Assembly (NCBI GenBank): GCA_963841385.1
Contig: CAWJCO010000005.1
Coordinates: forward strand, 419,434-483,433
Length of the DNA: 64,000 bases
Reading direction: 5' to 3'
Source: an uncultured Chloroflexia bacterium
GTDB taxonomy: Bacteria > Chloroflexota > Dormibacteria > Aeolococcales > Aeolococcaceae
In this document: positions 1 to 64,000 of the stretch, piece after piece
Position numbering within the stretch: the stretch's first letter is position 1
How the letters are laid out: the number at the start of each line of letters is the position of its first letter
Made by a program: the position numbers and the translations under genes
The notes under the pieces: model-generated
What the model saw: only the letters and a program-made list of their open reading frames with translations
What the model was told of the DNA's origin: nothing
The model's database searches: none

Positions 1-109
1 TGAGGTCGGGGCAATAGTCCTCGCGCTCGACCATGGCGATCACCCCGTCGAGATGTCCGCGCACCGTCTTGAGCCGGAGCAGGGCGTCGCGCTTGTGGTC
101 CGGCTTCAT
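1..109 (-). CDS. CsoR/RcnR-family metal-sensing transcriptional repressor (N-terminal part only; the gene runs off the left edge)
   Basis: The reverse complement of 1-109 reads ATG MKPDHKRDALLRLKTVRGHLDGVIAMVEREDYCPDL. This matches the CsoR/RcnR (DUF156) N-terminal helix and the conserved Y-C-x-D ligand region. It is absent from the ORF track because no stop lies in the window. Confidence 0.75.
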   Translation of the reverse strand, partial: MKPDHKRDALLRLKTVRGHLDGVIAMVEREDYCPDL

Positions 110-124
110 CCTGACGCTCAGTCT

Positions 125-143
125 ACCCCACCCGGGGTGGGGT
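125..143. promoter_or_regulatory. GC-rich inverted repeat ACCCCACCC-g-GGGTGGGGT, candidate CsoR-type operator
   Basis: 9-bp arms around a single central nucleotide, 16-34 nt upstream of the ATG at 109. CsoR operators are known to be G/C-tract pseudopalindromes of the TACCC...GGGTA type. Confidence 0.45.
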
Positions 144-174
144 GGGGCCAGCCCTCGGCAGGAGGGCGGCGAGA

Positions 175-621
175 TCAGGCCGGGGTCATCTCGACCAGCG
201 GGATCGGGCGCGCGGTCCTCGCCTGGTAGTGCGTGTAACGGTTGCGGTTGACGGCGTTCATCAGGGCCATGAGCCGCGCGTAGCTGGCATCGCCGGGCTC
301 GACGACCCTGGCCTCCGCGGCGACCAGGCGGCGGCCCACCTGCAGCCGCACCCGTGGCTCGGTCCGGAGGTTCCGAAGCCAGGCCGGGTCGCGCTCGCCG
401 CCGTAGTTGGACGCCGCCACGACCAGGACGCCACCGTCACGGCCGTAGACCAGCGGGGTGGTGCGCGCCCGACCGGTGCGGCGCCCGGTGGTGTGCAGGA
501 GCAGGGACGGCACGCCGATGATGCCGTGTCCGAGCCGGCCGCCGCTGCGCAGGTACAGCCAGCGGTGCAGGCGAGGGACGAAGGCCGGCCCGCTGCTGGT
601 CCCCATCCACCCGTTGAGCAT
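175..621 (-). CDS. Deazaflavin (F420)-dependent nitroreductase family protein (DDN-like)
   Basis: The C-terminal 149 aa of ORF 175..843 read LLLHTTGRRTGRARTTPLVYGRDGGVLVVAASNYGGERDPAWLRNLRTEPRVRLQVG...ARTARPIPLVEMTP, typical of the DDN/PPOX-like family. The start was chosen at the internal Met (MLNGW). A GTG at 663 is an alternative. Confidence 0.8.
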   Translation of the reverse strand: MLNGWMGTSSGPAFVPRLHRWLYLRSGGRLGHGIIGVPSLLLHTTGRRTGRARTTPLVYGRDGGVLVVAASNYGGERDPAWLRNLRTEPRVRLQVGRRLVAAEARVVEPGDASYARLMALMNAVNRNRYTHYQARTARPIPLVEMTPA

Positions 622-830
622 CCGCGCCACCCAGGGAACGCCGGGACCGGCCGCTTCCGTCACAGGCGGCAACCTTACTCGCGCGGAGTTGGGCGCCGGC
701 TCCAGCCGGCCACTCCACCCTCTCCGTCCTCCCCACCCGCGTACCAAAGCCCCTGGTGCGGGGGGGCGCCTCGGGCGTATGCGGGTGAGTTGTCTGAGCC
801 TCAGCCCACAACCAACCCGAGGAGGGCCCG

Positions 831-1106
831 ATGAGCGTGGCACCCGACGACCTGCGCCAGGCGGCCATGAAACAGCTGCAGGAGCGGCGCGACTTCGTGC
901 CCCATCTGCTGGCGTACGTCCTTGTCAACGCCGGACTGATCGTGGTCTGGGCGCTCACCTCTCCTCATGCGATCTTCTGGCCCGCGTTCGTCCTCGTCTT
1001 CTGGGGCATCGGTCTGGTGATCCACGCCTGGAGTGCGTTCCTCCGCCGGCCCATCACCGAGGCCGACGTGGATCGCTATGTGGCGCGCCGGCAGGGCCGG
1101 GGGTAG
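831..1106 (+). CDS. 2TM-domain small membrane protein
   Basis: 91-aa ORF preceded by GAGGAGGG. Charged N-terminus (LQERRDF), then two hydrophobic helices (HLLAYVLVNAGLIVVWAL / FWPAFVLVFWGIGLVIHAW). Confidence 0.7.
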   Translation: MSVAPDDLRQAAMKQLQERRDFVPHLLAYVLVNAGLIVVWALTSPHAIFWPAFVLVFWGIGLVIHAWSAFLRRPITEADVDRYVARRQGRG

Positions 1107-1179
1107 GCCGGGACTCGCATGCGCGTCTGCGCGCCGGCCCAGAGCCGGTGCACTGGCTCGCGCTGTTGCGCGGCGCCGC

Positions 1180-1866
1180 TCAGCCAGGAGAGCGCGCGGA
1201 GTCCGCGGGCCGGCCGCCCCGGTTGACCAGCCAGGCGGTGGCGGCCTCCAAGTGGCGGCGAATCGTCGACTCGGCACTTGAGGGTTTGCCGCCCTCGATG
1301 GCTCGGAGCACCTCCGCGTGCTCGGCGGTGAGGTTCTCCACGGTTGCGTAGTCCGTCTCCATGAGCTGGGCGAGGCAGAGCAGGATCTCGGCGGCGATGT
1401 CGCGGTGGACGGCGGTGAGCCGGCTGTTGCCCGCGCCCTCCACGACCGCCTGGTGGAAGGCGAGGTCGGCCTCGACCAGATCGCGCCGGGCGGAGCCGCG
1501 GGTCAGCCGCACCTCCGTCTCGAGTGCCCGCCGAGCCGCCTCCGGGACCGAGCGGCGCGCCGCCAGGGACCGGGCCGCCTGGACCTCGATCGCCGCCCGC
1601 AGCTCGTAGACCTCGGCGAGGTCGCGCCCGGTGAGCACCCGGACGAAGACGCCGCGGTTGCGCGACTTGATGAACAGGCCGCGGTGGGCGAGCCCGTCGA
1701 AGGCGGCGCGGAGGGTGTTCCTGCCCACGTCGTACAGCCGGGCAAGCTCGATCTCCCGGAGGTGCTCGCCCGGCTGGAACTCGCCGTCGAGCGTGCGCCG
1801 CTCCAGGTCCTCCTCGAGGGCCTGAACCGTCGACACCGTTCCCAGGCGACGGAGCGCGGTGGCCAC
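1180..1866 (-). CDS. GntR-family transcriptional regulator (FadR/FCD subfamily)
   Basis: The last 228 codons of ORF 1180..2601 carry a winged HTH (GEHLREIELARLYDVGRNTLRAAFDGLAHRGLFIKSRNRGVFV) and an FCD-like helical domain. GTG start at 1866. The upstream part of the long ORF is low-complexity and judged non-coding. Confidence 0.85.
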   Translation of the reverse strand: MATALRRLGTVSTVQALEEDLERRTLDGEFQPGEHLREIELARLYDVGRNTLRAAFDGLAHRGLFIKSRNRGVFVRVLTGRDLAEVYELRAAIEVQAARSLAARRSVPEAARRALETEVRLTRGSARRDLVEADLAFHQAVVEGAGNSRLTAVHRDIAAEILLCLAQLMETDYATVENLTAEHAEVLRAIEGGKPSSAESTIRRHLEAATAWLVNRGGRPADSARSPG

Positions 1867-1870
1867 GGTG

Positions 1871-1886
1871 TTGTATTGTGTTACAA
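1871..1886. promoter_or_regulatory. TTGTA-N6-TACAA inverted repeat, candidate GntR autoregulatory operator
   Basis: ttgtattgtgttacaa lies 5 nt upstream of the GntR GTG in a local AT-rich patch. GntR/FadR operators are typically of the (t)nGT-N-ACn(a) type. Confidence 0.4.
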
Positions 1887-2164
1887 TCCTGAGTCTTCCG
1901 CAAGGGTGGTGGATCCTCCTCTGACCCGGCGGCGGGGCAGCCGTCTCGCCGCCGGGCAGCCCTCTCTCGCCGGTTAGTCCTTCCCCGGAGCAACGAGTAG
2001 CATGCGGTCCGGCCGAGGATGTCCAGGTTTGCCCGGACTGAGCCGGCGAGTGGGTGGATTCGCATTGCCGGGTGGCGTCGCATGGCAATGACGGACATGG
2101 ACGTGACAGGGCCGAGGGGGTGGGGTCCGCCCCTCTCTCCGGCGGAGCCGCGGTCCCGCGCGCG

Positions 2165-3664
2165 ATGAAAGGTCCCCCCCCGCCCCCGCGACCTGGACGC
2201 CGGTCCCCCGGGGTGCGCGGCGTCCGTCGTGGCCCCCGCGGTGGGGAGCGAGGCGGAGCCCCCCGGCTGCCCCTCATCGCGGTGCTCCTGGTCATCGGCC
2301 TGGCCATCTGGCTGGTGCTGCCGGTCCCCGCCCTCTCCGCGACCGTGCCGCTGCAGGGCCCCCGCCCGGCTGCGCAGCCGGACCTCCCCTGGCTCACCAC
2401 CGCCGGCGGGCGCATCGTCGATTCGGCCGGGCGGAGCGTCATCCTCCACGGTTTCGACGACGACGCATTGCTCGAATCGACGCTCTCCCCCGCACCCCTG
2501 GACGCGACCGACGCCGAGCTCATGGAGGCGTCCGGATTCGATGTGGTGCGGCTGCCCATCGCCTGGTCGGCGCTCGAGCCCCAGCGCGGCCACTTCAGCA
2601 CCGCCTACCTGGATCGCGTCGCCGCCGACGTGGCACTGCTCAACGCCCACCACCTCTACGTGGTGCTGGACATGCACTTCCTGGGCTGGAGCCCCGGCTA
2701 CGGGGGATCGGGAGCGCCCGCCTGGGCGACCCTGTCATGGATCCCCGACATCCCCTGGGGCCCGATGCCCTCGGTGACGCGACTGCTGTCGCCGGCGATC
2801 AACGCCTCGACGGCCTACTTCTGGCTGACCTCGGACTGGCAGACGCAGTATCTGCGAACCTGGCAGTTCGTGGCCGCCCGCTTCCGCGACGACAGCGGTG
2901 TGGCCGGCTACGACATCATCAACGAGCCGCACGCCTTTCCGCTGCCCCCGCTGCGCTTCGACAAGGACGACCTCTTTCCGTTCTACGCGCGCGCCATCAC
3001 CTCCATCGGGGCGGTCGACCCCAATCACCTCTTCCTCATCGAGAACGACGCCCTGGGTGACCTCCCCACCAGCGTCGTCGCCCTCTCCGCGCCCGATCTG
3101 GTCTACTCGCCGCACGTCTACACCGGGGTGCTCTTCCCGCCCACCTTCGACGGGAACCCCCAATCCCTCGACACCCACGTCGACGAGCTGGCCCGCGAGG
3201 CCGGCCAGGTGCCGGCGGCGATGTGGGTGGGCGAGTTCGGCATCAGCACCCGCAGCCCTCATGCGACGGCGTGGATCGACGACGCGCTCGACGCCTTCGA
3301 CGATCACGACGCCGGCTGGGCCTGGTGGCAGTGGCGAGCACCGGGCCCCTGGAGCGTGCGCAGCCCCGATGGCAGGACCCTCGACATGGCTCTGCTCCGG
3401 GAGCTGGCCCGCCCCTACCTCGCCGCCGCCCCCGCCGGGGTGTCGGCCGCTCAGGGCGACGGGGTCACCGGACGGCTGGTGGTCACCGTCGCCGCCGGCC
3501 ACGCTCCGGGCGTCATCGAGGTGGCCTGGTCGGACCTCACCCTGGGGCTCCCCGCGGTCAGCGCGAGCTGCGCGGCTCGGCCCCTCTGGGACCCCTCCTC
3601 GTCCCGCCTCTCGCTGACCGTCCCCGTCGGCATGGCCTGCCGGATCGAGCTCTCGGCGCCGTGA
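2165..3664 (+). CDS. Secreted or membrane-anchored glycoside hydrolase family 5 (cellulase / endoglycoceramidase-like)
   Basis: Contains ILHGFDD, GFDVVRLPIAWSALEP, VVLDMHF, the acid/base motif GYDIINEPH and the nucleophile motif WVGEFGIS. N-terminal signal anchor PLIAVLLVIGLAIWLVLPVPALSA. ATG at 2165 was chosen over the upstream GTG at 2054. Confidence 0.85.
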   Translation: MKGPPPPPRPGRRSPGVRGVRRGPRGGERGGAPRLPLIAVLLVIGLAIWLVLPVPALSATVPLQGPRPAAQPDLPWLTTAGGRIVDSAGRSVILHGFDDDALLESTLSPAPLDATDAELMEASGFDVVRLPIAWSALEPQRGHFSTAYLDRVAADVALLNAHHLYVVLDMHFLGWSPGYGGSGAPAWATLSWIPDIPWGPMPSVTRLLSPAINASTAYFWLTSDWQTQYLRTWQFVAARFRDDSGVAGYDIINEPHAFPLPPLRFDKDDLFPFYARAITSIGAVDPNHLFLIENDALGDLPTSVVALSAPDLVYSPHVYTGVLFPPTFDGNPQSLDTHVDELAREAGQVPAAMWVGEFGISTRSPHATAWIDDALDAFDDHDAGWAWWQWRAPGPWSVRSPDGRTLDMALLRELARPYLAAAPAGVSAAQGDGVTGRLVVTVAAGHAPGVIEVAWSDLTLGLPAVSASCAARPLWDPSSSRLSLTVPVGMACRIELSAP

Positions 3665-3720
3665 CGCACCGACCCACCGCCGCCTCGCTACCCGGGGATC
3701 ACCCATCCCCGAGCGCTAGA

Positions 3721-4260
3721 GTGGTGGACATCGTGAGCGCTGCGCTGGACCCGGAGCTGGGGCCCGCCGACCGGCGCCTCGAGGAGCTGAGGCTGGCGGC
3801 GGCGCTGAGGCGCGGCTTTCGCCACGCCCAGCTGCTGATGGCCCACTCGCTGTCCGAGTACGACCTCAGCGCCCTCTCGTACCACCTCCTCCTCGAGGTC
3901 GGAGCGGCCGGGCGTGAGGGCGTCGTCCAGGGCGATCTCGCCGACCTGCTTCAGTGCCCCGACGCACGGGTGTCGACCCTGGTCCGCGACATGAGCCTTC
4001 GAGGCCTGGTCGTGGCCGCCCGCTGGGCCCCCGATCGGAGGGTGGTCCACATCCACGCCACGGCCCGCGGGATCCGGCTGACCCACGAGGCCCTGCACCG
4101 TCAGCGGGAGGCCCTGACCAGCCTCTCCGGCGACGCCGGCCTGTCCAGTGTGACCTCGCTGCTCCAGGACGCCCTGCGCCTCTACCTCGGCGTCGACGTC
4201 TCCCTGGACGGCGTGGTCGCCCGGGTGGTCGCCGCCTCGCCGGACGCCGAGGAGCGCTGA
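3721..4260 (+). CDS. MarR-family transcriptional regulator
   Basis: The C-terminal 179 codons of ORF 3223..4260 carry a wHTH (VVQGDLADLLQCPDARVSTLVRDMSLRGLVVAARWAPDRRVVHIHATARG). GTG start at 3721, 57 nt after the GH5 stop. Confidence 0.8.
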   Translation: MVDIVSAALDPELGPADRRLEELRLAAALRRGFRHAQLLMAHSLSEYDLSALSYHLLLEVGAAGREGVVQGDLADLLQCPDARVSTLVRDMSLRGLVVAARWAPDRRVVHIHATARGIRLTHEALHRQREALTSLSGDAGLSSVTSLLQDALRLYLGVDVSLDGVVARVVAASPDAEER

Positions 4261-4880
4261 GCCAGGCCCGCGGCCAGGCAGCGAGCCGCCAGCCGCGCGT
4301 AGCCGGGAGCTTGAGTCGCCAGCCAGGCGGCCTCGCGCCAGCGGCGCGGGTCGAGGGCGGCACGCCGCGGCGAGACCCAGTGCTCCGACACCTCCGCCGC
4401 CGGGGCGTCGATGATCACCCGCAGGCTCGCGAGCGGTGCCCCGGTGGACGCGAGCAGCGCCGTCTCCATCTCGGCGGCCACGAACCCCTTCTCGACCCAG
4501 CTGCGCCTCGCGTCGCCGACCACGAGACGTCGCGCGGTCAGCATCGGGCCGACCACCGGCTCCTCCCCGCAGGCGCGCGCCCCCGCGACCAGCGCCGCCA
4601 CCCACCCGGGATCGCAGGCCACCGGGTCACCGTCCTCGAACGCGACCAACTCCGCCACCACCACGGTCCCTGGTCGCAGATCCGGCCGGAGGCCGCCCGC
4701 CAGCCCGCAGGTGATCAGCGCCGGGAGGGGCGGTGAGGGCGGCTCCCAGCGGCTCAATGAGATCCCGCAGCGCACGGCCGGCGCCGGGTTTCCGGCAGCG
4801 GCGAGGGCCCGGCGCACGGCCCGCCACTCCAGCCCCATCGGTGCCAGCACCAGCGCGCCCCGGGTGGGAGCTTCAGCCAC
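4182..4880 (-). CDS. hpnG: Hopanoid-associated nucleoside phosphorylase/nucleosidase (HpnG-like, PNP_UDP_1 fold)
   Basis: Reads ALVLAPMGLEWRAV..., ITCGLAGGL..GTVVVA and FVAAEMETAALLAS-type motifs of the MTA/purine nucleosidase family. It lies directly downstream of hpnA in the hopanoid cluster. Its 3' end overlaps the convergent MarR by 79 nt. Confidence 0.7.
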   Translation of the reverse strand: MAEAPTRGALVLAPMGLEWRAVRRALAAAGNPAPAVRCGISLSRWEPPSPPLPALITCGLAGGLRPDLRPGTVVVAELVAFEDGDPVACDPGWVAALVAGARACGEEPVVGPMLTARRLVVGDARRSWVEKGFVAAEMETALLASTGAPLASLRVIIDAPAAEVSEHWVSPRRAALDPRRWREAAWLATQAPGYARLAARCLAAGLAQRSSASGEAATTRATTPSRETSTPR

Positions 4881-4942
4881 GGCGTCTCACCCCCGCCCCA
4901 GGGCGTGTCCAGGGCGCCCAGGTCGTCCTGGGCATGCCCTGC

Positions 4943-5920
4943 TCAGGCGTAGCCGTGGTCGCGGAACCAGGTCACCGCCCGGCCGGCGGCGTCCTCGACC
5001 GAGGTGGGCCGGAAACCCAGCTCGTCCTTCGCCTTGTCGATGCGCACCATCATCCGGAGGCGGCCCATCCGCACCCCCTCCAGGGGCACCCGGGGCTCGG
5101 CGCGCGGCCAGAGGCGGCAGCGGGCCTCGTCCACCAGGGCGGCGGTCAGCGCCACCGGGTAGGGCATGCGCCATGCCGGCGGGGGGGTGCCGGCGTGCCG
5201 GGCGAAGAGGCCCATGACCTCGGCCAGGCTCAGGTTCTGTCCTCCCACCAGGTAGCGCTCCCCGGGGCGGCCCCGCTCCAAGGCGAGCACGTGGGCGCGG
5301 CCGACGTCCTCCACCGCCACCAGGTTCATCGCCCCCTCGAGGTACGCCGGCAGCCGGGCGCGCATCACATCGACCACGATCTGGCCGGTGGGCGTCGGCC
5401 GGGCGTCGCGGGGCCCGATGGGCGCGGTGGGGAGCACCGTCACCACCGGCAGGTTGGCCCGCAGCGCCGCCCGCTCCTGGAGCACCTTGGAGGCGTGGTA
5501 GCCGTGGCCACCGTGGACCTCGGCCCAGTCGCTCTCGGTCGCCAGCCGCCCGCCGCGGAGCGGCCCGACGGTCGCCGAGCTCGACGTCACCACCGCACGC
5601 TCCACCCCGGCCAGCCGCGCCGCCTCGAGCAGGCTTCGGGTGCCGGTGACGTTGACCGCCCCCATCTGCCGCCGGTCCCGTGGTGCGAACGAATAGGCCG
5701 CCGCCACGTGCACCAGGAAGCGGCAGCCGCGGAGCGACGGCACCAGGGCGCCACCGTCGCGCACGTCTCCGCTCACCACGGTGAGGCCGGGCCGCGCCGG
5801 GAGCCGGCGCGGAGAGCCACGCACCAGCGCCCTGACGCTGTACCCGGACTCCAGCAGCGCGTCGAGCACGTGCCCGCCCACGAAGCCGGTGGCCCCGGTG
5901 AGGAAGACCTCGTCACTCAT
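4943..5920 (-). CDS. hpnA: Hopanoid-associated NAD-dependent sugar epimerase/dehydratase (HpnA-like SDR)
   Basis: Has VFLTGATGFVGGHVLDALLESGY (Rossmann fold) and YHASK (the YxxxK catalytic pair), within the hopanoid cluster. Confidence 0.8.
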   Translation of the reverse strand: MSDEVFLTGATGFVGGHVLDALLESGYSVRALVRGSPRRLPARPGLTVVSGDVRDGGALVPSLRGCRFLVHVAAAYSFAPRDRRQMGAVNVTGTRSLLEAARLAGVERAVVTSSSATVGPLRGGRLATESDWAEVHGGHGYHASKVLQERAALRANLPVVTVLPTAPIGPRDARPTPTGQIVVDVMRARLPAYLEGAMNLVAVEDVGRAHVLALERGRPGERYLVGGQNLSLAEVMGLFARHAGTPPPAWRMPYPVALTAALVDEARCRLWPRAEPRVPLEGVRMGRLRMMVRIDKAKDELGFRPTSVEDAAGRAVTWFRDHGYA

Positions 5921-6093
5921 CAGCAGCTTCGCCTACGCGCCGCCGGGGCGCGTCGTCTTCGGGGGGACCGGCGTCGGACGGCTGTGCCGTCCGCGCCTCT
6001 TGCTCGGCGGCATTGCGCTGCCGCCTGCGCAAGCCCCCACTGCGACGACGCGCCCCATCGGCGCTGGCGGCCGATGATCCCTGTCTCGCAAAG

Positions 6094-7200
6094 TCACGCG
6101 ATCTCCCGCTCCTGTTCCGGCGACCCGGTGCCGGCGGGCGGGTGAGGCGCGGGGTTGATCCGTCCCCTCCAGCTGACGTTGGAGATCTGGCCGCGGAGGG
6201 TGTCGCCGGCGGCGCGCAGGCCCTCGCGCAGCGACGCGGAGGTCGCCGCCACCGCGGTCGGCTCGTAGCCGCAGTGGGCCATGCAGTTGGCGCAGCGCGG
6301 GTCGCGCCCCCGCCCGTAGCTGTCCCAATCGGTCGTCTCCAGCAGCTCCCTGTACGACGAGACGTAGCCGTCGGCCATCAGGTAGCAGGGCCGCTGCCAG
6401 CCGAAGACCGAGTAGCAGGGGATCCCCCACGCCGTGCACTGGAAGTCCACCTTCCCCTCCAGGAAGTCGAGGAAGAGCGGGGAGTGGTTGAGCCGCCAGC
6501 GCCGGCGCCGGCCGTCGGCGAAGGCGTCCCGGAACAGCCTGTGGGTCTTCTCCACCTGCAGCCAGTGCTCCTGGTCGGGGGCCTTCTCGTAGGCGTAGCC
6601 GGGGGAGATCTGCATGACATCGACCTGGAGGTCGTCGTTGAGGAAGTCGAGCACCTCGCGGATCGACTGGGCGCTGTCCATGTCGAAGAAGGTGGTGTTG
6701 GTGGTCACCCGGAAGCCGCGCCGCTTGGCCTCGCGGGCGGCCGCCACCGCCTTGTCGAAGGTCCCGCGCCGGCTGACCGACGCGTCGTGGCGCTCGCGCA
6801 GCCCGTCGATGTGGATCGAGAAGGAGAAGTACGGGGAGGGGGTGAAGTTGTCGAGCTTCTTCTCCAGCAGCAGGGCGTTGGTGCAGAGGTAGACGTACCG
6901 CTTCTGAGCCACCAGCGCGTCCACGATCTTGTGGATCTCCCTGTGGACCAGCGGCTCGCCACCGGCGATCGAGACCATCGGGGCCTGGCACTCCTCGGCC
7001 GCCGCCACGCACTGCTCGACGGTCAGCCGGCGGGCCAGGATGTCGTCGGGGTGCTGGATCTTGCCGCAGCCGGCGCAGGCGAGGTTGCACTGATAGAGCG
7101 GCTCGAGCTGGAGCACCAGCGCGTACTTCTCGTTCTTGCGCAGCCGCTGCTGCATCAGGTAGCCGCCCACCTTCATGGTCTGGCGGAGCGGTACGGCCAT
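6094..7200 (-). CDS. hpnH: Adenosyl-hopene transferase, radical SAM (HpnH)
   Basis: Has the CNLACAGCGK CX3CX2C cluster motif, SIAGGEPL, YLCTNALLL, FSIHIDG and the C-terminal CANCMAHCGYEP. It sits 3 nt downstream of shc. Confidence 0.92.
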   Translation of the reverse strand: MAVPLRQTMKVGGYLMQQRLRKNEKYALVLQLEPLYQCNLACAGCGKIQHPDDILARRLTVEQCVAAAEECQAPMVSIAGGEPLVHREIHKIVDALVAQKRYVYLCTNALLLEKKLDNFTPSPYFSFSIHIDGLRERHDASVSRRGTFDKAVAAAREAKRRGFRVTTNTTFFDMDSAQSIREVLDFLNDDLQVDVMQISPGYAYEKAPDQEHWLQVEKTHRLFRDAFADGRRRRWRLNHSPLFLDFLEGKVDFQCTAWGIPCYSVFGWQRPCYLMADGYVSSYRELLETTDWDSYGRGRDPRCANCMAHCGYEPTAVAATSASLREGLRAAGDTLRGQISNVSWRGRINPAPHPPAGTGSPEQEREIA

Positions 7201-7203
7201 GGC

Positions 7204-9210
7204 TCAGTCCTCCCTGTCCGGGTGGGATGCGGGGCTCTCGGAGGGCGGTCCGGCAGCCGTCCTCCCCGCCACTTCGACAACGTTCGAGGGTGATGCGTTC
7301 CGCTCCAGCAACTGGTCCGCCGCGGGCTGGTCCGCCGGCCGCCTCTCGACCCGGGCCCCGCGCAGCTCACCGGATGCGCCGAGCCCCCCGTCCATGGCCA
7401 GGGCCATGGTCGGGAAGAGGTGCCGGTACATCCCGTAGTTGAGGTAGAAGTCACCGGGGAACCCGGTGCCGGTGTACTCCGGCTCGGGCCAGGTGCCCGC
7501 CTGCTGGCGGTCGCGGAGGAACGCGAGACCGCGTCGGCAGGCGGAGTGCTCGCCGTGGCCGCTCCGCTGCAGCGCCATCACCGCCCAGGCGGTCTGCGAG
7601 GCGGTGCTGACGCCCACGCCGGCGAAGCTCTCGTCCTCATAGGAATGGCAGGTCTCCCCCCAGCCCCCGTCCCGGTTCTGCGCCTGCAGGAGCCACCTGA
7701 CGGCCTGCGGCAGATGGGGGCCGCCGCAGCCGAGCGCGGTGAGCGCCGAGATCACGCACCAGGTCCCGTAGACGTGGTTGACGCCCCAGCGTCCGTACCA
7801 GGACCCCGAGGCGCGCTGCTCGCGGGCGAGGTAGCGGAGCCCGCCCAGGACCACCGGGTCGCCGGTACCGCGTCCCAGCCCCGCCAGCATCTCCAGGACG
7901 TGGGCGGTGACGTCCTCGCTGGGAGGGTCGAGCATCGCCCCGAAGTCGGCGAAGGGGATGCGGTAGACGAGCTGGCGGGTGTTGTCCTTGTCGAAGGAGC
8001 CCCAGGCGCCGTTGCTCGAGCGCATCGCCTCGGCCCACCGGGCCCCCTTCTCGGCGGCGGCCCTGGCCCCCGGCCCCTCGCCGCCCTCGAGCAGGGCGAG
8101 CACCACGATGGCGGTGTCGTCGACGTCGGGGTAGATGTCGTTGTCGAACTCGAAGGCCCAACCGCCGCACTCCCGGAGGGGCACCTTCACCTGCCAGTCG
8201 CCGCCCCTCTCGATCTGCTCCCCGACGGTCCAGTCGACCGCCCTGCGGACGGCGGGGTGCGACCGGGACAGCCCGGCGGCGCGCAGCGCGAGCACCGCCC
8301 ACGCGGTGTCCCAGACCGGCGACATGCAGGCCTGGAGGCGCCAGCCGTCCGCGTCGGAGACCGCAAAGCGCTCGTTGAGGCCGCGCAGGCCGAGGCGCAT
8401 CACGGGGTGGTCGACCGCCATCCCCTGCAGGTTGAGCGCGATGAGCGAATAGACCCAGGGCGGCTGGATCCCTCCCCAGCTCCCGTCGGCCTCCTGGTGA
8501 TCGGCGATCCAGGCGGCGAGGCCACGCCGGGCGCGCTCGCGGCCCGGTTGGCGGGGCAGCCGCTCATAGACCTTCTGGAGCTTGTCGAGCCACCAGAACA
8601 CCCCCGCGCCGGGCACCCGATGCGCCAGTGCCTCGGTGCCGGGGGCGACCAGCTCCTGCACGTCGAACCCGAGCGGGCGCACCGGCCGCCGGCTCAGCAC
8701 GATGAGCAGGGGGGCGATGGTGCCGCGCGCCCAGCAGGCGAAGTCGTAGAGGTTGAGCGGAACGCGCGACGGCAGATGGATCAATTCGGGCGGCATCGAC
8801 GGCACCCCGTCCCACGGGTACTGGCCGAAGAGCGCCAGCCAGAGCTTGGTGAAGACGCGGGCCCGGGCCACCCCCCCCTGGGTGAGGATGAAGCGGCGCG
8901 CCCGGGTCACCGGCTCCGCCGAGGCATCCAGGCTGAGCAGGCGGAGGGCGACGTAGGCCTCGACGGTGGTGCTGAGGTCGCCCGGCCCGTCGAAGTAGAG
9001 CGACCAGCTGCCGTCGGCGCGCTGCTTGCCGAGGATGTGCCGGCGCGCGCCGCCCGCGATCTGCTCGTGGTCGACCCCGAGGAAGCGGAGCAGCAGCAGG
9101 TGCTCCGCGGTCATGGTGACGTTGGTCTCCATCTCCGCCGTCCACCAGCCCGCCGGGTCCTGACGCTCCAGCAGCCAGTCCACCGCGTTGGTGAGGGCCG
9201 TGTCACTCAT
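7204..9210 (-). CDS. shc: Squalene-hopene cyclase
   Basis: 668 aa with the catalytic DVDDTA motif (YPDVDDTAIVVLAL), repeated QW-type motifs (QxxDGSW / NRDGGWGE) and GWWTAEMETNVTMTAE near the N-terminus. Confidence 0.95.
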   Translation of the reverse strand: MSDTALTNAVDWLLERQDPAGWWTAEMETNVTMTAEHLLLLRFLGVDHEQIAGGARRHILGKQRADGSWSLYFDGPGDLSTTVEAYVALRLLSLDASAEPVTRARRFILTQGGVARARVFTKLWLALFGQYPWDGVPSMPPELIHLPSRVPLNLYDFACWARGTIAPLLIVLSRRPVRPLGFDVQELVAPGTEALAHRVPGAGVFWWLDKLQKVYERLPRQPGRERARRGLAAWIADHQEADGSWGGIQPPWVYSLIALNLQGMAVDHPVMRLGLRGLNERFAVSDADGWRLQACMSPVWDTAWAVLALRAAGLSRSHPAVRRAVDWTVGEQIERGGDWQVKVPLRECGGWAFEFDNDIYPDVDDTAIVVLALLEGGEGPGARAAAEKGARWAEAMRSSNGAWGSFDKDNTRQLVYRIPFADFGAMLDPPSEDVTAHVLEMLAGLGRGTGDPVVLGGLRYLAREQRASGSWYGRWGVNHVYGTWCVISALTALGCGGPHLPQAVRWLLQAQNRDGGWGETCHSYEDESFAGVGVSTASQTAWAVMALQRSGHGEHSACRRGLAFLRDRQQAGTWPEPEYTGTGFPGDFYLNYGMYRHLFPTMALAMDGGLGASGELRGARVERRPADQPAADQLLERNASPSNVVEVAGRTAAGPPSESPASHPDRED

Positions 9211-10681
9211 GGCGCGCCGCCAGGCTCGCGGTCAGGGTTCGGGCGGCGGCCCGGCCGCTGCGCACCGCTCCCTCCATGGTCGCCGGCCACCCGGTGTCGG
9301 TCCAGCAGCCGGCCAGCACCGCGTTCTCGACGGCGGTCGCCGGTCCCGGCCGCCGCAGCCCGGGGGCAGGCACGAAGGTCGCCTCCGGGTCGCGGATGGC
9401 GACCCCCCGGAGCAGGGCCGCGCCGGCGAGCTCGGGGAGGCGCGCGCGCAGCTCCGAGTCGGCGAGCGCGACCAGGCGCTCCTCCGGCTCCAGCACCAGG
9501 TCGTCGGCGCTGCTCAGGCTGCAGCAGAGATGGCCGGGGCCCTTGGCGAAGACCCACTGCACCGGGGAGTCGACCATGGCCGCGAAGTCGAGGTCCGCGA
9601 GCGGTTCGCGGCTGCCGGTGACAGCCTCCACGGCCGCTCGGTACCAGAGGTGGACGTCGACGATCGGCTGGGTGGTGAAGGCCTCGAGGCCGGTGACCCG
9701 GAGGGCCTCGACGCCCGCGATGCGGAGCAGCCGCTCGGGTGGGACGGCGAGCACCGCCGCGTCGCAGTCGAGCTCCACCTCGCCCGTCCGCAGACCGCGC
9801 AGCCTCCCGTCCTCGACGCGGAGCCCGGTCACCGCGGTGCGCAGGCGCACCTCGTCGCAGCGCTCCGCCGCCCGCTCCGCGAAGCGGGCCAGGGGCACGG
9901 TGGCGTACCCGATCCGGGCGGCGTCGCGGTCACCGAGCAGGGCGGTGCGGACCACCATCAGGCCGGAGGCCGCGCTCACCCGGTCGAAGGGCGCGTTGAG
10001 GGCGGGGATCAGGAACGGCTCCCAGAATCCCCGCAGCGCCGGCACGCTCTGGCCATGCCGCTGCAGCCAGGCGGCCAAGGTCTCCGAGTCCTCGCCCGGA
10101 TGCGGGCGGCGGGCGGCGAGCAGGGCGCGGACGACCTGCACTCGTGCTCGGATGGCGAGGGCCCGGAAGCCGAGGAAGGGGAGGGCGAGGTGCAGCGGCG
10201 CGGGCAGGCGCAGCGCGCGGAGCCGGGCGCGCCCGTGAGCGGTGAGCATCAGCACGTCGAACCGCTCCTGGAGCCGGAGGTCACCGCGCATCCCCAGCTC
10301 CCCGGCGAGCTCGAGGAAGCTGGTGTAGCAGCCCAGGATGGCGTGCTGCCCGCTGTCCATCTCGAGGTCGCCGAGCTGGAACGAGGTCGCCTTGCCGCCG
10401 AGCAGCCGGCTCCGCTCGAGCAGGGTGACCCGCAAGCCCCGGCGCTTCAGCTCCAGCGCCGCGGCCACGCCGGCCAGCCCGGCGCCGACCACGGCGACGT
10501 GGGCTGCGGGGACGGCAGCCCCAGCGGTCGGGGCGGGGTCGCCGGACAGCTCCGACCGGCGTGTGCCGCGGACGCCGGCTCGTGGGGCCGCCGGCTCTTC
10601 CCGGCGCGATTGCGCTCGCGCCTGCGAAGAGCCCGCTCGCTCAGCGATCGCCATCCCCGCCTCGTCAGTTTCCGTCCTCAT
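9203..10681 (-). CDS. hpnE: Hydroxysqualene dehydroxylase, FAD-dependent amine-oxidase fold (HpnE)
   Basis: Has VAVVGAGLAGVAAALELKRRGLRVTLLERSRLLGGKA (FAD Rossmann fold). The start was chosen at the ATG that forms an ATGA overlap with the upstream stop (10678-10681). The 3' end overlaps the shc start by 8 nt. Confidence 0.85.
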   Translation of the reverse strand: MRTETDEAGMAIAERAGSSQARAQSRREEPAAPRAGVRGTRRSELSGDPAPTAGAAVPAAHVAVVGAGLAGVAAALELKRRGLRVTLLERSRLLGGKATSFQLGDLEMDSGQHAILGCYTSFLELAGELGMRGDLRLQERFDVLMLTAHGRARLRALRLPAPLHLALPFLGFRALAIRARVQVVRALLAARRPHPGEDSETLAAWLQRHGQSVPALRGFWEPFLIPALNAPFDRVSAASGLMVVRTALLGDRDAARIGYATVPLARFAERAAERCDEVRLRTAVTGLRVEDGRLRGLRTGEVELDCDAAVLAVPPERLLRIAGVEALRVTGLEAFTTQPIVDVHLWYRAAVEAVTGSREPLADLDFAAMVDSPVQWVFAKGPGHLCCSLSSADDLVLEPEERLVALADSELRARLPELAGAALLRGVAIRDPEATFVPAPGLRRPGPATAVENAVLAGCWTDTGWPATMEGAVRSGRAAARTLTASLAARHE

Positions 10682-12549
10682 CGTCCCGTCCCGATGGCGG
10701 CGGCCCAGGAGCGGACCATCACCTCCGCCTTCTCGCCGGAGGAGAGCCGCACCCGCTGCCGGAGGGGCAGCTCCGGCTCCGCCTCGATGCGGTCGAGGAT
10801 CCCGCTGTAGATCCCGGCCATGGTCCGGACGCATGCCCGCGCCGGCCCGGGGATGTGCCGGCAGACCTCGATGCCCGTCGCATACAGGCGGCGGGCCCGG
10901 GCGGCCTCGAACTCGACCAGCGAGGCCCAGGCGCCGTCGGGCTCACCCGCGAGCACCGCCTCCTCGGAGACGCCGAAGCGGGCCAGCTCGTCCTGGGGCA
11001 GGTACACCCGGCCCATCGACGCATCCTCCCGGACATCGCGGAGGATGTTGATCAGCTGGAGCGCCGCGCCCAGCGAGTCGGCGCGCTCCAGGGCGTCGTC
11101 GCTCTCGAAGCCGAAGATCCGCACGCACATCCGCCCGACCACCCCGGCCACCAGCTGGCAGTACCCCCTCAGCTCCTCCCACGAGGCGTAGCGGCGCAGG
11201 CTGAGGTCCATCTCGACGCCGCTGACCAGCTCCTCCAGCTCCGTCGCCGGGATCCGGTGTCGCCGGACCGCGCGGGCGAGCACCTGCATCACCGGGTCGT
11301 GGCCCGGGTCGCCTTCGAGCGCTCGGCGTAGCCGCCGGCGCTGGAGGTCGAGCTGGACCGCCGCGTCCGCCGCGCCCGGCCCGTCGGTGGCGTCGTCGAT
11401 CTGGCGGGCGAAGTCGTACAGCGCGTAGATCGACACGCGCTGGGCGCGCGGCAGGGCGATGAAGCCCCAGTAGAAGTTACCGGCCTCGCGCCGGGCCATC
11501 CGCTGGCAGTAGCGCTCCGCGGCGGCCAGCGAGCCGTCCTGGTGACCGCGTCCGATCACGGCTCTCCGCGTGGCGGTGTCCGGACTCGGCCCGCCCCCGG
11601 AGGCCCCCGGCGCGGCCCCGCTCGCCACGCCCGCTCTCCCCTCGCCCGGCCCGGTTCCGGCGGTCCATTCCGCGGCCCCGCTCGCCGCGCTCAACCTCCC
11701 GTCGCCGGTGGGGCGGCCACGGCCCTCCGAGAGGGCGGATGCCACCAGCCTCAGCTTGGTGGCGGTCGAGACCTCCGGCCGGCGGAGGTCGGTGCGGAAG
11801 CCGTCGCGCCGGATCGCCTCGAGGATCGCCTCGCCGCCTCGGCGGTAGAGGCTGAGCTGGAGGCGAAGCCGCGCCGGCATGGGGAGGCGCTCCAGTTCGC
11901 GGCCGGACCGGAGCAGGAGGAGGGCACGCTCACACATGGCCTCCACCGCGCCGGGAAGGCCGAGACGGTCCAGCTCGGATTGGATCAGATAGGTGCGCCC
12001 CTTGCCGCGGTCGATGGCGACGTCCTGGGCGAAGTTGGCGAGCTGCAGCCCGACGCAAACGTCGTCGGAGAGCGGCACCGCCCGGGGGTCGGCGACCTCG
12101 AAGAGGCGGAGCACCATCCGGCCGACCGGGGCGGCCGAGAGCATGCAGTAGGCCTCGAGCTCCTCCCAGGTGGCAAAGCCGGCGACCCGTTGGTCCTGGA
12201 CGTTGGCGGCGATCAGGTCGAGAAAGGGCTCGGCTGGTATCTCGAAGCGCGTCACGGTGCCGGCCAGCGCGACCAGCACCGGGTGCACCGGCGGCCGGCC
12301 CTCGAACATCGCCTCGACCTCTGACTGCCAGAGCCGCAGCCGCCAGAGCGCGGCGTCGCCGCTCTCGTCGCCGAGGTCGTCGGTGGTCCGGCAGTAGGCG
12401 TAGATCCGGGCCAGGTGGAGCCGCAGGGGCCGGGGGGCGACCAGCGAGGCCACCGAGAAGTTCTCGTAGTGGCGCCGCGCCATCCGCACGCAGAGGGCGT
12501 CGGCCTCGCGCTGGGCGAGCGTCGGGGCGGCCAGCCGGAGCGCGCTCAC
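10678..12549 (-). CDS. hpnC-hpnD: In-frame fusion of hydroxysqualene synthase (HpnC, N-terminal) and presqualene diphosphate synthase (HpnD, C-terminal)
   Basis: One 623-codon frame. The N-terminal half has RRHYENFSVAS...YAYCRTTDDLGDE...DVCVGLQLANFAQDV (HpnC-like). A Gly/Ala/Pro-rich linker of about 65 aa spans roughly 11536-11733. The C-terminal half has NFYWGFIALP...ALYDFARQIDDATD...LGAALQLINILRDVRED (HpnD-like). No stop separates the halves. The GTG start forms a GTGA overlap with the idi stop. Confidence 0.8.
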   Translation of the reverse strand: MSALRLAAPTLAQREADALCVRMARRHYENFSVASLVAPRPLRLHLARIYAYCRTTDDLGDESGDAALWRLRLWQSEVEAMFEGRPPVHPVLVALAGTVTRFEIPAEPFLDLIAANVQDQRVAGFATWEELEAYCMLSAAPVGRMVLRLFEVADPRAVPLSDDVCVGLQLANFAQDVAIDRGKGRTYLIQSELDRLGLPGAVEAMCERALLLLRSGRELERLPMPARLRLQLSLYRRGGEAILEAIRRDGFRTDLRRPEVSTATKLRLVASALSEGRGRPTGDGRLSAASGAAEWTAGTGPGEGRAGVASGAAPGASGGGPSPDTATRRAVIGRGHQDGSLAAAERYCQRMARREAGNFYWGFIALPRAQRVSIYALYDFARQIDDATDGPGAADAAVQLDLQRRRLRRALEGDPGHDPVMQVLARAVRRHRIPATELEELVSGVEMDLSLRRYASWEELRGYCQLVAGVVGRMCVRIFGFESDDALERADSLGAALQLINILRDVREDASMGRVYLPQDELARFGVSEEAVLAGEPDGAWASLVEFEAARARRLYATGIEVCRHIPGPARACVRTMAGIYSGILDRIEAEPELPLRQRVRLSSGEKAEVMVRSWAAAIGTGR

Positions 12550-13649
12550 CGTGCCCCTCCGCCGCCGTCCGTCCCCGCCTCGGGTGCGGAGCGGGGCAGC
12601 AGCCGGCCGTCCCGGCGGAGCCGGCCGAGATCGGGCGCACCGGTGCAGAACATCGTGATGCGCAGGGTGTCGGTGATCTCGGTCACCGCCGCATCGAGTG
12701 CCTCGGCGCCGTCCGCGGCGGCTCGGAGCATGGTGCCGGCGCTCCCCACCAGGTCGGCCCCGAGGGCGATCGCCATCGCCGCCTCGACCCCGCCGCGAAT
12801 CCCGCCGCTGGCGATCAGGGTGCCCCGCGGCGCGGCCCGGCGGGCCAGCCGGATCGCCTCGGCGGTGGGCAGCCCCCAGTCGGCGAAGGCGGCGGCCACC
12901 CGTGCCCGCACCGGGTCGGCGATGCGGTGTCGCTCCACCTCGCTCCACGAGGTGCCTCCCGCGCCGGCGACGTCGACCGCGGTCACGCCAGCCGCGAAGA
13001 GCCCGGTCACCAGGTCGGGGGCGATGCCCCAGCCCACCTCCTTGACGATCACCGGGATGCCGAGCGTCGAGCAGAGCTCCTCGATGCGGGTGAGGAGCCC
13101 GGCGAACCGGGTGTCCCCCTCCGGCTGCAGAGCCTCCTGGAGGGGGTTGAGGTGGAGCACCAGCGCGTCGGCCTCGAGCAGCTCGACGATGCGCCGGCAG
13201 GCGGCGGCCCCGACCCCGAGATTCAGCTGGACCGCTCCCAGGTTGGCGAGCAGGGGCACGTCGGGGCAGAGGTCGCGGACGGCGAAGGTGGGGAGCACCT
13301 CGGGGCGCTCCAGGAGCACCCGGCACGAGCCCAGCCCCATGGCCACCCGGTGGCGCTGCGCCGCCTCCGCCAGGGTGCGGTTGATCTGGCGCGCGCGGTT
13401 GGTGCCGCCGGTCATGCACGAGAAGAGGAGGGGGGCCTCGAGCCGGCGTCCCAGGAAGGACGTCCCCAGCGTCACCGCCTCGAGATCGATCTCAGGGAGC
13501 GCGCGGTGCTCGAAGTGGTAGCGCTCGAAGCCGGTGGTGATCCCCTTGGCGGCCACGTCCTCCTCGAGGTTGATCCGGATGTGCTCGGCCTTCCGGTCGA
13601 CGATGTCGGGCGGGTCGGCGGGGAGGGGCGAGACGCTGCCGAGGGTCAT
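12546..13649 (-). CDS. fni: Type 2 isopentenyl-diphosphate delta-isomerase (FMN-dependent)
   Basis: Contains RKAEHIRI, FEHRALPEIDL, PLLFSCMTGG, MGLGSCR, VIVKEVGWGI, VDVAGAGGTSW and IASGGIRGG, the characteristic IDI-2 blocks. Confidence 0.9.
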   Translation of the reverse strand: MTLGSVSPLPADPPDIVDRKAEHIRINLEEDVAAKGITTGFERYHFEHRALPEIDLEAVTLGTSFLGRRLEAPLLFSCMTGGTNRARQINRTLAEAAQRHRVAMGLGSCRVLLERPEVLPTFAVRDLCPDVPLLANLGAVQLNLGVGAAACRRIVELLEADALVLHLNPLQEALQPEGDTRFAGLLTRIEELCSTLGIPVIVKEVGWGIAPDLVTGLFAAGVTAVDVAGAGGTSWSEVERHRIADPVRARVAAAFADWGLPTAEAIRLARRAAPRGTLIASGGIRGGVEAAMAIALGADLVGSAGTMLRAAADGAEALDAAVTEITDTLRITMFCTGAPDLGRLRRDGRLLPRSAPEAGTDGGGGAR

Positions 13650-13697
13650 GGCTGGGGCTCCGCCGTCGCGCGCGCGAGCGTCACGAGGGCCGTCCCG

Positions 13698-14798
13698 TCA
13701 GCCGGTCCGGTGGGCGACGAAACGCGCGATCGCCGCGAAGTCCTCGACCCAGCGGGCGTCCAGCCCCGAGCTCGCCACCGCGGACATCGCCGCCTTGCAG
13801 GTCTGGGCGGCCGCCACGGCGGTGGCGTCGGGCTCGCCGAGGGAGGCCAGCATGTCGCGGATCAGCTCCTCCCCATCCTCCGCCTCCGGCTCGGCATAGA
13901 GCTGGCAGAGCCGCCGCTGCTCGGAGTAGGAGGCCCGGGAGAAGGCGCTGACCACCGGGTAGGTGAGCTTGCGCCGAGCCAGGTCGGAGGTCCGGCCCTT
14001 GCCGGTCCGGTCCGGGTCCCCGAAGCTGCCCAGCCAGTCGTCCCGGATCTGGAAGGTCTCACCGAGCAGGCGGCCGGCGCTGCGCAGCTTGGTCACCGTG
14101 CGCGTGGAGGCTCCGGCCAGGATCGCGCCCATCTCCAGGCACGCCCCCAGCAGGGCCCCGGTCTTGGCCGTGATCAGCCGGACGTAGGTGGCCCGCGGGG
14201 TGTCGGGCCGGCCCTCGAGGGCGAGGTCGAGGCTCTGTCCCTCGATCACCTCGAGCACCGCCTGGCTGAGGGCGCGGGCGGCCCGCATCCGCCGGTCGGC
14301 GCGCGGACCCGGGGCCAGCAGGGCGAGGTAGGCGGTCGCGAAGAGACCGTCACCGGCGTTGATGCCCTGGGCCTTCCCCCAGACGGCCCAGACGGTCGGC
14401 CGGTGGCGCCGGGTCGTGTCACCGTCCTGGATGTCGTCGTGGACCAGCGTGAAGTTGTGGACGAGCTCGACCGCCGCCGCCGCCGGGACCGCCCAGTCGG
14501 ACTCGCCGCCGCAGGCCTCGCACGCCCAGATGGCGAGCCCGGCCCGGAACAGCTTGCCCCCGCCCCCCGCGGTCGGCTCCCCTTCCGGGGAGGCCCAGCC
14601 GAGGTGATAGGCACACATCTTTCCCAGTGGCGAGCTGCTGGGGGGCAGCGCCCAGCGCAGGGCGTCCTCGACCAGCGGCAGGTGACGGCTCAGCGAGAGG
14701 GGAAGTGCGGGCGGTGCGTCCGCCGGCGCGTAGCCGTCGCGGTCGTCCTCCGCGATGGCACCGGCGGCGGAGAATGGGACATCGGCGATCACGGACAT
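13698..14798 (-). CDS. Polyprenyl diphosphate synthase (FPP/GGPP synthase class), first gene of the hopanoid operon
   Basis: First aspartate-rich motif LVHDDIQDGDTTRRHRP and second motif FQIRDDWLGSFGD. GGAGGAG lies upstream of the ATG. Confidence 0.85.
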   Translation of the reverse strand: MSVIADVPFSAAGAIAEDDRDGYAPADAPPALPLSLSRHLPLVEDALRWALPPSSSPLGKMCAYHLGWASPEGEPTAGGGGKLFRAGLAIWACEACGGESDWAVPAAAAVELVHNFTLVHDDIQDGDTTRRHRPTVWAVWGKAQGINAGDGLFATAYLALLAPGPRADRRMRAARALSQAVLEVIEGQSLDLALEGRPDTPRATYVRLITAKTGALLGACLEMGAILAGASTRTVTKLRSAGRLLGETFQIRDDWLGSFGDPDRTGKGRTSDLARRKLTYPVVSAFSRASYSEQRRLCQLYAEPEAEDGEELIRDMLASLGEPDATAVAAAQTCKAAMSAVASSGLDARWVEDFAAIARFVAHRTG

Positions 14799-14830
14799 GC
14801 TTCTCCTCCACGTCCCCTGAAACTTCTCTG

Positions 14831-14836
14831 ATGGTA
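14831..14836 (-). promoter_or_regulatory. Candidate -10 element TACCAT for the hopanoid operon
   Basis: The reverse complement of atggta fits TANNNT. It sits in an AT-richer patch about 33 nt upstream of the ATG at 14798 and is followed by the GGAGGAG RBS. Confidence 0.3.
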
Positions 14837-14964
14837 ACTATCCGCACCCGTCGCCAGCAAGCCGCCCGGCCGGGGCCATCAGGCCAAACGGCCGAAAGGA
14901 CGGTGGCGGCTCCTGGGCGCCCAGGCCCCCGGAGCCGCCGGCTTGGATTCGCTGACCCGGTGTG

Positions 14965-14970
14965 TACCAT
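14965..14970 (+). promoter_or_regulatory. Candidate -10 element TACCAT, 7 nt upstream of the MarR GTG (leaderless arrangement)
   Basis: Reads taccat-taacctc-GTG with no Shine-Dalgarno sequence. Same hexamer as the divergent promoter candidate. Confidence 0.35.
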
Positions 14971-14977
14971 TAACCTC

Positions 14978-15460
14978 GTGACAACCATCGAGAGCGGGAG
15001 CCCCAGCCCTCAGGTTCGCCAGGTGCTGGGTGCCTACCTGGACGCGAGCCTCCTCACCGACGGGTTCCAGACCGAGCTCTGGCGCGAGGCGCGCCTGACC
15101 CTGCCGCAGCTGGCCGTCCTGCGCAGCCTCCGCGACGGCGGTCCGCAGACCGCCGGGCGGCTGGGCGAGACCGTCGGGCTCTCCCCCGCGTCGGCCACCC
15201 GGCTCTTCGACCGGCTCGAGGAGCGCGGCCTGATCCGGCGCCACCGCGGTCACGACGACCGCCGCTGCGTCGAGATCCACCTGACCGCCCGCGGGCGCCA
15301 GCTGGTGGGCGCGGTCAGGGCGCTCCGGAACAGCCCGCTGCGGCGCGCCGTCGAGGCGATGAGCGAGGCCGAGCAGCGCTCACTGGCGACGGCGCTGCGC
15401 CGGCTGGCGGATCAGGCGCGCCGGCTCAAGCGACTCTCCCCCCGGGTCGCACTGCCGTGA
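14978..15460 (+). CDS. MarR-family transcriptional regulator, divergent from the hopanoid operon
   Basis: The last 160 codons of ORF 14627..15460 read LTLPQLAVLRSLRDGGPQTAGRLGETVGLSPASATRLFDRLEERGLIRRHRGHDDRRCVEIHLTARG (wHTH). Confidence 0.8.
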   Translation: MTTIESGSPSPQVRQVLGAYLDASLLTDGFQTELWREARLTLPQLAVLRSLRDGGPQTAGRLGETVGLSPASATRLFDRLEERGLIRRHRGHDDRRCVEIHLTARGRQLVGAVRALRNSPLRRAVEAMSEAEQRSLATALRRLADQARRLKRLSPRVALP

Positions 15461-15473
15461 GGACGGCCGCACC

Positions 15474-16466
15474 GTGACGATGCGGCGCCGCCTCGTCCCG
15501 CTGGTGGTGGGGCTGGCGACCGTGCTCGGCCTGCTGATGGTGGTCCAGCCGTCCCGCGTGCTCGGGGCGCTGCGTGGCACCGACCTCCGCCTGGTGGGCG
15601 CCGCGGCGCTGGTGACGGCGGCCTTCTACACCGTCCAGGGCGTCCGCTGGCACCTCCTGCTCCGCGCGGCGGGGGTCAGGCTGCGCCTGCACGAGTCCGT
15701 CCTCATCAACCTCGCGGGGCAGACCGTGACCGCGGTGCTCCCGCTCGGCGATCTCACCCGAGCGCTCTTCGCCAGCGAGGCGACCGGCGCCCCCTTCGGC
15801 GCGGCCGCCGCTGCGGTAACCGTCCAGGAGCTGACCTTCACCTCGCTCCTGGTGCTGAGCGCGACCCCGGCTCTGATGGGGATCCCCGGCGGCTGGCTGA
15901 TCTCGGCGGTGGTGCTGGGCGGCGTGGCGGGAACCCTGCTGATCCTCCTGGTGCCGGCCATCTACCGGCCGATCCGCGCCCTGCTGGGGGTCCTCCCGGT
16001 GGTGAACCGGGCCGCCGGGCAGGTCGACACCCTGCGCCAGGAGAGCGTGGTCCTGCTCACCCGGCCGGTGGCGCTGGCGAGCGGTGTCATCGACCTCGCC
16101 CGGGTCGCCCTCGCCGCCGGAGCCCTCCAGCTCCTCCTTCACGCCATGAACATCGAGCGCGGCTGGTGGCTGGCGGTCCTGGTGGTGGCGGTCGCCTACG
16201 TCGGCGGCGCGCTGAGCTTCCTTCCCGGGGGCATCGGGGCCAACGAGGCCAGCCTGATCGGGGTCCTGATCGGGTTCGGCGTCCCGGTCGGCCAGGCCGC
16301 GGCGGTGGCCCTGCTCGAGCGGCTCCTGCTCACCGGGGTGCCGTCGGTGATCGGGCTGCTCGCCTACGCCGCCATCCATCGCAGGCTCCACCTGGGCAGC
16401 CTGGTGGCCTCGCCCCGGGCCGCCCTCACCGCAGCTGGCGCTCCAGCCTGCGAGGTGGCCGCCTGA
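15474..16466 (+). CDS. UPF0104 / LPG-synthase-TM 'flippase-like' polytopic membrane protein (HpnL-like), copy 1
   Basis: 330 aa with about 8 TM segments. Family-typical FYTVQGVRWHLLLRAAGVRL, LINLAGQTVTAVLPLGDLTRALF, LSFLPGGIGANEASLIGVL. Confidence 0.7.
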   Translation: MTMRRRLVPLVVGLATVLGLLMVVQPSRVLGALRGTDLRLVGAAALVTAAFYTVQGVRWHLLLRAAGVRLRLHESVLINLAGQTVTAVLPLGDLTRALFASEATGAPFGAAAAAVTVQELTFTSLLVLSATPALMGIPGGWLISAVVLGGVAGTLLILLVPAIYRPIRALLGVLPVVNRAAGQVDTLRQESVVLLTRPVALASGVIDLARVALAAGALQLLLHAMNIERGWWLAVLVVAVAYVGGALSFLPGGIGANEASLIGVLIGFGVPVGQAAAVALLERLLLTGVPSVIGLLAYAAIHRRLHLGSLVASPRAALTAAGAPACEVAA

Positions 16467-16468
16467 CC

Positions 16469-17572
16469 GTGTCCGGTCCCGGCCCGCCACCGCCGCGTCG
16501 CGGCCGGCGCTCCGTTCCTGCGGAGGGCCCCGAGCCCACCCCGGCCCCGGCTGAGGGCCCTGCCCGGCCGCGACGTTTCCGGGCCACCCAGTTCATCCCC
16601 ATCGCGGTGGGGCTGGGCGCGGTCGTGGCCCTCATCGTGGTCTGCAACCCGTTTGCGCTGGGAGGGGCCATCGCCCGATTCGACCTGCTGCTGATCCCGG
16701 CGATCCTCGCCCTCTCCGCCGCCTACTACGTCCTCCAGGGGCTGCGCTGGTACTTCCTGCTCCGCGACGTCGGCGCCCGCATCGGCATCGGCGACAGCAT
16801 CCTCCTCAACATCGCCGGGCAGTCGACGACCATGCTCCCACTCGGCGAGCTGACCCGGGCGGTGTTCGCCAGCGAGGCGTGCGGCGATGTCGAGTTCGGC
16901 GAGGTGGTGGCCACGGTGACCGTGCAGGAGCTGATCTTCACGCTCATCCTCATCCTCATCGCCGTCCCTGGGGTGCTCTCCATCCACCGCGCCCTGCCGG
17001 TGCTGATCGTCGCCCTGGTGGGCATCGCCGGCGTCTTGGTTCTGCTCCTGGTGCCGGCCTGCTTCCATTTCGTCCACCATCTTGTCGAGCGCACCCCGGT
17101 CTTACGCCGCTTCACCGGCCAGGTCGACCGCCTCCGCCAGGAGACGGTGGTGCTGCTCCAGCGCCCCGATACCTTGGGCTGGTCCTTTCTCAGCCTGGCC
17201 GGGGCGGGGGTGTCGGTCACCCTCTTCTGGCTGGTCGTCTGCGGCCTGGGCGGTGACCTGAGCTGGCCGGTCACCTCGTTCGTCCTGGCGGCGTCCTACG
17301 TCGCCGGGGCGGTGAGCCTGATCCCGGGAGGGATCGGCGCCGCCGAGGCGAGCGTGGTCGGGCTCCTGGTCGTGGTCGGCGTCGACCCGGCGACGGCGAC
17401 CGCCGCCGCACTCCTCCAGCGGGTCGCCGACAAGGGCTTCGCCACCCTGATGGGATTCATCGCCTACGCCATCGCCCGGCGCCGCTTCCGGCTCAGCGGT
17501 CTGACCGCGCTCCGCCCCGGCCCCCCCGAGCAACCGGGGACCGCGACGACCATGGAGCCGGCCGGTGCCTGA
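16469..17572 (+). CDS. UPF0104 / LPG-synthase-TM 'flippase-like' polytopic membrane protein (HpnL-like), copy 2
   Basis: GTG start 3 nt after the copy-1 stop. Parallel motifs YYVLQGLRWYFLLRDVGARI, LLNIAGQSTTMLPLGELTRAVF, VSLIPGGIGAAEASVVGLL. Pro/Arg-rich N-terminal extension. Confidence 0.7.
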   Translation: MSGPGPPPPRRGRRSVPAEGPEPTPAPAEGPARPRRFRATQFIPIAVGLGAVVALIVVCNPFALGGAIARFDLLLIPAILALSAAYYVLQGLRWYFLLRDVGARIGIGDSILLNIAGQSTTMLPLGELTRAVFASEACGDVEFGEVVATVTVQELIFTLILILIAVPGVLSIHRALPVLIVALVGIAGVLVLLLVPACFHFVHHLVERTPVLRRFTGQVDRLRQETVVLLQRPDTLGWSFLSLAGAGVSVTLFWLVVCGLGGDLSWPVTSFVLAASYVAGAVSLIPGGIGAAEASVVGLLVVVGVDPATATAAALLQRVADKGFATLMGFIAYAIARRRFRLSGLTALRPGPPEQPGTATTMEPAGA

Positions 17573-17683
17573 CGCCGTCCGCCTGGGGGGCCACGCCCAA
17601 ACCCCGCGCCGGGGGCTGTCGCCGGAGCCCGAATCGGGGGCCTCGACGCGCCGGTGAGGCTGGTGCCCGCGCCCGGCGGGACC

Positions 17684-17727
17684 GTCAACCGCGGCTTGCG
17701 AGATCGTCAACCGCGGCCTGCGGGATC
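17684..17727. repeat. Tandem 22-bp direct repeat (2 full copies plus a partial third)
   Basis: gtcaaccgcggcttgcgagatc / gtcaaccgcggcctgcgggatc / gtcgattcg, in the roughly 500-bp intergenic region upstream of the ABC operon. Confidence 0.8.
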
Positions 17728-17789
17728 GTCGATTCGATGAGTCGGGCACGTTGGGTGCGTTCGCCCCGAACTGTGTATCCCCCCGACCT

Positions 17790-17815
17790 GTGTATCACCC
17801 CGATGGGTGATACAC
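17790..17815. promoter_or_regulatory. Perfect 11-bp inverted repeat GTGTATCACCC-cgat-GGGTGATACAC, candidate operator or RNA hairpin
   Basis: Read directly from the sequence. An extra direct copy of CTGTGTATC sits at 17771-17779. The region is locally AT-richer. A TAAGAT -10-like hexamer lies at 17901-17906. Confidence 0.4.
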
Positions 17816-18068
17816 GTCGCTGTACTGAGGCGTACATTGGGCAGCGCATGAGTTGGCACGGTGGTCGGGGCGTCTCCGATCGGGGGGCCGTGGTATCGGG
17901 TAAGATCGCGCACACGCGCTGGGCGCGGCGCACCGCATCCGCGGCTTCGCTGCGAGAGCACGTGTCCCCGTTTCGCGACCGAGGTTTTTCCCGCCGGCGC
18001 CTCCCCGTAGCGTTTGGTTGAGCCGGCACACCCGCCCAGGGCCGGGCGTCGTCAGAAAGGAGGGAGTC

Positions 18069-20036
18069 ATGTCCGTGGAATCGTCTGAGCAGGGCGGCAA
18101 AGCGCGCAGGGTTTGGGGGGCCAAGCTGCCTCCCCGGCTGTGGGCCGTGGTGGGCCTCGCCGCCATCGGCGCGGCTGCCTGCGGCTCGACCAGCACCAGC
18201 ACCACCGGCGCCGCTGTCGCCAACATCAACCCCACCACCTGGAACACCTCGACGGTCTCCTGGCTGACCAAGAACGTCAACGACACCGGTACCCCGCCCT
18301 CCACGCCGACCGGGACGCTGTCCCTGGCCGGCTCCACGGATGTCTCCGGGATGCTCGACCCCCAGGGTGAGTACGACACCATCGGCTACTCGGTGCTGCT
18401 CACCATGGACCGGACCCTGGTCGGCTACCAGCCCTCCAGCAACTTCAACAGCGCGACCTCGGTCGTCGACGACGCGGCCAGCTCCTACACGGTCAGCAAC
18501 GGCGGGTCCACCTACACCTTCCACCTCCGGTCGGGGCTGAGGTGGGCCGTGACCGACCCGGCGACCGGCGCCCCGGTCGCCCCTGACGACGGGACACCGG
18601 TGACCGCTCAGGATTACGCCCTCGGCCTCGAGCGCGAGTGCGACCCGACGCTGTCCGCGTACGGCAACCCGAGCTACTACACGTCCACCATCCAGGGCTA
18701 CGCCACCTACTGCAGCGGCTTCGAGGCCCTGCCCGCCACCGCCACCCCGGCACAGCGGGCCGCCTACATCCAGGCCAACCCGATCTCGGGCATCTCGACC
18801 CCTGACAACCAGACCCTGGTCATCAACCTGACCAGCCCGGCGGTCGACTTCCCGAACATCATGTCCATGTTCTTCGCCGCCGCCGCACCGCCGTCGTCCC
18901 TGAACTACACGCCGCTCACGGCGGGCAACCCGATCTGGTCCGACGGCCCCTACGAGGTGCAGACCTACACCCCGGGCCAGAGCATCGTTTTGGTTCCCAA
19001 CCCCTACTGGGGAGCCACCAGCGGCACCAACACCACAGCAACGAGCTGGAGTGAGGACCCGATCCACCACCGCTACGTCGCCGAGATCAGCATCAACGAG
19101 AAGCTCGGATCCGACGCCGCCGCGGACGAGGTCCAGCAGGAGATTCAGGCCAACACCCTCGACCTGGAGTGGAACACCACCGTTCCCGCCTCGTCGCTGC
19201 CCTCCCTGGCCAACTACACCAACCCGCTCTTCGGCAGCTTCCCCTCCCCGGGGATCACCAACCCGTACCTGGTCTTCAACCTCCAGGCGGACACCCCGCT
19301 GAAGAACGTCGCGGTTCGCCAGGCCCTCGAGTACGCGATCAACAAGGTGGCGTTGGCCAAGATCTACGGTGGCAGCGACTTCAACGTGCCCCTGAACCAG
19401 GTCTTCGGCCCCGGCGCCCAGGGGTACATCGCGGGCTACGACCCGTACCCCACCCCCAACAACGAGGGTGACACCGCCAAGTGCAAGTCGCTGCTCAAGG
19501 CCGCCGGGTACGCGAACGGCTTCACCATCACCGACTACTACCGCACTGACGGCAACCACCCCGCCATCTTCCAGGAGGTCCAGAAGGACTTCGGGGCCTG
19601 CGGCGTGACCGTCACCGGCCACGGCGTCTCCCAGGGCTACTACACCGCGACCGGCATCCTGCAGACGTCGGCCAGCGCGCTGGCCAGCTCCGGATGGGAC
19701 ATCACCGAGCCCGGATGGGTCCCCGACTGGTACGGCCCGGCCAGCGCCCGGTCGATCCTTCCCGACCTCTTCGCCAGCTCGGACTTCCCGGGCACCAACT
19801 GGGGCGACTTCAGCAACTCGACCGTCGACGGCCTGATCACCAAGGCGGAGACCGCGACCACCCTGGCCGCGTCCACCAGCTACTGGCAGCAGGCCAACAA
19901 GGCGGTCATGGAGCAGGCCCCCTTCATCCCCTTCATGGGCCAGCTCACCAACCTGATGCACTCCTCGTCCGTCCACAACGCCCTCTACAACCCGTTCTCG
20001 GCGCAGTACAACCTCGCTGACATCTGGCTGAGCTGA
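18069..20036 (+). CDS. ABC transporter substrate-binding lipoprotein, family 5 (peptide/nickel/oligosaccharide type)
   Basis: AAGGAGGGAG RBS then ATG. Lipobox-like LAAIGAAACGS. SBP_bac_5-like blocks (YTFHLRSGLRW, PVTAQDY, GPYEVQTYTPGQSIVLVPNPYW, YPTPNNEGD, AKCKSLLKAAGY). Confidence 0.9.
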   Translation: MSVESSEQGGKARRVWGAKLPPRLWAVVGLAAIGAAACGSTSTSTTGAAVANINPTTWNTSTVSWLTKNVNDTGTPPSTPTGTLSLAGSTDVSGMLDPQGEYDTIGYSVLLTMDRTLVGYQPSSNFNSATSVVDDAASSYTVSNGGSTYTFHLRSGLRWAVTDPATGAPVAPDDGTPVTAQDYALGLERECDPTLSAYGNPSYYTSTIQGYATYCSGFEALPATATPAQRAAYIQANPISGISTPDNQTLVINLTSPAVDFPNIMSMFFAAAAPPSSLNYTPLTAGNPIWSDGPYEVQTYTPGQSIVLVPNPYWGATSGTNTTATSWSEDPIHHRYVAEISINEKLGSDAAADEVQQEIQANTLDLEWNTTVPASSLPSLANYTNPLFGSFPSPGITNPYLVFNLQADTPLKNVAVRQALEYAINKVALAKIYGGSDFNVPLNQVFGPGAQGYIAGYDPYPTPNNEGDTAKCKSLLKAAGYANGFTITDYYRTDGNHPAIFQEVQKDFGACGVTVTGHGVSQGYYTATGILQTSASALASSGWDITEPGWVPDWYGPASARSILPDLFASSDFPGTNWGDFSNSTVDGLITKAETATTLAASTSYWQQANKAVMEQAPFIPFMGQLTNLMHSSSVHNALYNPFSAQYNLADIWLS

Positions 20037-20053
20037 CACCGCAATCAGGGCTC

Positions 20054-20083
20054 GGCACCTCCGCCCCGGTGGGCGGAGGTGCC
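20054..20083 (+). terminator. Strong stem-loop (13-bp perfect stem, 4-nt loop) after the SBP gene; intra-operon attenuator or terminator
   Basis: GGCACCTCCGCCC-cggt-GGGCGGAGGTGCC begins 18 nt after the stop at 20036. There is no U-tract. Confidence 0.5.
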
Positions 20084-20233
20084 CGCCCGGCGGTCCCCAT
20101 CCCAAGCCGCAGGCGCGCCCCAGCAGACCCTCGAGCGCCATCCCACCCCCCTGCCGAAACACGCTATCGTGGTGATCGACGTGACCATGACGGGACTTAG
20201 CCGACCAGCGCCGTCGGCGACCGCTCCGCTCCG

Positions 20234-21322
20234 ATGAGCCTCCTGAGCGTTCACGGTCTGACCGTCTCCTTCCCCACCTCGGATGGCATCGTGCGAGCCG
20301 TCCGCGGGCTCTCCTTCGACGTCGAGCCGGGGCAGACACTGGGGATCGTCGGCGAGACCGGCTCAGGCAAGAGCGTCACGGCGCTCAGCCTGCTCGGGCT
20401 CAACCCCGGTGCCGACATCAGCGGCTCCGCGGTTTTCGAGGGCCGTGACCTGCTGACCATGGAGCCCGATTCGATCCGGCGGGTCCGGGGTGCTGAGATC
20501 GCCATGATCTTCCAGGACCCGCTCTCCAGCCTCCACCCCTACTACCGGGTCGGCTGGCAGATCGTCGAGGCGATCCGCGCCCACACCCAGGTGAGCCGCG
20601 ACCGGGCGATGCGTCAGGCGGTCGAGCTGCTCCGGCTGGTCAGCATCCCGCAGCCAGAGCGCCGGGTGCAGGCGTTCCCCCACGAGCTCTCCGGAGGCAT
20701 GCGCCAGCGGGCCATGATCGCCATGGCCCTGGCGCTCCGGCCCAAGCTGCTGATCGCTGACGAGCCGACCACGGCCCTCGACGCCACCGTCCAGGCCCAG
20801 CTCATGGAGCTCCTGGGCGGCATGCAGCGGGAGCTGGGGATGGCCATGATCGTCATCACCCACGACCTCGGCCTGGTGGCCACCGTGGCCGACAGGGTGC
20901 TGGTCATGTACGCGGGCCGCGGTGCCGAGAGCGCCGACTACCGGACCATCTTCCACAGCCCCCATCACCCCTACACCCGGGGGCTGCTCGCCTCGATCCC
21001 GGGTGCGGCCGGCAGCGGCGGGCGGTTGATCCCCATCGTGGGCCAGCCGCCGAGCCTGATCCGGATCCCGAGCGGCTGCGCCTTCCATCCCCGCTGCCCG
21101 TTCGCCATGGACGTCTGCGTCCGCGAACAGCCCCCGTTCGCCGCCGTCAGCGACGGCGAGGGGCACTCGTCGGCCTGCTGGCTTCCCCCCGAGGCGGTCG
21201 GCATCGGCCCCGCCGCCGACGCCGCGCGCGAGCGGTACGTCAGGGGCCGGCAGGGGCCGGCGGTGTCGCGGCTCCGCGATGCCAGGTCCCCACGGAGTGG
21301 AGGCGATGTCGCTCTCGCCTGA
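20234..21322 (+). CDS. ABC transporter ATP-binding protein (DppD/OppD type)
   Basis: Walker A GETGSGKS, signature LSGGMRQR, Walker B LLIADEPTTALD, and a C-terminal oligopeptide-type extension with CAFHPRCP. Confidence 0.92.
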   Translation: MSLLSVHGLTVSFPTSDGIVRAVRGLSFDVEPGQTLGIVGETGSGKSVTALSLLGLNPGADISGSAVFEGRDLLTMEPDSIRRVRGAEIAMIFQDPLSSLHPYYRVGWQIVEAIRAHTQVSRDRAMRQAVELLRLVSIPQPERRVQAFPHELSGGMRQRAMIAMALALRPKLLIADEPTTALDATVQAQLMELLGGMQRELGMAMIVITHDLGLVATVADRVLVMYAGRGAESADYRTIFHSPHHPYTRGLLASIPGAAGSGGRLIPIVGQPPSLIRIPSGCAFHPRCPFAMDVCVREQPPFAAVSDGEGHSSACWLPPEAVGIGPAADAARERYVRGRQGPAVSRLRDARSPRSGGDVALA

Positions 21323-22466
21323 TCCGGGCCAGCCCCCGTTGCCCGCGACTGGCGACCAGGCGTCGCCCGTTCCCTCAGGCCCGGTGGAGACGCTGCTCCG
21401 GGTCGAGAACGTGGTCAAGCACTTCCCGATCAAGCGGGGCATCTTCTTCAAGCGCCAGATCGGCAGCGTGCAGGCCGTGGAGGGGGTGAACCTCGAGGTC
21501 CGCAGGGGCGAGACCCTGGGCCTGGTCGGCGAGACCGGCTGCGGGAAGTCGACGCTGGCCCGCTGCATCACCCGCCTCCACCCGCTCACGTCCGGCCGGA
21601 TCGTGTTCGACGGGGTGGACCTCAGCCATCTTTCGCCGCGCCAGATGCGGCCCTTCCGGCGCCGGATGCAGATGATCTTCCAGGACCCCTACGGCTCGCT
21701 GAACCCGCGCCGCCGGGTCGGCTCCATCATCGGCGACCCGCTCACCATCCACGATGTCGCGGAGGGCCCCGAGCGCAAGCGCAGGGTGCAGGAGCTGATG
21801 GAGATCGTCGGCCTCAACCCCGAGCACTACAACCGCTTCCCGTCGGAGTTCTCGGGCGGCCAGCGCCAGCGGATCGGGGTGGCTCGGGCCCTGGCGCTGA
21901 GGCCGAGCCTGGTGGTCTGCGACGAGCCGGTCTCCGCCCTGGACGTCTCGGTCCAGGCCCAGATCATCAACCTGCTCGAGGACCTTCAGGGGGAGTTCGG
22001 CCTCACCTACGTCTTCATCGCCCACGACCTCGCCGTGGTCGAGCACGTGAGCGACCGGGTGGCGGTGATGTACCTCGGCAAGGTGGTGGAGCTCGCCGAC
22101 AAGGCCGAGCTGTTCGGCTCGCCGCGCCACCCCTACACCGCGGCCCTGCTCTCGGCGTCGATGATCGCCGACCCGGAGAGGGCACGCTCCTCACACCGGG
22201 TCGTCCTCTACGGCGACGTGCCCTCGCCCATCAACCCCCCCAGCGGCTGCCGCTTCCACACCCGCTGCCCCAAGGCGCAGCCGATCTGCTCGGTGGAGGA
22301 GCCACCCCTCGAGGTGAAGCCGGGGGACCCCCGAGGCCACGTCGCCGCCTGTCACTTCCCGGTCCAGCCGGGGGAGACCCTGGTCGGCGCGACCCCCGCG
22401 TTTGGCGAGGCGATCGCCGGCCTCGCCGCCACCTTGCCGGAAGCGAGGGGGGAGGGCCCGAGATGA
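21306..22466 (+). CDS. ABC transporter ATP-binding protein (DppF/OppF type)
   Basis: Walker [10 protein letters not shown], signature FSGGQRQR, Walker [13 protein letters not shown], and CRFHTRCP. The ATG at 21306 is preceded by GGAGG. Confidence 0.9.
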
Positions 22467-23521
22467 GCCTGGCGCCCTTCGACGTGCCCACCAGCGAGGT
22501 GCTCGAGCAGCCCTCGGCTGACGCTGGCCTGGGCGGTCGCGCGATCGAGGGGCGGAGCCCGCTGCGCCTGGCCCTGGCCCGGCTCCGCACCGACCGGATG
22601 GCCTGGGTGGCCGCCGGCATGATCGTGCTGATGGCGCTGCTCGCGATCGTCGCCCCCCTGATCTCGACGGTGACCGGGCACAGCGCCTACAACCCCGACC
22701 TGGTCAACGGGACCAACAGCTTCGGTCAGCCCTACGGGCCCGGACAGGCCGGCTTCATCTTCGGGACCGACAACCTCGGTCGCGACATCTTGGTGCGCGT
22801 CGCCTACGGGGCGCGCATCTCGCTGCTGGTCGGCGTGCTGGCCACGCTGCTCGCCACCGTCGGCGGGACCGTCATCGGGCTGGTCTCCGGCTACTTCGGC
22901 GGCTGGATCGACGCCCTGCTCGCCCGCCTGATGGACGCGGTCCTCTCCTTCCCCTACGTGCTGGCCGCGATCGTCATCGCATCCGTCTTCGGGGGCAGCC
23001 TCGCGCTCACCATCGGGGTCATCGCCTTCTTCTCGTGGGCCGCCATCGGCAGGATCGTGCGCGGCCAGACCCTCTCCCAGAAGGAGAAGGAGTACGTCGA
23101 GGCCGCCCGCTCCATCGGCGCGGCGCCGTTCCGGATCATGTTCGTCGACATCCTCCCCAACCTGATCGCTCCGGTGCTCGTGCTGGGCACCCTCCTGGTC
23201 CCGGTGGCGATCGTCTTCGAGGCCACCCTGGACTACCTCGGGGTGGGCGTGGGGCCGCCGATCCCCACCTGGGGCAACATGCTCGCCGACGACCAGGGCT
23301 CGGCGGGCTTCGGCGCCTGGTGGTTCTGGGTCTTCCCCTCCATCGCCCTGCTGATCACGACCCTCGGATTCAACCTGCTGGGGGACTCGGTGCGCGACGC
23401 CCTCGACCCGCGCACCGAGCGCATCTTCGCCATGCGCCGCAAGGGGGCGGGGGCGACCGGCGGTCCGGGCGAACCGGCTCCCGCCGACTCCGCACAGGTC
23501 TCTGAGCCGGCGCCGTCATGA
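22463..23521 (+). CDS. ABC transporter permease (DppC/OppC type)
   Basis: ATGA overlap with the upstream stop. N-terminal OppC-like segment and the EAA-type loop EYVEAARSIGAAPFRIMFVDILPN. Confidence 0.9.
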   Translation: MSLAPFDVPTSEVLEQPSADAGLGGRAIEGRSPLRLALARLRTDRMAWVAAGMIVLMALLAIVAPLISTVTGHSAYNPDLVNGTNSFGQPYGPGQAGFIFGTDNLGRDILVRVAYGARISLLVGVLATLLATVGGTVIGLVSGYFGGWIDALLARLMDAVLSFPYVLAAIVIASVFGGSLALTIGVIAFFSWAAIGRIVRGQTLSQKEKEYVEAARSIGAAPFRIMFVDILPNLIAPVLVLGTLLVPVAIVFEATLDYLGVGVGPPIPTWGNMLADDQGSAGFGAWWFWVFPSIALLITTLGFNLLGDSVRDALDPRTERIFAMRRKGAGATGGPGEPAPADSAQVSEPAPS

Positions 23522-24480
23522 TCCGGTTCATCATCCGCCGCGTGGTCCAGGGGATCATCACCCTCTGGGTCATCGTCAGCCTGGTCTTCGTCCTTTTCTT
23601 CATGACCAAGCCCGACCCGGCGCGGCTGCTCGCCGGCAAGGAGGCGACGGTGGCCCAGGTGGCGACCATCCGGAGGGCGCTCGGCCTCGACGCGCCCCTC
23701 TGGCAGCAGTACCTGAGCTTCCTGGGCCGGCTGGTGCAGGGCAACCTCGGCGAGTCGTACAAGCTGCACGAGCAGGTGACCACGCTCCTCGGGCAGTGGG
23801 TGCAGGTCGACATCTCCCTGGCCGTGGGCGCCGGCATCATCTGGCTCGTCATGGGCCTGAGCGTCGGCATCCTTGCCGCCCGCCGGCCCCGCAGCGTCTG
23901 GGACCGCAGCGCCACGGTGTTCGTGCTGGTCGGACTCTCCACCCCCACCTTCATCCTCGGCCTGCTGCTCCTCTTCGTCTTCTTCTACATCCTCACCACC
24001 CACGGGATCGCGATCTTCCCCAGCGCCGGCAACTACACGCCGTTCCTGACCAATCCCGCGGAGTGGGCCCACGACCTGATCCTCCCCTGGCTGACGCTCG
24101 CCCTCATTACCGCGGCGACCTATGCCCGGCTATCCCGCAGTTCGCTGCTCGAGGTGCTGGGCGAGGACTACATCCGGACCGCCCGTGCCAAGGGCCTCTC
24201 CGAGCGGCGGGTCGTCTACCGCCACGCCCTGCGGGCGGCGATCACCCCCATCGTCACCCAGTTCGGCATCGACCTGGCCACGGTGCTGGGCGGGGCCATC
24301 ATCACCGAGACCATCTTCGGCCTGCCCGGTCTGGGCCAGAACGTGGTCAACGCCATCAGCCGGGAGGACCTCCCGGTGATCCAGGGGATCGTGCTGGTGG
24401 CCGCCGCCTTCATCGTGGTCGCCAACATCATCGTCGACGTCCTCTACGCGGTCATCGATCCGCGGGTGAGGCTTTCCTGA
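23518..24480 (+). CDS. ABC transporter permease (DppB/OppB type)
   Basis: ATGA overlap. Starts MIRFIIRRVVQGIITLWVIVSLVFVLF and has the EAA loop DYIRTARAKGLSERRVVYRHALR. Confidence 0.9.
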   Translation: MIRFIIRRVVQGIITLWVIVSLVFVLFFMTKPDPARLLAGKEATVAQVATIRRALGLDAPLWQQYLSFLGRLVQGNLGESYKLHEQVTTLLGQWVQVDISLAVGAGIIWLVMGLSVGILAARRPRSVWDRSATVFVLVGLSTPTFILGLLLLFVFFYILTTHGIAIFPSAGNYTPFLTNPAEWAHDLILPWLTLALITAATYARLSRSSLLEVLGEDYIRTARAKGLSERRVVYRHALRAAITPIVTQFGIDLATVLGGAIITETIFGLPGLGQNVVNAISREDLPVIQGIVLVAAAFIVVANIIVDVLYAVIDPRVRLS

Positions 24481-24486
24481 GGCGAG

Positions 24487-25896
24487 TCAGTCCGCCGGCA
24501 GGCAGAGGAGGAAGGTGCTGCCCTCACCGGGCCGGCTCCGCTCCAGCACCAGGTCGCCGCCCATCCGCCGCGCGCATTCCCGGCTGACGTAGAGGCCGAG
24601 GCCGGTCCCGGCGGCGCGCTCAGCCCCCGCCCCCCGGACGAAGCGCTCGAAGATGCGCTCGCGGTCCGCCTCGTTCACCCCCACGCCGTGATCGCTGACT
24701 CGGATCTCGATCCCCGCCGCGCTCCGGCGGGCGCTGATCGCCACCGCGGCGGGGGGATCGGAGTAGATCAGTGCGTTGTTGACAAGGTTGTCCATGACGC
24801 GGGTCGCCAGCGCGGCGTCCGCCGCCACCTCCAGCTCGTCGGGACAGTCTAGGGTCAGGGTCGCGCCGGTGAGGTCGAGGCGGGGCACCATCCGGTCGCG
24901 GACGGCCTCGAGCAGAGCCCGGAGCTGGATCCGCTTGCGCTCGATGTGCAGCTCGTTGCTCTCCAGGCGGGCCACGGTGAGCAGCGAGGTGGCGATCTCC
25001 TGCGCCTCGCGCGCCTTGGTGGCGATGACCCGCACCGCCCTGGTGGCCGGCTCTCCGAGCGCGCCGAGGTCGCCGCCGTCGAGCAGCGCGGCATATCCCT
25101 GGATCACCGTGAGCGGAGAGCGCAGCTCATGGACGGCGATGTCGAGCAGCTCCGACTTGGCCCGCTGGGCGGCATCCAGGTTGCGCACCGCGTCGGTCGC
25201 CTCCTGATGGGTGGTGGCGTTGCGCAGGGCGATCCCGGCGATGGAGCCCAGCGTGGAGAGGCTGGTCCGCTCGTCCTCATGAAACGCCGGGTCCCGGTAG
25301 CGGGAGAAGACGAGCAGGCCGGTCACCTCGCCGCCCTCCAGGATGGGCACGCTGGCCGTGTGGCGGACGATGCTGAGTGCCTCGCGGAACTCCGGGGAGG
25401 CCCGGGTGGTGTCCATGGCGCCGCCGGTCACCACGGCCCGGCGGGCGAGCGCCTCGCGGACCAGCGGCTGCTCCAACAGCCACGGGGTGTCGAAACGGCG
25501 ACCGACCCAGGTGACGCCCTCCCGGCCACCGACCGCGGCCTCGATGGTGAGCTGCCCGTCCCTCCAGCTCGAGAGGGTCGCGCGGTCGGCGGCCACCAGC
25601 CGCGCTCCCTCGTCGAGGATCGTGTTGACCACCGTCCGCGGATCCAGCGAGCTGCTCATGGCCATGGCCAGTGCCAGCAGAGCCTCGGCGTCCCGATGGT
25701 CGCCCGACTCGGCGCCGGGGGACGTCGCGGCAGGTGCGCTGCTCGCCGTCGCCCGCTCCGTGGGTGCCCGCTCCGACGCTGACGCCCGCAGCGACGAACG
25801 CTCCCCCGCCTCCGGGGAAAGCTGAGTGTCGCCCACGGTAACATCACCCATGACCGCTATCATCATAGCTGGTTGCTCGGAGGCTGGATAAGCCAT
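24487..25896 (-). CDS. Sensor histidine kinase with GAF domain (no adjacent response regulator)
   Basis: H-box HELRSPLTVIQGYAALL, N-box DNLVNNALIYS, G-boxes DHGVGV / GTGLGLYV, and an upstream GAF-like region. The start was set at the ATG at 25896. The ORF-track start at 26025 would leave only 17 nt before divergent osmC. Confidence 0.85.
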   Translation of the reverse strand: MAYPASEQPAMMIAVMGDVTVGDTQLSPEAGERSSLRASASERAPTERATASSAPAATSPGAESGDHRDAEALLALAMAMSSSLDPRTVVNTILDEGARLVAADRATLSSWRDGQLTIEAAVGGREGVTWVGRRFDTPWLLEQPLVREALARRAVVTGGAMDTTRASPEFREALSIVRHTASVPILEGGEVTGLLVFSRYRDPAFHEDERTSLSTLGSIAGIALRNATTHQEATDAVRNLDAAQRAKSELLDIAVHELRSPLTVIQGYAALLDGGDLGALGEPATRAVRVIATKAREAQEIATSLLTVARLESNELHIERKRIQLRALLEAVRDRMVPRLDLTGATLTLDCPDELEVAADAALATRVMDNLVNNALIYSDPPAAVAISARRSAAGIEIRVSDHGVGVNEADRERIFERFVRGAGAERAAGTGLGLYVSRECARRMGGDLVLERSRPGEGSTFLLCLPAD

Positions 25897-26042
25897 CCGA
25901 CGCCGTTGGCTGCGGCACGCCACGCCCCGGACCGGGCCCGGGCGGACCACGTCCTCGGCTCCGCCGGCCTGGCCGGCGACCAGAAAGCCGTCTCCGGGCC
26001 AGTGCACTAGCATCATCGAAACCATCTGATGGAGGGAGAGCG

Positions 26043-26489
26043 ATGCCGACTGCCCACAGCACCGCCGAGGCGACCTGGTCCGGTGATCTCTTCGGGGGCG
26101 GCGGGAGCGTCCGCCCTGGGAGCGGCGCCTTCCCCGAGCTGCCCATCTCCTGGAACCGGCGGGTCCAGCGAGAGCAGGGCGCGACCAGCCCCGAGGAGCT
26201 GATCGCCGCCGCCCACGCCGGCTGCTTCAGCATGGCCCTCTCCAACGAGCTGGCCAAGGCGGGCCATCCCGCGGAGAGCATCGTGGCCTCCGCCAGTGTC
26301 GCGTTCGAGACCGGGCGAGCCGATGGCGCCGCCATCACCTCGGTGGAGCTGGTGGTCCGGGCGCGGGTCCCCGGCATGGACGGCCCGGCGTTCCAGGCGG
26401 CGGCCGAGGGGGCCAGGGCCGGCTGCCCGGTGTCCAAGGCGCTCGCCGGCGTCGAGATCCGGCTCCAGGCCGCGCTGGAAAGCGGGTAG
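26043..26489 (+). CDS. osmC: OsmC-family peroxiredoxin
   Basis: 148 aa with TSPEELIAAAHAGCFSMAL and AGCPVSKAL, the two conserved Cys motifs of OsmC. Confidence 0.9.
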   Translation: MPTAHSTAEATWSGDLFGGGGSVRPGSGAFPELPISWNRRVQREQGATSPEELIAAAHAGCFSMALSNELAKAGHPAESIVASASVAFETGRADGAAITSVELVVRARVPGMDGPAFQAAAEGARAGCPVSKALAGVEIRLQAALESG

Positions 26490-26604
26490 GGCCACGACCG
26501 GCACCGGCACCTCGGTCGCCTCCGGGGAGGGGGCCGCCCCTTTCGGGTCGCCAGCGCGCGGCCCGCTGGCCGGGGTCGGCACCGCCGGTCCGGGCCCGGC
26601 GACG

Positions 26605-27456
26605 GTGCGCTCCGGCACCGCCCCCCCTCTCATCGCCCTCTTCGTCGTCAGCGCGGTCTCGCAGTACGCCGGCGCCTCGCTGGCGGTCCGGGCCTTCGCG
26701 GCCATGCCGGCCGCGGGGGTGGCCTGGATCCGCGTCCTCACCGGCGCCGCCGTGCTCTGCGCCTGGCGGCGCCCGTGGAGGGCGCTGCGAGGCCAGCCCC
26801 GGTCCGCACTCCTGCTGGTGGCCGCCTTCGGGGTGGCCCTGGCGGCCATGAACCTCAGCTTCTACCTCGCCATCTCACGGCTGCCGCTGGGCACGGCGGT
26901 CGCCATCGAGTTCATCGGCCCGGTCCTGGTCGCCGCCCTCGCCGTGCGCGGCGTGCGCAATCTGGCCGCGCTGGTGGTGGCCGTGGCCGGAGTGGCGGTC
27001 CTCAGCCGGATCAGCCTCTCCGGCAGCCCGGCCGGCGTGGGCTTCGCCATCACAGCCGGACTGCTCTGGGCCCTCTACATCGTCCTCGCCCACCGGGTGG
27101 CCCGTCGCGGCCTGGGGACCACCGGGCTGGCGGCGGCCATGGCCGTCGGGGTGGTGGCGATCGCGCCGGTGGCCGCCGCCCCCGCCCTGGAGAGCGCCGG
27201 CCACGGCGCCGTCGTCCTGCTCGCGGTGGCGGTCGGGCTGCTCTCCAGCGTCCTCCCCTACGCGCTCGACCAGGTGCTGCTCCGCCGCCTCTCCCGGGGA
27301 ACCTTCGCCCTCCTGCTCAGCCTGCTGCCGGCCACGGCCGCGCTCACCGGGCTCGTGCTTCTCCGCCAGGTCCCCGGCCCGCTCGAGCTGCTCGGGATCG
27401 GCCTGGTCGTGGTCGCGGTGACCCTGCGCACTCCCGAGGTGGATCCGATCGGCTGA
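26605..27456 (+). CDS. EamA/DMT-family transporter (RhtA-like exporter)
   Basis: About 10 TM segments and two EamA repeats (NLSFYLAISRLPLGTAVAIEFIGPVLVA ... LPYALDQVLLRRLS). The start was set at GTG 26605, downstream of osmC, and is uncertain. Confidence 0.8.
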   Translation: MRSGTAPPLIALFVVSAVSQYAGASLAVRAFAAMPAAGVAWIRVLTGAAVLCAWRRPWRALRGQPRSALLLVAAFGVALAAMNLSFYLAISRLPLGTAVAIEFIGPVLVAALAVRGVRNLAALVVAVAGVAVLSRISLSGSPAGVGFAITAGLLWALYIVLAHRVARRGLGTTGLAAAMAVGVVAIAPVAAAPALESAGHGAVVLLAVAVGLLSSVLPYALDQVLLRRLSRGTFALLLSLLPATAALTGLVLLRQVPGPLELLGIGLVVVAVTLRTPEVDPIG

Positions 27457-27462
27457 CCCGGG

Positions 27463-28101
27463 TCAGGCCGCCTGCTGGGTGAAGAGGATGGCGAAGCTGC
27501 AGCTCTGCCCCGCATCGGCGGGGTCGGTGTTGAAGCCGGCGCCCTTGGTGATCGTGACGGTGTACGTGTCGCTCCCGGCCGGGCCCGGCGACGTGCCCGG
27601 CCAGGTGGCGGCGCCGGCGCTGTCCTTGAGGCTGGTGGCGCCCATCTGGGTGGTCACAGCGGTGGCCGGGTAGTCGGTCAGGCTGCTCTGGTCCACGACC
27701 GTGAGCAGGAGGTCGGCGCAGAGCGTGCCGGTCGCGGCCGCGGGCATCTGCATCGTGAAGGTGCTGTTCAGCGCCCCCGTGCTGCTGATCGTGACCGTGC
27801 CGGTGGCCAGGGTGCTCGGCGAGCTGGGGGAGACCCCGCTCACGCTGATGATCGCGGCGCAGGTGTTGCCGGCCTGGTTGAGCAGGGTAGTCGAGGTGAC
27901 CGAGGTGCAGCTCTGGGTTCCCACCTGGTTGGTGTGGCCCAGGGTCCCGGCGCCCACGCTGTTGCCGGCGCTCTCGGTGTAGTCCTGCCAGGCGGCCAGA
28001 CCTCCGAAGCCGAGCAGGGCGGAGCCGGCGAAGGTCGCGACGAGGACCAGCGCCACCCGGAGGATGTGGGTGCGCTTGCGACGTCGCCCGCGCGCGTCCA
28101 T
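27463..28101 (-). CDS. Secreted TasA/camelysin-like protein with SipW-dependent-type signal peptide
   Basis: N-terminus RRKRTHILRVALVLVATFAGSALLGFGGLAAWQDYTESAGNSVGAGTL matches the (T/L)A(Y/W)F(T/S)D-x-E...N-x-(F/V)-x-AGTL pattern of SipW-cognate signals. The remainder is Ser/Thr-rich and beta-type. Confidence 0.6.
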   Translation of the reverse strand: MDARGRRRKRTHILRVALVLVATFAGSALLGFGGLAAWQDYTESAGNSVGAGTLGHTNQVGTQSCTSVTSTTLLNQAGNTCAAIISVSGVSPSSPSTLATGTVTISSTGALNSTFTMQMPAAATGTLCADLLLTVVDQSSLTDYPATAVTTQMGATSLKDSAGAATWPGTSPGPAGSDTYTVTITKGAGFNTDPADAGQSCSFAILFTQQAA

Positions 28102-28259
28102 GATCTTCCCTTTCCCGCCCTTCTCCCCGGATAGTCCAAATGCACTAGACGATGCTGGTCAGCCTAACCCGCAGGGGTTCGCGGGAACCCGGGAGGTTTG
28201 GCCACAGCCCCGTAACAGCGCATCGCGGGAGCGCAAACCGACGAGCCGCCGGGGAGGAT

Positions 28260-29189
28260 TCAGCCGGCGCCCCGGCGGGCCTGGTCCAGCCACTCCGCGG
28301 CCGCCCGGAAGTCACCGTCCGAGGTCCCGGGGCGAGGGCGGGGTGCCTCGCCGTCCGCCCTCGGGTACGAGCCGCAGAAGCGGACCTCCTCGCAGGAGCG
28401 GTGCAGGGCTGCCAGGGCGTCCCCCACCCGGGCGTCCTCGATGTGACCCTCGCAGTCGATGGAGAAGCAGTACCGGCCCAGCCCGTGGCCGGTGGGGCGG
28501 GACTCGATCCGGGTGAGGTTGACCCCCCGCACCGCGAACTCGGTCAGCAGCTCCAGGAGGGCTCCCGGGTGGTCGTCGGCGATCAGGGTGACCACCGTCG
28601 TCCGATCGGCCCCGGTCGGCCGGGGAAGGGGCGTGGGCTCCACGGCCAGGACGAAGCGGGTCACCGCGTGCCGGTGGTCCCCGATGTCCGCGACCAGCTC
28701 GGCCAGCCCGTAGCGGGTGCCGGCAGCCGGAGAGGCGATGGCGGCGTCGGTGGCGCCGGCCCCCTCGGCGACGGCGGCGGCCGCCTCGGCGGTGGAGGGG
28801 GACGCCTGGACGGTGGCCTCGGGGAGATGAGCCCTCAACCAGTGCCGGCACTGGGCGGTGGCATGGGGGTGGGACGCGACCACCCGGATGGCTCCGAGGT
28901 CGGTGCCCGGCCGGGCCAGCAGCGAGAGCCGGACCGGGACCAGCATCTCGCGTGCGATGTGCAGCGGGCTCCCGGTCGCGAACTCGTCGAGGGTACCGGT
29001 GACCGCACCCTCCACCGAGTTCTCGAAGGGCACCACCGCGCCCTCCACCGAGCCGTCGCGGACCGCCGCGAAGGCGTCGGCGACCGTCTCCACCGGGATG
29101 AGGTCCGCGTCCCGGCTCTCCGGGAGGCTGCGCAGCGCCGTCTCCGCGAAGGTGCCCTCGGGGCCGAGGTAGGCGTAGCGGGGCGGCAC
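28260..29189 (-). CDS. pheA: Prephenate dehydratase
   Basis: Has YLGPEGTFAE, VVPFENSVEG, SHPHATAQC, the TRFV motif, and the ACT domain NLTRIESRP...YCFSIDCEGH. Confidence 0.92.
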   Translation of the reverse strand: MPPRYAYLGPEGTFAETALRSLPESRDADLIPVETVADAFAAVRDGSVEGAVVPFENSVEGAVTGTLDEFATGSPLHIAREMLVPVRLSLLARPGTDLGAIRVVASHPHATAQCRHWLRAHLPEATVQASPSTAEAAAAVAEGAGATDAAIASPAAGTRYGLAELVADIGDHRHAVTRFVLAVEPTPLPRPTGADRTTVVTLIADDHPGALLELLTEFAVRGVNLTRIESRPTGHGLGRYCFSIDCEGHIEDARVGDALAALHRSCEEVRFCGSYPRADGEAPRPRPGTSDGDFRAAAEWLDQARRGAG

Positions 29190-29192
29190 CGG

Positions 29193-29639
29193 CTAGGTAC
29201 CCGCCGGCAGGACGATGGTCGACGAGTGCACGGTGGTGCCGACGACGACCGTCAGCACGATCACCAGGGCGAGGATGCCCAGGCCGATGTAGCCGAGCAC
29301 GAGCCCGGCCACGGCCATACCGTGGCCGCCCTGCCCCCTCTGGCGGATCTGGGCGAGGGCGATGTGGCCGAAGACCACGGCCAGGATCGACCCCACCCAC
29401 CACAGCCAGAGGATGCCGAGCACCAGCGCGGCGATCGCCAGGCCATTGGTGGGCGGCGCCGCGACGTAGACGGGGTACGGCGGGTAGGGGGGCGGATAAG
29501 GTCCCGGCCAGGGGGGCTGAGCCGGCGGGGCGGGAAAGCCGTAGGGGAGCGGGGGCGGAGAACCCGACGGGGGCAACCCGTGGCCGGGCGCCGCCGGAGT
29601 GCCGCCCTCCGGCGGAGGTGGTGGCCAGGGGGTGGACAC
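29193..29639 (-). CDS. DUF4190-type membrane protein with proline-rich N-terminus
   Basis: PPPYPPYP-rich N-terminus, then [36 protein letters not shown] and [14 protein letters not shown], typical of DUF4190. The stop is 3 nt before the pheA start. Confidence 0.7.
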
Positions 29640-29879
29640 GATCGGGTTCCTCAGGCCGGACCGGCGGTGGCACCCGCTCCGGCCGTGGCGGGCTGCCCGG
29701 CCCGGCCCCGCCGCGCCGCTGCAGAGGTTACGCCGGGATCGGGGCGCCGGTCATGACGCGCCACGCCCGCCGGCTTCGCCCCGCCCCAACCGGCGCGACC
29801 GCGCTGGCCCCCGCTTCGGGCGCATGGCATACTCATCTCACACCGCAGCGGCGGTGGCTCGCTGACGAGGGGGAGAGCG

Positions 29880-31768
29880 GTGGAGAGCCCGCGCAGTTCC
29901 TCGGTCCATCGGCTGCGCCTGCCGATCGCCATCGCGGCGGCGGGGATCTCCATGGTCGCGACCGCGGTCGGGGCGTCGGCCGATTGCGGCGACCTCGCCG
30001 CCGCCACCCTGAGTGGCGCGTGGCAGCTCAGGATGACCGTCGAGCCGCCCACCGGGACCGTGCCGGCCGGACTTCCGAAGGTGGGCACCACCGCGCGCCA
30101 GACCGTCGGCCTCTCCACGGTGTGCAGCGCAACGGGCCAGTGCACGGCGACCTTGGCCCCCTCTGGCGGCGGGATCCTGCCCCTCTTCGACAACTCCGTG
30201 GATTTCGTCTGGTACCCCTCGACCGGGCTCACCCACGCCGGCAGCTCGTACTCGGGCACGACCCCACGAAGTGGCTACGGCGGTCCCGGCATACCACCCT
30301 GCCCCCGCCGGCCGACCTGCAGCACGACGTCCTCACCCTGACCGTGCTGCAGGCCGCCCAGGACGCGACCGGCGCCTGGCGGGCCACCGTGGTGTCGGGA
30401 ACCGAGGTGAGCCCCGAGGGCTGGGTCTGCGCCGGCGGTATCGGGCAGTCCACGGGCGCCGAACACCTCAGCCTGCTCGCGGTTCCGGTCGGCGCCAGCT
30501 TCCCGCCCTCGACCAGCCTCGCCTGCGCCGCCCCACCCGTCGCCCGGGCAGCGGTCACCGCCGCATCGAACCCGGACGTCTCGTCGTTCTCGTCGAACCT
30601 GGTCACCCCGGCCGAGGCCTTCGGGTCACCCGTCCACACCCTGATCGGGGCCGCCATCACCCTCGGGGTGATCCTCTTCATCACCTTCCCCTCCCAACTC
30701 TTCAACCGCACCTTCGAGGAGAACTACGACGAGATCCGCGAGATCACCCTCCGGCGCCTCGGTTGGCTGCGGCGCTTCCGCCGTGACGCCGAGCGCGAGG
30801 CGGGAGGGCTGCTCCGGATCGGCGCCTTCGCGGCCGTCGTCCTGGGGGGCGCCGCCCTGGGCAGCCTCAACGATCGGGGCTTCGGCTTCAACCTGCGCTC
30901 GGTGGCCACCTACGTCGCCGTGGTGCTGTCGATCCTGATCGGCATCGCGGTCGGTGCCACGGTGGGCGCCGTCTACCGCCGGCTCCGCCACCATCCTGTG
31001 GAGGCGCGCTTCCACGCCCTCCCCGCGGGACTGCTGGTTGCGGCCACCTGTGTCCTGATCTCGAGGCTCAGCTCGTTCGAGCCGGGCTACCTCTATGGGG
31101 TGATCGCCAGCCTCGCCTTCCAGGGGACGCTGGCCAAGAACGAGCAGGGGCACGCGGTCGCCCTCTCGGCCATCGCCGGCCTGACCGTGGCGGTCGTCGC
31201 CTGGCTGGTCTGGGTCCCGGTCGGCCGCGCCGCCGCCGTCCCGGGAGCCCCCTTTGCGGTGGTCCTGGCGGCCGACCTGCTCGGATCCATCTTCGTGGGC
31301 GGGCTGGTCGGCAACGTGATCGGCCTGCTGCCGCTGCGGTTCCTCTCCGGCGGCACCCTGATGGCGTGGAGCCGGGCAGCCTGGGCGGCGACCTTCGGGA
31401 TCGCCGTCTTCGGGCTGGTCGAGGTGGAGCTGCGGCCCCAGTCCACCTCGGCCCACCCGGGCAGCGCACCCGTGGTCACCGCGGTGCTCCTCTTCGTGCT
31501 CTTCGGGGGGAGCAGCGTCGGGATGCGCTGGTTCTTCAGCCGCCGGGAGCGGCAGCGGCGCGAGGCGGAGAAGGCGGAGGGGAGCGGGGGGAGGGCGGGG
31601 CTGCCGGCGCCCTCCCCGCGCCCTCCCCGCCGCCGGCCGGCCCGCTCACCTCGCCGGACCATCCGCCCGCTCCGGTCCCGGAGGGTTGAGATCCCCGGCG
31701 CCCGCCGCCCTGCCCTGGCGCGGACATCGTGCCAGCGCGGCTCACCTCGCACGAGGCCTACCGCTTGA
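29880..31768 (+). pseudogene. Polytopic membrane protein (FGLLP-motif-like family) with signal peptide; reading frame switches near 30245-30265
   Basis: Frame A (GTG 29880) encodes signal peptide RLRLPIAIAAAGISMVATAVGASA plus a GC3-rich domain up to about 30255, then degenerates to a stop at 30341. Frame B (the 29618 ORF frame) becomes GC3-rich from about 30242 and encodes the rest, including FPSQLFNRTFEENYDEIR, several TM segments and GNVIGLLPLRFLSGG. Confidence 0.55.
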
Positions 31769-33284
31769 CGAAGATGACCGCAAAGCCGTCGTCGTAGACC
31801 CGCTGCCACCCGGGGTCGACCGAGAGCGCCATGCTGAGCGCCGAGTCGGTGCGCTCCACCACGTAGTCGACGCCGTGCTCGCTGAGGATGGTCTGCCAGT
31901 CGGGCTCGGCGTTCTCGACGTCGCTGACCTGCTGGAGCAGCGGGTTGCCCACCTCGGTCGCCTCACCGTAGATGAAGACGCGGCGGTTGGCGTCCCCGTA
32001 GAAGCGGTAGATCAGATAGCCGCCCCAGTCGTAGGCGTTGAACATCCGGGTCCCCACCGTTTTGTGCGCCGCCAGCCAGTCCGCCGCTCCCACCGGGAAG
32101 TTGGCGGCGGTGCTCGCCGTCTGGGTGCTCAGGGTGTTGGCTGCAAACCCGACGGCGGCCACGGTGACGATGAGAGCGCCCGCCGAGACGATGATGAGCA
32201 GGTCGCCGGCCCGGCGGGCCACCCACGCCGCGCAGCGGTCCCGCCACCGGCTCCGCTCCCAGGCGCTCCCGACGGACCACGCCACCATGGGCATCAGCAG
32301 CGCGGCCGCGATCGGCGCGTTGCGCACCGCCGACAGCGCCGCGTAGACGCCGACCACGGTCAGCAGCGCATCCCACAGCCGGGGCCGGCGGAGCGCCATC
32401 GCCGCCACCACCAGCAGCAGCATCAGCTCGACGCCCAGCTCCCCGGCGACGTGGAAGTTCGGCGACTGCCATTCGGCGATGAAGCTCTGTTGCACGCGGC
32501 TGGTCTGCACCAGGATCGCGGCCAGGTAGGCGTGGATCGTGATCGGGTTGACGAGGCCGGCCACCCCGCCAGCGAGCAGGACCAGCCAGAGGCGGAGCGC
32601 CCGGCGGCGGTGGGCGCCGTCCTGCGGGGAGAGGAGCCAGAGCGCGGTCTCGGTGACCGCGGCGAGCCCGAGCACGGCCAGGCCGTAGACGAAACCGCCG
32701 TGGAGATTGGTCCAGAACACCATCACCAGGGGCATCAGGTAGACGATGCGGCTGCGGTCCCGGAGGTAGGCCTCGACCCAGCAGAGGGTCAGGCAGGTCA
32801 GGGCAAAGCTGATCATCTGCGACCGCGGGCCCCAGACCTCGACGCCGGCGAGCGCCGCCACCACCAGACAGGCGGCCGCGATCAGGGCGGGGACGCGCTC
32901 CATGCCGATCCGGCGCCAGATGAACCAGAACCCGACCCAGGTCACGGCCGTGTAGACGAGGCTGAAGGCGAGGAAGCCGCCGGCCCGGAAGATCAGATCC
33001 CCGAGCACCTCACTGCCCCACTCCTGGTCCGCCCAGGCGTTGCCGCTCACCGTGTAGGTGTAGAGCTCGTGGCTGGGCAGGCTGCCGTGATCGATGATCC
33101 AGCTCCCCGTCTCCATGTGCCACCAGAAGTCGGGGTCGCCGACCCGGCGGCAGATGACCACCAGGATCGCGACCAGCGCCGCGCCCACCACCAGGCCTCC
33201 GAGGGTGGGACGGCGAGGGCCGGCGCGAGCCCGGGGGGCAGCGGAGGGCGGAGAATGCTCCGGCGCGACGGCCACGGGTGGCAC
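31758..33284 (-). CDS. Polytopic membrane protein, GT-C-like glycosyltransferase candidate with C-terminal extracytoplasmic domain
   Basis: The last roughly 508 codons of ORF 31758..34367 contain more than 10 TM segments starting LGGLVVGAALVAILVV, then DPDFWWHMETGSWI... and WTNLHGGFVYG. The soluble C-terminal domain reads FNAYDWGGYLIYRFY...GVDYVV. GTG start at 33284 (or 33275). Confidence 0.6.
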   Translation of the reverse strand: MPPVAVAPEHSPPSAAPRARAGPRRPTLGGLVVGAALVAILVVICRRVGDPDFWWHMETGSWIIDHGSLPSHELYTYTVSGNAWADQEWGSEVLGDLIFRAGGFLAFSLVYTAVTWVGFWFIWRRIGMERVPALIAAACLVVAALAGVEVWGPRSQMISFALTCLTLCWVEAYLRDRSRIVYLMPLVMVFWTNLHGGFVYGLAVLGLAAVTETALWLLSPQDGAHRRRALRLWLVLLAGGVAGLVNPITIHAYLAAILVQTSRVQQSFIAEWQSPNFHVAGELGVELMLLLVVAAMALRRPRLWDALLTVVGVYAALSAVRNAPIAAALLMPMVAWSVGSAWERSRWRDRCAAWVARRAGDLLIIVSAGALIVTVAAVGFAANTLSTQTASTAANFPVGAADWLAAHKTVGTRMFNAYDWGGYLIYRFYGDANRRVFIYGEATEVGNPLLQQVSDVENAEPDWQTILSEHGVDYVVERTDSALSMALSVDPGWQRVYDDGFAVIFVKR

Positions 33285-33407
33285 GATGACACAACGCCCA
33301 CCCGGTAATGGCCGCGCAAGGTTGGGGCGGGAGGATAGATTGGGGGGGTCCGCCAGGGGCGGTAGGACGTGAGAGGCCGCTGAGGCCGTGGCGACTGGAG
33401 GACGGCG

Positions 33408-35000
33408 ATGGCTGCGGCGGCGGGGGGCCGACCAGGAGGGGCGGCCCATCTCCGGCTCGGCCTCCGGCTGCGACGCGGGTCCTGGCTGACCGGGCCGATC
33501 GCGCTCTTCGCGCTGCTGCGGATCCCGTCGTTCCTCGAGCCGCACTGGTACACCGACGAGGCGGGCTACGTCACCACCGCGCGCTCCCTCCTCGAGGGCA
33601 AGGTCCTCTACAGCCAGGTCTGGAACAACAAGCCGCCCATCCACCTCTGGACGGTGGCGGTGGTGATCCAGCTCTTCGGGACCGGTGAGGCCGCCCTTCA
33701 CACCATCACCTTCGTCACCGGGCTGCTGACCCTGCTGGCCGTCGCCTACCTGGGCGACCGCCTCCTCGGGCGTCGCCGGACCGTGGTCGCCCTGCTCGTG
33801 GTCGCGGTGCTGCTCGGGACGCCGCTCGTCGACGCCGAGCTGCTCATCCCCGAGAGCCTCCTCATTGCGCCAGTGGCCTGGGCGGGGGCGATCCTGCTGA
33901 CCCGGGTCACGGTGCCCGACCGCCGCCGCTGGCCACTCTGGCCGATCGGGGTGGGGGCATTGGCGGCGCTCGCGATCGGCTACCAGCAGACGGCGCTGGC
34001 GGAGACCTGCGCCTTCGGCCTGATCCTGGCGATCGTGGGGCGGGCGACCTGGCGGCGAGTGACGGTGTACGCGGGCACGGTGGTCGCCATCACCGCCGCC
34101 TGGCTGATCCCCGCCATCGTCACCGCCGGGGCCGGGAAGGTCGCCTATGCCCTGGTCGGCTTCTGGATCCCCTTCACCGAGTACCGCTACTCGGGTGACG
34201 CCGCGGGCCACACGCTGCTCCACCTGCTCCTCCCCGCCGGCGTGCTTGCCCTGCTCGTGGTCGGGGCCTGGCTCTGCCGGCGGGACCGCGACCTGCGCTG
34301 GGGGCTCTGGGTCTGGGCGGGGGCCGCCCTGCTGGTCCCCGCGCTGGCGAGGCAGCCGTGGGCTCATTGGCTGGTGCCGTCGATCGCCCCGGCGGTGCTG
34401 GCTCTGAGCGGCCTCCCGCTCCGCTCACCGGTGGGCGCCGCCCGCCTGCGCCGGCTGGCCGGAGCCGGGCTCGTCGCCGCCACCCTGCTGGCCGCTGCGG
34501 GGGCGTCCGGGGCCGGCCTGGACTGGGTCGACATCATCGACGGGAGCAGCCACAACCTCCTCTACTACTACGGCGGCGCCGCCTCGTTGCTGACCGGCGC
34601 GAGGTCGCTGGAGGCCTACCAGGACCAGTTCGACTATCGCTTCCCCGAGGACGCCGCGGTCTCGGCATGGTTGACCGCGCACGGCCTGGACGGCAGCTCG
34701 GCGGTGGTCTGGTCGGACGACGCGTGGCTCTACGACGACAACCAGCTCCAGCTCATGCTGCCGACGCCACCGATCTACAACGACGAGGCGCTGCTCGGCA
34801 ACTACGGGCCGGTGGCGCGCAGGGTCACCGAGCTGGACCCCGAGGTCGTGGTCACCGAGGGTGCGTCCCGGAAGTCCTATCCGGAGATCAACTCGGTGCT
34901 GACCGCGGGCTACCGGGAGGTCGACCAGTCGGGCACGGAGATCGTCTGGGTGCAGGACGGCATGGTCGCCGCGGTCCTGGCGTCCTCCGGCGCCGGCTGA
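33408..35000 (+). CDS. GT-C membrane glycosyltransferase (GT39/ArnT/PMT-like)
   Basis: N-terminus reads FLEPHWYTDEAGYVTTARSLLEGKVLYSQVWNNKPPIHLW (a D/E-containing first loop typical of ArnT/PMT-type GT-C). About 11 TM segments and a soluble C-terminal domain. Confidence 0.7.
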   Translation: MAAAAGGRPGGAAHLRLGLRLRRGSWLTGPIALFALLRIPSFLEPHWYTDEAGYVTTARSLLEGKVLYSQVWNNKPPIHLWTVAVVIQLFGTGEAALHTITFVTGLLTLLAVAYLGDRLLGRRRTVVALLVVAVLLGTPLVDAELLIPESLLIAPVAWAGAILLTRVTVPDRRRWPLWPIGVGALAALAIGYQQTALAETCAFGLILAIVGRATWRRVTVYAGTVVAITAAWLIPAIVTAGAGKVAYALVGFWIPFTEYRYSGDAAGHTLLHLLLPAGVLALLVVGAWLCRRDRDLRWGLWVWAGAALLVPALARQPWAHWLVPSIAPAVLALSGLPLRSPVGAARLRRLAGAGLVAATLLAAAGASGAGLDWVDIIDGSSHNLLYYYGGAASLLTGARSLEAYQDQFDYRFPEDAAVSAWLTAHGLDGSSAVVWSDDAWLYDDNQLQLMLPTPPIYNDEALLGNYGPVARRVTELDPEVVVTEGASRKSYPEINSVLTAGYREVDQSGTEIVWVQDGMVAAVLASSGAG

Positions 35001-35086
35001 CACCTGGGGGCTGATTCCGCCGCTGCGCCCGCCTCGGTGGGCGCGCCGACCCGTGGCCGGCGGTCGCGCGTGCCATCATCCGCGCG

Positions 35087-36571
35087 GTGAGCAGAGAGGC
35101 GGCGGCCATAGCAGGGGCGGGCGGCGGCGCCGTGCTGCCCGGCGCGCCCCCGGCCCGATTCGACCTGGCCGTGGTCGACCGCCGCCTCCCCGGGATGATC
35201 GCGCCCCTCCGCCGCTGGGCGATCCCCCTCGGGGTGCTGGTCATCGCCGGGGCCGCCCTCTACGTCATGCGGTACGGGGCGGCCCGCTTCTCCTGGGCCG
35301 ATTTCCGCACCTTTTACCAGGCCGGGCTCGACGTCCGCGCCGGCCGGGACCCCTACCTCGGGGCGATCAGCTTCATCAACACCTACACCCCGGCCGGCAA
35401 CGGCTCGTACTGGACCACCCAGGCGTACGTGTACGCGCCCTTCTTCGCCTACCTGATGGTGCCGCTGACCCTCCTGCCCCATTACGGCGCGCTCACCACC
35501 TGGGACCTGCTCAACGTCGCATTCCTGGTCCTCTCCGTCTACGCGGCGCTTCGGGCCGCCGGACTGGTGCCCCGGCCCACCATGGTGGTTCTCCTGACCG
35601 CGGCAGCCGCGGTGACCCTGCCGGTCCACCGAGAGTGGGACCTGGGCCAGAGCGACCTGCTGGTCATGGCCCTGGTCTGCGCGGCCCTCTGGGCGCGGTC
35701 GGCGGGGCGGGGTGGGCTGGGCGGCCTCCTGCTCGGGGCGGGATGCGCCGTCAAGCCCGAGCTGCTCCTGCTCGCCGTCTTCCTGCTCTGGCGGCGCGAC
35801 TTCCGCTTCGGGCTCTCCGCCGCCGCCTCCGCGGTCGTCCTCGGGCTCGCCCCCTTCCTCCTCCTCGGCCAGCGGGCCTGGACCGACTTCTGGACCGCCT
35901 GGAGCTTCTGGTCGGACCAGTACCTCCCCTTCCTCCACAACGAGGCGCCCAAGGGGGTGCTGGCCCGCCTCTTCACGCTCAACCCGGCGGCCCGGCCGCT
36001 CGCCGTCGCCCCCTCGGTGGAGACCGTGCTCTGGATCGCGGTGGCCCTGATCGTCGTCGGGCTGACGGTTTCGGTGCTCTCCACCCGCCCGCTTCGGCGC
36101 GACAGCCTCTCGCTGCTCGAGGTGGGCCTGGCGATCGAGGCCATCATGCTGGTGAGCCCGCTCACCGAGCGCCCCTACTTCCTCTTCCTGCTGATCCCCC
36201 TCATCGGCCTCTTCTGCTGGTTCCGCGAAGCCGGGGTGGGGGACGTCTGGCTGCGCCGGGCGGCCGCCGTGGCGGTGTTGATCTGGGTGCTCCTGGCCGG
36301 CCCCGCCGAGCTCGCCGAGTACGTCCTCGACACCGGGGTGACCGTCCATGGGCAAGCGGCCCCGCTGTTCACGCTGCTCGCCCCGGTCTACCTCTGGGTG
36401 ACCGTCGCCGCCTTCGTTCTCCAGTTGCTGGTGGTCGCCCACGCGCGGGGGCTGTGCCTGCTCCCCGCCGTCGGCGAGACGGTGCGCGGGGCTCCGGGTC
36501 TGCTCCTGGCCTGGATCAGGGATGCGGGCTCGGCCCTCGGGGTGGGCCGGCGGAGCCGGGCGCCGGCCTGA
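35087..36571 (+). CDS. GT87-family (DUF2029) polyprenol-phosphate-sugar-dependent membrane glycosyltransferase
   Basis: Has WADFRTFYQAGLDVRAGRDPY...YVYAPFFAYLMVPL and GAGCAVKPELLLLAVFLLWRR, typical DUF2029/GT87 blocks. An alternative start is the ATG at 35195. Confidence 0.75.
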   Translation: MSREAAAIAGAGGGAVLPGAPPARFDLAVVDRRLPGMIAPLRRWAIPLGVLVIAGAALYVMRYGAARFSWADFRTFYQAGLDVRAGRDPYLGAISFINTYTPAGNGSYWTTQAYVYAPFFAYLMVPLTLLPHYGALTTWDLLNVAFLVLSVYAALRAAGLVPRPTMVVLLTAAAAVTLPVHREWDLGQSDLLVMALVCAALWARSAGRGGLGGLLLGAGCAVKPELLLLAVFLLWRRDFRFGLSAAASAVVLGLAPFLLLGQRAWTDFWTAWSFWSDQYLPFLHNEAPKGVLARLFTLNPAARPLAVAPSVETVLWIAVALIVVGLTVSVLSTRPLRRDSLSLLEVGLAIEAIMLVSPLTERPYFLFLLIPLIGLFCWFREAGVGDVWLRRAAAVAVLIWVLLAGPAELAEYVLDTGVTVHGQAAPLFTLLAPVYLWVTVAAFVLQLLVVAHARGLCLLPAVGETVRGAPGLLLAWIRDAGSALGVGRRSRAPA

Positions 36572-36619
36572 GCGGCGATCCTCGCCGACTGGCTCCCGGA
36601 AGCATCGCCCTCGGGCCGC

Positions 36620-37216
36620 TCAGCGGCGACGCCCGGCCCGCGGCCACTCCGCTGCCGGCGCAATCCCGGCCAGGGTCGGGGAGGTGGAGGCCGCGGCGGG
36701 TGCGGCGGGCCGCTGACGGCCGCGGGACCGGCCCCGGCCTCGGGCGAGCAGCCATGGCTCCAGCGTGAGCACGGCGAGGCCGCTGGCCAGGACGATCGGG
36801 AATACGATCCAGCCCGCCGTCACCGCCGCCGCCCAGCCCAGCATGGCGGCCCGCCAGAGGGCGGCCGGCCACGGACGCCGGGCCCAGAGCCCGAGCAGGA
36901 CCCCGCCCGCGACGATCGCCAGGGGCGCCGCCAGCGGGGGGCGCGGCCCGACCACCATGGCGAGCACCACCGCGCCGAGCACCGCGTACCGCCAGAGGAT
37001 GCCCCAGGCGACTGCGACCCCGTACGGACGGCGCCAGGGCGGATCGGCGGCCGAGCCGGCCATGTCGAGGGCGGTCCGGGGCGCCGTCCGCGCCTCGATC
37101 CACCCTCTCCGCCGCCCGTCGCCGGCACGGAGGGGGGCGACGGGCACCTCCCAATCGCCGGCTGCGCTGGGCGAGCGGGGGCTCCGTCGGCGCCCGTTCT
37201 GGCCACTGTCGATCAT
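36620..37216 (-). CDS. Hypothetical membrane protein (3 predicted TM segments)
   Basis: 198-aa ORF with consistent GC3 bias and hydrophobic segments (VAVAWGILWRYAVLGAVVLAMVV / IVAGGVLLGLW / AAAVTAGWIVFPIVLASGLAVL). No family was recognised. Confidence 0.45.
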   Translation of the reverse strand: MIDSGQNGRRRSPRSPSAAGDWEVPVAPLRAGDGRRRGWIEARTAPRTALDMAGSAADPPWRRPYGVAVAWGILWRYAVLGAVVLAMVVGPRPPLAAPLAIVAGGVLLGLWARRPWPAALWRAAMLGWAAAVTAGWIVFPIVLASGLAVLTLEPWLLARGRGRSRGRQRPAAPAAASTSPTLAGIAPAAEWPRAGRRR

Positions 37217-37313
37217 GGAAGGGCTCTCGCTCCTGGGGCGCCTCGGGGAGCTCGACGTCCGGTTGTGCCTCCCGGCATTCGCCGTGCACCCGCCCGAGGA
37301 TGCCGCTGGACGG

Positions 37314-38345
37314 CTACGCCAGCCCCGCCATCAGCGCGTCCCACTGCTCGCGCGACGGCCGCAGCGCCTCGATCGGCACCTCTGCCAGCGGCGTCGCGGG
37401 GAGCGTTTCACGGGTGCAGAGGTCGTCGGCGTCGGGATTCACGTACAGCAGCCCGGTGACGATCTCCCCGCTGTGGCGGGCCTCGAAGAGGAGGCGCATG
37501 GCGGCGATCGGGTCCCGGGCGTCGTGGTCGGCGTCGATCTTGCGGAGCAGGATGTGGGAGCCGTCGTGCAGCTCGACCGCCTGGACGCTCCCCGGCTCGT
37601 AGTCGACCGTGATCTCCTCCAGCGGGGCGATGTAGTCGGGGGTGTTGACCGGGGCGTCGTGGTCCTTGACGTAGGCGTAGCTCTTGGTGCTGCCCTCGTG
37701 GTCGTTGAAGGTGACGCAGGGGCTGATCACATCGATGACCGCGGTCCCGCGATGCGCGAGCGCCGCCTGGAGCAGGGGGACCAGCTGCTTGCCGTCGCCG
37801 CTGAAGCTGCGCGCGACGAAGCTGGCTCCGAGCTCGATGGCCAGGGCGCAGACGTCGATCTGCTCGTACCGGTTGGGCCGGCCGCGCTTGGGCCGGGTGC
37901 CCAGATCGGCGGTGGCCGAGAACTGCCCCTTGGTGAGCCCGTACACCCCGTTGTCCTCGATGACGTAGGTCATGTCCAGGTTGCGCCGGATCATGTGGCA
38001 GTACTGGCCCAGGCCGATCGAGGCGGTGTCGCCGTCGCCGCTGATGCCGAAGACGATCAGGTCCCGGTTGGCCAGCTTGGCACCGGTGGCGATCGATGGC
38101 ATCCGCCCGTGCGCCCCGTTGAAGCCGTGGGCCCGCTCCACGAAGTAGGCGGCGGCCTTGGACGAGCAGCCGATCCCGCTCATCTTGGCGAGCAGGTGCG
38201 GCTCGATGCCGCTGTCGTACATCGCCTTCACGATGTGGTTGGTGATCGAGTTGTGTCCGCAGCCGGCGCAGAGCGTGGTGTGGGCACCCTTGTAGTCGTC
38301 GCGGTTCAGCCCCAGGCGGTTCAGCTTCTCGACGGAGACGGCCAT
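37314..38345 (-). CDS. korB: 2-oxoglutarate/2-oxoacid:ferredoxin oxidoreductase, beta subunit
   Basis: Has CAGCGHNSI, GIGCSS and the TPP-binding GDGDTASIGLGQ...VIEDNGVYGLTKGQ. ATG at 38345 is preceded by GGAGGA. Confidence 0.9.
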   Translation of the reverse strand: MAVSVEKLNRLGLNRDDYKGAHTTLCAGCGHNSITNHIVKAMYDSGIEPHLLAKMSGIGCSSKAAAYFVERAHGFNGAHGRMPSIATGAKLANRDLIVFGISGDGDTASIGLGQYCHMIRRNLDMTYVIEDNGVYGLTKGQFSATADLGTRPKRGRPNRYEQIDVCALAIELGASFVARSFSGDGKQLVPLLQAALAHRGTAVIDVISPCVTFNDHEGSTKSYAYVKDHDAPVNTPDYIAPLEEITVDYEPGSVQAVELHDGSHILLRKIDADHDARDPIAAMRLLFEARHSGEIVTGLLYVNPDADDLCTRETLPATPLAEVPIEALRPSREQWDALMAGLA

Positions 38346-38361
38346 CGCTCTTCCTCCTCGC

Positions 38362-40215
38362 TCAGCCGACCGAGGCCGGGCTGGTCGTCGTGGCCTCTCG
38401 AGCGGCGCCCCGGCCCACCGACAGCTCACCGGCCAGGACCGGGTCGCTGATCGCCTCGGCGTCGATGGGGACCCCGTTGAAGTGGCGGATGCTCCGGAGC
38501 CGGTCGGCCAGCGCACCGGGGAGCTCCTGGCGGATCAGCCCCTCGACCTGGCCGTCCCGGTTCTGCTCGGCCACGTAGACCCGTTCGTGGCGGGCGATGA
38601 AGGCGGCGACCTCCGGATGGAGGGGCAGGCCGCGGATGCGGAGGTAATCGGTCGCGATGCCGTGGTCGGCGAGCTGCTCGCGGGCCTCGACCACCGCGTG
38701 ATGGGTGGTGCCGTAGGCGAGGATCGCGGCCCGGTTGCCCGCCTCGTCGACGATCGGGGCCGGCAGCAGCGTCCGGGCTCCGTCGATCTTGCGGCGCAGC
38801 CGGTCCATGTTGGCCTGGTAGACGTCCGGGCTCTCGGTGTAGAGCGCGTTCTCGTCGTGGCCCGAGCCGCGGGTGAAGTAGCCGGCGCGCAGGTCCGGCG
38901 TCCCTGGCAGGGTGCGATATGGGATCCCGTCACCGTCGACGTCGCGATAGCGGGCCCAGTGCCCGACCTCCGCCAGGGCCTTGGCATCGAGCACCTTGCC
39001 GCGGTCGACGGCGCCCTCGGGGTAGGCGAGCGGTGGGGTCATCCACTGGTTCATCCCCAGGTCGAGGTCGCTCAGCACGAAGACGGGGGTCTGCAGCCGC
39101 TCGGTCAGGTCGAACGCCCGCTGGGCGTCCTCGTACACCTCGGTGACCGTCCCGGGGAGTAGCACCGGGTGGCGGGTGTCGCCGTGGGAGAGGGTGTGGA
39201 CGAAGCTCACGTCCCCCTGCATGGTCCGGGTGGGCAGCCCGGTGGAGGGGCCCACCCGCTGGATGTCGAAGATGACCGCGGGGATCTCGGCGTAGTAGCC
39301 GAGCCCGGTGAGCTCTGCCATCAGCGAGATGCCCGGCCCGGAGGTGGCGGTCATGGCCCGGGCACCCGCCCAGCCGGCGCCGAGCACCATCCCGATCGCG
39401 GCCAGCTCGTCCTCGGCCTGGATGGCGGCGAAGCGCCTCTCTCCGCTCGACGGGTCGACCCGGAAGCGCTCGGCGTAGTCGATGAACGCCTCGCAGAGTG
39501 ACGACGAGGGGGTTATCGGGTACCAGGCGAGGACCGTGCACCCGGCCATGAGGCTGCCCAGCGCGGCGGCGTGGTTCCCGTCCAGCAGCACTAGACCGCG
39601 GGTGCCGTCCATCGGTGCCACCCTGAAGGGGTCGCTCTTGACCAGCGTCTCGCGGGTGTAGTCGACCCCGATCCGGATGGCATCCAGGTTGAGGTCGGCG
39701 GCCTTCGGCTTGGTCCGGAACTGATCCCGCACCCCCCCCTCGATCGCCGCCGGGTCGAGCCCGATCAGCTCGGCCAGCACCCCCACGTAGATCATGTTCT
39801 GGAGGTACTTGCGGAGGTCGGGCTTGGCCTCGAGCTTCTCTCGGGCCAGCCGGGCGAACGGCACCGGATACCAGGAGACGTCGTCGCGCGCCGCGGCGCC
39901 CAGCCGGGGGAAGGTCGCCTCGTGGATGACCGCCCCGCCGGGCCGGACGTTGGCGACGTCCTGCTCCCAGGTGGCCGGGTTCATGGCGATGAGGATGTCG
40001 ACGGTCCGCTTGCGGGCCTGGTGGCCCCGCGGCATCACCCGGATGTCGTACCAGGTCGGCTGCCCCTCGATGTTGGAGGGGAAGACGTTCTTCGCGGCCA
40101 CCGGGATGCCCATGTGGAAGAGGGCCTTGGTGATGACGAGGTTGGAGGACTGTGATCCCGATCCGTTGACGGTCGCTGCCTGGATGCAGAAATCGTTGAC
40201 GACGTCTCCGGTCAT
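38362..40215 (-). CDS. korA: 2-oxoglutarate/2-oxoacid:ferredoxin oxidoreductase, alpha subunit (gamma-like domain fused at the N-terminus)
   Basis: Has QAATVNGSGSQSSN...KNVFPSNIEGQPTWYDIRV (gamma-type domain), then YPITPSS and TATSGPGISLM (alpha domain). Confidence 0.9.
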   Translation of the reverse strand: MTGDVVNDFCIQAATVNGSGSQSSNLVITKALFHMGIPVAAKNVFPSNIEGQPTWYDIRVMPRGHQARKRTVDILIAMNPATWEQDVANVRPGGAVIHEATFPRLGAAARDDVSWYPVPFARLAREKLEAKPDLRKYLQNMIYVGVLAELIGLDPAAIEGGVRDQFRTKPKAADLNLDAIRIGVDYTRETLVKSDPFRVAPMDGTRGLVLLDGNHAAALGSLMAGCTVLAWYPITPSSSLCEAFIDYAERFRVDPSSGERRFAAIQAEDELAAIGMVLGAGWAGARAMTATSGPGISLMAELTGLGYYAEIPAVIFDIQRVGPSTGLPTRTMQGDVSFVHTLSHGDTRHPVLLPGTVTEVYEDAQRAFDLTERLQTPVFVLSDLDLGMNQWMTPPLAYPEGAVDRGKVLDAKALAEVGHWARYRDVDGDGIPYRTLPGTPDLRAGYFTRGSGHDENALYTESPDVYQANMDRLRRKIDGARTLLPAPIVDEAGNRAAILAYGTTHHAVVEAREQLADHGIATDYLRIRGLPLHPEVAAFIARHERVYVAEQNRDGQVEGLIRQELPGALADRLRSIRHFNGVPIDAEAISDPVLAGELSVGRGAAREATTTSPASVG

Positions 40216-40272
40216 GGGCTCTCCGGATCTCCGTGCCTACAGCACCGCCACGTTCGCCTGATCCACGAACGC

Positions 40273-40303
40273 ATGTGCATACCGGTATCATACCTTTGCA
40301 CAT
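40273..40303. promoter_or_regulatory. Nested palindromes in an AT-rich island between divergent korA and the aldo-keto reductase gene
   Basis: ATGTGCA-N17-TGCACAT (40273-40279 / 40297-40303) encloses the perfect palindrome TACCGGTA (40280-40287) and GGTAT-c-ATACC (40284-40294). Confidence 0.45.
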
Positions 40304-40384
40304 TCACGCGGCAGCGCAAACATCCGTGCGACCAAGCGCCGGCGCCGGTCGGCGGTGAGGTCCCGCCGCACGGAGGGCCATCCG

Positions 40385-41410
40385 GTGACCTACGTCCCCG
40401 CGTCCGACCGCTACCGGTCGATGTCCTATCGCCGCTCGGGCCGGAGCGGGCTCCAGCTGCCGCTGATCTCGCTCGGCCTCTGGCAGAACTTCGGCGCGGA
40501 GCGGCCCCCCAGCGAGAGCCGGAGCATCGTCTTGCACGCCTTCGACCGGGGGATCACCCATTTCGACCTGGCCAACAACTACGGACCGCCCTACGGCTCG
40601 GCCGAGGAGACCTTCGGGCGGATCATGGCCACCGACCTGCGGCCCCACCGCGACGAGCTGGTCATCTCCACCAAGGCCGGCTACGACATGTGGCCCGGAC
40701 CTTACGGGGAGTGGGGCTCTCGCAAGTACCTTCTGGCCAGCCTTGACCAGAGCCTGCAACGGATGGGGGTGGACTACGTCGACATCTTCTACTCCCACCG
40801 CTACGATCCCGAGACCCCGCTCGAGGAGACCATGGGCGCGCTCGACACCGCGGTGCGCCAGGGCAAGGCGCTGTATGCGGGGATCTCCTCGTACTCGGCC
40901 GCTCACACCGAGGCGGCTGCGGAGATCATGGCCGGTCTGGGCACCCCGATCCTCATCCACCAGCCCTCCTACTCGATGCTCAATCGCTGGATCGAGGGCG
41001 GCTTGCTCGAGGTCCTGGACGAGGAGGGGATCGGCTGCATCGTCTTCTCTCCGCTGGCCCAGGGGATGCTGAGCGACCGCTACCTCCGGGGAGTGCCGGA
41101 GGGGTCGCGAGCCCACCAGCGCGGCTCCCTCACCCCGGAGATGCTCTCCGAGGAGATCCTGGCGAAGATTCGGGGCCTCAACGAGGTGGCCGCACGGCGT
41201 GGCCAGTCGCTGGCCCAGATGGCCCTGGCCTGGGCGCTCCGCGATCGCCGGGTGACCTCGGCGCTGATCGGGGTGAGCAGCGCCGTCCAGCTCGACGAGA
41301 ACCTCGCCGCCCTCGAGCGGCTGGACTTCAGCGACCCCGAGCTCGCCGAGATCGACCGGCTGGCGACCGAGAGCGGCATCAATCTCTGGGCGGCGTCCAG
41401 CCAGGCCTGA
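40385..41410 (+). CDS. Aldo-keto reductase, YghZ/Gpr type (L-glyceraldehyde-3-phosphate reductase-like)
   Basis: Reads YVPASDRYRSMSYRRSGRSGLQLPLISLGLWQNFG, ITHFDLANNYGPPYGSAEE, VISTKAGY and DIFYSHRYDPETPLEETM. GTG start at 40385 by analogy with YghZ N-termini. Confidence 0.88.
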   Translation: MTYVPASDRYRSMSYRRSGRSGLQLPLISLGLWQNFGAERPPSESRSIVLHAFDRGITHFDLANNYGPPYGSAEETFGRIMATDLRPHRDELVISTKAGYDMWPGPYGEWGSRKYLLASLDQSLQRMGVDYVDIFYSHRYDPETPLEETMGALDTAVRQGKALYAGISSYSAAHTEAAAEIMAGLGTPILIHQPSYSMLNRWIEGGLLEVLDEEGIGCIVFSPLAQGMLSDRYLRGVPEGSRAHQRGSLTPEMLSEEILAKIRGLNEVAARRGQSLAQMALAWALRDRRVTSALIGVSSAVQLDENLAALERLDFSDPELAEIDRLATESGINLWAASSQA

Positions 41411-41422
41411 CGCGGGCCGGCC

Positions 41423-41614
41423 GTGACCGCGGAGGCGTCCGTCACGGTGCCGGGCTCGACGATCCCGGTCCCCACGTCGGGGGGCTCGTCCGCGGCATCC
41501 TCCGGGCTGCTCTCCTCCCTGCCGGGCTCGCTCCTGACGGGTGCGGTGCTCCTCCTGGCCGGCGTCCTGACCCTGTGCGTCGGGGCGCGGCCACGATCCG
41601 CGCGACGCCCCTGA
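41423..41614 (+). CDS. Possible small tail-anchored membrane protein (63 aa)
   Basis: High GC3. Ser/Thr/Pro-rich N-terminus followed by LPGSLLTGAVLLLAGVLTLCVGARPRSARRP (hydrophobic helix plus basic tail). No family was recognised and it may be spurious. Confidence 0.3.
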   Translation: MTAEASVTVPGSTIPVPTSGGSSAASSGLLSSLPGSLLTGAVLLLAGVLTLCVGARPRSARRP

Positions 41615-41649
41615 GCCCCGTCCGCCGCTGACCCGACCCCGGCCTTTCC

Positions 41650-42189
41650 TCAGCGCTGGTAGGTGGCGCGGAGGGTGGCTCTGGCGAGGGTGTGGAAGGC
41701 GAGCGTGAACCCGACCACCGCGGGGGATGCCAGCCGGTCCAGCCCGAGGTTGTCGGTGTCGACCGCGTGCACCGCGAAGATGTAGCGGTGGGGGCGATCG
41801 CCGGGAGGCGGCGCGGCCCCGCCGTAGTCGAGGCTGCCGAAGTCGTTGCGCACGTGAAAGGACCCCGGCGGGAGGGGCGCGTTGGCGGCCCCCGCCCCGC
41901 GGGCCAGCTCGGTCACGGTGACCGGCACGCCGACCAGCACCCAGTGCCAGAAGCCCGAGCCGGTCGGGGCGTCGGGGTCGAAGCAGGTGACCGTGAACCC
42001 CCGGGTGGCGGACGGGTACCCGCTCCAGCGCAGCTGAGGGCTCTGGTTCTCGCCACCGGCGCTGGGATGGACGTGACGGGTGTCGAGGGGCCGCCCCTCG
42101 GTGATGTCGTCGCTGCTCAGGGAGAACGCAGCGACGGCGGGCAGCAGCTCGTAGGGGTCGGGCGCGACCGGACGCACGAGTGTGGACAT
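41650..42189 (-). CDS. YbhB/YbcL-family phosphatidylethanolamine-binding protein (PEBP / Raf kinase inhibitor-like)
   Basis: Has NQSPQLRWSGYP, FTVTCFDPDAPTGSGFWHWV, YGGAAPPPGDRPHRYIFAVHAVD. Confidence 0.88.
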   Translation of the reverse strand: MSTLVRPVAPDPYELLPAVAAFSLSSDDITEGRPLDTRHVHPSAGGENQSPQLRWSGYPSATRGFTVTCFDPDAPTGSGFWHWVLVGVPVTVTELARGAGAANAPLPPGSFHVRNDFGSLDYGGAAPPPGDRPHRYIFAVHAVDTDNLGLDRLASPAVVGFTLAFHTLARATLRATYQR

Positions 42190-42258
42190 CGTGCATTCCT
42201 CCTCATGGGGATGAGCGCAGCTCCATTCTGCCTCGGTGGGGCGGGCCGCGCCAGACCC

Positions 42259-42275
42259 GGCTCCGCGACGGAGCC
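42259..42275 (-). terminator. Short GC hairpin GGCTCCG-cga-CGGAGCC downstream of citrate synthase
   Basis: 7-bp stem 18 nt after the stop at 42293. No U-tract. Weak evidence. Confidence 0.35.
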
Positions 42276-42292
42276 TAGCCGTCGATCAGCGG

Positions 42293-43480
42293 TCAGGCGT
42301 AGGCGTAGTTCTCGGGCAGGGGGCGCGGTGCGGGGGGCCCGACGTAGATCGCCGAGGGACGGATGAGCCGGTTGTTGGCCGCCTGCTCCACGATCGCGGA
42401 GGTCCAGCCCACCGTGCGGCTGCAGGCGAACGTCGGGGTGAACATGTCCCGGGAGAGTCCCACCGTGTTCATCACCACCCCGGAGTAGAACTCGACGTTG
42501 GTGTAGAGGCGCCGCCCCGGCTTCAGCTCGCTCAGCACCCGGAGCGCGGTGGCCTCGACATGCTCCGCGAACTCCACCTGCGGGCCGCCCAGCTCGCGGG
42601 CCACCTCGTGGAGGAGGACGGAGCGCGGGTCGTCGGTCTTGTAGATGCGGTGGCCGAAACCCATAAGCCGCTGGCCCCCCAGGACCTCGTCGCGGAGGTG
42701 CTCCTCGGCCTTGTCGGGTGTTCCGATGGCGTCGAGCATGTCCAGCGCCCGAGATGGCGCGCCGCCATGGAGCGGCCCGGCGAGCGCCCCGATGGCACCG
42801 GTGAGCGCGGAGCCCATGTCGCTGCCGGTGGAGGTGATGACCCGGGCCGTGAAAGTGCTGGAGTTGAAGCCGTGGTCCATGGTCGTGATCAGGTACTTCT
42901 CGAGGGCGCGCGCGGCCACCGGCTCCGGGCGCCTGCCGGTCAGCATCTGCAGGTAGGCGGCCGCGTAACCGAGGTCACGATCGGGGTCGACCGGCTCCAG
43001 CCCCTGGTGGACGCGATGCATCCGCATCAGCAGCACCGGTGTGAGCGCGACCATGCGGAGGGCGTCGGCGCGCACCTGGTCGGGGGTGAGGTCGAGGGTC
43101 GGCTGGAGGTTGAGGGCGGTCGCGCTCAGCGAGACCGCGGTGCGCAGCGCCCCCAGCGGCGTGTAGCCCGGCAACCGGGCGATCTCGTCCAGGGTGTCGG
43201 CGACCCCGCCGGGGAGGCTCCGGCCGGCGACGGCCTGGTCCTGCAGCCAGCGCAGCTCGCGGGGGCCGGGCAGCTCGCCCACCAGCAGCAGGTGCCAGAC
43301 CTGCTCGAACGAGCAGTGACGGGCGAGCTCGGTGGCGTCATAGCCGCGGTAGTGGTAGAAGCCCTCTTCACCACGGACATCCCCGATCAGGGTCTCTGCC
43401 ACCGCCACCCCCTCGAGTCCTCGAGGGGCAAGGACCGGCTGCGCCGAGCCGGCGGGCTTGACTTCCTGCGTCTCGCTCAC
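42293..43480 (-). CDS. Citrate synthase (citrate/2-methylcitrate synthase family, short actinobacterial type)
   Basis: Has GLEGVAVAETLIGDV.GEEGFYHYRGY, LHGGAPS, and GFGHRIYKTDDPRS with the catalytic His. GTG at 43480 is preceded by GGGAGGAG. Confidence 0.9.
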   Translation of the reverse strand: MSETQEVKPAGSAQPVLAPRGLEGVAVAETLIGDVRGEEGFYHYRGYDATELARHCSFEQVWHLLLVGELPGPRELRWLQDQAVAGRSLPGGVADTLDEIARLPGYTPLGALRTAVSLSATALNLQPTLDLTPDQVRADALRMVALTPVLLMRMHRVHQGLEPVDPDRDLGYAAAYLQMLTGRRPEPVAARALEKYLITTMDHGFNSSTFTARVITSTGSDMGSALTGAIGALAGPLHGGAPSRALDMLDAIGTPDKAEEHLRDEVLGGQRLMGFGHRIYKTDDPRSVLLHEVARELGGPQVEFAEHVEATALRVLSELKPGRRLYTNVEFYSGVVMNTVGLSRDMFTPTFACSRTVGWTSAIVEQAANNRLIRPSAIYVGPPAPRPLPENYAYA

Positions 43481-43750
43481 CTGGACCGCTCCTCCCACTT
43501 GGATGATCCCTGGCTGATTCCGAGCAACTCTACACAGTCCTCTGGCTCCACCTCGGCGTGCCGTCGGAAAGCCGCGAGGACGCCTCGCCGGGCGGGGCTT
43601 CGCCCTTCCTGTTGCTGCTCGCGTCAATAACTGCAAACGACGCTACATCTGAAGGCTGCGTCACGGCGGCGTGACGAGCCGCTAAAGGCGTCCTCCCGGT
43701 CCGCGGAGGCGCTGATAAGCTCCGCCCCCACACCGGTCAGGGATACGGAT

Positions 43751-44926
43751 TTGCGTCGCACCACCCGCCTTCTCCGCAGAATTGCCACCTCCGTCATCGC
43801 CGTCGGAGTGCTGGCTGCCGTCGCGCCGCCGGCGGCACGCATCGCTCGGCCCGACGTCCGGCTCACCGATTCCTACACTCAGAAGATCGCCCAGCTCCAG
43901 CAGCAGTACGACGCGCTGGGCAGCCAGCTCCAGGGGCTCCAGGGCAGCGAGGCCACGGCCAACGCCCAGGCCGCCGCGGTCCAGCAGCAGGTGGCCGCCA
44001 CCCAGTCCCAGGTCCAGCAGGTGCAGGGGCAGATCGACCAGCTCAACCTCGAGCTGGCTCAGACCGCCGAGGCCATCCAGGTGGACACCGCCAATCTCGC
44101 CGCCGAGAAGGCGCAGCTCACCAAGGTCATGGTGGTGATCTACACCGCGGGCGGCACCGGCGTGGTCAGCGGCCTCGTCCAGAGCCAGAGCATCGCCGAG
44201 TTCATGGAGAAGTTGGGCTCCGCGACCGCCGTCAGCAAGCAGTTCCGCCAGCTGATCGCCCAGGTCCAGGCCGACCAGCAGCGCCTCACCCTGCTCCAGC
44301 AGACGCAGCAGGGGAACCTCGATCAGGCGGCTGCGGCCGAGACCCATCTGGAGGCCCTCGAGGCGACGCTCCAGGGTCAGGAGACCCAGCTGCGGGCGGA
44401 GGCCGCCTCCCTGGGCAGCCAGGCCGCCTCGCTGCTCGACCAGCGCCAGTCGCTGCTCAGCCAGATCGCGACCGTCAAGGCGCAGCAGGCCGCGGCTGCT
44501 GCGGCGGCGGCGGCGGCCGCGGCCGCGGCTGCTGCGGCGGCGGCGCACCACGGGGGTGGGGGCGGGGCCTGTGGTGACGTCCTCTGTCCCTTCGCCTTCG
44601 GGGACATCCCCGACTCCTTCCCCTGGGGTCAGTGCACCTGGTACGTCGCGTCCCTGCGCGAGGTCACCTGGTGGGGGAACGCCGACGAGTGGTTCGGCAA
44701 CGCGCAGGCGCAGGGGTACTCGACCGGGCAGACACCCAAGGTCGGAGCCATCGTGGTCTGGGGCTCGGGCAACGGCTACAGCTATTACGGGCACGTCGCC
44801 TACGTGGTCGCCGTCGACGGACCGAGCGATTTCTACGTGGACGAGGCCAACTACGCCGAGATCCCCGGGCAGATCGACATGCGCCAGGTGACCACCCTCT
44901 CGGACGTCGAGGGCTTCATCTATTAG
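43751..44926 (+). CDS. Secreted coiled-coil + CHAP-domain peptidoglycan hydrolase (PcsB-like architecture)
   Basis: TTG start. Signal sequence RRIATSVIAVGVLAAVAPPAA, about 230 aa of Gln/Ala-rich heptad-like sequence, a poly-Ala/His/Gly linker, then CHAP motifs FPWGQCTWYVA ... GHVAYVVAV. Confidence 0.8.
   Translation: MRRTTRLLRRIATSVIAVGVLAAVAPPAARIARPDVRLTDSYTQKIAQLQQQYDALGSQLQGLQGSEATANAQAAAVQQQVAATQSQVQQVQGQIDQLNLELAQTAEAIQVDTANLAAEKAQLTKVMVVIYTAGGTGVVSGLVQSQSIAEFMEKLGSATAVSKQFRQLIAQVQADQQRLTLLQQTQQGNLDQAAAAETHLEALEATLQGQETQLRAEAASLGSQAASLLDQRQSLLSQIATVKAQQAAAAAAAAAAAAAAAAAAAHHGGGGGACGDVLCPFAFGDIPDSFPWGQCTWYVASLREVTWWGNADEWFGNAQAQGYSTGQTPKVGAIVVWGSGNGYSYYGHVAYVVAVDGPSDFYVDEANYAEIPGQIDMRQVTTLSDVEGFIY
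44489..44545 (+). repeat. 19-codon alanine tract with an internal 24-nt duplication
   Basis: GCCGCGGCTGCTGCGGCGGCGGCG occurs at 44489-44512 and again at 44522-44545, inside the CHAP protein linker. Confidence 0.9.
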
Positions 44927-45153
44927 GTCCTCCTAGGTCCTCCGCCTGCGGGTGACCGACGGCCGCATGTGCCTGTGACATCCGGCTCTGGAGGTTCCGC
45001 CCCCGGTGCGGGACGCTGGGGATGGCGCCGGAGACCCAGCCACCCCTCGGGGCCGGCCGTGGCGCCGGAGGTACGCGCACCAGTGTCCGTCCATACCGCG
45101 CAGCGCATCCGCGGGGCGATCGCCCCGTCGCTGCCGCGCCTCCCCGGCGTGCG

Positions 45154-46455
45154 ATGAACGTGCGGGCGGCGGGCATCGGCGATCGCGCGCTGGACGCTCC
45201 GGTCGGGATCGACGTCGAGGCCGGGGCGGCTCGGCGCCCTCCCTCCCGGGGCCGGCGATGGATGCTGCTCACGGTGGCGATCGGGCCGGGCCTGATGGTG
45301 ATGCTGGCCGACACCGATGCCGGCAGCGTGGTCACCGCCGCCCAGTCCGGGGCCCGCTTCGGCTACCGGCTCCTTCCCCTCGAGGTGCTCCTGGTCCCCG
45401 TCCTGTACCTGGTGATGGAGCTGACCGTCCGGCTGGGACTCACCACCGGCAAGGGCCACGCCGAGCTGATCAAGGCGCGATTCGGACGCGGATGGGCCGT
45501 GTTCTCGGTGGGCCTCCTGCTGGTCACCAGCGTCGGTGCCCTGGTCACCGAGTTTGCCGGCATCGCGGGCGTTGGCAGCATCGTCGGCCTGCCCCCGCAG
45601 CTCGTCGTCCCCGGTGCCGCCGCCGTGCTTCTCCTGGTCGTCGTCTCCGGCAGCTACCGGCGGGTGGAGCTCATCGGCATCGGCTTCGGGCTCTTCGAGC
45701 TCGCCTTCCTGGTGGCCGCCATCCGGGCTCATCCGGATCCCGGCTCGCTGGCTGGCAGCCTGACGATGGGGCAACCACTCGGGAACTCGGCCTACCTCAC
45801 CCTGGTGGCGGCCAACGTCGGGGCCGTGGTCATGCCCTGGATGATCTTCTACCAGCAGGCCGCGATCCTGGACAAGGGGATCACCATCCGGGATCTCCGG
45901 TTCGCGCGGATCAACACGGCCATCGGTGCGGTGGTCACCCAGGTGATCATGATCGCGGTCCTGGTGGCGACCGGGGCGAGCCTCTTCCACCGGAACTCGG
46001 GATCCCTCAACACCGTCGCCCAGGTCTCCACCGCCCTGACCTCGTCGCTCGGGGCTGCCGGCGGCCGCCTCGCGTTCGCGATGGGGGTGGCCGGAGCCGC
46101 CCTGGTCGCGGCCCTGGTCGTGTCCCTGGGGGCCGCATGGGCCTTCGCGGAGGTAGCCGGGAAGCCGCGCAGCCTCAACCGGAAGGTCCGCCAGGAACCC
46201 CTCTTCTACGGCGTCTTCACGGGGGCGGTCGGCCTCTCGGCGGTGCTGGTCTTGACCAGCGGGTCGTTGGTCGGGCTCGCCATCGCCGTCGAGGTCCTCA
46301 ATGCGCTGCTCCTGCCAATCGTGCTGATCTTCCTCATCGTGCTGGCCTGGACCACCCTGCCCGCAGCCCATCGCCTGCGCCTCTGGGAGAAGGCCCTCCT
46401 GCTGCTGGTGACCGCGGCCGTCGTCGGCATGGGGGCGACGCTCGTCATCACTTGA
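45154..46455 (+). CDS. mntH: NRAMP-family divalent metal (Mn2+/Fe2+) transporter
   Basis: Has GPGLMVMLADTDAGSVVTAAQSGARFGY, ELTVRLGLTTGKGHAELI and NVGAVVMPWMIFYQQ. ATG at 45154 was chosen. Confidence 0.88.
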   Translation: MNVRAAGIGDRALDAPVGIDVEAGAARRPPSRGRRWMLLTVAIGPGLMVMLADTDAGSVVTAAQSGARFGYRLLPLEVLLVPVLYLVMELTVRLGLTTGKGHAELIKARFGRGWAVFSVGLLLVTSVGALVTEFAGIAGVGSIVGLPPQLVVPGAAAVLLLVVVSGSYRRVELIGIGFGLFELAFLVAAIRAHPDPGSLAGSLTMGQPLGNSAYLTLVAANVGAVVMPWMIFYQQAAILDKGITIRDLRFARINTAIGAVVTQVIMIAVLVATGASLFHRNSGSLNTVAQVSTALTSSLGAAGGRLAFAMGVAGAALVAALVVSLGAAWAFAEVAGKPRSLNRKVRQEPLFYGVFTGAVGLSAVLVLTSGSLVGLAIAVEVLNALLLPIVLIFLIVLAWTTLPAAHRLRLWEKALLLLVTAAVVGMGATLVIT

Positions 46456-46459
46456 CTCT

Positions 46460-46475
46460 GAGAGGGCGCCCTCTC
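46460..46475. terminator. Perfect 16-nt palindrome GAGAGGGCGCCCTCTC between convergent mntH and tRNA-Gln
   Basis: Starts 5 nt after the mntH stop and could act bidirectionally. No U-tract. Confidence 0.4.
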
Positions 46476-46573
46476 GACCACCACGACCTCACCCTCGCGC
46501 CAGAGCCGCTCGACCCGCCGGCCGCCATCTCTCCCCAGGGTCTCAGGACGGTCATCGTGATTGCAAACACAAA

Positions 46574-46648
46574 TGGCTGGGGAGGTAGGATTCGAACCTA
46601 CGATTGGCTGATCCAGAGTCAGCTGCCTTACCACTTGGCCACTCCCCA
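46574..46648 (-). tRNA. tRNA-Gln (anticodon CUG), CCA encoded
   Basis: Reverse complement is UGGGGAGUGGCCAAGUGGUAAGGCAGCUGACUCUGGAUCAGCCAAUCGUAGGUUCGAAUCCUACCUCCCCAGCCA. Acceptor stem UGGGGAG/CUCCCCA, anticodon stem GCUGA/UCAGC with loop CU-CUG-GA, T-arm GUAGG-UUCGAAU-CCUAC. Closely resembles canonical bacterial tRNA-Gln. Confidence 0.93.
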
Positions 46649-46922
46649 GCGGCGCTCGCGAGTCTAACCGGAGCGCTGACCGTCGCCGCGAGATGACGCT
46701 CGGAAGGTCCCCGCCCGTGAACGGAAGTGACGGCGGCCCTGGAGCACCATCTCGCTTGTGGCGCCCGGCCATGCTCGGGTCGCACACGGTCGAATCCGAC
46801 CTCTCGCGCGTGATGGAAGTTTGACGGCTTCATGGTGGGCTCGCCGATGGCCGGTGGCCGTGCCACCCTTCTCCGGCTGCGCACCGATGCGGTTGGCGTG
46901 GCTGGGACCGTTGGAGGATGGG

Positions 46923-48128
46923 GTGAGCACGAGCACGTCGGGCCAGGTCCCGATGGGGGTGGCGTCCACCGAGGATCGCTGGGTGTCGGTGGGACGGTCG
47001 AGCGACCCACATTCCCGGGCGGCCGGGCGGCAGGCGGCAGCGGAGGCGATGGCCCGCGGCGACGCCGCCCTGATCCTGGTCTTCTGCTCCGCGGCGCACG
47101 ACCTCACCGACCTGGTGGCGGGCGTGCGGGAGGTGAGCGGCGGTGCCCCTCTGATCGGCTCCACCACGGCGGGCGAGCTCACCGGCGAAGGCCCCTCCGA
47201 TGGCGGGGTGGTGGTCATGGTCCTGGGCGGCCCCGGCTTCTCGGTCGCCACCGCGGCCGCCACCGGGATCGGGCCCCGGCTCCGGCAGGCGGGCGCGGAG
47301 GTCGCCACCTGCGTCAACGCCATCGCCGCCCGACCCCATCGGGTGCTGCTCATGCTCACCGACGGCCTCGCGGGCGACCACCAGGAGATCCTGCGCGGCG
47401 CCTACAGCGTGGCCGGAGCGGCGATCCCGCTGGTGGGCGGCGCGGCGGCCGACGACCTCACGATGGCCGGCACCCACCAGCTCCACGGCGGCGACGTCCT
47501 CGGCAACTCGGTGGTCGCGGCGGCGCTCGGCTCCGACGCTCCCATGGGAATAGGGGCCCGTCACGCCTGGCGTCCCTTCGGCGAGCCCATGCTGGTGACC
47601 GCCAGCTCGGGCGATTGGATCCACAGCCTCGACGACGAGCCGGCGCTGGACGTCTACCTCGGCCGTCTGGAGGCGCCCGTCGACTGCTACCGGGACCACG
47701 CCGCCTTCACCCGCTTCGCGATGACCCACCCCCTGGGCCTCAGCCGTCGCAGCGGCGAGCGGCTGCGCTGCATCCTGAAGGTCGACTTCCCGAACCGGGC
47801 CATCTCGTGCAATGCCCAGGTCCCGAGCGGCGCGGTGACCTCCTTCATGGAGTGCTCGACGGCGGCGGTGCTGGCCTCGGCCGGAGAGGCCTGCAGGGAG
47901 GCGACTCGCGGCCTCGACGGGCTCCGGCCAATCGGCCTGCTCGCCATCGACTGCATCGGCCGGCGGATGGTCCTCGGCGATGGCGGGGCCGCCGTCGAGG
48001 TCGAGCGGATGCTGGAGACCGCACCCGGAACGCCCCTCGCCGGCTTCTACAGCTACGGCGAGATCGCGCGGGTCCGAGGAGGCAGCGGCTTCCACAGCCA
48101 GACCCTTGCCGCGCTGGCGCTCTCCTGA
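46923..48128 (+). CDS. FIST N + FIST C domain signal-transduction protein
   Basis: Has ALILVFCSAAHD, GAPLIGSTTAGEL, LTDGLAGDHQEILRGAY, PLVGGAAADD, and C-terminal GLLAIDCIGRR...AGFYSYGEIA. GTG at 46923 is preceded by GGAGGA. Confidence 0.8.
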   Translation: MSTSTSGQVPMGVASTEDRWVSVGRSSDPHSRAAGRQAAAEAMARGDAALILVFCSAAHDLTDLVAGVREVSGGAPLIGSTTAGELTGEGPSDGGVVVMVLGGPGFSVATAAATGIGPRLRQAGAEVATCVNAIAARPHRVLLMLTDGLAGDHQEILRGAYSVAGAAIPLVGGAAADDLTMAGTHQLHGGDVLGNSVVAAALGSDAPMGIGARHAWRPFGEPMLVTASSGDWIHSLDDEPALDVYLGRLEAPVDCYRDHAAFTRFAMTHPLGLSRRSGERLRCILKVDFPNRAISCNAQVPSGAVTSFMECSTAAVLASAGEACREATRGLDGLRPIGLLAIDCIGRRMVLGDGGAAVEVERMLETAPGTPLAGFYSYGEIARVRGGSGFHSQTLAALALS

Positions 48129-48140
48129 CTCCTGGCTCGA

Positions 48141-50552
48141 TTGAATCGCATGGATCGGAGCGTGCTGGGCCGGAGGGGAGCCGCTGAGGTGCGCCCGAAC
48201 TGGTGGGCCACCGATCAGCTCGTCGAGTACATCTCGACCCTGGTCCACTCCCCCGACGAGGCGACGGTGGTCCGGGTCGGCCTCGAGAGCGCGGCGGAGA
48301 CCCTGGAGGCGGAGATCGCCCTCCTGGTCCGGGGGGACCAGGCCGCCCTGGTCGTCGGGCTGCCGGGCGCGGCCCCGCCCGAGCTGCTGGCGGTGGTCGG
48401 CACGTCCCGCTCGCGGGCGGTGGAGCTGCCCGGTCTCGGGCGCTGCACCGCGGTCTCGGTGCCGCTCGCTCCCCGGACGGCCAGCCACCTGGTGCTGGCG
48501 CGGTTGGGCGACCAGCGCTTCCTGCCCGAGGAGATCAACCTGCTGCGGGGCATGGCTGCGGCGCTCCGCATGAGCCAGGAGACGCTGCGGCTGCTCGAGG
48601 CGGAGCGGGGAGCCCGCGCCCTGAGCGAACGCCGCGCCGCGGAGAACGAAGCCCTCGCCTCGTCGCTCCAGGAGCGACAGATGCTCCTGGAGAGGCTGTC
48701 ACGGATCTAGCGCTCGATCTCGCATCGGGCCCCCCTGCCCGAGGTCCTCCACGCCGTCACCGCCGGCGCCGCCGAGCTGCTGGGCGACAGCATCGCCGCG
48801 CTGCGCATCATCGATCCGGGAGACCCGCACTCCACGGTGCTGATGTCGTCGGTGGGCCTCACCGACGCCGTCCGGGTCGGCGTCCACCGCCTGCCGATCG
48901 GGACGGGGCTCGTCGGCCAGGCGATCGGGCGCAACCAGGTCGTGGTTGCCGACAGCTGCACCGGGACGGCGGAGGAGACGGAGTGGCTCGTGCTGCTCGG
49001 GCTGGCAGGCGCCATGGTGGCGCCGGTCCACGACCAGGGCCGGCCGGTCGGCGAGCTGATGGTGGGCTCGACCAGCCGGGAACGCCGCTACCGGCCGGTG
49101 GAGCGCGAGGCGCTCGAGGCCTTCGCCCAGCACGCCAGCCTCGCCCTCACCGATGCCCGCACCGTCGAGGCGATGGAGCTGGCCTACCAGGACGGGCTGA
49201 CCGGGCTCGCTAGCCGCGCGCTCTTCGTCCAGCGTCTCGAGCACGCCGCGAGCCGCAACCGCCGCCACACCAACCGCTTCGCCCTGCTCTATTGCGACGT
49301 CGATGGCTTCAAGGTGATCAACGACAGCCTCGGCCACTCCGCGGGGGACGAGCTGCTGGTCCAGATCGGGGACCGGATCCGCGCCTGCCTGCGCCGGGGC
49401 GACTTCGCCGGCCGGCTGGGCGGTGACGAGTTCGCGATCCTGATGGAGAACGCGCGCCGACCCACCGACGCGATCGGGCTGGCCCGGCGCCTGCTCGGCG
49501 CCCTCGAGACCCCGTTCATGGTGGAGGGGAAGAGGGTGGTGGCGAGCGCCAGCATCGGGGTGGCCCTCTCCGGCGGCGCGGACCTCGGGGCCAGCGACCT
49601 GTTGCGCAATGCCGACGTGGCCATGTATCGGGCCAAGGCGAATGGCAAGAACCGCTACGTGCTCTTCGAGCCGCAGATGTACGCGGCGGCGCTCGCCCGC
49701 ATGGAGCTGGGATCCGACCTCCTCCATTCGCTCGAGGCCGCGGAGCTGCGGGTCCAGTTCCAACCCATCGTCGACATGGAGACCAGGCAGGTGCAGGGCT
49801 GCGAGGCGCTGGTGCGCTGGCAGCACCCCACCCGGGGGCTGATCTCGCCCCTCGACTTCATCCCGGTCGCGGAGGAGACGGGGATGATCCACGAGGTGGA
49901 GCGCTGGGTGCTGCGCGAAGCGCTCGCCGGGCTCCACCGCCTCGGCCGCCAGCTTCCCGGCCTGGCGCGGCTCACGGTGAGCGTCAACCTCTCGCCCTTC
50001 TCCATCCGCGGGATCGACCTCGTGAACGACGTGCGCAGCGCGCTGGACGGCTCCGGCATCGCGTCCGAGCAGCTCACCATGGAGGTCACCGAGTCGGCGC
50101 TGCTGCGGGACAGCGAGACCACCATCCGCACCCTGACGATGCTGAAGGAGATGGGCGTCCGGCTCGCCATCGACGACTTCGGGGCGGGCTACTCCTCGCT
50201 GACCTACCTGACCATGTGCGACTTCGACATCCTCAAGGTGGACCGTGCCTTCATCAGGGACATGGTCGGCGCGGGGGAGACCGCGCCGATCGCCCGCGCC
50301 ATCCTGGCGATGGCCCGGCTCCTGGACCTGGAGGTCATCGCCGAGGGTGTGGAGACCGTCCACCAGGTGGTGAAGCTGCGCGAGATGGGCTGCAGGCTGG
50401 CTCAGGGCGACTACTACTCGCCCCCTGTCGACCTCGACGACCTCGTTGCCCTGCTCGATCGCGAGCACGACCACGACGAGCGCGGGGTGGTCGTCAGGCT
50501 GGCCCGGTCCGCCGGCGAACGCCTCGCGCCCGAGGGGGCGAGGCTCTTCTGA
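48141..50552 (+). pseudogene. GAF-GAF-GGDEF-EAL c-di-GMP turnover protein interrupted by a single in-frame TAG at 48708-48710
   Basis: ORFs 48141..48710 and 48837..50552 are in the same frame. Translation across the stop reads ...LLERLSRI*RSISHRAPLPEVLHAVTAGAAELLGD..., which runs straight into a GAF domain. Downstream are RLGGDEFAIL (GGDEF) and EALVRWQHP, DDFGAGYSSL, KVDRAFI (EAL). Confidence 0.8.
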
Positions 50553-50614
50553 GGGGGCCTCCGGGCGGCCCCCCGGCGCACCGGTTCCGGGTCGCGAGCC
50601 AGAGAGGGGCCGCC

Positions 50615-50620
50615 TATACT
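50615..50620 (+). promoter_or_regulatory. -10 element TATACT, 6 nt upstream of an ATG (leaderless mRNA arrangement)
   Basis: Reads tatact-ggggcc-ATG(50627) with no Shine-Dalgarno sequence. Confidence 0.4.
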
Positions 50621-50626
50621 GGGGCC

Positions 50627-50959
50627 ATGGATCTCGTCCAGTTGCTCCGGTCCCAGGCGCGGCGGTACCGCTGTGTCCAGTGCGGGGAGAGCATGGCCGA
50701 GTGCGGCATCAACGTGCTGACCCAGCAGGGCAACCGGGCGCTGGTCCGGGTCACCTGTTCCTCGTGCAACGACGAGAACCTGCTCCAGATCATCTTCCAG
50801 ACCGAGGTCGAGGCCCCCGAGGGCGCGGCCGCCGCCGGCCCGGCCGTCGAGGAGCCGGGGCGGGCAGCCGACCCGATCACGGGCGATGAGATCCTCGACC
50901 TCCACGAGATCCTCGCCGGCCACGCGGGCGGGTTCCGGGAGCTGCTGGCCCGCCGCTAG
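50627..50959 (+). CDS. Small zinc-ribbon protein (two CxxC pairs), unknown function
   Basis: 110 aa: YRCVQCGESM ... VTCSSCNDE, then an acidic/Ala linker and ITGDEILDLHEILAGHAGGFRELL. Good GC3 bias. Confidence 0.6.
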   Translation: MDLVQLLRSQARRYRCVQCGESMAECGINVLTQQGNRALVRVTCSSCNDENLLQIIFQTEVEAPEGAAAAGPAVEEPGRAADPITGDEILDLHEILAGHAGGFRELLARR

Positions 50960-51155
50960 CAGGGTTCTTCGGCACCCCGAAGGGGTCGCAGCGCGCCGGA
51001 GGCGCGGGCGCTCCCCGAGTTCAGTACGCACTGGGCCGTGACGTACTGTGAGCAGGCCGTCACGCAACCCCACGCCTTCTTCACTCCGCTCGGTGTTACC
51101 AATGAGGGGCGAACCGGCGGCTGCGCCGGCCGGGCGGGCACGGATGGAGGCGGGC

Positions 51156-52409
51156 ATGGTCAAGGTCGGAGCTGCCATCCGGCGGGTGTTGGATCGATTT
51201 CTCGTGCGCGTCGTGGCCGGGGTGGTCGCGGCCGGCATCGTGGTGATGGGCCTGATCGTGGCGGCCCTCGCCGCGGTCACCTCCGGCAGCCAGCTGCCGG
51301 CCGCATCGGTGGGGCAGGTGCGCATCGCGGCCATCCTGCTCGGCATCGTCGGCGTGGTCGTGCTCGGCGTCGTCGCCGCGCTGGTCGCGCACCGGGAGAC
51401 CAGCCACATCTGGGCGCTCGGTCACCTGGCCCGCCGGGTTGCCGCTGGCGATGTCTCGGCCCGGGTGGTTCCGGGTGGTGCCGCCGAGCTGAAGGAGCTC
51501 GGCGAAGCCTCCAACCTGATGGTCGAGCGGCTCGGCGGCATGGTCGGACGGGTGAGGGAGGTGAGCGGTGAGCTGGCCGCCTCCGCCGCCCGTCTCTCCG
51601 ACGCCTCCACCCAACTGGTCTCCACCACGGCCGAGCAGACCTCGGCCGCCGTCGAGACGTCGGCGAGCATGGAGGAGCTGGCCCGCACCTCGGCCCACAT
51701 CGCCGAGACGGTGGAGCGGGTCGCCACCCAGGCCGCCGAGACCCGCGACAACCTGGATCGCGCCCACGAGCGCATCCTCACCTCGGGTGAGCGCACGGTC
51801 GCCCTCACCGACCGGGTCCGCGACATCGGCAGGATTCTCAACCTGATCAACGAGATCGCGGATCAGACCAATCTGCTCGCCCTCAACGCCGCGATCGAGG
51901 CGGCACGGGCCGGCGAGGCGGGTCGCGGCTTCGCCGTGGTGGCGGACGAGGTGCGTCGCCTCGCCGATCGCTCCAAGGCGCTGGCCGCCGACATCTCCAC
52001 CATCACCGAGAGCGCCGAGTCGGAGACCAGCGCGACCGTCCTCGCCATGGAGGAGGGCGCCGCCCAGCTCCAGATCGGGCTCGGACTCATGGAGCAGGTC
52101 GCCGAGGCCAGCTCGAACGTCCGGCTCGCCACCCAGCAGCAGCGCTCGGCGACGGAGCAGGTGGTCGAGGCGATGGAGCAGGTGAGCGTGGCCAGCCGTC
52201 AGGTGTCGGCCACCGCGCAGCAGATCGCGGTCGCGGCGGGGAGCCAGGCCGAGATGGCGGGCGATCTCCAGACCGTCGCCGCCGCGGGCCCCGAGCATCT
52301 GGCGGTGCCCGCGCCTCCCTCGCTCCCCGGCTTCGACCGGGCGCCCGGCCCGGACGGCGGCGACGCCGGCTCCCCCGATCCCCGACTGGCGTCGTTCGTC
52401 GCGGACTGA
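51156..52409 (+). CDS. Methyl-accepting chemotaxis protein (TM - HAMP - MA domain)
   Basis: Highly conserved hairpin signature [47 protein letters not shown]-like [17 protein letters not shown] at 51156 is preceded by GGAGG. Confidence 0.88.
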
Positions 52410-52497
52410 CCCGGCCTCGGCGCGATCGGCCCGGGGGATACCCGATGGGGACGCGATCGGCCGGGCCCCCCTGGGCTGACGGCCCGGGCCCGGCGCC

Positions 52498-53427
52498 TCA
52501 GCCCCGGCCGGCGGGTTCGCGACGCCCCGTGCGCGCGGCGTTCCGCCGGGGCAGTGAGCGCCGGATCCGGAGGCGGAAGAGGAACAGCTCCTTGATCGCC
52601 CGGGCGATCGCCCGGGGGCGCGCGCCGGAGCGCCGCCCGGCCACCCGGGGGTGGTGGGGGACGGCGACCTGGGCGATCCGCCAGCCCGCGTGGCGGGCCT
52701 TGTAGTACAGCTCGGCGTTGATCAGGGCGCTGCGCGCCTCCAGGGTCAGCGACTCCAGGACCTCGCGGCGCATCAGCTTGAGGGCGCAGTCGACGTCCCG
52801 GTAGGGGAGGCGGTAGAGGACCGCCACCAGGGTGTTGAAGACCCAGCTGACCACCTCGCGAGCCCGGGCGTCCTGCCGCTCCTGACGCCACCCGGCGGCG
52901 AGGTCGGCGCGGTCGAGGAGCGGGGCCAGGAGGGCCAGGTCGGCGATCTCGAACTGTCCGTCCGCGTCGGTGAAGGCGACGAAGTCGCCTCGCGCCGCCC
53001 GGAGACCGTCGCCCACGGTGATCCCGTAGCCGCTCTTCTGCTGGTGGCGGATGACGCGCAGATCGATCCCCAGCTCGCCGGCCAGGGCGGTGGCGAGCTC
53101 ACCGCTCCCGTCGGTGCTGCCATCGTCGACGATCACCAGGTCGAAGTGCTCGGCAAGGGCGGGGAGCACCTCGGCGGCGTGGGGGAGCAGCCAGCTCAGG
53201 TTCTCGGCCTCGTTGTGGACCGGGAGCACCAGGGTGAGGCCGCTGAGCGGCGGACGTCCGGGCCGGCCCGCCGCGTGCGCCGGCCCGGAACCGGGCCCTG
53301 CCGCGGACCTGGTCGAGGTGACGGACGTCGATTCCGACCCCTCCGGGGGCCCGCTCGCCTCCCGGCTAGGCACCGACGCCGGTGGGGGTCGCCGCCGCGG
53401 TCGCGCGTGCTCCCGCGTAGACCGCAC
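52498..53427 (-). CDS. GT2 glycosyltransferase of the polyprenol/dolichol-phosphate sugar synthase type (Dpm1/GtrB/ALG5-like)
   Basis: Has LVLPVHNEAENL, VIVDDGSTDGS, GYGITVGDGLRAARGDFVAFTDADGQF (DxD motif) and RDVDCALKLMRREV. The GTG start at 53427 overlaps sqdB by 62 nt, and no other in-frame start occurs before the catalytic core. Confidence 0.8.
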   Translation of the reverse strand: MRSTREHARPRRRPPPASVPSREASGPPEGSESTSVTSTRSAAGPGSGPAHAAGRPGRPPLSGLTLVLPVHNEAENLSWLLPHAAEVLPALAEHFDLVIVDDGSTDGSGELATALAGELGIDLRVIRHQQKSGYGITVGDGLRAARGDFVAFTDADGQFEIADLALLAPLLDRADLAAGWRQERQDARAREVVSWVFNTLVAVLYRLPYRDVDCALKLMRREVLESLTLEARSALINAELYYKARHAGWRIAQVAVPHHPRVAGRRSGARPRAIARAIKELFLFRLRIRRSLPRRNAARTGRREPAGRG

Positions 53428-54580
53428 CGCCCTTCCGCCAGTCGATGGTCGCCTCGATGGTCTCCCGCCTCACCCGGGAGATGTTGCCCTCGACGGTCTG
53501 GATGACGCTGTCGATCAGCGTGTCGCTCAGCGAGTGAGGCTCCAGGCCGAGGTCGAGGAGGAGCTGATGCTTGGCGTTGTAGTAGTGGTCCTCCTTCTCC
53601 CGGCGCGGGTTGGGCACGTGGTGGATGGTGGTGGGGAGGCCGTGGGCGGCGCGAGCATGCTCCACCTTCTGGGCCAGCTCGAGGACCGAGAACTGCTCGG
53701 TGAACTGGTTGAAGACCCGGTACTCCCCGGCGGCGGGCGGGTTGAGCGCCGCCAGCTCGATGCAGCGCACGGTGTCGCGGATGTCCAGGAAGCCGCGGGT
53801 CTGGCCGCCCTTGCCGTAGACGGTGAGCGGCTCCCCGACCGCGGCCTCGACGATGTAGCGGTTGAGCACCGTGCCCCAGATCCCGTCGTAGTCGAAGCGG
53901 GTGACGAGCTGGGGGTGCAGCGCCGTCTCGTCGGTGGTGGTCCCGTAGACCACCCCCTGGTTGAGGTCGGTGGCCCGCAGGTCCCAGATCCGGCAGGCGA
54001 AGTCGAGATTGTGACTGTCGTGGACCTTGGAGAGGTGATAGATCGACCCCGGCTGCTTCGGGTAGAGCATCCGGTCACGGCGGCCGTTGTGGTCGATCTC
54101 GATGAACCCCTCCTCGATGTCGATGTTGGGGGTCCCGTACTCACCCATGGTCCCGAGCTTGATGAGGTGGCAGCTCGGAGCCAGGTCGCGCACCGCGTAG
54201 AGGACGTTGAGGGTGCCCACCACGTTGTTGACCTGGGTCTCCACGCCGTGGCGCGGGCTGATCATCGAGTACGGTGCGGAGCGCTGCTCGGCGAAGTGCA
54301 CGATCGCGTCCGGGGCGGTGGTGCGGATCAGCCGCTCCACCGCGGCCGCGTCGCAGAGGTCGATCTGGTGCCACTCGACCTTCCGCCCGCTCTCGGCCTG
54401 CCAGCGGGCTAGGCGGTCCGCCACCGAGGCGATCGGCGTGAGGCTGTCGGTTCCGCACTCCTCATCCCAGCGCCGCCGCACCAGGTTGTCGACCCCAATG
54501 ACGTCGTGGCCGCGGGCGGAGAGGTGAAGGGCGGTAGGCCACCCCAGGTAGCCGTCGGCCCCGAGGACCGCGATGCGCAT
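53366..54580 (-). CDS. sqdB: UDP-sulfoquinovose synthase
   Basis: Long blocks nearly identical to cyanobacterial SqdB and plant SQD1 as I recall them: GADGYLGWPTALHLS, EQRSAPYSM, KLGTMGEYGTPNIDIEEGFIEI.HNGR, YPKQPGSIYHLSKVHDSHN, ATDLNQGVVYG, TVYGKGGQTRGFLDIRDTVRCIELA, VFNQFTEQFSV, HYYNAKH..LLDLGL.PH.LSD. Confidence 0.92.
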   Translation of the reverse strand: MRIAVLGADGYLGWPTALHLSARGHDVIGVDNLVRRRWDEECGTDSLTPIASVADRLARWQAESGRKVEWHQIDLCDAAAVERLIRTTAPDAIVHFAEQRSAPYSMISPRHGVETQVNNVVGTLNVLYAVRDLAPSCHLIKLGTMGEYGTPNIDIEEGFIEIDHNGRRDRMLYPKQPGSIYHLSKVHDSHNLDFACRIWDLRATDLNQGVVYGTTTDETALHPQLVTRFDYDGIWGTVLNRYIVEAAVGEPLTVYGKGGQTRGFLDIRDTVRCIELAALNPPAAGEYRVFNQFTEQFSVLELAQKVEHARAAHGLPTTIHHVPNPRREKEDHYYNAKHQLLLDLGLEPHSLSDTLIDSVIQTVEGNISRVRRETIEATIDWRKGGAVYAGARATAAATPTGVGA

Positions 54581-54637
54581 TGCTGTCTCCCCATGGTGGC
54601 CGGCCGGGCTGACCCCGTCCGGCATGATCCGTGCGAG

Positions 54638-55612
54638 CTAGGTTGCGAAGTGGCGATGGGTCCGGGCGAGACCCTCGGCCAGAGCAGTTTGAGGCTTCCA
54701 CCCCATCAACCGCTCGGCGCGGCCGGCGTCGAGGCAGGCGCGCGCGACCTCCCCGGCCCGGGCGGGCTGGTAGTCGGGGGCGACCTCCACCCCCGCGGCT
54801 CGGATCAAGCCCTCCACCACCTCACGGACGCTCGTCTCACGGCCGGTGCCGACGTTCAGCGGCCCATCGGCGGAGCTGAGCAGCGCCGCCCGGGTGGCCG
54901 CGGCCACGTCGGCCACGTAGACGAAGTCGCGGGTCTGGGAGCCGTCGCCGTAGATCACCGGGCGCAAGCCCTGGACCAGCCGGGTGGACGAGATCGCGAG
55001 CACCCCCGCCTCCCCGGTCCCGTCCTGACGCGGTCCGTAGACGTTGCCGTAGCGCAGGGCGACCGTGCGCACCCCCCGCGCGCGGTAGGTCCAGAGATAG
55101 GTCTCCTCGCAGAGCTTCTCGGCTCCGTAGGCGGATCGCGGCGCCGGGACCAGCTCCTCGGACGCCGGCAGGCGCTCGGCGTCGCCGTACACGGCCCCGC
55201 CCGATGAGGCGATCACGATGGCCTCGCAGCCTGCCCGGGCGGCCGCGTCGAAGCAGGCGACCGAGCTGGCCAGGACCCGCCGGACGTGATCCCCGGGATC
55301 GCGCAGGGCCCGGTTCACGCCGCCCTTGGCGGCGAGGTGGACCAGCGCCTGGGGACGGAAGCGGGCCAGGGCGCCGGCGGCCTCGGGCCCCCCGGCGTCG
55401 GCCTCGACCACCTCGACCGTCGACGGCAGCGCCACACCGCAGGGATGGGAGAGATCGTCGATGACGAGCACCGCGACCTGGTCCGCGGCGAGCAGCTCCA
55501 CCAGGTGGCTGCCGATGAAGCCAGCGCCCCCGACCACGGCGACCCGGGCGGGAGGAGCGCCGCTTCCCGCCCCGCCCCGTCCGCCCGCCGCGGCGTCCTC
55601 GGCGGCAGTCAC
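54638..55612 (-). CDS. NAD-dependent nucleotide-sugar epimerase (GalE-like extended SDR)
   Basis: Has VAVVGGAGFIGSHLVELL, SSGGAVYG, the catalytic pair SAYGAEK, RYGNVYGPRQ and GDGSQTRDFVYVADV. The GTG start forms a GTGA overlap with the upstream stop (55609-55612). Confidence 0.85.
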   Translation of the reverse strand: MTAAEDAAAGGRGGAGSGAPPARVAVVGGAGFIGSHLVELLAADQVAVLVIDDLSHPCGVALPSTVEVVEADAGGPEAAGALARFRPQALVHLAAKGGVNRALRDPGDHVRRVLASSVACFDAAARAGCEAIVIASSGGAVYGDAERLPASEELVPAPRSAYGAEKLCEETYLWTYRARGVRTVALRYGNVYGPRQDGTGEAGVLAISSTRLVQGLRPVIYGDGSQTRDFVYVADVAAATRAALLSSADGPLNVGTGRETSVREVVEGLIRAAGVEVAPDYQPARAGEVARACLDAGRAERLMGWKPQTALAEGLARTHRHFAT

Positions 55613-56718
55613 GGGTTCACCCGGATCGCCGGCTCGTCCGGGATCCGGGGCCGCCCCAGGAGCATGATCCCCACCGCCCCGGCGATGCCCAGGGGGAGGG
55701 TCATGGCGAGACGCACCAGGACCGTGACCGCCACCGCGTCCACCTTGCCGAGCCCGCCGGCAACCAGCAACGCCGCGGTGGTGACGTCGGCGGCACCGAT
55801 GCCGAAGGGAAGCGTCGACACGCTGCCGATCACCTGGGAGATGCAGTACGCGGCGATCGCGACCCCCAGGGAGACGCCGGCACCGACCCCCCAGACCAGC
55901 ACCAGCACCTGCAGGCCGCTGATCACGAAGATCAGCAGGCTGTAGAGAGCGAAGATCGCGCCGACCCGCCAGGCAAGCCCGAGCTCCTCGAGGCGCACCA
56001 GCGAGCGCAGGATGCCGGCCACCAGCCCGTGGCGCCCGGTGGGGAGGGAGACCCCGAAGTAGTGCCGCGTGGCCAGGCTCACCCACCACGGGCCGGCGAT
56101 GACCACCAGCCCTGCCACCGCCAGGCCGGCCGCCGCCAGCGCGGGAAGGTAGATCGCGGCGGCGAGGACCCCGCCGACCACTCCCAGCTGGATGATCGTG
56201 ACCAGGCGCTCGTAGACGACCGTCGCGACCCCCGCGCTGACCGGCACCCGGTCGTGGTTGCGCCACAGATAGGGGCGTGAGAGGTCGCCGCTCGCCGCCG
56301 GGGTCAGCCAGCTCAGGGTCTGCCCAGCGAGGTCCACCCAGTTCATCCGGACGAAGGGCACGGGGTGGCCGAGGCGCCGGAGCAGGATCTGGGACCGCCG
56401 GGCGCGGAGCAGGGTGGTGGCGAGGTTGAGGGCGATCGCCACCCCCACCAACCTCCAGGAGACGTGACCGGCCTTGCTGACCACCTGAGCCGGGTTGACC
56501 TTGCGGATCAGGCCGTAGATCACCGCGGCGCTGATCAGGAGGACGACCAGTTGGAGCCCGGCCAGCAGCAGCCGCCGTCGCATCGTGGCGTGATGCGGCC
56601 TGGCCGTCGACGCCACTCCGGTGGGCTCGGCGGGGGCGGGGCGCGGGATCATCAGGTCATCGGAGGGCGCGCCATCCAGCCCGCGCCAGACCGCGTCGGC
56701 CGCGGACTTCGCGGTCAA
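55609..56718 (-). CDS. UPF0104 / LPG-synthase-TM 'flippase-like' polytopic membrane protein, first gene of the sqdB operon
   Basis: About 8 TM segments. Has RRRLLLAGLQLVVLLISAAVIYGL, LRARRSQILLRRLG and VSTLPFGIGAADVTTAALLV, parallel to the two copies at 15474-17572. TTG start at 56718, with an alternative ATG at 56583. Confidence 0.7.
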   Translation of the reverse strand: MTAKSAADAVWRGLDGAPSDDLMIPRPAPAEPTGVASTARPHHATMRRRLLLAGLQLVVLLISAAVIYGLIRKVNPAQVVSKAGHVSWRLVGVAIALNLATTLLRARRSQILLRRLGHPVPFVRMNWVDLAGQTLSWLTPAASGDLSRPYLWRNHDRVPVSAGVATVVYERLVTIIQLGVVGGVLAAAIYLPALAAAGLAVAGLVVIAGPWWVSLATRHYFGVSLPTGRHGLVAGILRSLVRLEELGLAWRVGAIFALYSLLIFVISGLQVLVLVWGVGAGVSLGVAIAAYCISQVIGSVSTLPFGIGAADVTTAALLVAGGLGKVDAVAVTVLVRLAMTLPLGIAGAVGIMLLGRPRIPDEPAIRVNP

Positions 56719-56894
56719 GGAATCTCCCCATTCGTCCGTACTGAGACCGGCAAGATGCTGATCATCCGAACCTTACAAGAGCGTTACCACTCTCGGGCCG
56801 GAACGGACGTTTGCATGACCCGAGCCGCAGCGGTCGCGGCGGCGCACCCGCCGCCTCACCGACCCGAAAGGTTTCCCCGCCTAGGCTGGGCGCC

Positions 56895-57110
56895 ATGGCG
56901 GTGGTCCCGATCATCCTCCTGCTGGTCGCCGGTGCCGTGATCGCGGCCGGTCAGCTGACGGTCCAGACCGATCAGCTCGTGCCGGGCCTGCTGATGCTGG
57001 TCCCGCTGGTGGCCGGGCTCCTCCTGACCCGCCTGCGCTCGGCGTCCGGCCGGCTCACCGCGGTGCAGGCCGTCCCCGACGTCCCCCGACGGCTGCGGCG
57101 AGGTGTATGA
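56895..57110 (+). CDS. Possible small membrane protein (71 aa, 2 TM)
   Basis: MAVVPIILLLVAGAVIAAGQL ... LVPGLLMLVPLVAGLLLT. No family was recognised. Weak. Confidence 0.3.
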   Translation: MAVVPIILLLVAGAVIAAGQLTVQTDQLVPGLLMLVPLVAGLLLTRLRSASGRLTAVQAVPDVPRRLRRGV

Positions 57111-57120
57111 AAGCGAGTCG

Positions 57121-57300
57121 ATGAAGGGCAATCCCGTGATGGGCTTCCTGCACCGCTCCAGCAAGCCGCGCAAGCCGCGTCCCGGCGCCGGGCTGCGGCC
57201 GGTCTGCCCGATCTGCGAGCGGCCGATGGAGCGCCGTGGCTCCACGGTCTGGATGTGCCCCGACTTCCCCCGCTGCCCCGGGGCCATCGCCGCCGACTGA
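57121..57300 (+). CDS. Small C4 zinc-finger protein (topoisomerase-type zf-C4-like)
   Basis: CPICERPMERRGSTVWMCPDFPRCPG resembles the CPxCGxxM...C..YP.C topoisomerase DNA-binding zinc finger. The start may be 57121 or 57139. Confidence 0.5.
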   Translation: MKGNPVMGFLHRSSKPRKPRPGAGLRPVCPICERPMERRGSTVWMCPDFPRCPGAIAAD

Positions 57301-57382
57301 TCCGGCGTCGCGCTGGCCGTGGCCGCCTGACCTCGTCGGGCGCGCTCGCAACCTCGGCCGTCGGAGCATCCGGGACCGGCGA

Positions 57383-57835
57383 CTACCCTCGCGGTTCCCC
57401 GCCGGTCGCGGCGGCCGGGGGTAGCTCCGCGTCGCCCATCCGCTCCATCGCCCGTCGGGCCACCGCGGTGCCGGCGGCGGCCGCCGCGGTGGTGGCGGCG
57501 CGCAGCGCCACGCGCTGCCAGAGTGGTCCGTTCTCCTTGCGCCGCCGCCCCAGCTCCTTGCGGATCTCCTCGAGCTGGGCGGCCACGTCGTCGAGCGAGG
57601 TCACGACGGCCGGGGGGGCTTCCTGCCGGCGGCCCCGCGCGCGCAGGACCAGCACCGAGACCGTGACGGCGACGGCCACCGTCCCGATGACCGCGTAGCG
57701 GACGCCGTCCCGTCGGAGCCGCGCCCGCCAGTCGAGCTCCTCTCGGACCCGGGACTCGAGAGCGGAGACGTGAGCCGCAAGCGCCTGCTTGCTCAGCTCC
57801 CGTTCGCGTTCGGCTTCAGCAACTCCCTGACCCAC
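57383..57835 (-). CDS. DUF3618-like protein (coiled coil + one TM)
   Basis: GTG at 57835 is preceded by AAGGAGGA. Reads ELSKQALAAHVSALESRVREELDWRARLRRDGVRYAVIGTVAVAVTVSVLVL. It partners the upstream holin-like gene, as is common in actinobacteria. Confidence 0.55.
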   Translation of the reverse strand: MGQGVAEAERERELSKQALAAHVSALESRVREELDWRARLRRDGVRYAVIGTVAVAVTVSVLVLRARGRRQEAPPAVVTSLDDVAAQLEEIRKELGRRRKENGPLWQRVALRAATTAAAAAGTAVARRAMERMGDAELPPAAATGGEPRG

Positions 57836-58224
57836 TCCAGGTCCTCCTTCACGGTGGCTCCGACCCTGCGTCCCTCGGCGATCGTCCTCTTCACCATCCG
57901 GTACCCGAGGCCGCCGAGGACGCCGACGATCACCAGCAGCAGGCCCGCCATGATCAGCCAGCCCAGCCAGGGGTGGTGGAGGGCCCCGCCGATGGCCTCG
58001 GCGGCGGCTCCCAGGAGGAGGACGGCGCTCAGGAGGAGGCCGACGGCGGCGGCGGCGAGCAGGCCGGCGGCGAGCGCGGCACGCTTGGCGGCGGCGCTGC
58101 CCTCCGCCCTGGCCAGCCCCATCTCGGCACGGGCGAAGCGCAGCGCGTCGGCCAGGATCTGCCGTAGCGACGCGATCACGGCGGCGCGCGGGGAAGCTGC
58201 GGGAGGGGCGTCCTGACTGGTCAT
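57793..58224 (-). CDS. 'Phage holin family' / Holin-X-like small membrane protein (2 TM)
   Basis: Has LRFARAEMGLARAE, two TM segments (AALAAGLLAAAAVGLLLSAVLLLGAA / WLGWLIMAGLLLVIVGVLGGLGY) and a charged C-terminus. Confidence 0.6.
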   Translation of the reverse strand: MTSQDAPPAASPRAAVIASLRQILADALRFARAEMGLARAEGSAAAKRAALAAGLLAAAAVGLLLSAVLLLGAAAEAIGGALHHPWLGWLIMAGLLLVIVGVLGGLGYRMVKRTIAEGRRVGATVKEDLEWVRELLKPNANGS

Positions 58225-58273
58225 CAGCAGAGCTTCGCAGACCCGCACCGGGTGCTGCCGTCAACCCGGCCGG

Positions 58274-58633
58274 TCATACCTTCAGGGCCGCGACGTCGAT
58301 GTCCTCGAGGCCCTCGGGCGGAGGGATCCCGTGCTCGTGCAGCGCCTTGAGCAGCACCAGGACGTAGCGGACCCCGGTGAGGTTGACCCCGTGCTGGCGG
58401 GTCAGGCTCTGAATGGTCTGGAGCTTGTAGATGTCGCGCTGGGAGAAGCGGCGGCGGTTCGTCGAGGTCCGCTGCGGCACCACCAGCCCCATGTTCTCGT
58501 ACATCATGAGGGTGCGCGGATGGGTCTCCAGGATCTCGGCCGCGACGCTGATGGTGTAGATCGGCTTGTCCAGGCCGGGTGAGCCGGGCAGCGCCCCGCC
58601 GCTGGGATCGCCCCTGCCTACTCCTTCAGCCAC
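58274..58633 (-). CDS. MerR-family transcriptional regulator, HspR-like (copy 1)
   Basis: Reads LDKPIYTISVAAEILETHPRTLMMYENMGLVVPQRTSTNRRRFSQRDIYKLQTIQSLTRQHGVNLTGVRYVL. The GTG at 58633 overlaps the receiver-gene stop by 16 nt. Confidence 0.75.
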   Translation of the reverse strand: MAEGVGRGDPSGGALPGSPGLDKPIYTISVAAEILETHPRTLMMYENMGLVVPQRTSTNRRRFSQRDIYKLQTIQSLTRQHGVNLTGVRYVLVLLKALHEHGIPPPEGLEDIDVAALKV

Positions 58634-59010
58634 TCGTTGATCCCCTCCGAGATCGCCAGAGGTGACGTCTGCGCCTTGACCAGGAACTCCAGCGCACCCA
58701 GCTTGAGGCCGCGATCCACCAGGTCCCTCTCGCCGAAGTTGCTCAGGATGATCACCGGGGTCTCGGCCGTGGGCCCGTGCCGTCGCAGCTCCTGGAGCAC
58801 CTCGAAACCGTCCTTCTTGGGCAGGCGAACGTCGAGGAAGACGATGTCGGGCAGGAGCTCCTTGGCCCGCTCCAGGCCTTCGACGCCATCGAGCGCCACG
58901 TGGACGCGGTAGCCGTCCAGCTCCAGCTTGGTCCGGTACATCTCCAGGGTGTCCCGGTCGTCCTCGATCAGGAGGACGTCGATCAACGCGTCCTCGTCCG
59001 CGTCCGCCAT
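58618..59010 (-). CDS. Single-domain response regulator (CheY-like receiver only)
   Basis: Has DVLLIEDD (acidic pocket), IVFLDVRLPKKDG (phospho-acceptor Asp), PVIILSNF and the ALEFLVK Lys. ATG at 59010 has a GGGAGGA RBS. Confidence 0.85.
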   Translation of the reverse strand: MADADEDALIDVLLIEDDRDTLEMYRTKLELDGYRVHVALDGVEGLERAKELLPDIVFLDVRLPKKDGFEVLQELRRHGPTAETPVIILSNFGERDLVDRGLKLGALEFLVKAQTSPLAISEGINEWLKE

Positions 59011-59064
59011 CGGCTCCGTCTGTCCTCCCTTGCCCGAGCCTCCGGCGATCCGGAAGCCTCCCGG

Positions 59065-59070
59065 AGTATA
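59065..59070 (-). promoter_or_regulatory. Candidate -10 element TATACT upstream of the receiver gene
   Basis: The reverse complement of agtata fits TANNNT, about 55 nt upstream of the ATG at 59010. Confidence 0.3.
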
Positions 59071-59208
59071 GCCGGGGGACACCCCCAGTTCCGAATGGCC
59101 AGGCGGGTTGCGCCGTCCCCCCTCGGATGGCGGCGGGGACTGCGCGGAGGCGTCTCCGCCCGGCCTCGGAGCCTGCGCGGTCGATCCGAACGGGCCGACC
59201 GATCCGGG

Positions 59209-59556
59209 TCAGATGCGCACGTGGGCGATGTCGACGTCCGCCAGGAACTCCGGCCGCGGGATCCGGTGGGCGTCCAGGGTCTGGAGCAGCCGGATCACGT
59301 AGCGAGCCGCGTTGAGGTTGAGCCCGTGGGTCTTGGTCAACCGCTGGACGGCCTGGAGGGTGAGCAGGTCGCGCTGGCTGTAGCGACGCCGGTTGGTGGG
59401 GGTGCGGTGCGGGACCACCATGCCCAGGTGCTCGTACATGATCAGGGTCCGGGGGTGGACCGCGAGGATCTCCGCCGCGACGCTGATGGTGTAGATGGGC
59501 TTGTCGAGGCCGAGCCTCGCCGGCTCGGAGCTTGCGGCCTGTGTCACTGCGGCCAC
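59209..59556 (-). CDS. MerR-family transcriptional regulator, HspR-like (copy 2)
   Basis: Reads LDKPIYTISVAAEILAVHPRTLIMYEHLGMVVPHRTPTNRRRYSQRDLLTLQAVQRLTKTHGLNLNAARYVI. Several in-frame GTGs are available, and 59556 was chosen because it follows GGAGGTGA. Confidence 0.75.
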   Translation of the reverse strand: MAAVTQAASSEPARLGLDKPIYTISVAAEILAVHPRTLIMYEHLGMVVPHRTPTNRRRYSQRDLLTLQAVQRLTKTHGLNLNAARYVIRLLQTLDAHRIPRPEFLADVDIAHVRI

Positions 59557-59862
59557 CGTGGTCACCTCCACGCCAGGGGCGCCTGGCGGTCGCGGCCCGA
59601 GGGCCCGGCGCCCCGCGCCTCGCGCCCATCGAATGGTAGTCGCTGCCCCCCGGGAGGAGGGCATCCGCGGTCGGGGGCTCGCCCGCGGACCGGCCGAGGG
59701 ACCGGGCGCCGCATCGAGTGGGGCCCGGCTCGGTGAGAGCCCCCACCGGCGTGCCACCATTAGCGCCCGTGCTCTCCTCCCCTCCGCTGGCCCAGCCGCG
59801 GTCCGGCCTCCGGCCCCACCGAGCCGGCGTAACCCTCGTGCCCCCACTCCCGTTGACCCTCG

Positions 59863-60054
59863 GTGATGGCTGACACCCCCCGACCCTCCGCGCCCAGCGG
59901 GCTCGACGACCTCGCGGTTCGGGAGCGCTGGCTCAGGCAGCGGCGGGCTCGCGACTTCGCGGCGCGGCGCTCCGGGCTGATCGCCCTCTGGGTGGCGATC
60001 GCCGCCGTGGTCTGCTGGCTCTTCGTCGCCGGCTTCGCGGGTCTCGGCCACTAG
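59863..60054 (+). CDS. Possible small membrane protein (63 aa, C-terminal TM)
   Basis: Good GC3. RERWLRQRRARDFAARR followed by the TM segment LIALWVAIAAVVCWLFVAGFAGL. No family was recognised. Confidence 0.3.
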   Translation: MMADTPRPSAPSGLDDLAVRERWLRQRRARDFAARRSGLIALWVAIAAVVCWLFVAGFAGLGH

Positions 60055-60304
60055 CCTGGGCATTCGCGAGGGCTGCCGGCATCTGAGCGTCTGAGCCCGA
60101 GTGGCCAGGAGAGTCCCGCTTCGGGCTGGTTGGGCGCGAGGGGATGCCTGGCTCAGCCGAGCTGAGGACTGAGATCTCCCCGGCCGGGGGCTGGCGATGC
60201 GACGCGCTCCGCCACCCAGGATCCGTCCCGGCTCCATCCTCCACCGGACCCCGGCGGAGGCGATACGATCACTGTCGGCACGCCGCAGGAGGGCGGTCTC
60301 CGAC

Positions 60305-60856
60305 ATGGTGCGCGGTCCCAGGTTGCGTTCGCTGACGATCGCGACCGGGATTCTGGTGGTCGCGGCAGCGGTTGCATCAGCCATGGTCCTCAGCGGGTCA
60401 TCGACCTCCCGCCGGGTCCCGTCCGTCTCCAGCCCTTCCTCCACCAGGCCGACCCCCCCGGTTCCGAGGTTCTCCAGGACGGAGGCAGAGGCCGCGGCGA
60501 GAAAGTGGGCGTCGGGCGTCGTCACGCGCGAGGCAAGCAAGCTCAGTACGAATGAGATCATCTCGGATTTCCTCAACGCCTGGGAAAGTGGCCAGTCCAC
60601 AGTCGATCTCCCGGGCAGGCTCAATCCGCTCATAGGTCCCCCCGCCAACCGGGAGGAGTGGGTCGTGGCCCTCTCCGGAAGCATCTCGCGCCGCGTCGCG
60701 TGGGAGCCCGAGTCCCTACCGCCGGGGAGTGTCCCCTGGGCTGTGATCACCTTCGACGCCACGACGGGAGACGTGACCAGCGGGTACGCGGCGTCGCCGT
60801 CATCCGACGTGACGTGGCCCCCCGGCTGGGACCAGATCTCCGACATGGCGGGGTAG
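60305..60856 (+). CDS. Hypothetical membrane-anchored or secreted protein
   Basis: ATG at 60305 is preceded by AGGAGGG. Signal anchor RLRSLTIATGILVVAAAVASAMVL, a Ser/Pro linker, then a roughly 120-aa domain. Locally lower GC. No family was recognised. Confidence 0.5.
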   Translation: MVRGPRLRSLTIATGILVVAAAVASAMVLSGSSTSRRVPSVSSPSSTRPTPPVPRFSRTEAEAAARKWASGVVTREASKLSTNEIISDFLNAWESGQSTVDLPGRLNPLIGPPANREEWVVALSGSISRRVAWEPESLPPGSVPWAVITFDATTGDVTSGYAASPSSDVTWPPGWDQISDMAG

Positions 60857-60889
60857 CGCCTGGTCGGGGCCTCCCCTCTCAGCAGTCTC

Positions 60890-62344
60890 TTAGCCGATCA
60901 GCTCGCGCAGGTCCTGGAGCTGATTCCCGATCCAGCGGGAGACGTCGTTGCTCCGGATCACCTCCTGCATCTTCTCCGCTCGGGCCGTCTTCTGGGGCTC
61001 GTCCATGACCAGGCCGAGCAGGAGCGCCTCGGCTGTCTCGTCCACGTCGAAGGGGTTGACGGTGAGGGCGAAGTCACCGATCTCCTCATGGGCGCCGGCG
61101 TTCTCGCTGAGGACCAGCACCCCGTGGCGCGTGTTGCAGAGGGGCCCCTCCTTGGCCACCAGGTTCATGCCGTCGTAGATCGGGTTGACGAGGAGCACGT
61201 CGAAGCACTTGTAGGCGGCGATCGCCTTGTACATGTTGTCCTCGACCTCGACCCGGATCGGCGTCCACCCGCCGCTCGAGAACCGCCGGTTGATCCGCGC
61301 CGCCACCGAGAGCACGCTGCCCAGGTAGGAGCGGTAGTCGCCGATGTCCTGGCGGCTGGGCTGCAGGAAGGCCCAGAACTGGACCCGGCGGTGGAGATCG
61401 GTGTTGGTCTCCAGCATCCTCTCGTAGGCGAGGAAGCCGCGCACGATGTTCTTGCTGAGGTCGGTGCGGTCCACGCGCAGGATCAGCCTCTCCGGCCGCC
61501 ACGAGGCGATCCGGCGCTCCTCGTCCAGCACCCTGGGGTCCTGCGCCTGCTCGGCGAAGCCGGGGATGTCGACGCTGATCGGATAGTGGCGCACCCACAC
61601 CGCCCTCCCCTGGTAGTACACGGTGCGCTCCCGGAAGTCGACGCCCAGACCGAGATTCTCCTCACAGGTGAGCAGGAAGTTGCGCACGTCACGGCTGGTC
61701 TGGAACCCGACGATGTCGTTGCCCAGCAGCCCGTGGACGATCTCATCCCGGATCGGCTTGGGCAGGATCTTCCAGTACTGGGGCGTGGGCCATGGGATGT
61801 GGACGAAGTGCTGTAGCTTCACCTCGGGCACCAGCTCGCGCACCATCCGCGCGACCAGGTACAGCTGGTAGTCCTGAATCAGCACCAGCGGTGGCCGGTC
61901 GCCCGCCGCCGCCTCGCGGGCCACGCGCTCGGCGAACATCCGGTTGACGGCGACGTACCCCTCGCGCCAGGCGTGACGGGTGGAGGCCCCCACCAGGGGC
62001 TCCCGGGCGAGATCCCAGAGGTAGTGCTGGATGAACCAGAGCAGCGGGTTGCTGATGACGTTGTAGTAGAGGTCGTACGCTTCCGGCGCGGGCTGGATGA
62101 AGGCGACCCGGTACTCGGCCCCGTCGGCGGTCCGGAGCTGGGCGGGATCGCCGCGTGCGGCGAGGTTCAGGTCCTGCTCGTCGCGAGCCGCCGCCACCCA
62201 GAGCGCCCCGGTCTCGGTTGCCAGGGACGAGAGCGCGGTGACCAGGCCGCCCGCACCCTTGACCAGCCTCTCGGGGCGTCCCAGCAGCGGGTCCGCCGGC
62301 TCCAGCGCCAGCGGAGCCCGGTTGGCGACGATGATCGGCCGCAC
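60890..62344 (-). CDS. otsA: Alpha,alpha-trehalose-phosphate synthase (GT20)
   Basis: Has IIVANRAP, GGLVTAL, YYNVISNPLLWFIQHY, LIQDYQLYLV, HIPWP, LRVDRTDLSKN and NPIYDGMNLVAKE. Confidence 0.92.
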   Translation of the reverse strand: MRPIIVANRAPLALEPADPLLGRPERLVKGAGGLVTALSSLATETGALWVAAARDEQDLNLAARGDPAQLRTADGAEYRVAFIQPAPEAYDLYYNVISNPLLWFIQHYLWDLAREPLVGASTRHAWREGYVAVNRMFAERVAREAAAGDRPPLVLIQDYQLYLVARMVRELVPEVKLQHFVHIPWPTPQYWKILPKPIRDEIVHGLLGNDIVGFQTSRDVRNFLLTCEENLGLGVDFRERTVYYQGRAVWVRHYPISVDIPGFAEQAQDPRVLDEERRIASWRPERLILRVDRTDLSKNIVRGFLAYERMLETNTDLHRRVQFWAFLQPSRQDIGDYRSYLGSVLSVAARINRRFSSGGWTPIRVEVEDNMYKAIAAYKCFDVLLVNPIYDGMNLVAKEGPLCNTRHGVLVLSENAGAHEEIGDFALTVNPFDVDETAEALLLGLVMDEPQKTARAEKMQEVIRSNDVSRWIGNQLQDLRELIG

Positions 62345-62702
62345 GTGGCGGAGCAGGCGGCGCGTGTAGGGCTGGAGCGCTGGCAGTGTCGGCCTCCTCT
62401 GCGGCGGAGGGCGATCGGTCCCGGCGCCCCGGACACCCCGGAGCCGCCGCCGACCGACGCCGATGCGACGCTATCAGTCTGGGACACCCGTGCGGGGACC
62501 GGGCCCGGGTAGCCGCCTCCGTCGGCGCCGGAGGTCCCGAGCCCGACCCGTCCCGCCATGTCGCCGCCGCCCGCTGAACACCATGCCGGCCAGCTAGACT
62601 CGGCCCATGGTGCGTCCTGCGGGTCGGCGGTGGGCTCCCGGTGGACGTGACGCCCGCGGAGTGGCGCTCGCCGCCCCGCCTCCGGAGGTCTGAGCGGCCG
62701 CC

Positions 62703-62996
62703 GTGTCCTTCTTCGGACGCCTCTTCGGGTCCAGTCCGGCTCCCGCGCCGGCGAACACGGTGATCATCGCCGACGATCTGGTCGATCGCCTCACCGCCGC
62801 GGGGGTGCCGCTCCCGGCCGCGGTGGACGCCGCCCTGCGCCGTCACCTGGAGGCGGAGCGGCGCGCCGCCGAGGCCGAGATGCGGGGAGAGAAGATCCCC
62901 TTCTGGCTGCGCCGGGAAGGGGGAGGATCGGGCGAGATGGAGGACGCCCTCCGTGACCGGATCGCGCAGCGGCGGGGCGCCGAGGAAGACCGCTGA
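62703..62996 (+). CDS. Hypothetical small protein (97 aa)
   Basis: GTG start, acceptable GC3 bias, charged helical C-terminus. No family was recognised. Confidence 0.4.
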   Translation: MSFFGRLFGSSPAPAPANTVIIADDLVDRLTAAGVPLPAAVDAALRRHLEAERRAAEAEMRGEKIPFWLRREGGGSGEMEDALRDRIAQRRGAEEDR

Positions 62997-63028
62997 CCGG
63001 CGGGGCGGGCGCCCCCGACCGGATCCCC

Positions 63029-64000
63029 ATGCCTGACCCCGGGGGCTCCGGGCCCCTCACCGAGCCCGGCGGACCGCTGCGCAGGCTGCTTCTCGCCCTG
63101 GTCGGACTGCTGGTCCTGCTCGTCTACGGGACCGTCGGGTACATGGTGATCGAGCGTTACAGCTTCCTGGACGCGCTCTTCATGACGGTGATCACGGTGA
63201 GCACCGTGGGCTTCCAGGAGGTGCATCACCTGGACGCGGCCGGCCAGGCCTTCACCATCTCGGTGATCGTCCTCGGGGTCATCGGTTTCCTCTACGCCTT
63301 CGGGATGCTCGTGGAGCTATTGTCGAGTGGCGATTTGCAGCGCCACCGGAGGGTTCGTCAGGTGCAGCGCCGGCTGGACGCACTGCGGGACCACGTGATC
63401 GTCTGCGGATACGGCCGCACCGGGCGGCAGGCGGGCATCGAGCTCACCCAGTCCCAGCAGCAGTTCGTGGTCATCGAGTGGAACCCGGACGGGCTCGCCA
63501 ACGTGGAGCAGGACAGGGTTCTCCACGTCCTTGGCGACGCCTCCGACGACGAGGTCCTGGAGCGGGCGGGGATCGGCCGCGCCCGGGCCCTGATCAGCGC
63601 CGTCGACTCCGACGAGCGCAACGTCTACATCGTGCTCACCGCGCGCTCGCTCCGGCCCGACATCTACATCGTCGCCCGGTCCTCCCACCCCGACTCGGCC
63701 GAGAAGCTGCGCCGCGCCGGGGCCGACCGGGTGGTCAGCCCGTACACCCTGAGCGGACGGCGGATGGCGGCGCTGGCGATGCAGCCGGCGGTGGTGGACA
63801 CCTTCGACCTGCTGGTCGGAGGCGCCGACAGCTCGATGCGGGTTGAGGAGCTCGTGGTGGGCGCCGATGCGGGGCGCGCGCGCACCGCCGGCGACCTGCG
63901 CCGCTCCGGGGCGGTCCTGCTCGCGCTGCGGTCCGGCGACGGCGCGCTCCGGGTAGGTCCCGGCGACGAGGACGTGCTCCGCCAGGACGACATCGTGGTC
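63029..64000 (+). CDS. Two-TM cation channel fused to TrkA-N/TrkA-C (RCK) domains; 3' end beyond the window
   Basis: My own translation from ATG 63029: ...LLVLLVYGTVGYMVIERYSFLDALFMTVITVSTVGFQEV...HVIVCGYGRTGRQAG (Rossmann GxGxxG) ...ALISAVDSDERNVYIVLTAR...RVVSPYTLSGRRMA. Open to position 64000, so it is absent from the ORF track. Confidence 0.8.
   Translation, partial: MPDPGGSGPLTEPGGPLRRLLLALVGLLVLLVYGTVGYMVIERYSFLDALFMTVITVSTVGFQEVHHLDAAGQAFTISVIVLGVIGFLYAFGMLVELLSSGDLQRHRRVRQVQRRLDALRDHVIVCGYGRTGRQAGIELTQSQQQFVVIEWNPDGLANVEQDRVLHVLGDASDDEVLERAGIGRARALISAVDSDERNVYIVLTARSLRPDIYIVARSSHPDSAEKLRRAGADRVVSPYTLSGRRMAALAMQPAVVDTFDLLVGGADSSMRVEELVVGADAGRARTAGDLRRSGAVLLALRSGDGALRVGPGDEDVLRQDDIVV

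Follow-up and report, generated by a model that had tools for sequence, protein, structure and literature searches.

The window (the whole stretch of DNA that was analysed, 64,000 nucleotides) comes from an uncultured soil bacterium of the class Dormibacteria. Its minus strand carries, at 52498-56718, an operon of four tightly packed, co-directional genes in the 5' to 3' order UPF0104 (gene 1), GalE-like, sqdB and GT2, all at the coordinates first given in an earlier note on this DNA. The operon and the other features of interest are:

55609-56718, minus strand: UPF0104/MprF-flippase-like (PplT) membrane protein (PF03706, TIGR00374)
54638-55612, minus strand: GalE-like short-type UDP-hexose 4-epimerase (PF01370, PDB matches)
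53366-54580, minus strand: SqdB, UDP-sulfoquinovose synthase (SQD1, 1QRR; NF041015)
52498-53373 (alternative start 53427), minus strand: GT2, predicted polyprenyl-phosphate glycosyltransferase type (PF00535, fold matches)
33408-35000, plus strand: PMT_2-type GT-C membrane glycosyltransferase (PF13231)
35087-36571, plus strand: GT87-family GT-C (PF09594)
31758-33191, minus strand: multi-pass membrane protein, no family match in profile searches
60890-62344: GT20, a glycosyltransferase elsewhere in the window

The GTG start of the galE-like gene overlaps the UPF0104 stop (GTGA), as had been described, and a second possible start lies just ahead of the Rossmann strand. The sqdB gene starts at ATG 54580, with a ribosome-binding site (GGGGAG) 6 nt upstream. 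For GT2 there are two options, GTG 53373 (291 residues, the public call P0001) and GTG 53427, which the earlier note had chosen. The start at 53373 gives an 8-nt overlap, GTGCCTAG, with the sqdB stop. No start codon was found between 53373 and the first conserved strand of GT2, so the reported overlap of GT2 with sqdB is real, and it exists with either start. The first ~50-65 residues of GT2 are a low-complexity extension that most homologues (~240 residues) do not have. Besides the operon GT2, the only glycosyltransferases of the window are the GT20 and the GT-Cs; no GT4 or GT8 was detected among its GC3-supported ORFs, in agreement with the earlier statement that SqdX/SQD2-type GT4 and SqdD-type GT8 enzymes are missing from it. 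The same window also contains a hopanoid cluster with two further UPF0104 genes and an HpnA-like epimerase.

The product of 53366-54580 aligned with Arabidopsis SQD1 (1QRR) over 385 residues with 59% identity and no gaps (E 8e-157), and the catalytic residues Thr145, Tyr182, His183 and Lys186 were all retained. It matched NCBIfam NF041015 over the full profile (positions 1-384 of 384) with 487 bits, below the cut-off of 575 bits. Judged by this alignment, the protein is a bona fide SqdB/SQD1 orthologue, predicted to form UDP-sulfoquinovose (UDP-SQ) from UDP-Glc and sulfite, and the identity read from the DNA beforehand is upheld.

GT2 matched PF00535 (E 5e-23), and its top NCBIfam matches were ArnC, PpgS, AglJ and a Dol-P-hexose transferase, with MftF as a partial match. 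A family profile detected ArnC (E 2e-19), PfDPMS (4e-11) and GtrB (4e-10); the best PDB matches, by sequence and by profile, were polyprenyl-phosphate glycosyltransferases without exception. The AlphaFold model was of moderate quality only (pLDDT 68.5), with a disordered active-site lid, and the top 12 Foldseek matches to it were all ArnC, PfDPMS or GtrB. The roles of metal-, nucleotide- and lipid-phosphate-binding residues have been described for ArnC, GtrB and DPMS (PMC12698845, PMC12690121). In the GT2 family, the metal/UDP-coordinating residues Asp94, Asp96 and Gln98 (DxD-Q) and Arg201 are invariant, the last aligning with Arg205 of ArnC and Arg202 of PfDPMS. The lipid-phosphate positions Arg121, Arg124, Arg130 and Ser134 are also invariant and align with Arg128, Arg131, Arg137 and Ser141 of ArnC and with Arg122, Arg125 and Lys132 of GtrB. 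The invariant Asp151 aligns with Asp157 of GtrB, which, with GtrB Asp94 as the alternative, is a candidate for the catalytic base of that enzyme (PMC12698845, PMC12690121). Thus the Dpm1/GtrB/ALG5-like nature first ascribed to GT2 is borne out by a full residue signature and by a fold nearest to ArnC, DPMS and GtrB. On the strength of residues and model, and without biochemical data, GT2 is of the polyprenyl-phosphate glycosyltransferase type. It is a small, soluble or monotopic protein without the C-terminal transmembrane helices found in ArnC, GtrB and PfDPMS.

The active-site lid loop reads G-[E/D]-S-K in ArnC, G-E-x-x in sqdB-less Thermomicrobiales homologues and G-R-R-S-G in most Dormibacteria GT2s, and Lys71, Arg206 and Arg210 are gains of the Dormibacteria clade. 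The altered lid and these three residues would fit an anionic donor sugar. We propose that GT2 may be a UDP-SQ:polyprenyl-phosphate sulfoquinovosyltransferase, the donor sugar being inferred.

The GalE-like protein matched PF01370 (E 2e-46) and, among solved structures, 4ZRM, 7YS8 and 2P5U (E 3e-56 to 2e-52), the best being UDP-glucose 4-epimerases of Thermotoga and Thermus. Its match to TIGR01179 galE (E 1e-41, 143 bits) was below the equivalog cut-off of 262 bits, so its substrate is not set by homology; we propose that it keeps UDP-Gal and UDP-Glc in balance to supply SqdB, with UDP-SQ as another possible substrate. The UPF0104 protein matched PF03706 (LPG_synthase_TM) over positions 2-302 of 302 (112 bits, E 5e-32) and the flippase-like TIGR00374 (57 bits), and had no PDB sequence match. 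By analogy with MprF and AglD, we propose that it could be the translocase of a lipid-linked sugar, both role and substrate being inferred (PMC5898192; bioRxiv 10.1101/2022.03.11.483950). The precedent for UPF0104 flipping a polyprenyl-P-sugar is itself only a prediction, made for the C-terminal domain of archaeal AglD (PMC5898192), and the closest bacterial cases under study, GpgF and HexF, concern glycerolipids.

We compared 73 Dormibacteria-type loci at the species level. In 62 of them sqdB lies within 200 nt of GT2, a frequency that makes chance an unsuitable explanation for the arrangement; the two genes are co-directional in 23 and convergent in 39, where they are therefore not co-transcribed. 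All four genes occur together in 49/73 loci, with the GalE-like gene directly between UPF0104 and sqdB. The identities of GT2 and SqdB to the window proteins co-vary (rho 0.90). Absence of a conserved link between sqdB and Dpm1-like GT2/UPF0104 genes had been named beforehand as refuting, and the link was found, persisting through an inversion. No GT4 or GT8 was seen next to sqdB in loci whose neighbours were annotated. Nine loci with long flanks have no sqdB within 8-10 kb and keep GT2 and a GT-C; eight of these also keep GalE and UPF0104, three as a UPF0104-GalE-GT2-GT-C operon, and the ninth (L039) has GT2 and GT-C only. No alignment column separated sqdB-less from sqdB-linked GT2s. These two observations suggest that GT2 may accept another UDP-hexose, or that sqdB is located elsewhere in those genomes.

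Outside the co-directional clade of the window, a GT-C or DUF2079 membrane gene abuts GT2 in 46 of 50 loci, the partner varying with lineage (two PMT_2 types, or DUF2079) and being unlinked in this window. A comparison of DUF2079 with GT-C profiles gave no tie between them. Six loci have GT2 and GT-C with sqdB as their sole nucleotide-sugar neighbour and no GalE nearby. One locus (L042) carries UPF0104, GalE, SqdB, GT2 and GT-C as five co-directional genes in an apparent single operon; its GT-C is a homologue of the 33408-35000 protein, seen only for its first 134 residues as the contig ends within it. The 33408-35000 protein (PF13231 PMT_2, 38 bits; cut-off 26 bits) was the sole match in the window to the GT-C that adjoins GT2 directly in 18 related loci. 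It is 38-52% identical to these relatives, a value that rises and falls with the identity of GT2. By this homology it would be the best candidate for the extracytoplasmic transferase using the lipid-linked sugar, supporting the suggestion that a distal GT-C acts as the terminal enzyme; it lies 17.5 kb from the operon with housekeeping genes between. The 35087-36571 gene, co-directional with it and 87 nt downstream, encodes a GT87 (PF09594, E 2e-30) with a weak NCBIfam match to a mannosyltransferase. No homologue of it was seen adjoining GT2 in related loci; it possibly belongs to the same envelope-glycan machinery, with no demonstrated link to the sqdB operon. Two of the three distal GT-Cs originally listed were thus recognized, and the third, 31758-33191, could not be.

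The observed gene identities, residue signature and conserved synteny led us to a pathway from UDP-Glc through UDP-SQ and polyprenyl-P-SQ to flipping and GT-C transfer outside the membrane, which on comparative-genomic grounds alone, with no biochemistry, we consider slightly more probable than not. The GalE-like enzyme would set the UDP-Gal/UDP-Glc balance, and SqdB would convert UDP-Glc and sulfite into UDP-alpha-sulfoquinovose. At the inner face, the inverting ArnC/Dpm1/GtrB-type GT2 would join SQ to polyprenyl phosphate, giving polyprenyl-P-beta-SQ, an anomeric outcome that is inferred, as is the substrate of the MprF-flippase-like UPF0104 protein, which would shift this lipid to the outer leaflet. 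A GT-C (here the 33408-35000 protein; in relatives the PMT_2 or DUF2079 protein adjoining GT2) would then move SQ, probably alpha-linked, onto an inferred envelope acceptor, a polysaccharide, lipoglycan or protein. In this most likely reading, the four genes and the distal GT-C would form a Dormibacteria-wide module that places SQ outside the cytoplasmic membrane via a lipid carrier. Every computationally testable prediction of the lipid-phosphate-linked SQ first suggested for this operon was favourable. Counting against the pathway are the nine sqdB-less and 39 convergent loci, the distant GT-C, the missing transmembrane helices of GT2, its moderate model with a disordered lid, the absent DUF2079-GT-C tie, and the fact that the bacterial UPF0104 systems studied experimentally (GpgSDF, HexSDF) handle GT4-made glycerolipid glycolipids. 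We know of no report of polyprenyl-P-SQ, and our literature search found no paper describing such a bacterial SQ route, in line with the earlier remark that none had been described. If true, bacteria would use SQ in a way not described before, on the cell surface via a lipid carrier.

GT2 might instead load an ordinary hexose (Glc, or Gal from the GalE-like enzyme) onto polyprenyl phosphate, SqdB being a mere neighbour that feeds an unlinked SQDG synthase elsewhere. The sqdB-less loci with their retained partners and the lack of a discriminating residue column speak for this, and, to our knowledge, no bacterial product of UDP-SQ other than SQDG has been established. However, the closeness of sqdB to GT2 outlasts an inversion, the end of sqdB and the beginning of GT2 overlap in the window clade, sqdB rather than galE is the sole sugar-nucleotide gene beside GT2 and GT-C in six loci, and GT4/GT8 genes are absent both beside sqdB in the examined loci and throughout the window; we regard this explanation as unlikely.

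The presence in GT2 of all polyprenyl-phosphate-binding residues of ArnC, GtrB and DPMS argues against direct loading of SQ onto a membrane lipid (diacylglycerol, phosphatidylglycerol or a hopanoid), with UPF0104 flipping the sulfoglycolipid as proposed for GpgSDF/HexSDF and the GT-Cs unrelated. The bacterial UPF0104 proteins studied are indeed tied to glycerolipids (MprF with Lys-PG, GpgF with GlcN-PG), the window has its hopanoid cluster, and the operon's epimerase, GT2 and UPF0104 resemble the trio HpnA, HpnB and HpnL. Yet GpgS belongs to family GT4 rather than GT2, the operon's GT2 scored only 24 bits against HpnB (cut-off 379) and its epimerase only 27 bits against HpnA (cut-off 368), and the near-universal GT2/GT-C adjacency would be left unexplained, making this very unlikely. 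A variant of the pathway, in which the GalE-like enzyme acts after SqdB and the lipid-loaded sugar is the 4-epimer 6-deoxy-6-sulfo-galactose rather than SQ, could draw on the position of the GalE-like gene in 49 loci and on its sub-threshold GalE score. We give it little credence: its nearest solved relatives are ordinary UDP-Glc 4-epimerases, GalE is not nearby in the six loci with sqdB, GT2 and GT-C, and we know of neither such a sugar nor a UDP-SQ 4-epimerase activity.

The proposed SQ pathway is closest to the three-component systems GtrA/GtrB/GtrC, CsbB-GtcA-YfhO, ArnC-ArnE/F-ArnT and PpgS-Rv3632-Rv3779 and the pentofuranose systems (PMC11127046), with which it shares a cytoplasmic GT2 bearing the polyprenyl-phosphate signature, a membrane translocase and, in relatives, a GT-C beside GT2; as in the arn operon, donor-sugar genes are clustered with GT2. 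However, the sugar proposed here is sulfonated (6-deoxy-6-sulfoglucose), a UPF0104/MprF-like protein takes the place of a GtrA-family or ArnE/F protein as candidate translocase, GT2 has no transmembrane helices, and the GT-C partner is variable and unlinked in the window. The SQDG pathway (SqdB/SQD1 with SqdX/SQD2 GT4 or SqdD GT8) has the same SqdB/SQD1 orthologue, whereas the glycosyltransferase beside sqdB here is an inverting polyprenyl-phosphate-class GT2 rather than a retaining GT4/GT8, and the predicted acceptor is polyprenyl phosphate, not diacylglycerol. In Sulfolobus acidocaldarius agl1-agl4, the genes of the UDP-SQ synthase (Agl3) and of a membrane-associated glycosyltransferase likewise share a cluster, and, as proposed here, SQ goes into a surface glycoconjugate (there an N-glycan), not a sulfolipid (PMC4388408). 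The current view of that archaeal system is that UDP-SQ itself donates SQ, on the cytoplasmic side, to the lipid-linked glycan as it grows (PMC4388408), whereas for the present, bacterial system we predict a GT-C and, as its donor, a monosaccharide on a lipid phosphate.

The glycolipid operons GpgSDF of Pseudomonas aeruginosa (for GlcN-PG) and HexSDF of Clostridioides difficile are also small, and combine a glycosyltransferase with an enzyme that modifies the sugar and with a UPF0104 protein, the last a putative exporter of a charged glycolipid as in the proposed module. Their glycosyltransferase, however, is a GT4 that works on a glycerolipid, with a deacetylase as modifier and no GT-C, in contrast with a polyprenyl-phosphate GT2 preceded by nucleotide-sugar enzymes and followed by a GT-C. 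In the archaeal AglD system the carrier is dolichol and the sugar is mannose or another hexose, with AglS as the GT-C. Haloferax volcanii AglD and the archaeal neighbourhood arCOG00897/arCOG00899/arCOG00563 bring together the same three families, namely a Dpm1-like GT2, UPF0104 and a membrane protein resembling PMT/STT3; UPF0104 is the predicted flippase of the lipid-linked sugar there (PMC5898192). AglD is a Dol-P-hexose GT2 fused to UPF0104, whereas the genes here are separate, bacterial and include sqdB. The wiring of GT2, UPF0104 and a PMT-like protein had already been predicted for archaea (PMC5898192); the new elements here would be SQ as the sugar and its occurrence in bacteria.

The earlier note read four tightly packed minus-strand genes at 52498–56718 as a candidate polyprenyl-phosphate-SQ (sulfoquinovose) pathway. 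The genes were present as described, and their identities were borne out by Pfam and NCBIfam profiles and PDB matches:

55609–56718, minus strand: UPF0104/LPG_synthase_TM protein (PF03706; TIGR00374, 'flippase-like')
54638–55612, minus strand: SDR epimerase, GalE-like, its closest solved relatives being short UDP-glucose 4-epimerases
53366–54580, minus strand: SqdB, the UDP-SQ synthase (SQD1 alignment; NF041015)
52498–53427 (alternative start 53373), minus strand: GT2 glycosyltransferase (PF00535)

The UPF0104 protein matched PF03706 over profile positions 2–302 of 302 (112 bits, E 5e-32) and TIGR00374 with 57 bits (cut-off 43), and the epimerase matched the Thermotoga and Thermus UDP-glucose 4-epimerases at E 3e-56 to 2e-52. 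SqdB and Arabidopsis SQD1 (1QRR; E 8e-157) shared 59% identity in a gap-free alignment of 385 residues, with GTMGEYG and YHLSK identical at chain positions 145 and 182–186, so that T145 and Y182-H183-x-x-K186 of SQD1 are kept. Catalytic roles were reportedly assigned to Thr145, Tyr182, Lys186 and His183 of SQD1 by Mulichak et al. in 1999. The SqdB score against NF041015 was below the NCBIfam equivalog cut-off (487.4 bits compared with 575) although the profile was covered end to end (positions 1–384 of 384), and the second-best NCBIfam family reached just 55 bits. Given the full-length SQD1 match and the retained catalytic residues, we uphold the identification of SqdB, with UDP-SQ synthesis itself remaining an inference.

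Both overlaps described from the sequence were also confirmed. The UPF0104 stop codon overlaps the GTG start of the epimerase gene (GTGA), and the GT2 gene overlaps sqdB, since GTG 53373 and GTG 53427 are its only possible starts and no other start codon stands ahead of the conserved first strand. From 53373 the GT2 gene overlaps the sqdB stop by 8 nt and matches the public 291-aa call. The first gene calls gave a 243-aa GT2 with a gap after sqdB; this version was rejected because it would cut the conserved first strand and has no start codon. The GT2 N-terminus is a low-complexity extension of ~50–65 residues, most homologues being ~240 aa long. A GGGGAG ribosome-binding site precedes the sqdB ATG at 54580, and a promoter and terminator scan of 52000–57400 returned no sites, a result that says little at the ~72% GC content of the window. 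No GtrA-family match was found among the window ORFs scanned, and the UPF0104/PF03706 protein is the operon's sole membrane protein. An HpnA/HpnB/HpnL trio was considered for the operon and rejected, as the epimerase scored 26.5 bits against HpnA (cut-off 368) and the GT2 23.8 bits against HpnB (cut-off 379).

The solved proteins closest in sequence to the GT2 were ArnC, Pyrococcus dolichyl-phosphate mannose synthase (DPMS) and GtrB (family profile E 2e-19, 4e-11 and 4e-10 respectively), all of which are polyprenyl-phosphate glycosyltransferases. The AlphaFold model of the GT2 was of moderate quality (pLDDT 68.5) with a disordered lid and served for fold-level matching only; with this model, Foldseek ranks 1–12 were all ArnC, DPMS or GtrB (TM 0.52–0.68 to those three). 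Across 82 sequences of the GT2 family, the DxD-x-Q metal and UDP site (D94-A-D96-G-Q98) was invariant, as were R121/R124/R130/S134, D151 and R201. The R121/R124/R130/S134 set corresponds to ArnC R128/R131/R137/S141 and GtrB R122/R125/K132, D151 aligns with the Asp of the ArnC GDY motif and equals GtrB D157 by motif (HMMER puts D157 two columns off), and R201 equals ArnC R205 and PfDPMS R202. In the solved enzymes these residues are, respectively, lipid-phosphate ligands, a candidate catalytic base (GtrB D157) and the lid arginine binding the donor diphosphate (PMC12698845, PMC12690121). The C-terminal TM helices of GtrB, ArnC and PfDPMS are absent from the GT2, which ends in one predicted amphipathic helix (211–231) and a basic tail. 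Human DPM1 and PpgS likewise have no TM helices, and the NCBIfam model of PpgS has a length of 226. Sequence and fold-level matching support placing the GT2 in the polyprenyl-phosphate glycosyltransferase type, its transfer activity and donor sugar being inferred.

We then surveyed the loci of relatives within ±10 kb of each GT2 match. The GT2 family alignment, searched against one genome per species, gave 80 loci, and single GT2 homologues added three; the 73 distinct Dormibacteria-type loci, the window included, were analysed by tblastn, our own gene calls and clustering. The homologues nearest to the window's GT2 (96–99% identity) came from MAGs labelled Candidatus Dormibacteria or Dormibacterota, an uncultured lineage of soil and peat, and homologue records under other labels had identical gene content. 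Typical Dormibacteria-type loci stand in MAG records labelled Binatia, Angelobacter, Bacillota, Micrarchaeaceae archaeon and Acidoferrum (L016, L050, L064, L065 and L066), labels that are probably binning or labelling errors and not true taxonomic spread.

The sqdB–GT2 linkage, seen before in the window alone, recurred in these relatives, with the two genes ≤200 nt apart in 62 of the 73 loci and the complete four-gene set in 49. A co-directional UPF0104-GalE-SqdB-GT2 arrangement was found in 23 loci, essentially the window's own clade, and a convergent one, with the GT2 facing SqdB, GalE and UPF0104, in 39. Divergence from the window co-varied between GT2 and SqdB (Spearman rho 0.90, n = 57), indicating that the two are inherited together, and in a neighbour-joining tree the sqdB-linked state was spread over the entire clade. 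The next outgroup consisted of Thermomicrobiales GT2s (43–48% identity; L074–L083), near which no sqdB, GalE, UPF0104 or GT-C (extracytoplasmic membrane glycosyltransferase) gene was found. Nine loci with long flanks had no sqdB: in five the GT2 was convergent with GalE-UPF0104, three carried a UPF0104-GalE-GT2-GT-C operon and one had the GT2 and GT-C only. Six further loci combined GT-C, GT2 and sqdB with no GalE or UPF0104 nearby and an FGGY kinase past sqdB. Thus the constant core is the GT2 and GT-C pair, always with at least one UDP-sugar enzyme alongside. The FGGY-family sugar kinase adjoins sqdB divergently in L038, L040, L041, L044 and L046, ~1.7 kb beyond the GT2. The other conserved neighbours (MCP, MerR, response regulator, holin-like, SUF, CtaG, VIT1, FGGY kinase and an unknown 700-aa secreted protein) do not inform the pathway. 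Upstream of the operon, paralogous MerR regulators (58274–58633 and 59209–59571) flank a response-regulator receiver gene (58618–59010) at 58274–59571 on the minus strand, an arrangement kept throughout the window's clade.

On the other side of the GT2, a large polytopic membrane gene was present in 46 of the 50 loci outside the co-directional clade. A GT-C gene lay ≤300 nt from the GT2 in 47 of the 73 loci, that of the window being 17.5 kb distant. Three types were distinguished:

PMT_2 type, ~396 aa, 11 loci: Pfam PMT_2 and PMT
PMT_2-like type, ~500–540 aa, 18 loci: weak PMT_2 match, related to the ~396-aa type by hhalign (86%)
DUF2079 type, ~500–525 aa, 18 loci: Pfam E 4e-66

In two loci, PMT_2-like and DUF2079 genes both stood directly upstream of the GT2. 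By hhalign, a relation was seen only between the two PMT_2 groups (86% probability), and none was detected of DUF2079, the 31758–33191 protein or an unclassified membrane protein of locus L051 to the PMT_2-type GT-Cs; DUF2079 is presumably a GT-C, judging from its Pfam clan alone.

Three GT-C genes at 31758–36571 had been put forward as possible terminal transferases, of which two proved recognizable, 33408–35000 as PMT_2 (38 bits, cut-off 26) and 35087–36571 as GT87. The third, 31758–33191, remains unconfirmed, with no Pfam (E up to 10) or NCBIfam family detected. The proposed role gained ground for 33408–35000, the sole window match to the ~500-aa PMT_2-like type (38–52% identity), whose identity to these GT-Cs follows GT2 identity as orthologues would; furthermore, in the related locus L042, UPF0104-GalE-SqdB-GT2 and the start of a ~500-aa GT-C are co-directional up to the contig end. 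For the GT87-type gene no link to the GT2 was found. The 31758–33191 (minus) and 30344–31768 (plus) genes encode ~475-aa predicted membrane proteins without a Pfam or NCBIfam family, the former polytopic with a C-terminal soluble domain. Adjoining the PMT_2-like GT-C in ten loci (L002, at 4210–6348, L029, L030, L033, L038, L040, L041, L044, L046 and L050) is a conserved protein of ~700 aa that matches no Pfam family and whose N-terminus carries a signal-like or TM segment. It could have an acceptor-related or glycan-processing role; the window showed no homologue of it.

The reported lack of an SqdX/SQD2-type GT4 or SqdD-type GT8 (the transferases making the sulfolipid SQDG) held for the window, as no window ORF contains either domain. 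Next to sqdB in related loci stood the GT2, GalE or the FGGY kinase. The only other cytoplasmic glycosyltransferase of the window is trehalose-6-phosphate synthase-like (GT20; 60890–62344, minus strand). A hopanoid biosynthesis cluster, followed by a MarR gene and two tandem UPF0104/PF03706 paralogues, occupies 4182–17572:

4182–4850: PNP_UDP_1 (HpnG-like)
4943–5920: HpnA-like epimerase (320 bits)
6094–7200: radical-SAM and DUF3463 protein (HpnH-like)
7204–9210: squalene-hopene cyclase
9203–10492: amine oxidase (HpnE-like)
10678–12549: double SQS_PSY protein (HpnC/D fusion)
12546–13649: FMN_dh (IDI-2-like)
13698–14798: polyprenyl synthetase
15474–16466 and 16607–17572: the two UPF0104 paralogues

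With the operon copy, the 64-kb window thus holds three UPF0104 genes.

The available computational tests support the interpretation of the earlier note. GalE and SqdB would be the first enzymes of the chain, the GT2 would make polyprenyl-phosphate-SQ, the UPF0104 protein would translocate it and a GT-C would carry out the final transfer; we lean slightly towards this full chain. Its donor sugar bears on an unlikely but serious alternative, in which the carrier system handles an ordinary hexose, while sqdB serves a sulfolipid synthase encoded at an unlinked site. In ArnC, the loop closing over the donor reads R205-E-F-G-[E/D]-S-K (PMC12690121). The lid of the Thermomicrobiales outgroup is R-x-A-G-E-[A/S]-[S/T]-G, and that of the Dormibacteria GT2s is R-x-x-G-R-R-S-G in most and G-V-R-S-G in some. 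The change from an acidic to a doubly basic lid above the predicted sugar pocket is suggestive, as it fits a sulfonated donor. K71, R206 and R210 are also fixed in the Dormibacteria clade relative to the outgroup, the K71 segment aligning, as judged by eye, with the ArnC stretch that holds the UDP ligand N77. Several Thermomicrobiales loci have the GT2 downstream of a VanW/PG_binding_4 protein and keep the canonical G-E-x-x lid. No residue column told sqdB-linked from sqdB-less GT2s, the R-to-V lid change correlating partly; thus either the sqdB-less genomes carry sqdB at another place or the specificity of the GT2 for SQ is not strict, and the latter would leave room for a hexose.

Two further readings keep the sulfonated sugar, and we hold both to be improbable. 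A sulfoglycolipid could be made directly and then flipped, a reading kept alive by the bacterial UPF0104 cases studied so far (MprF, GpgSDF and HexSDF), which are glycerolipid systems; the synthase of GpgSDF and HexSDF is a GT4 enzyme, with GpgF activity unverified, and the operon synthase would be a GT2 of the polyprenyl-phosphate type. There is also a slim chance that the sugar is a 4-epimerised sulfosugar, for which the epimerase of the operon would be at hand, the six loci without GalE notwithstanding. The wider proposition, that Dormibacteria make polyprenyl-phosphate-linked SQ or its 4-epimer, from which GT-Cs, outside the membrane, add the sugar to a wall polymer, lipoglycan or surface protein, appears to us evenly balanced.

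SQ is a major organosulfur compound, and UDP-SQ is known to be used in the synthesis of SQDG and a few archaeal N-glycans. Our literature searches turned up no paper on SQ linked to a polyprenyl or undecaprenyl carrier, nor any on DUF2079 or on SQ in Dormibacterota. If true, the polyprenyl-phosphate-SQ pathway would provide the first lipid-phosphate SQ donor, the first bacterial SQ glycoconjugates other than sulfolipid, and the first bacterial UPF0104 protein acting on a polyprenyl-phosphate sugar, giving a concrete substrate to a very large family. It would yield a new class of SQ-containing molecules from a widespread soil phylum, and sulfoglycolytic microbes would have a source of SQ in soil that is not photosynthetic and has gone unrecognised. 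Peat, permafrost and desert soils harbour abundant Dormibacteria, and an anionic envelope decoration free of phosphorus would suggest how oligotrophic bacteria of phosphate-poor soils could obtain a negatively charged envelope without phosphate, a parallel being the replacement of teichoic by teichuronic acids. Heterologous expression of just two or three genes would be enough to put the proposed pathway to the test.

Whereas a canonical SQDG operon encodes a GT4 or GT8 with sqdB, the window operon has neither. The agl1–agl4 cluster of Sulfolobus represents the archaeal N-glycan use of UDP-SQ (PMC4388408). UPF0104 domains occur widely, often as fusions with glycosyltransferases (bioRxiv 10.1101/2022.03.11.483950), and in archaea a trio of Dpm1-like GT2, UPF0104 and PMT/STT3-like proteins has been predicted, UPF0104 being the C-terminal domain of AglD (PMC5898192). 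The three-component family is still expanding, as shown by the pentofuranose systems (PMC11127046), and the proposed pathway would extend its paradigm to a sulfonated sugar. The wiring of the operon resembles that of GtrABC, ArnC/ArnEF/ArnT, CsbB/GtcA/YfhO and PpgS/Rv3632/Rv3779, but where these three-component systems have a GtrA-family or ArnE/F-type flippase, the operon has a UPF0104 protein instead.
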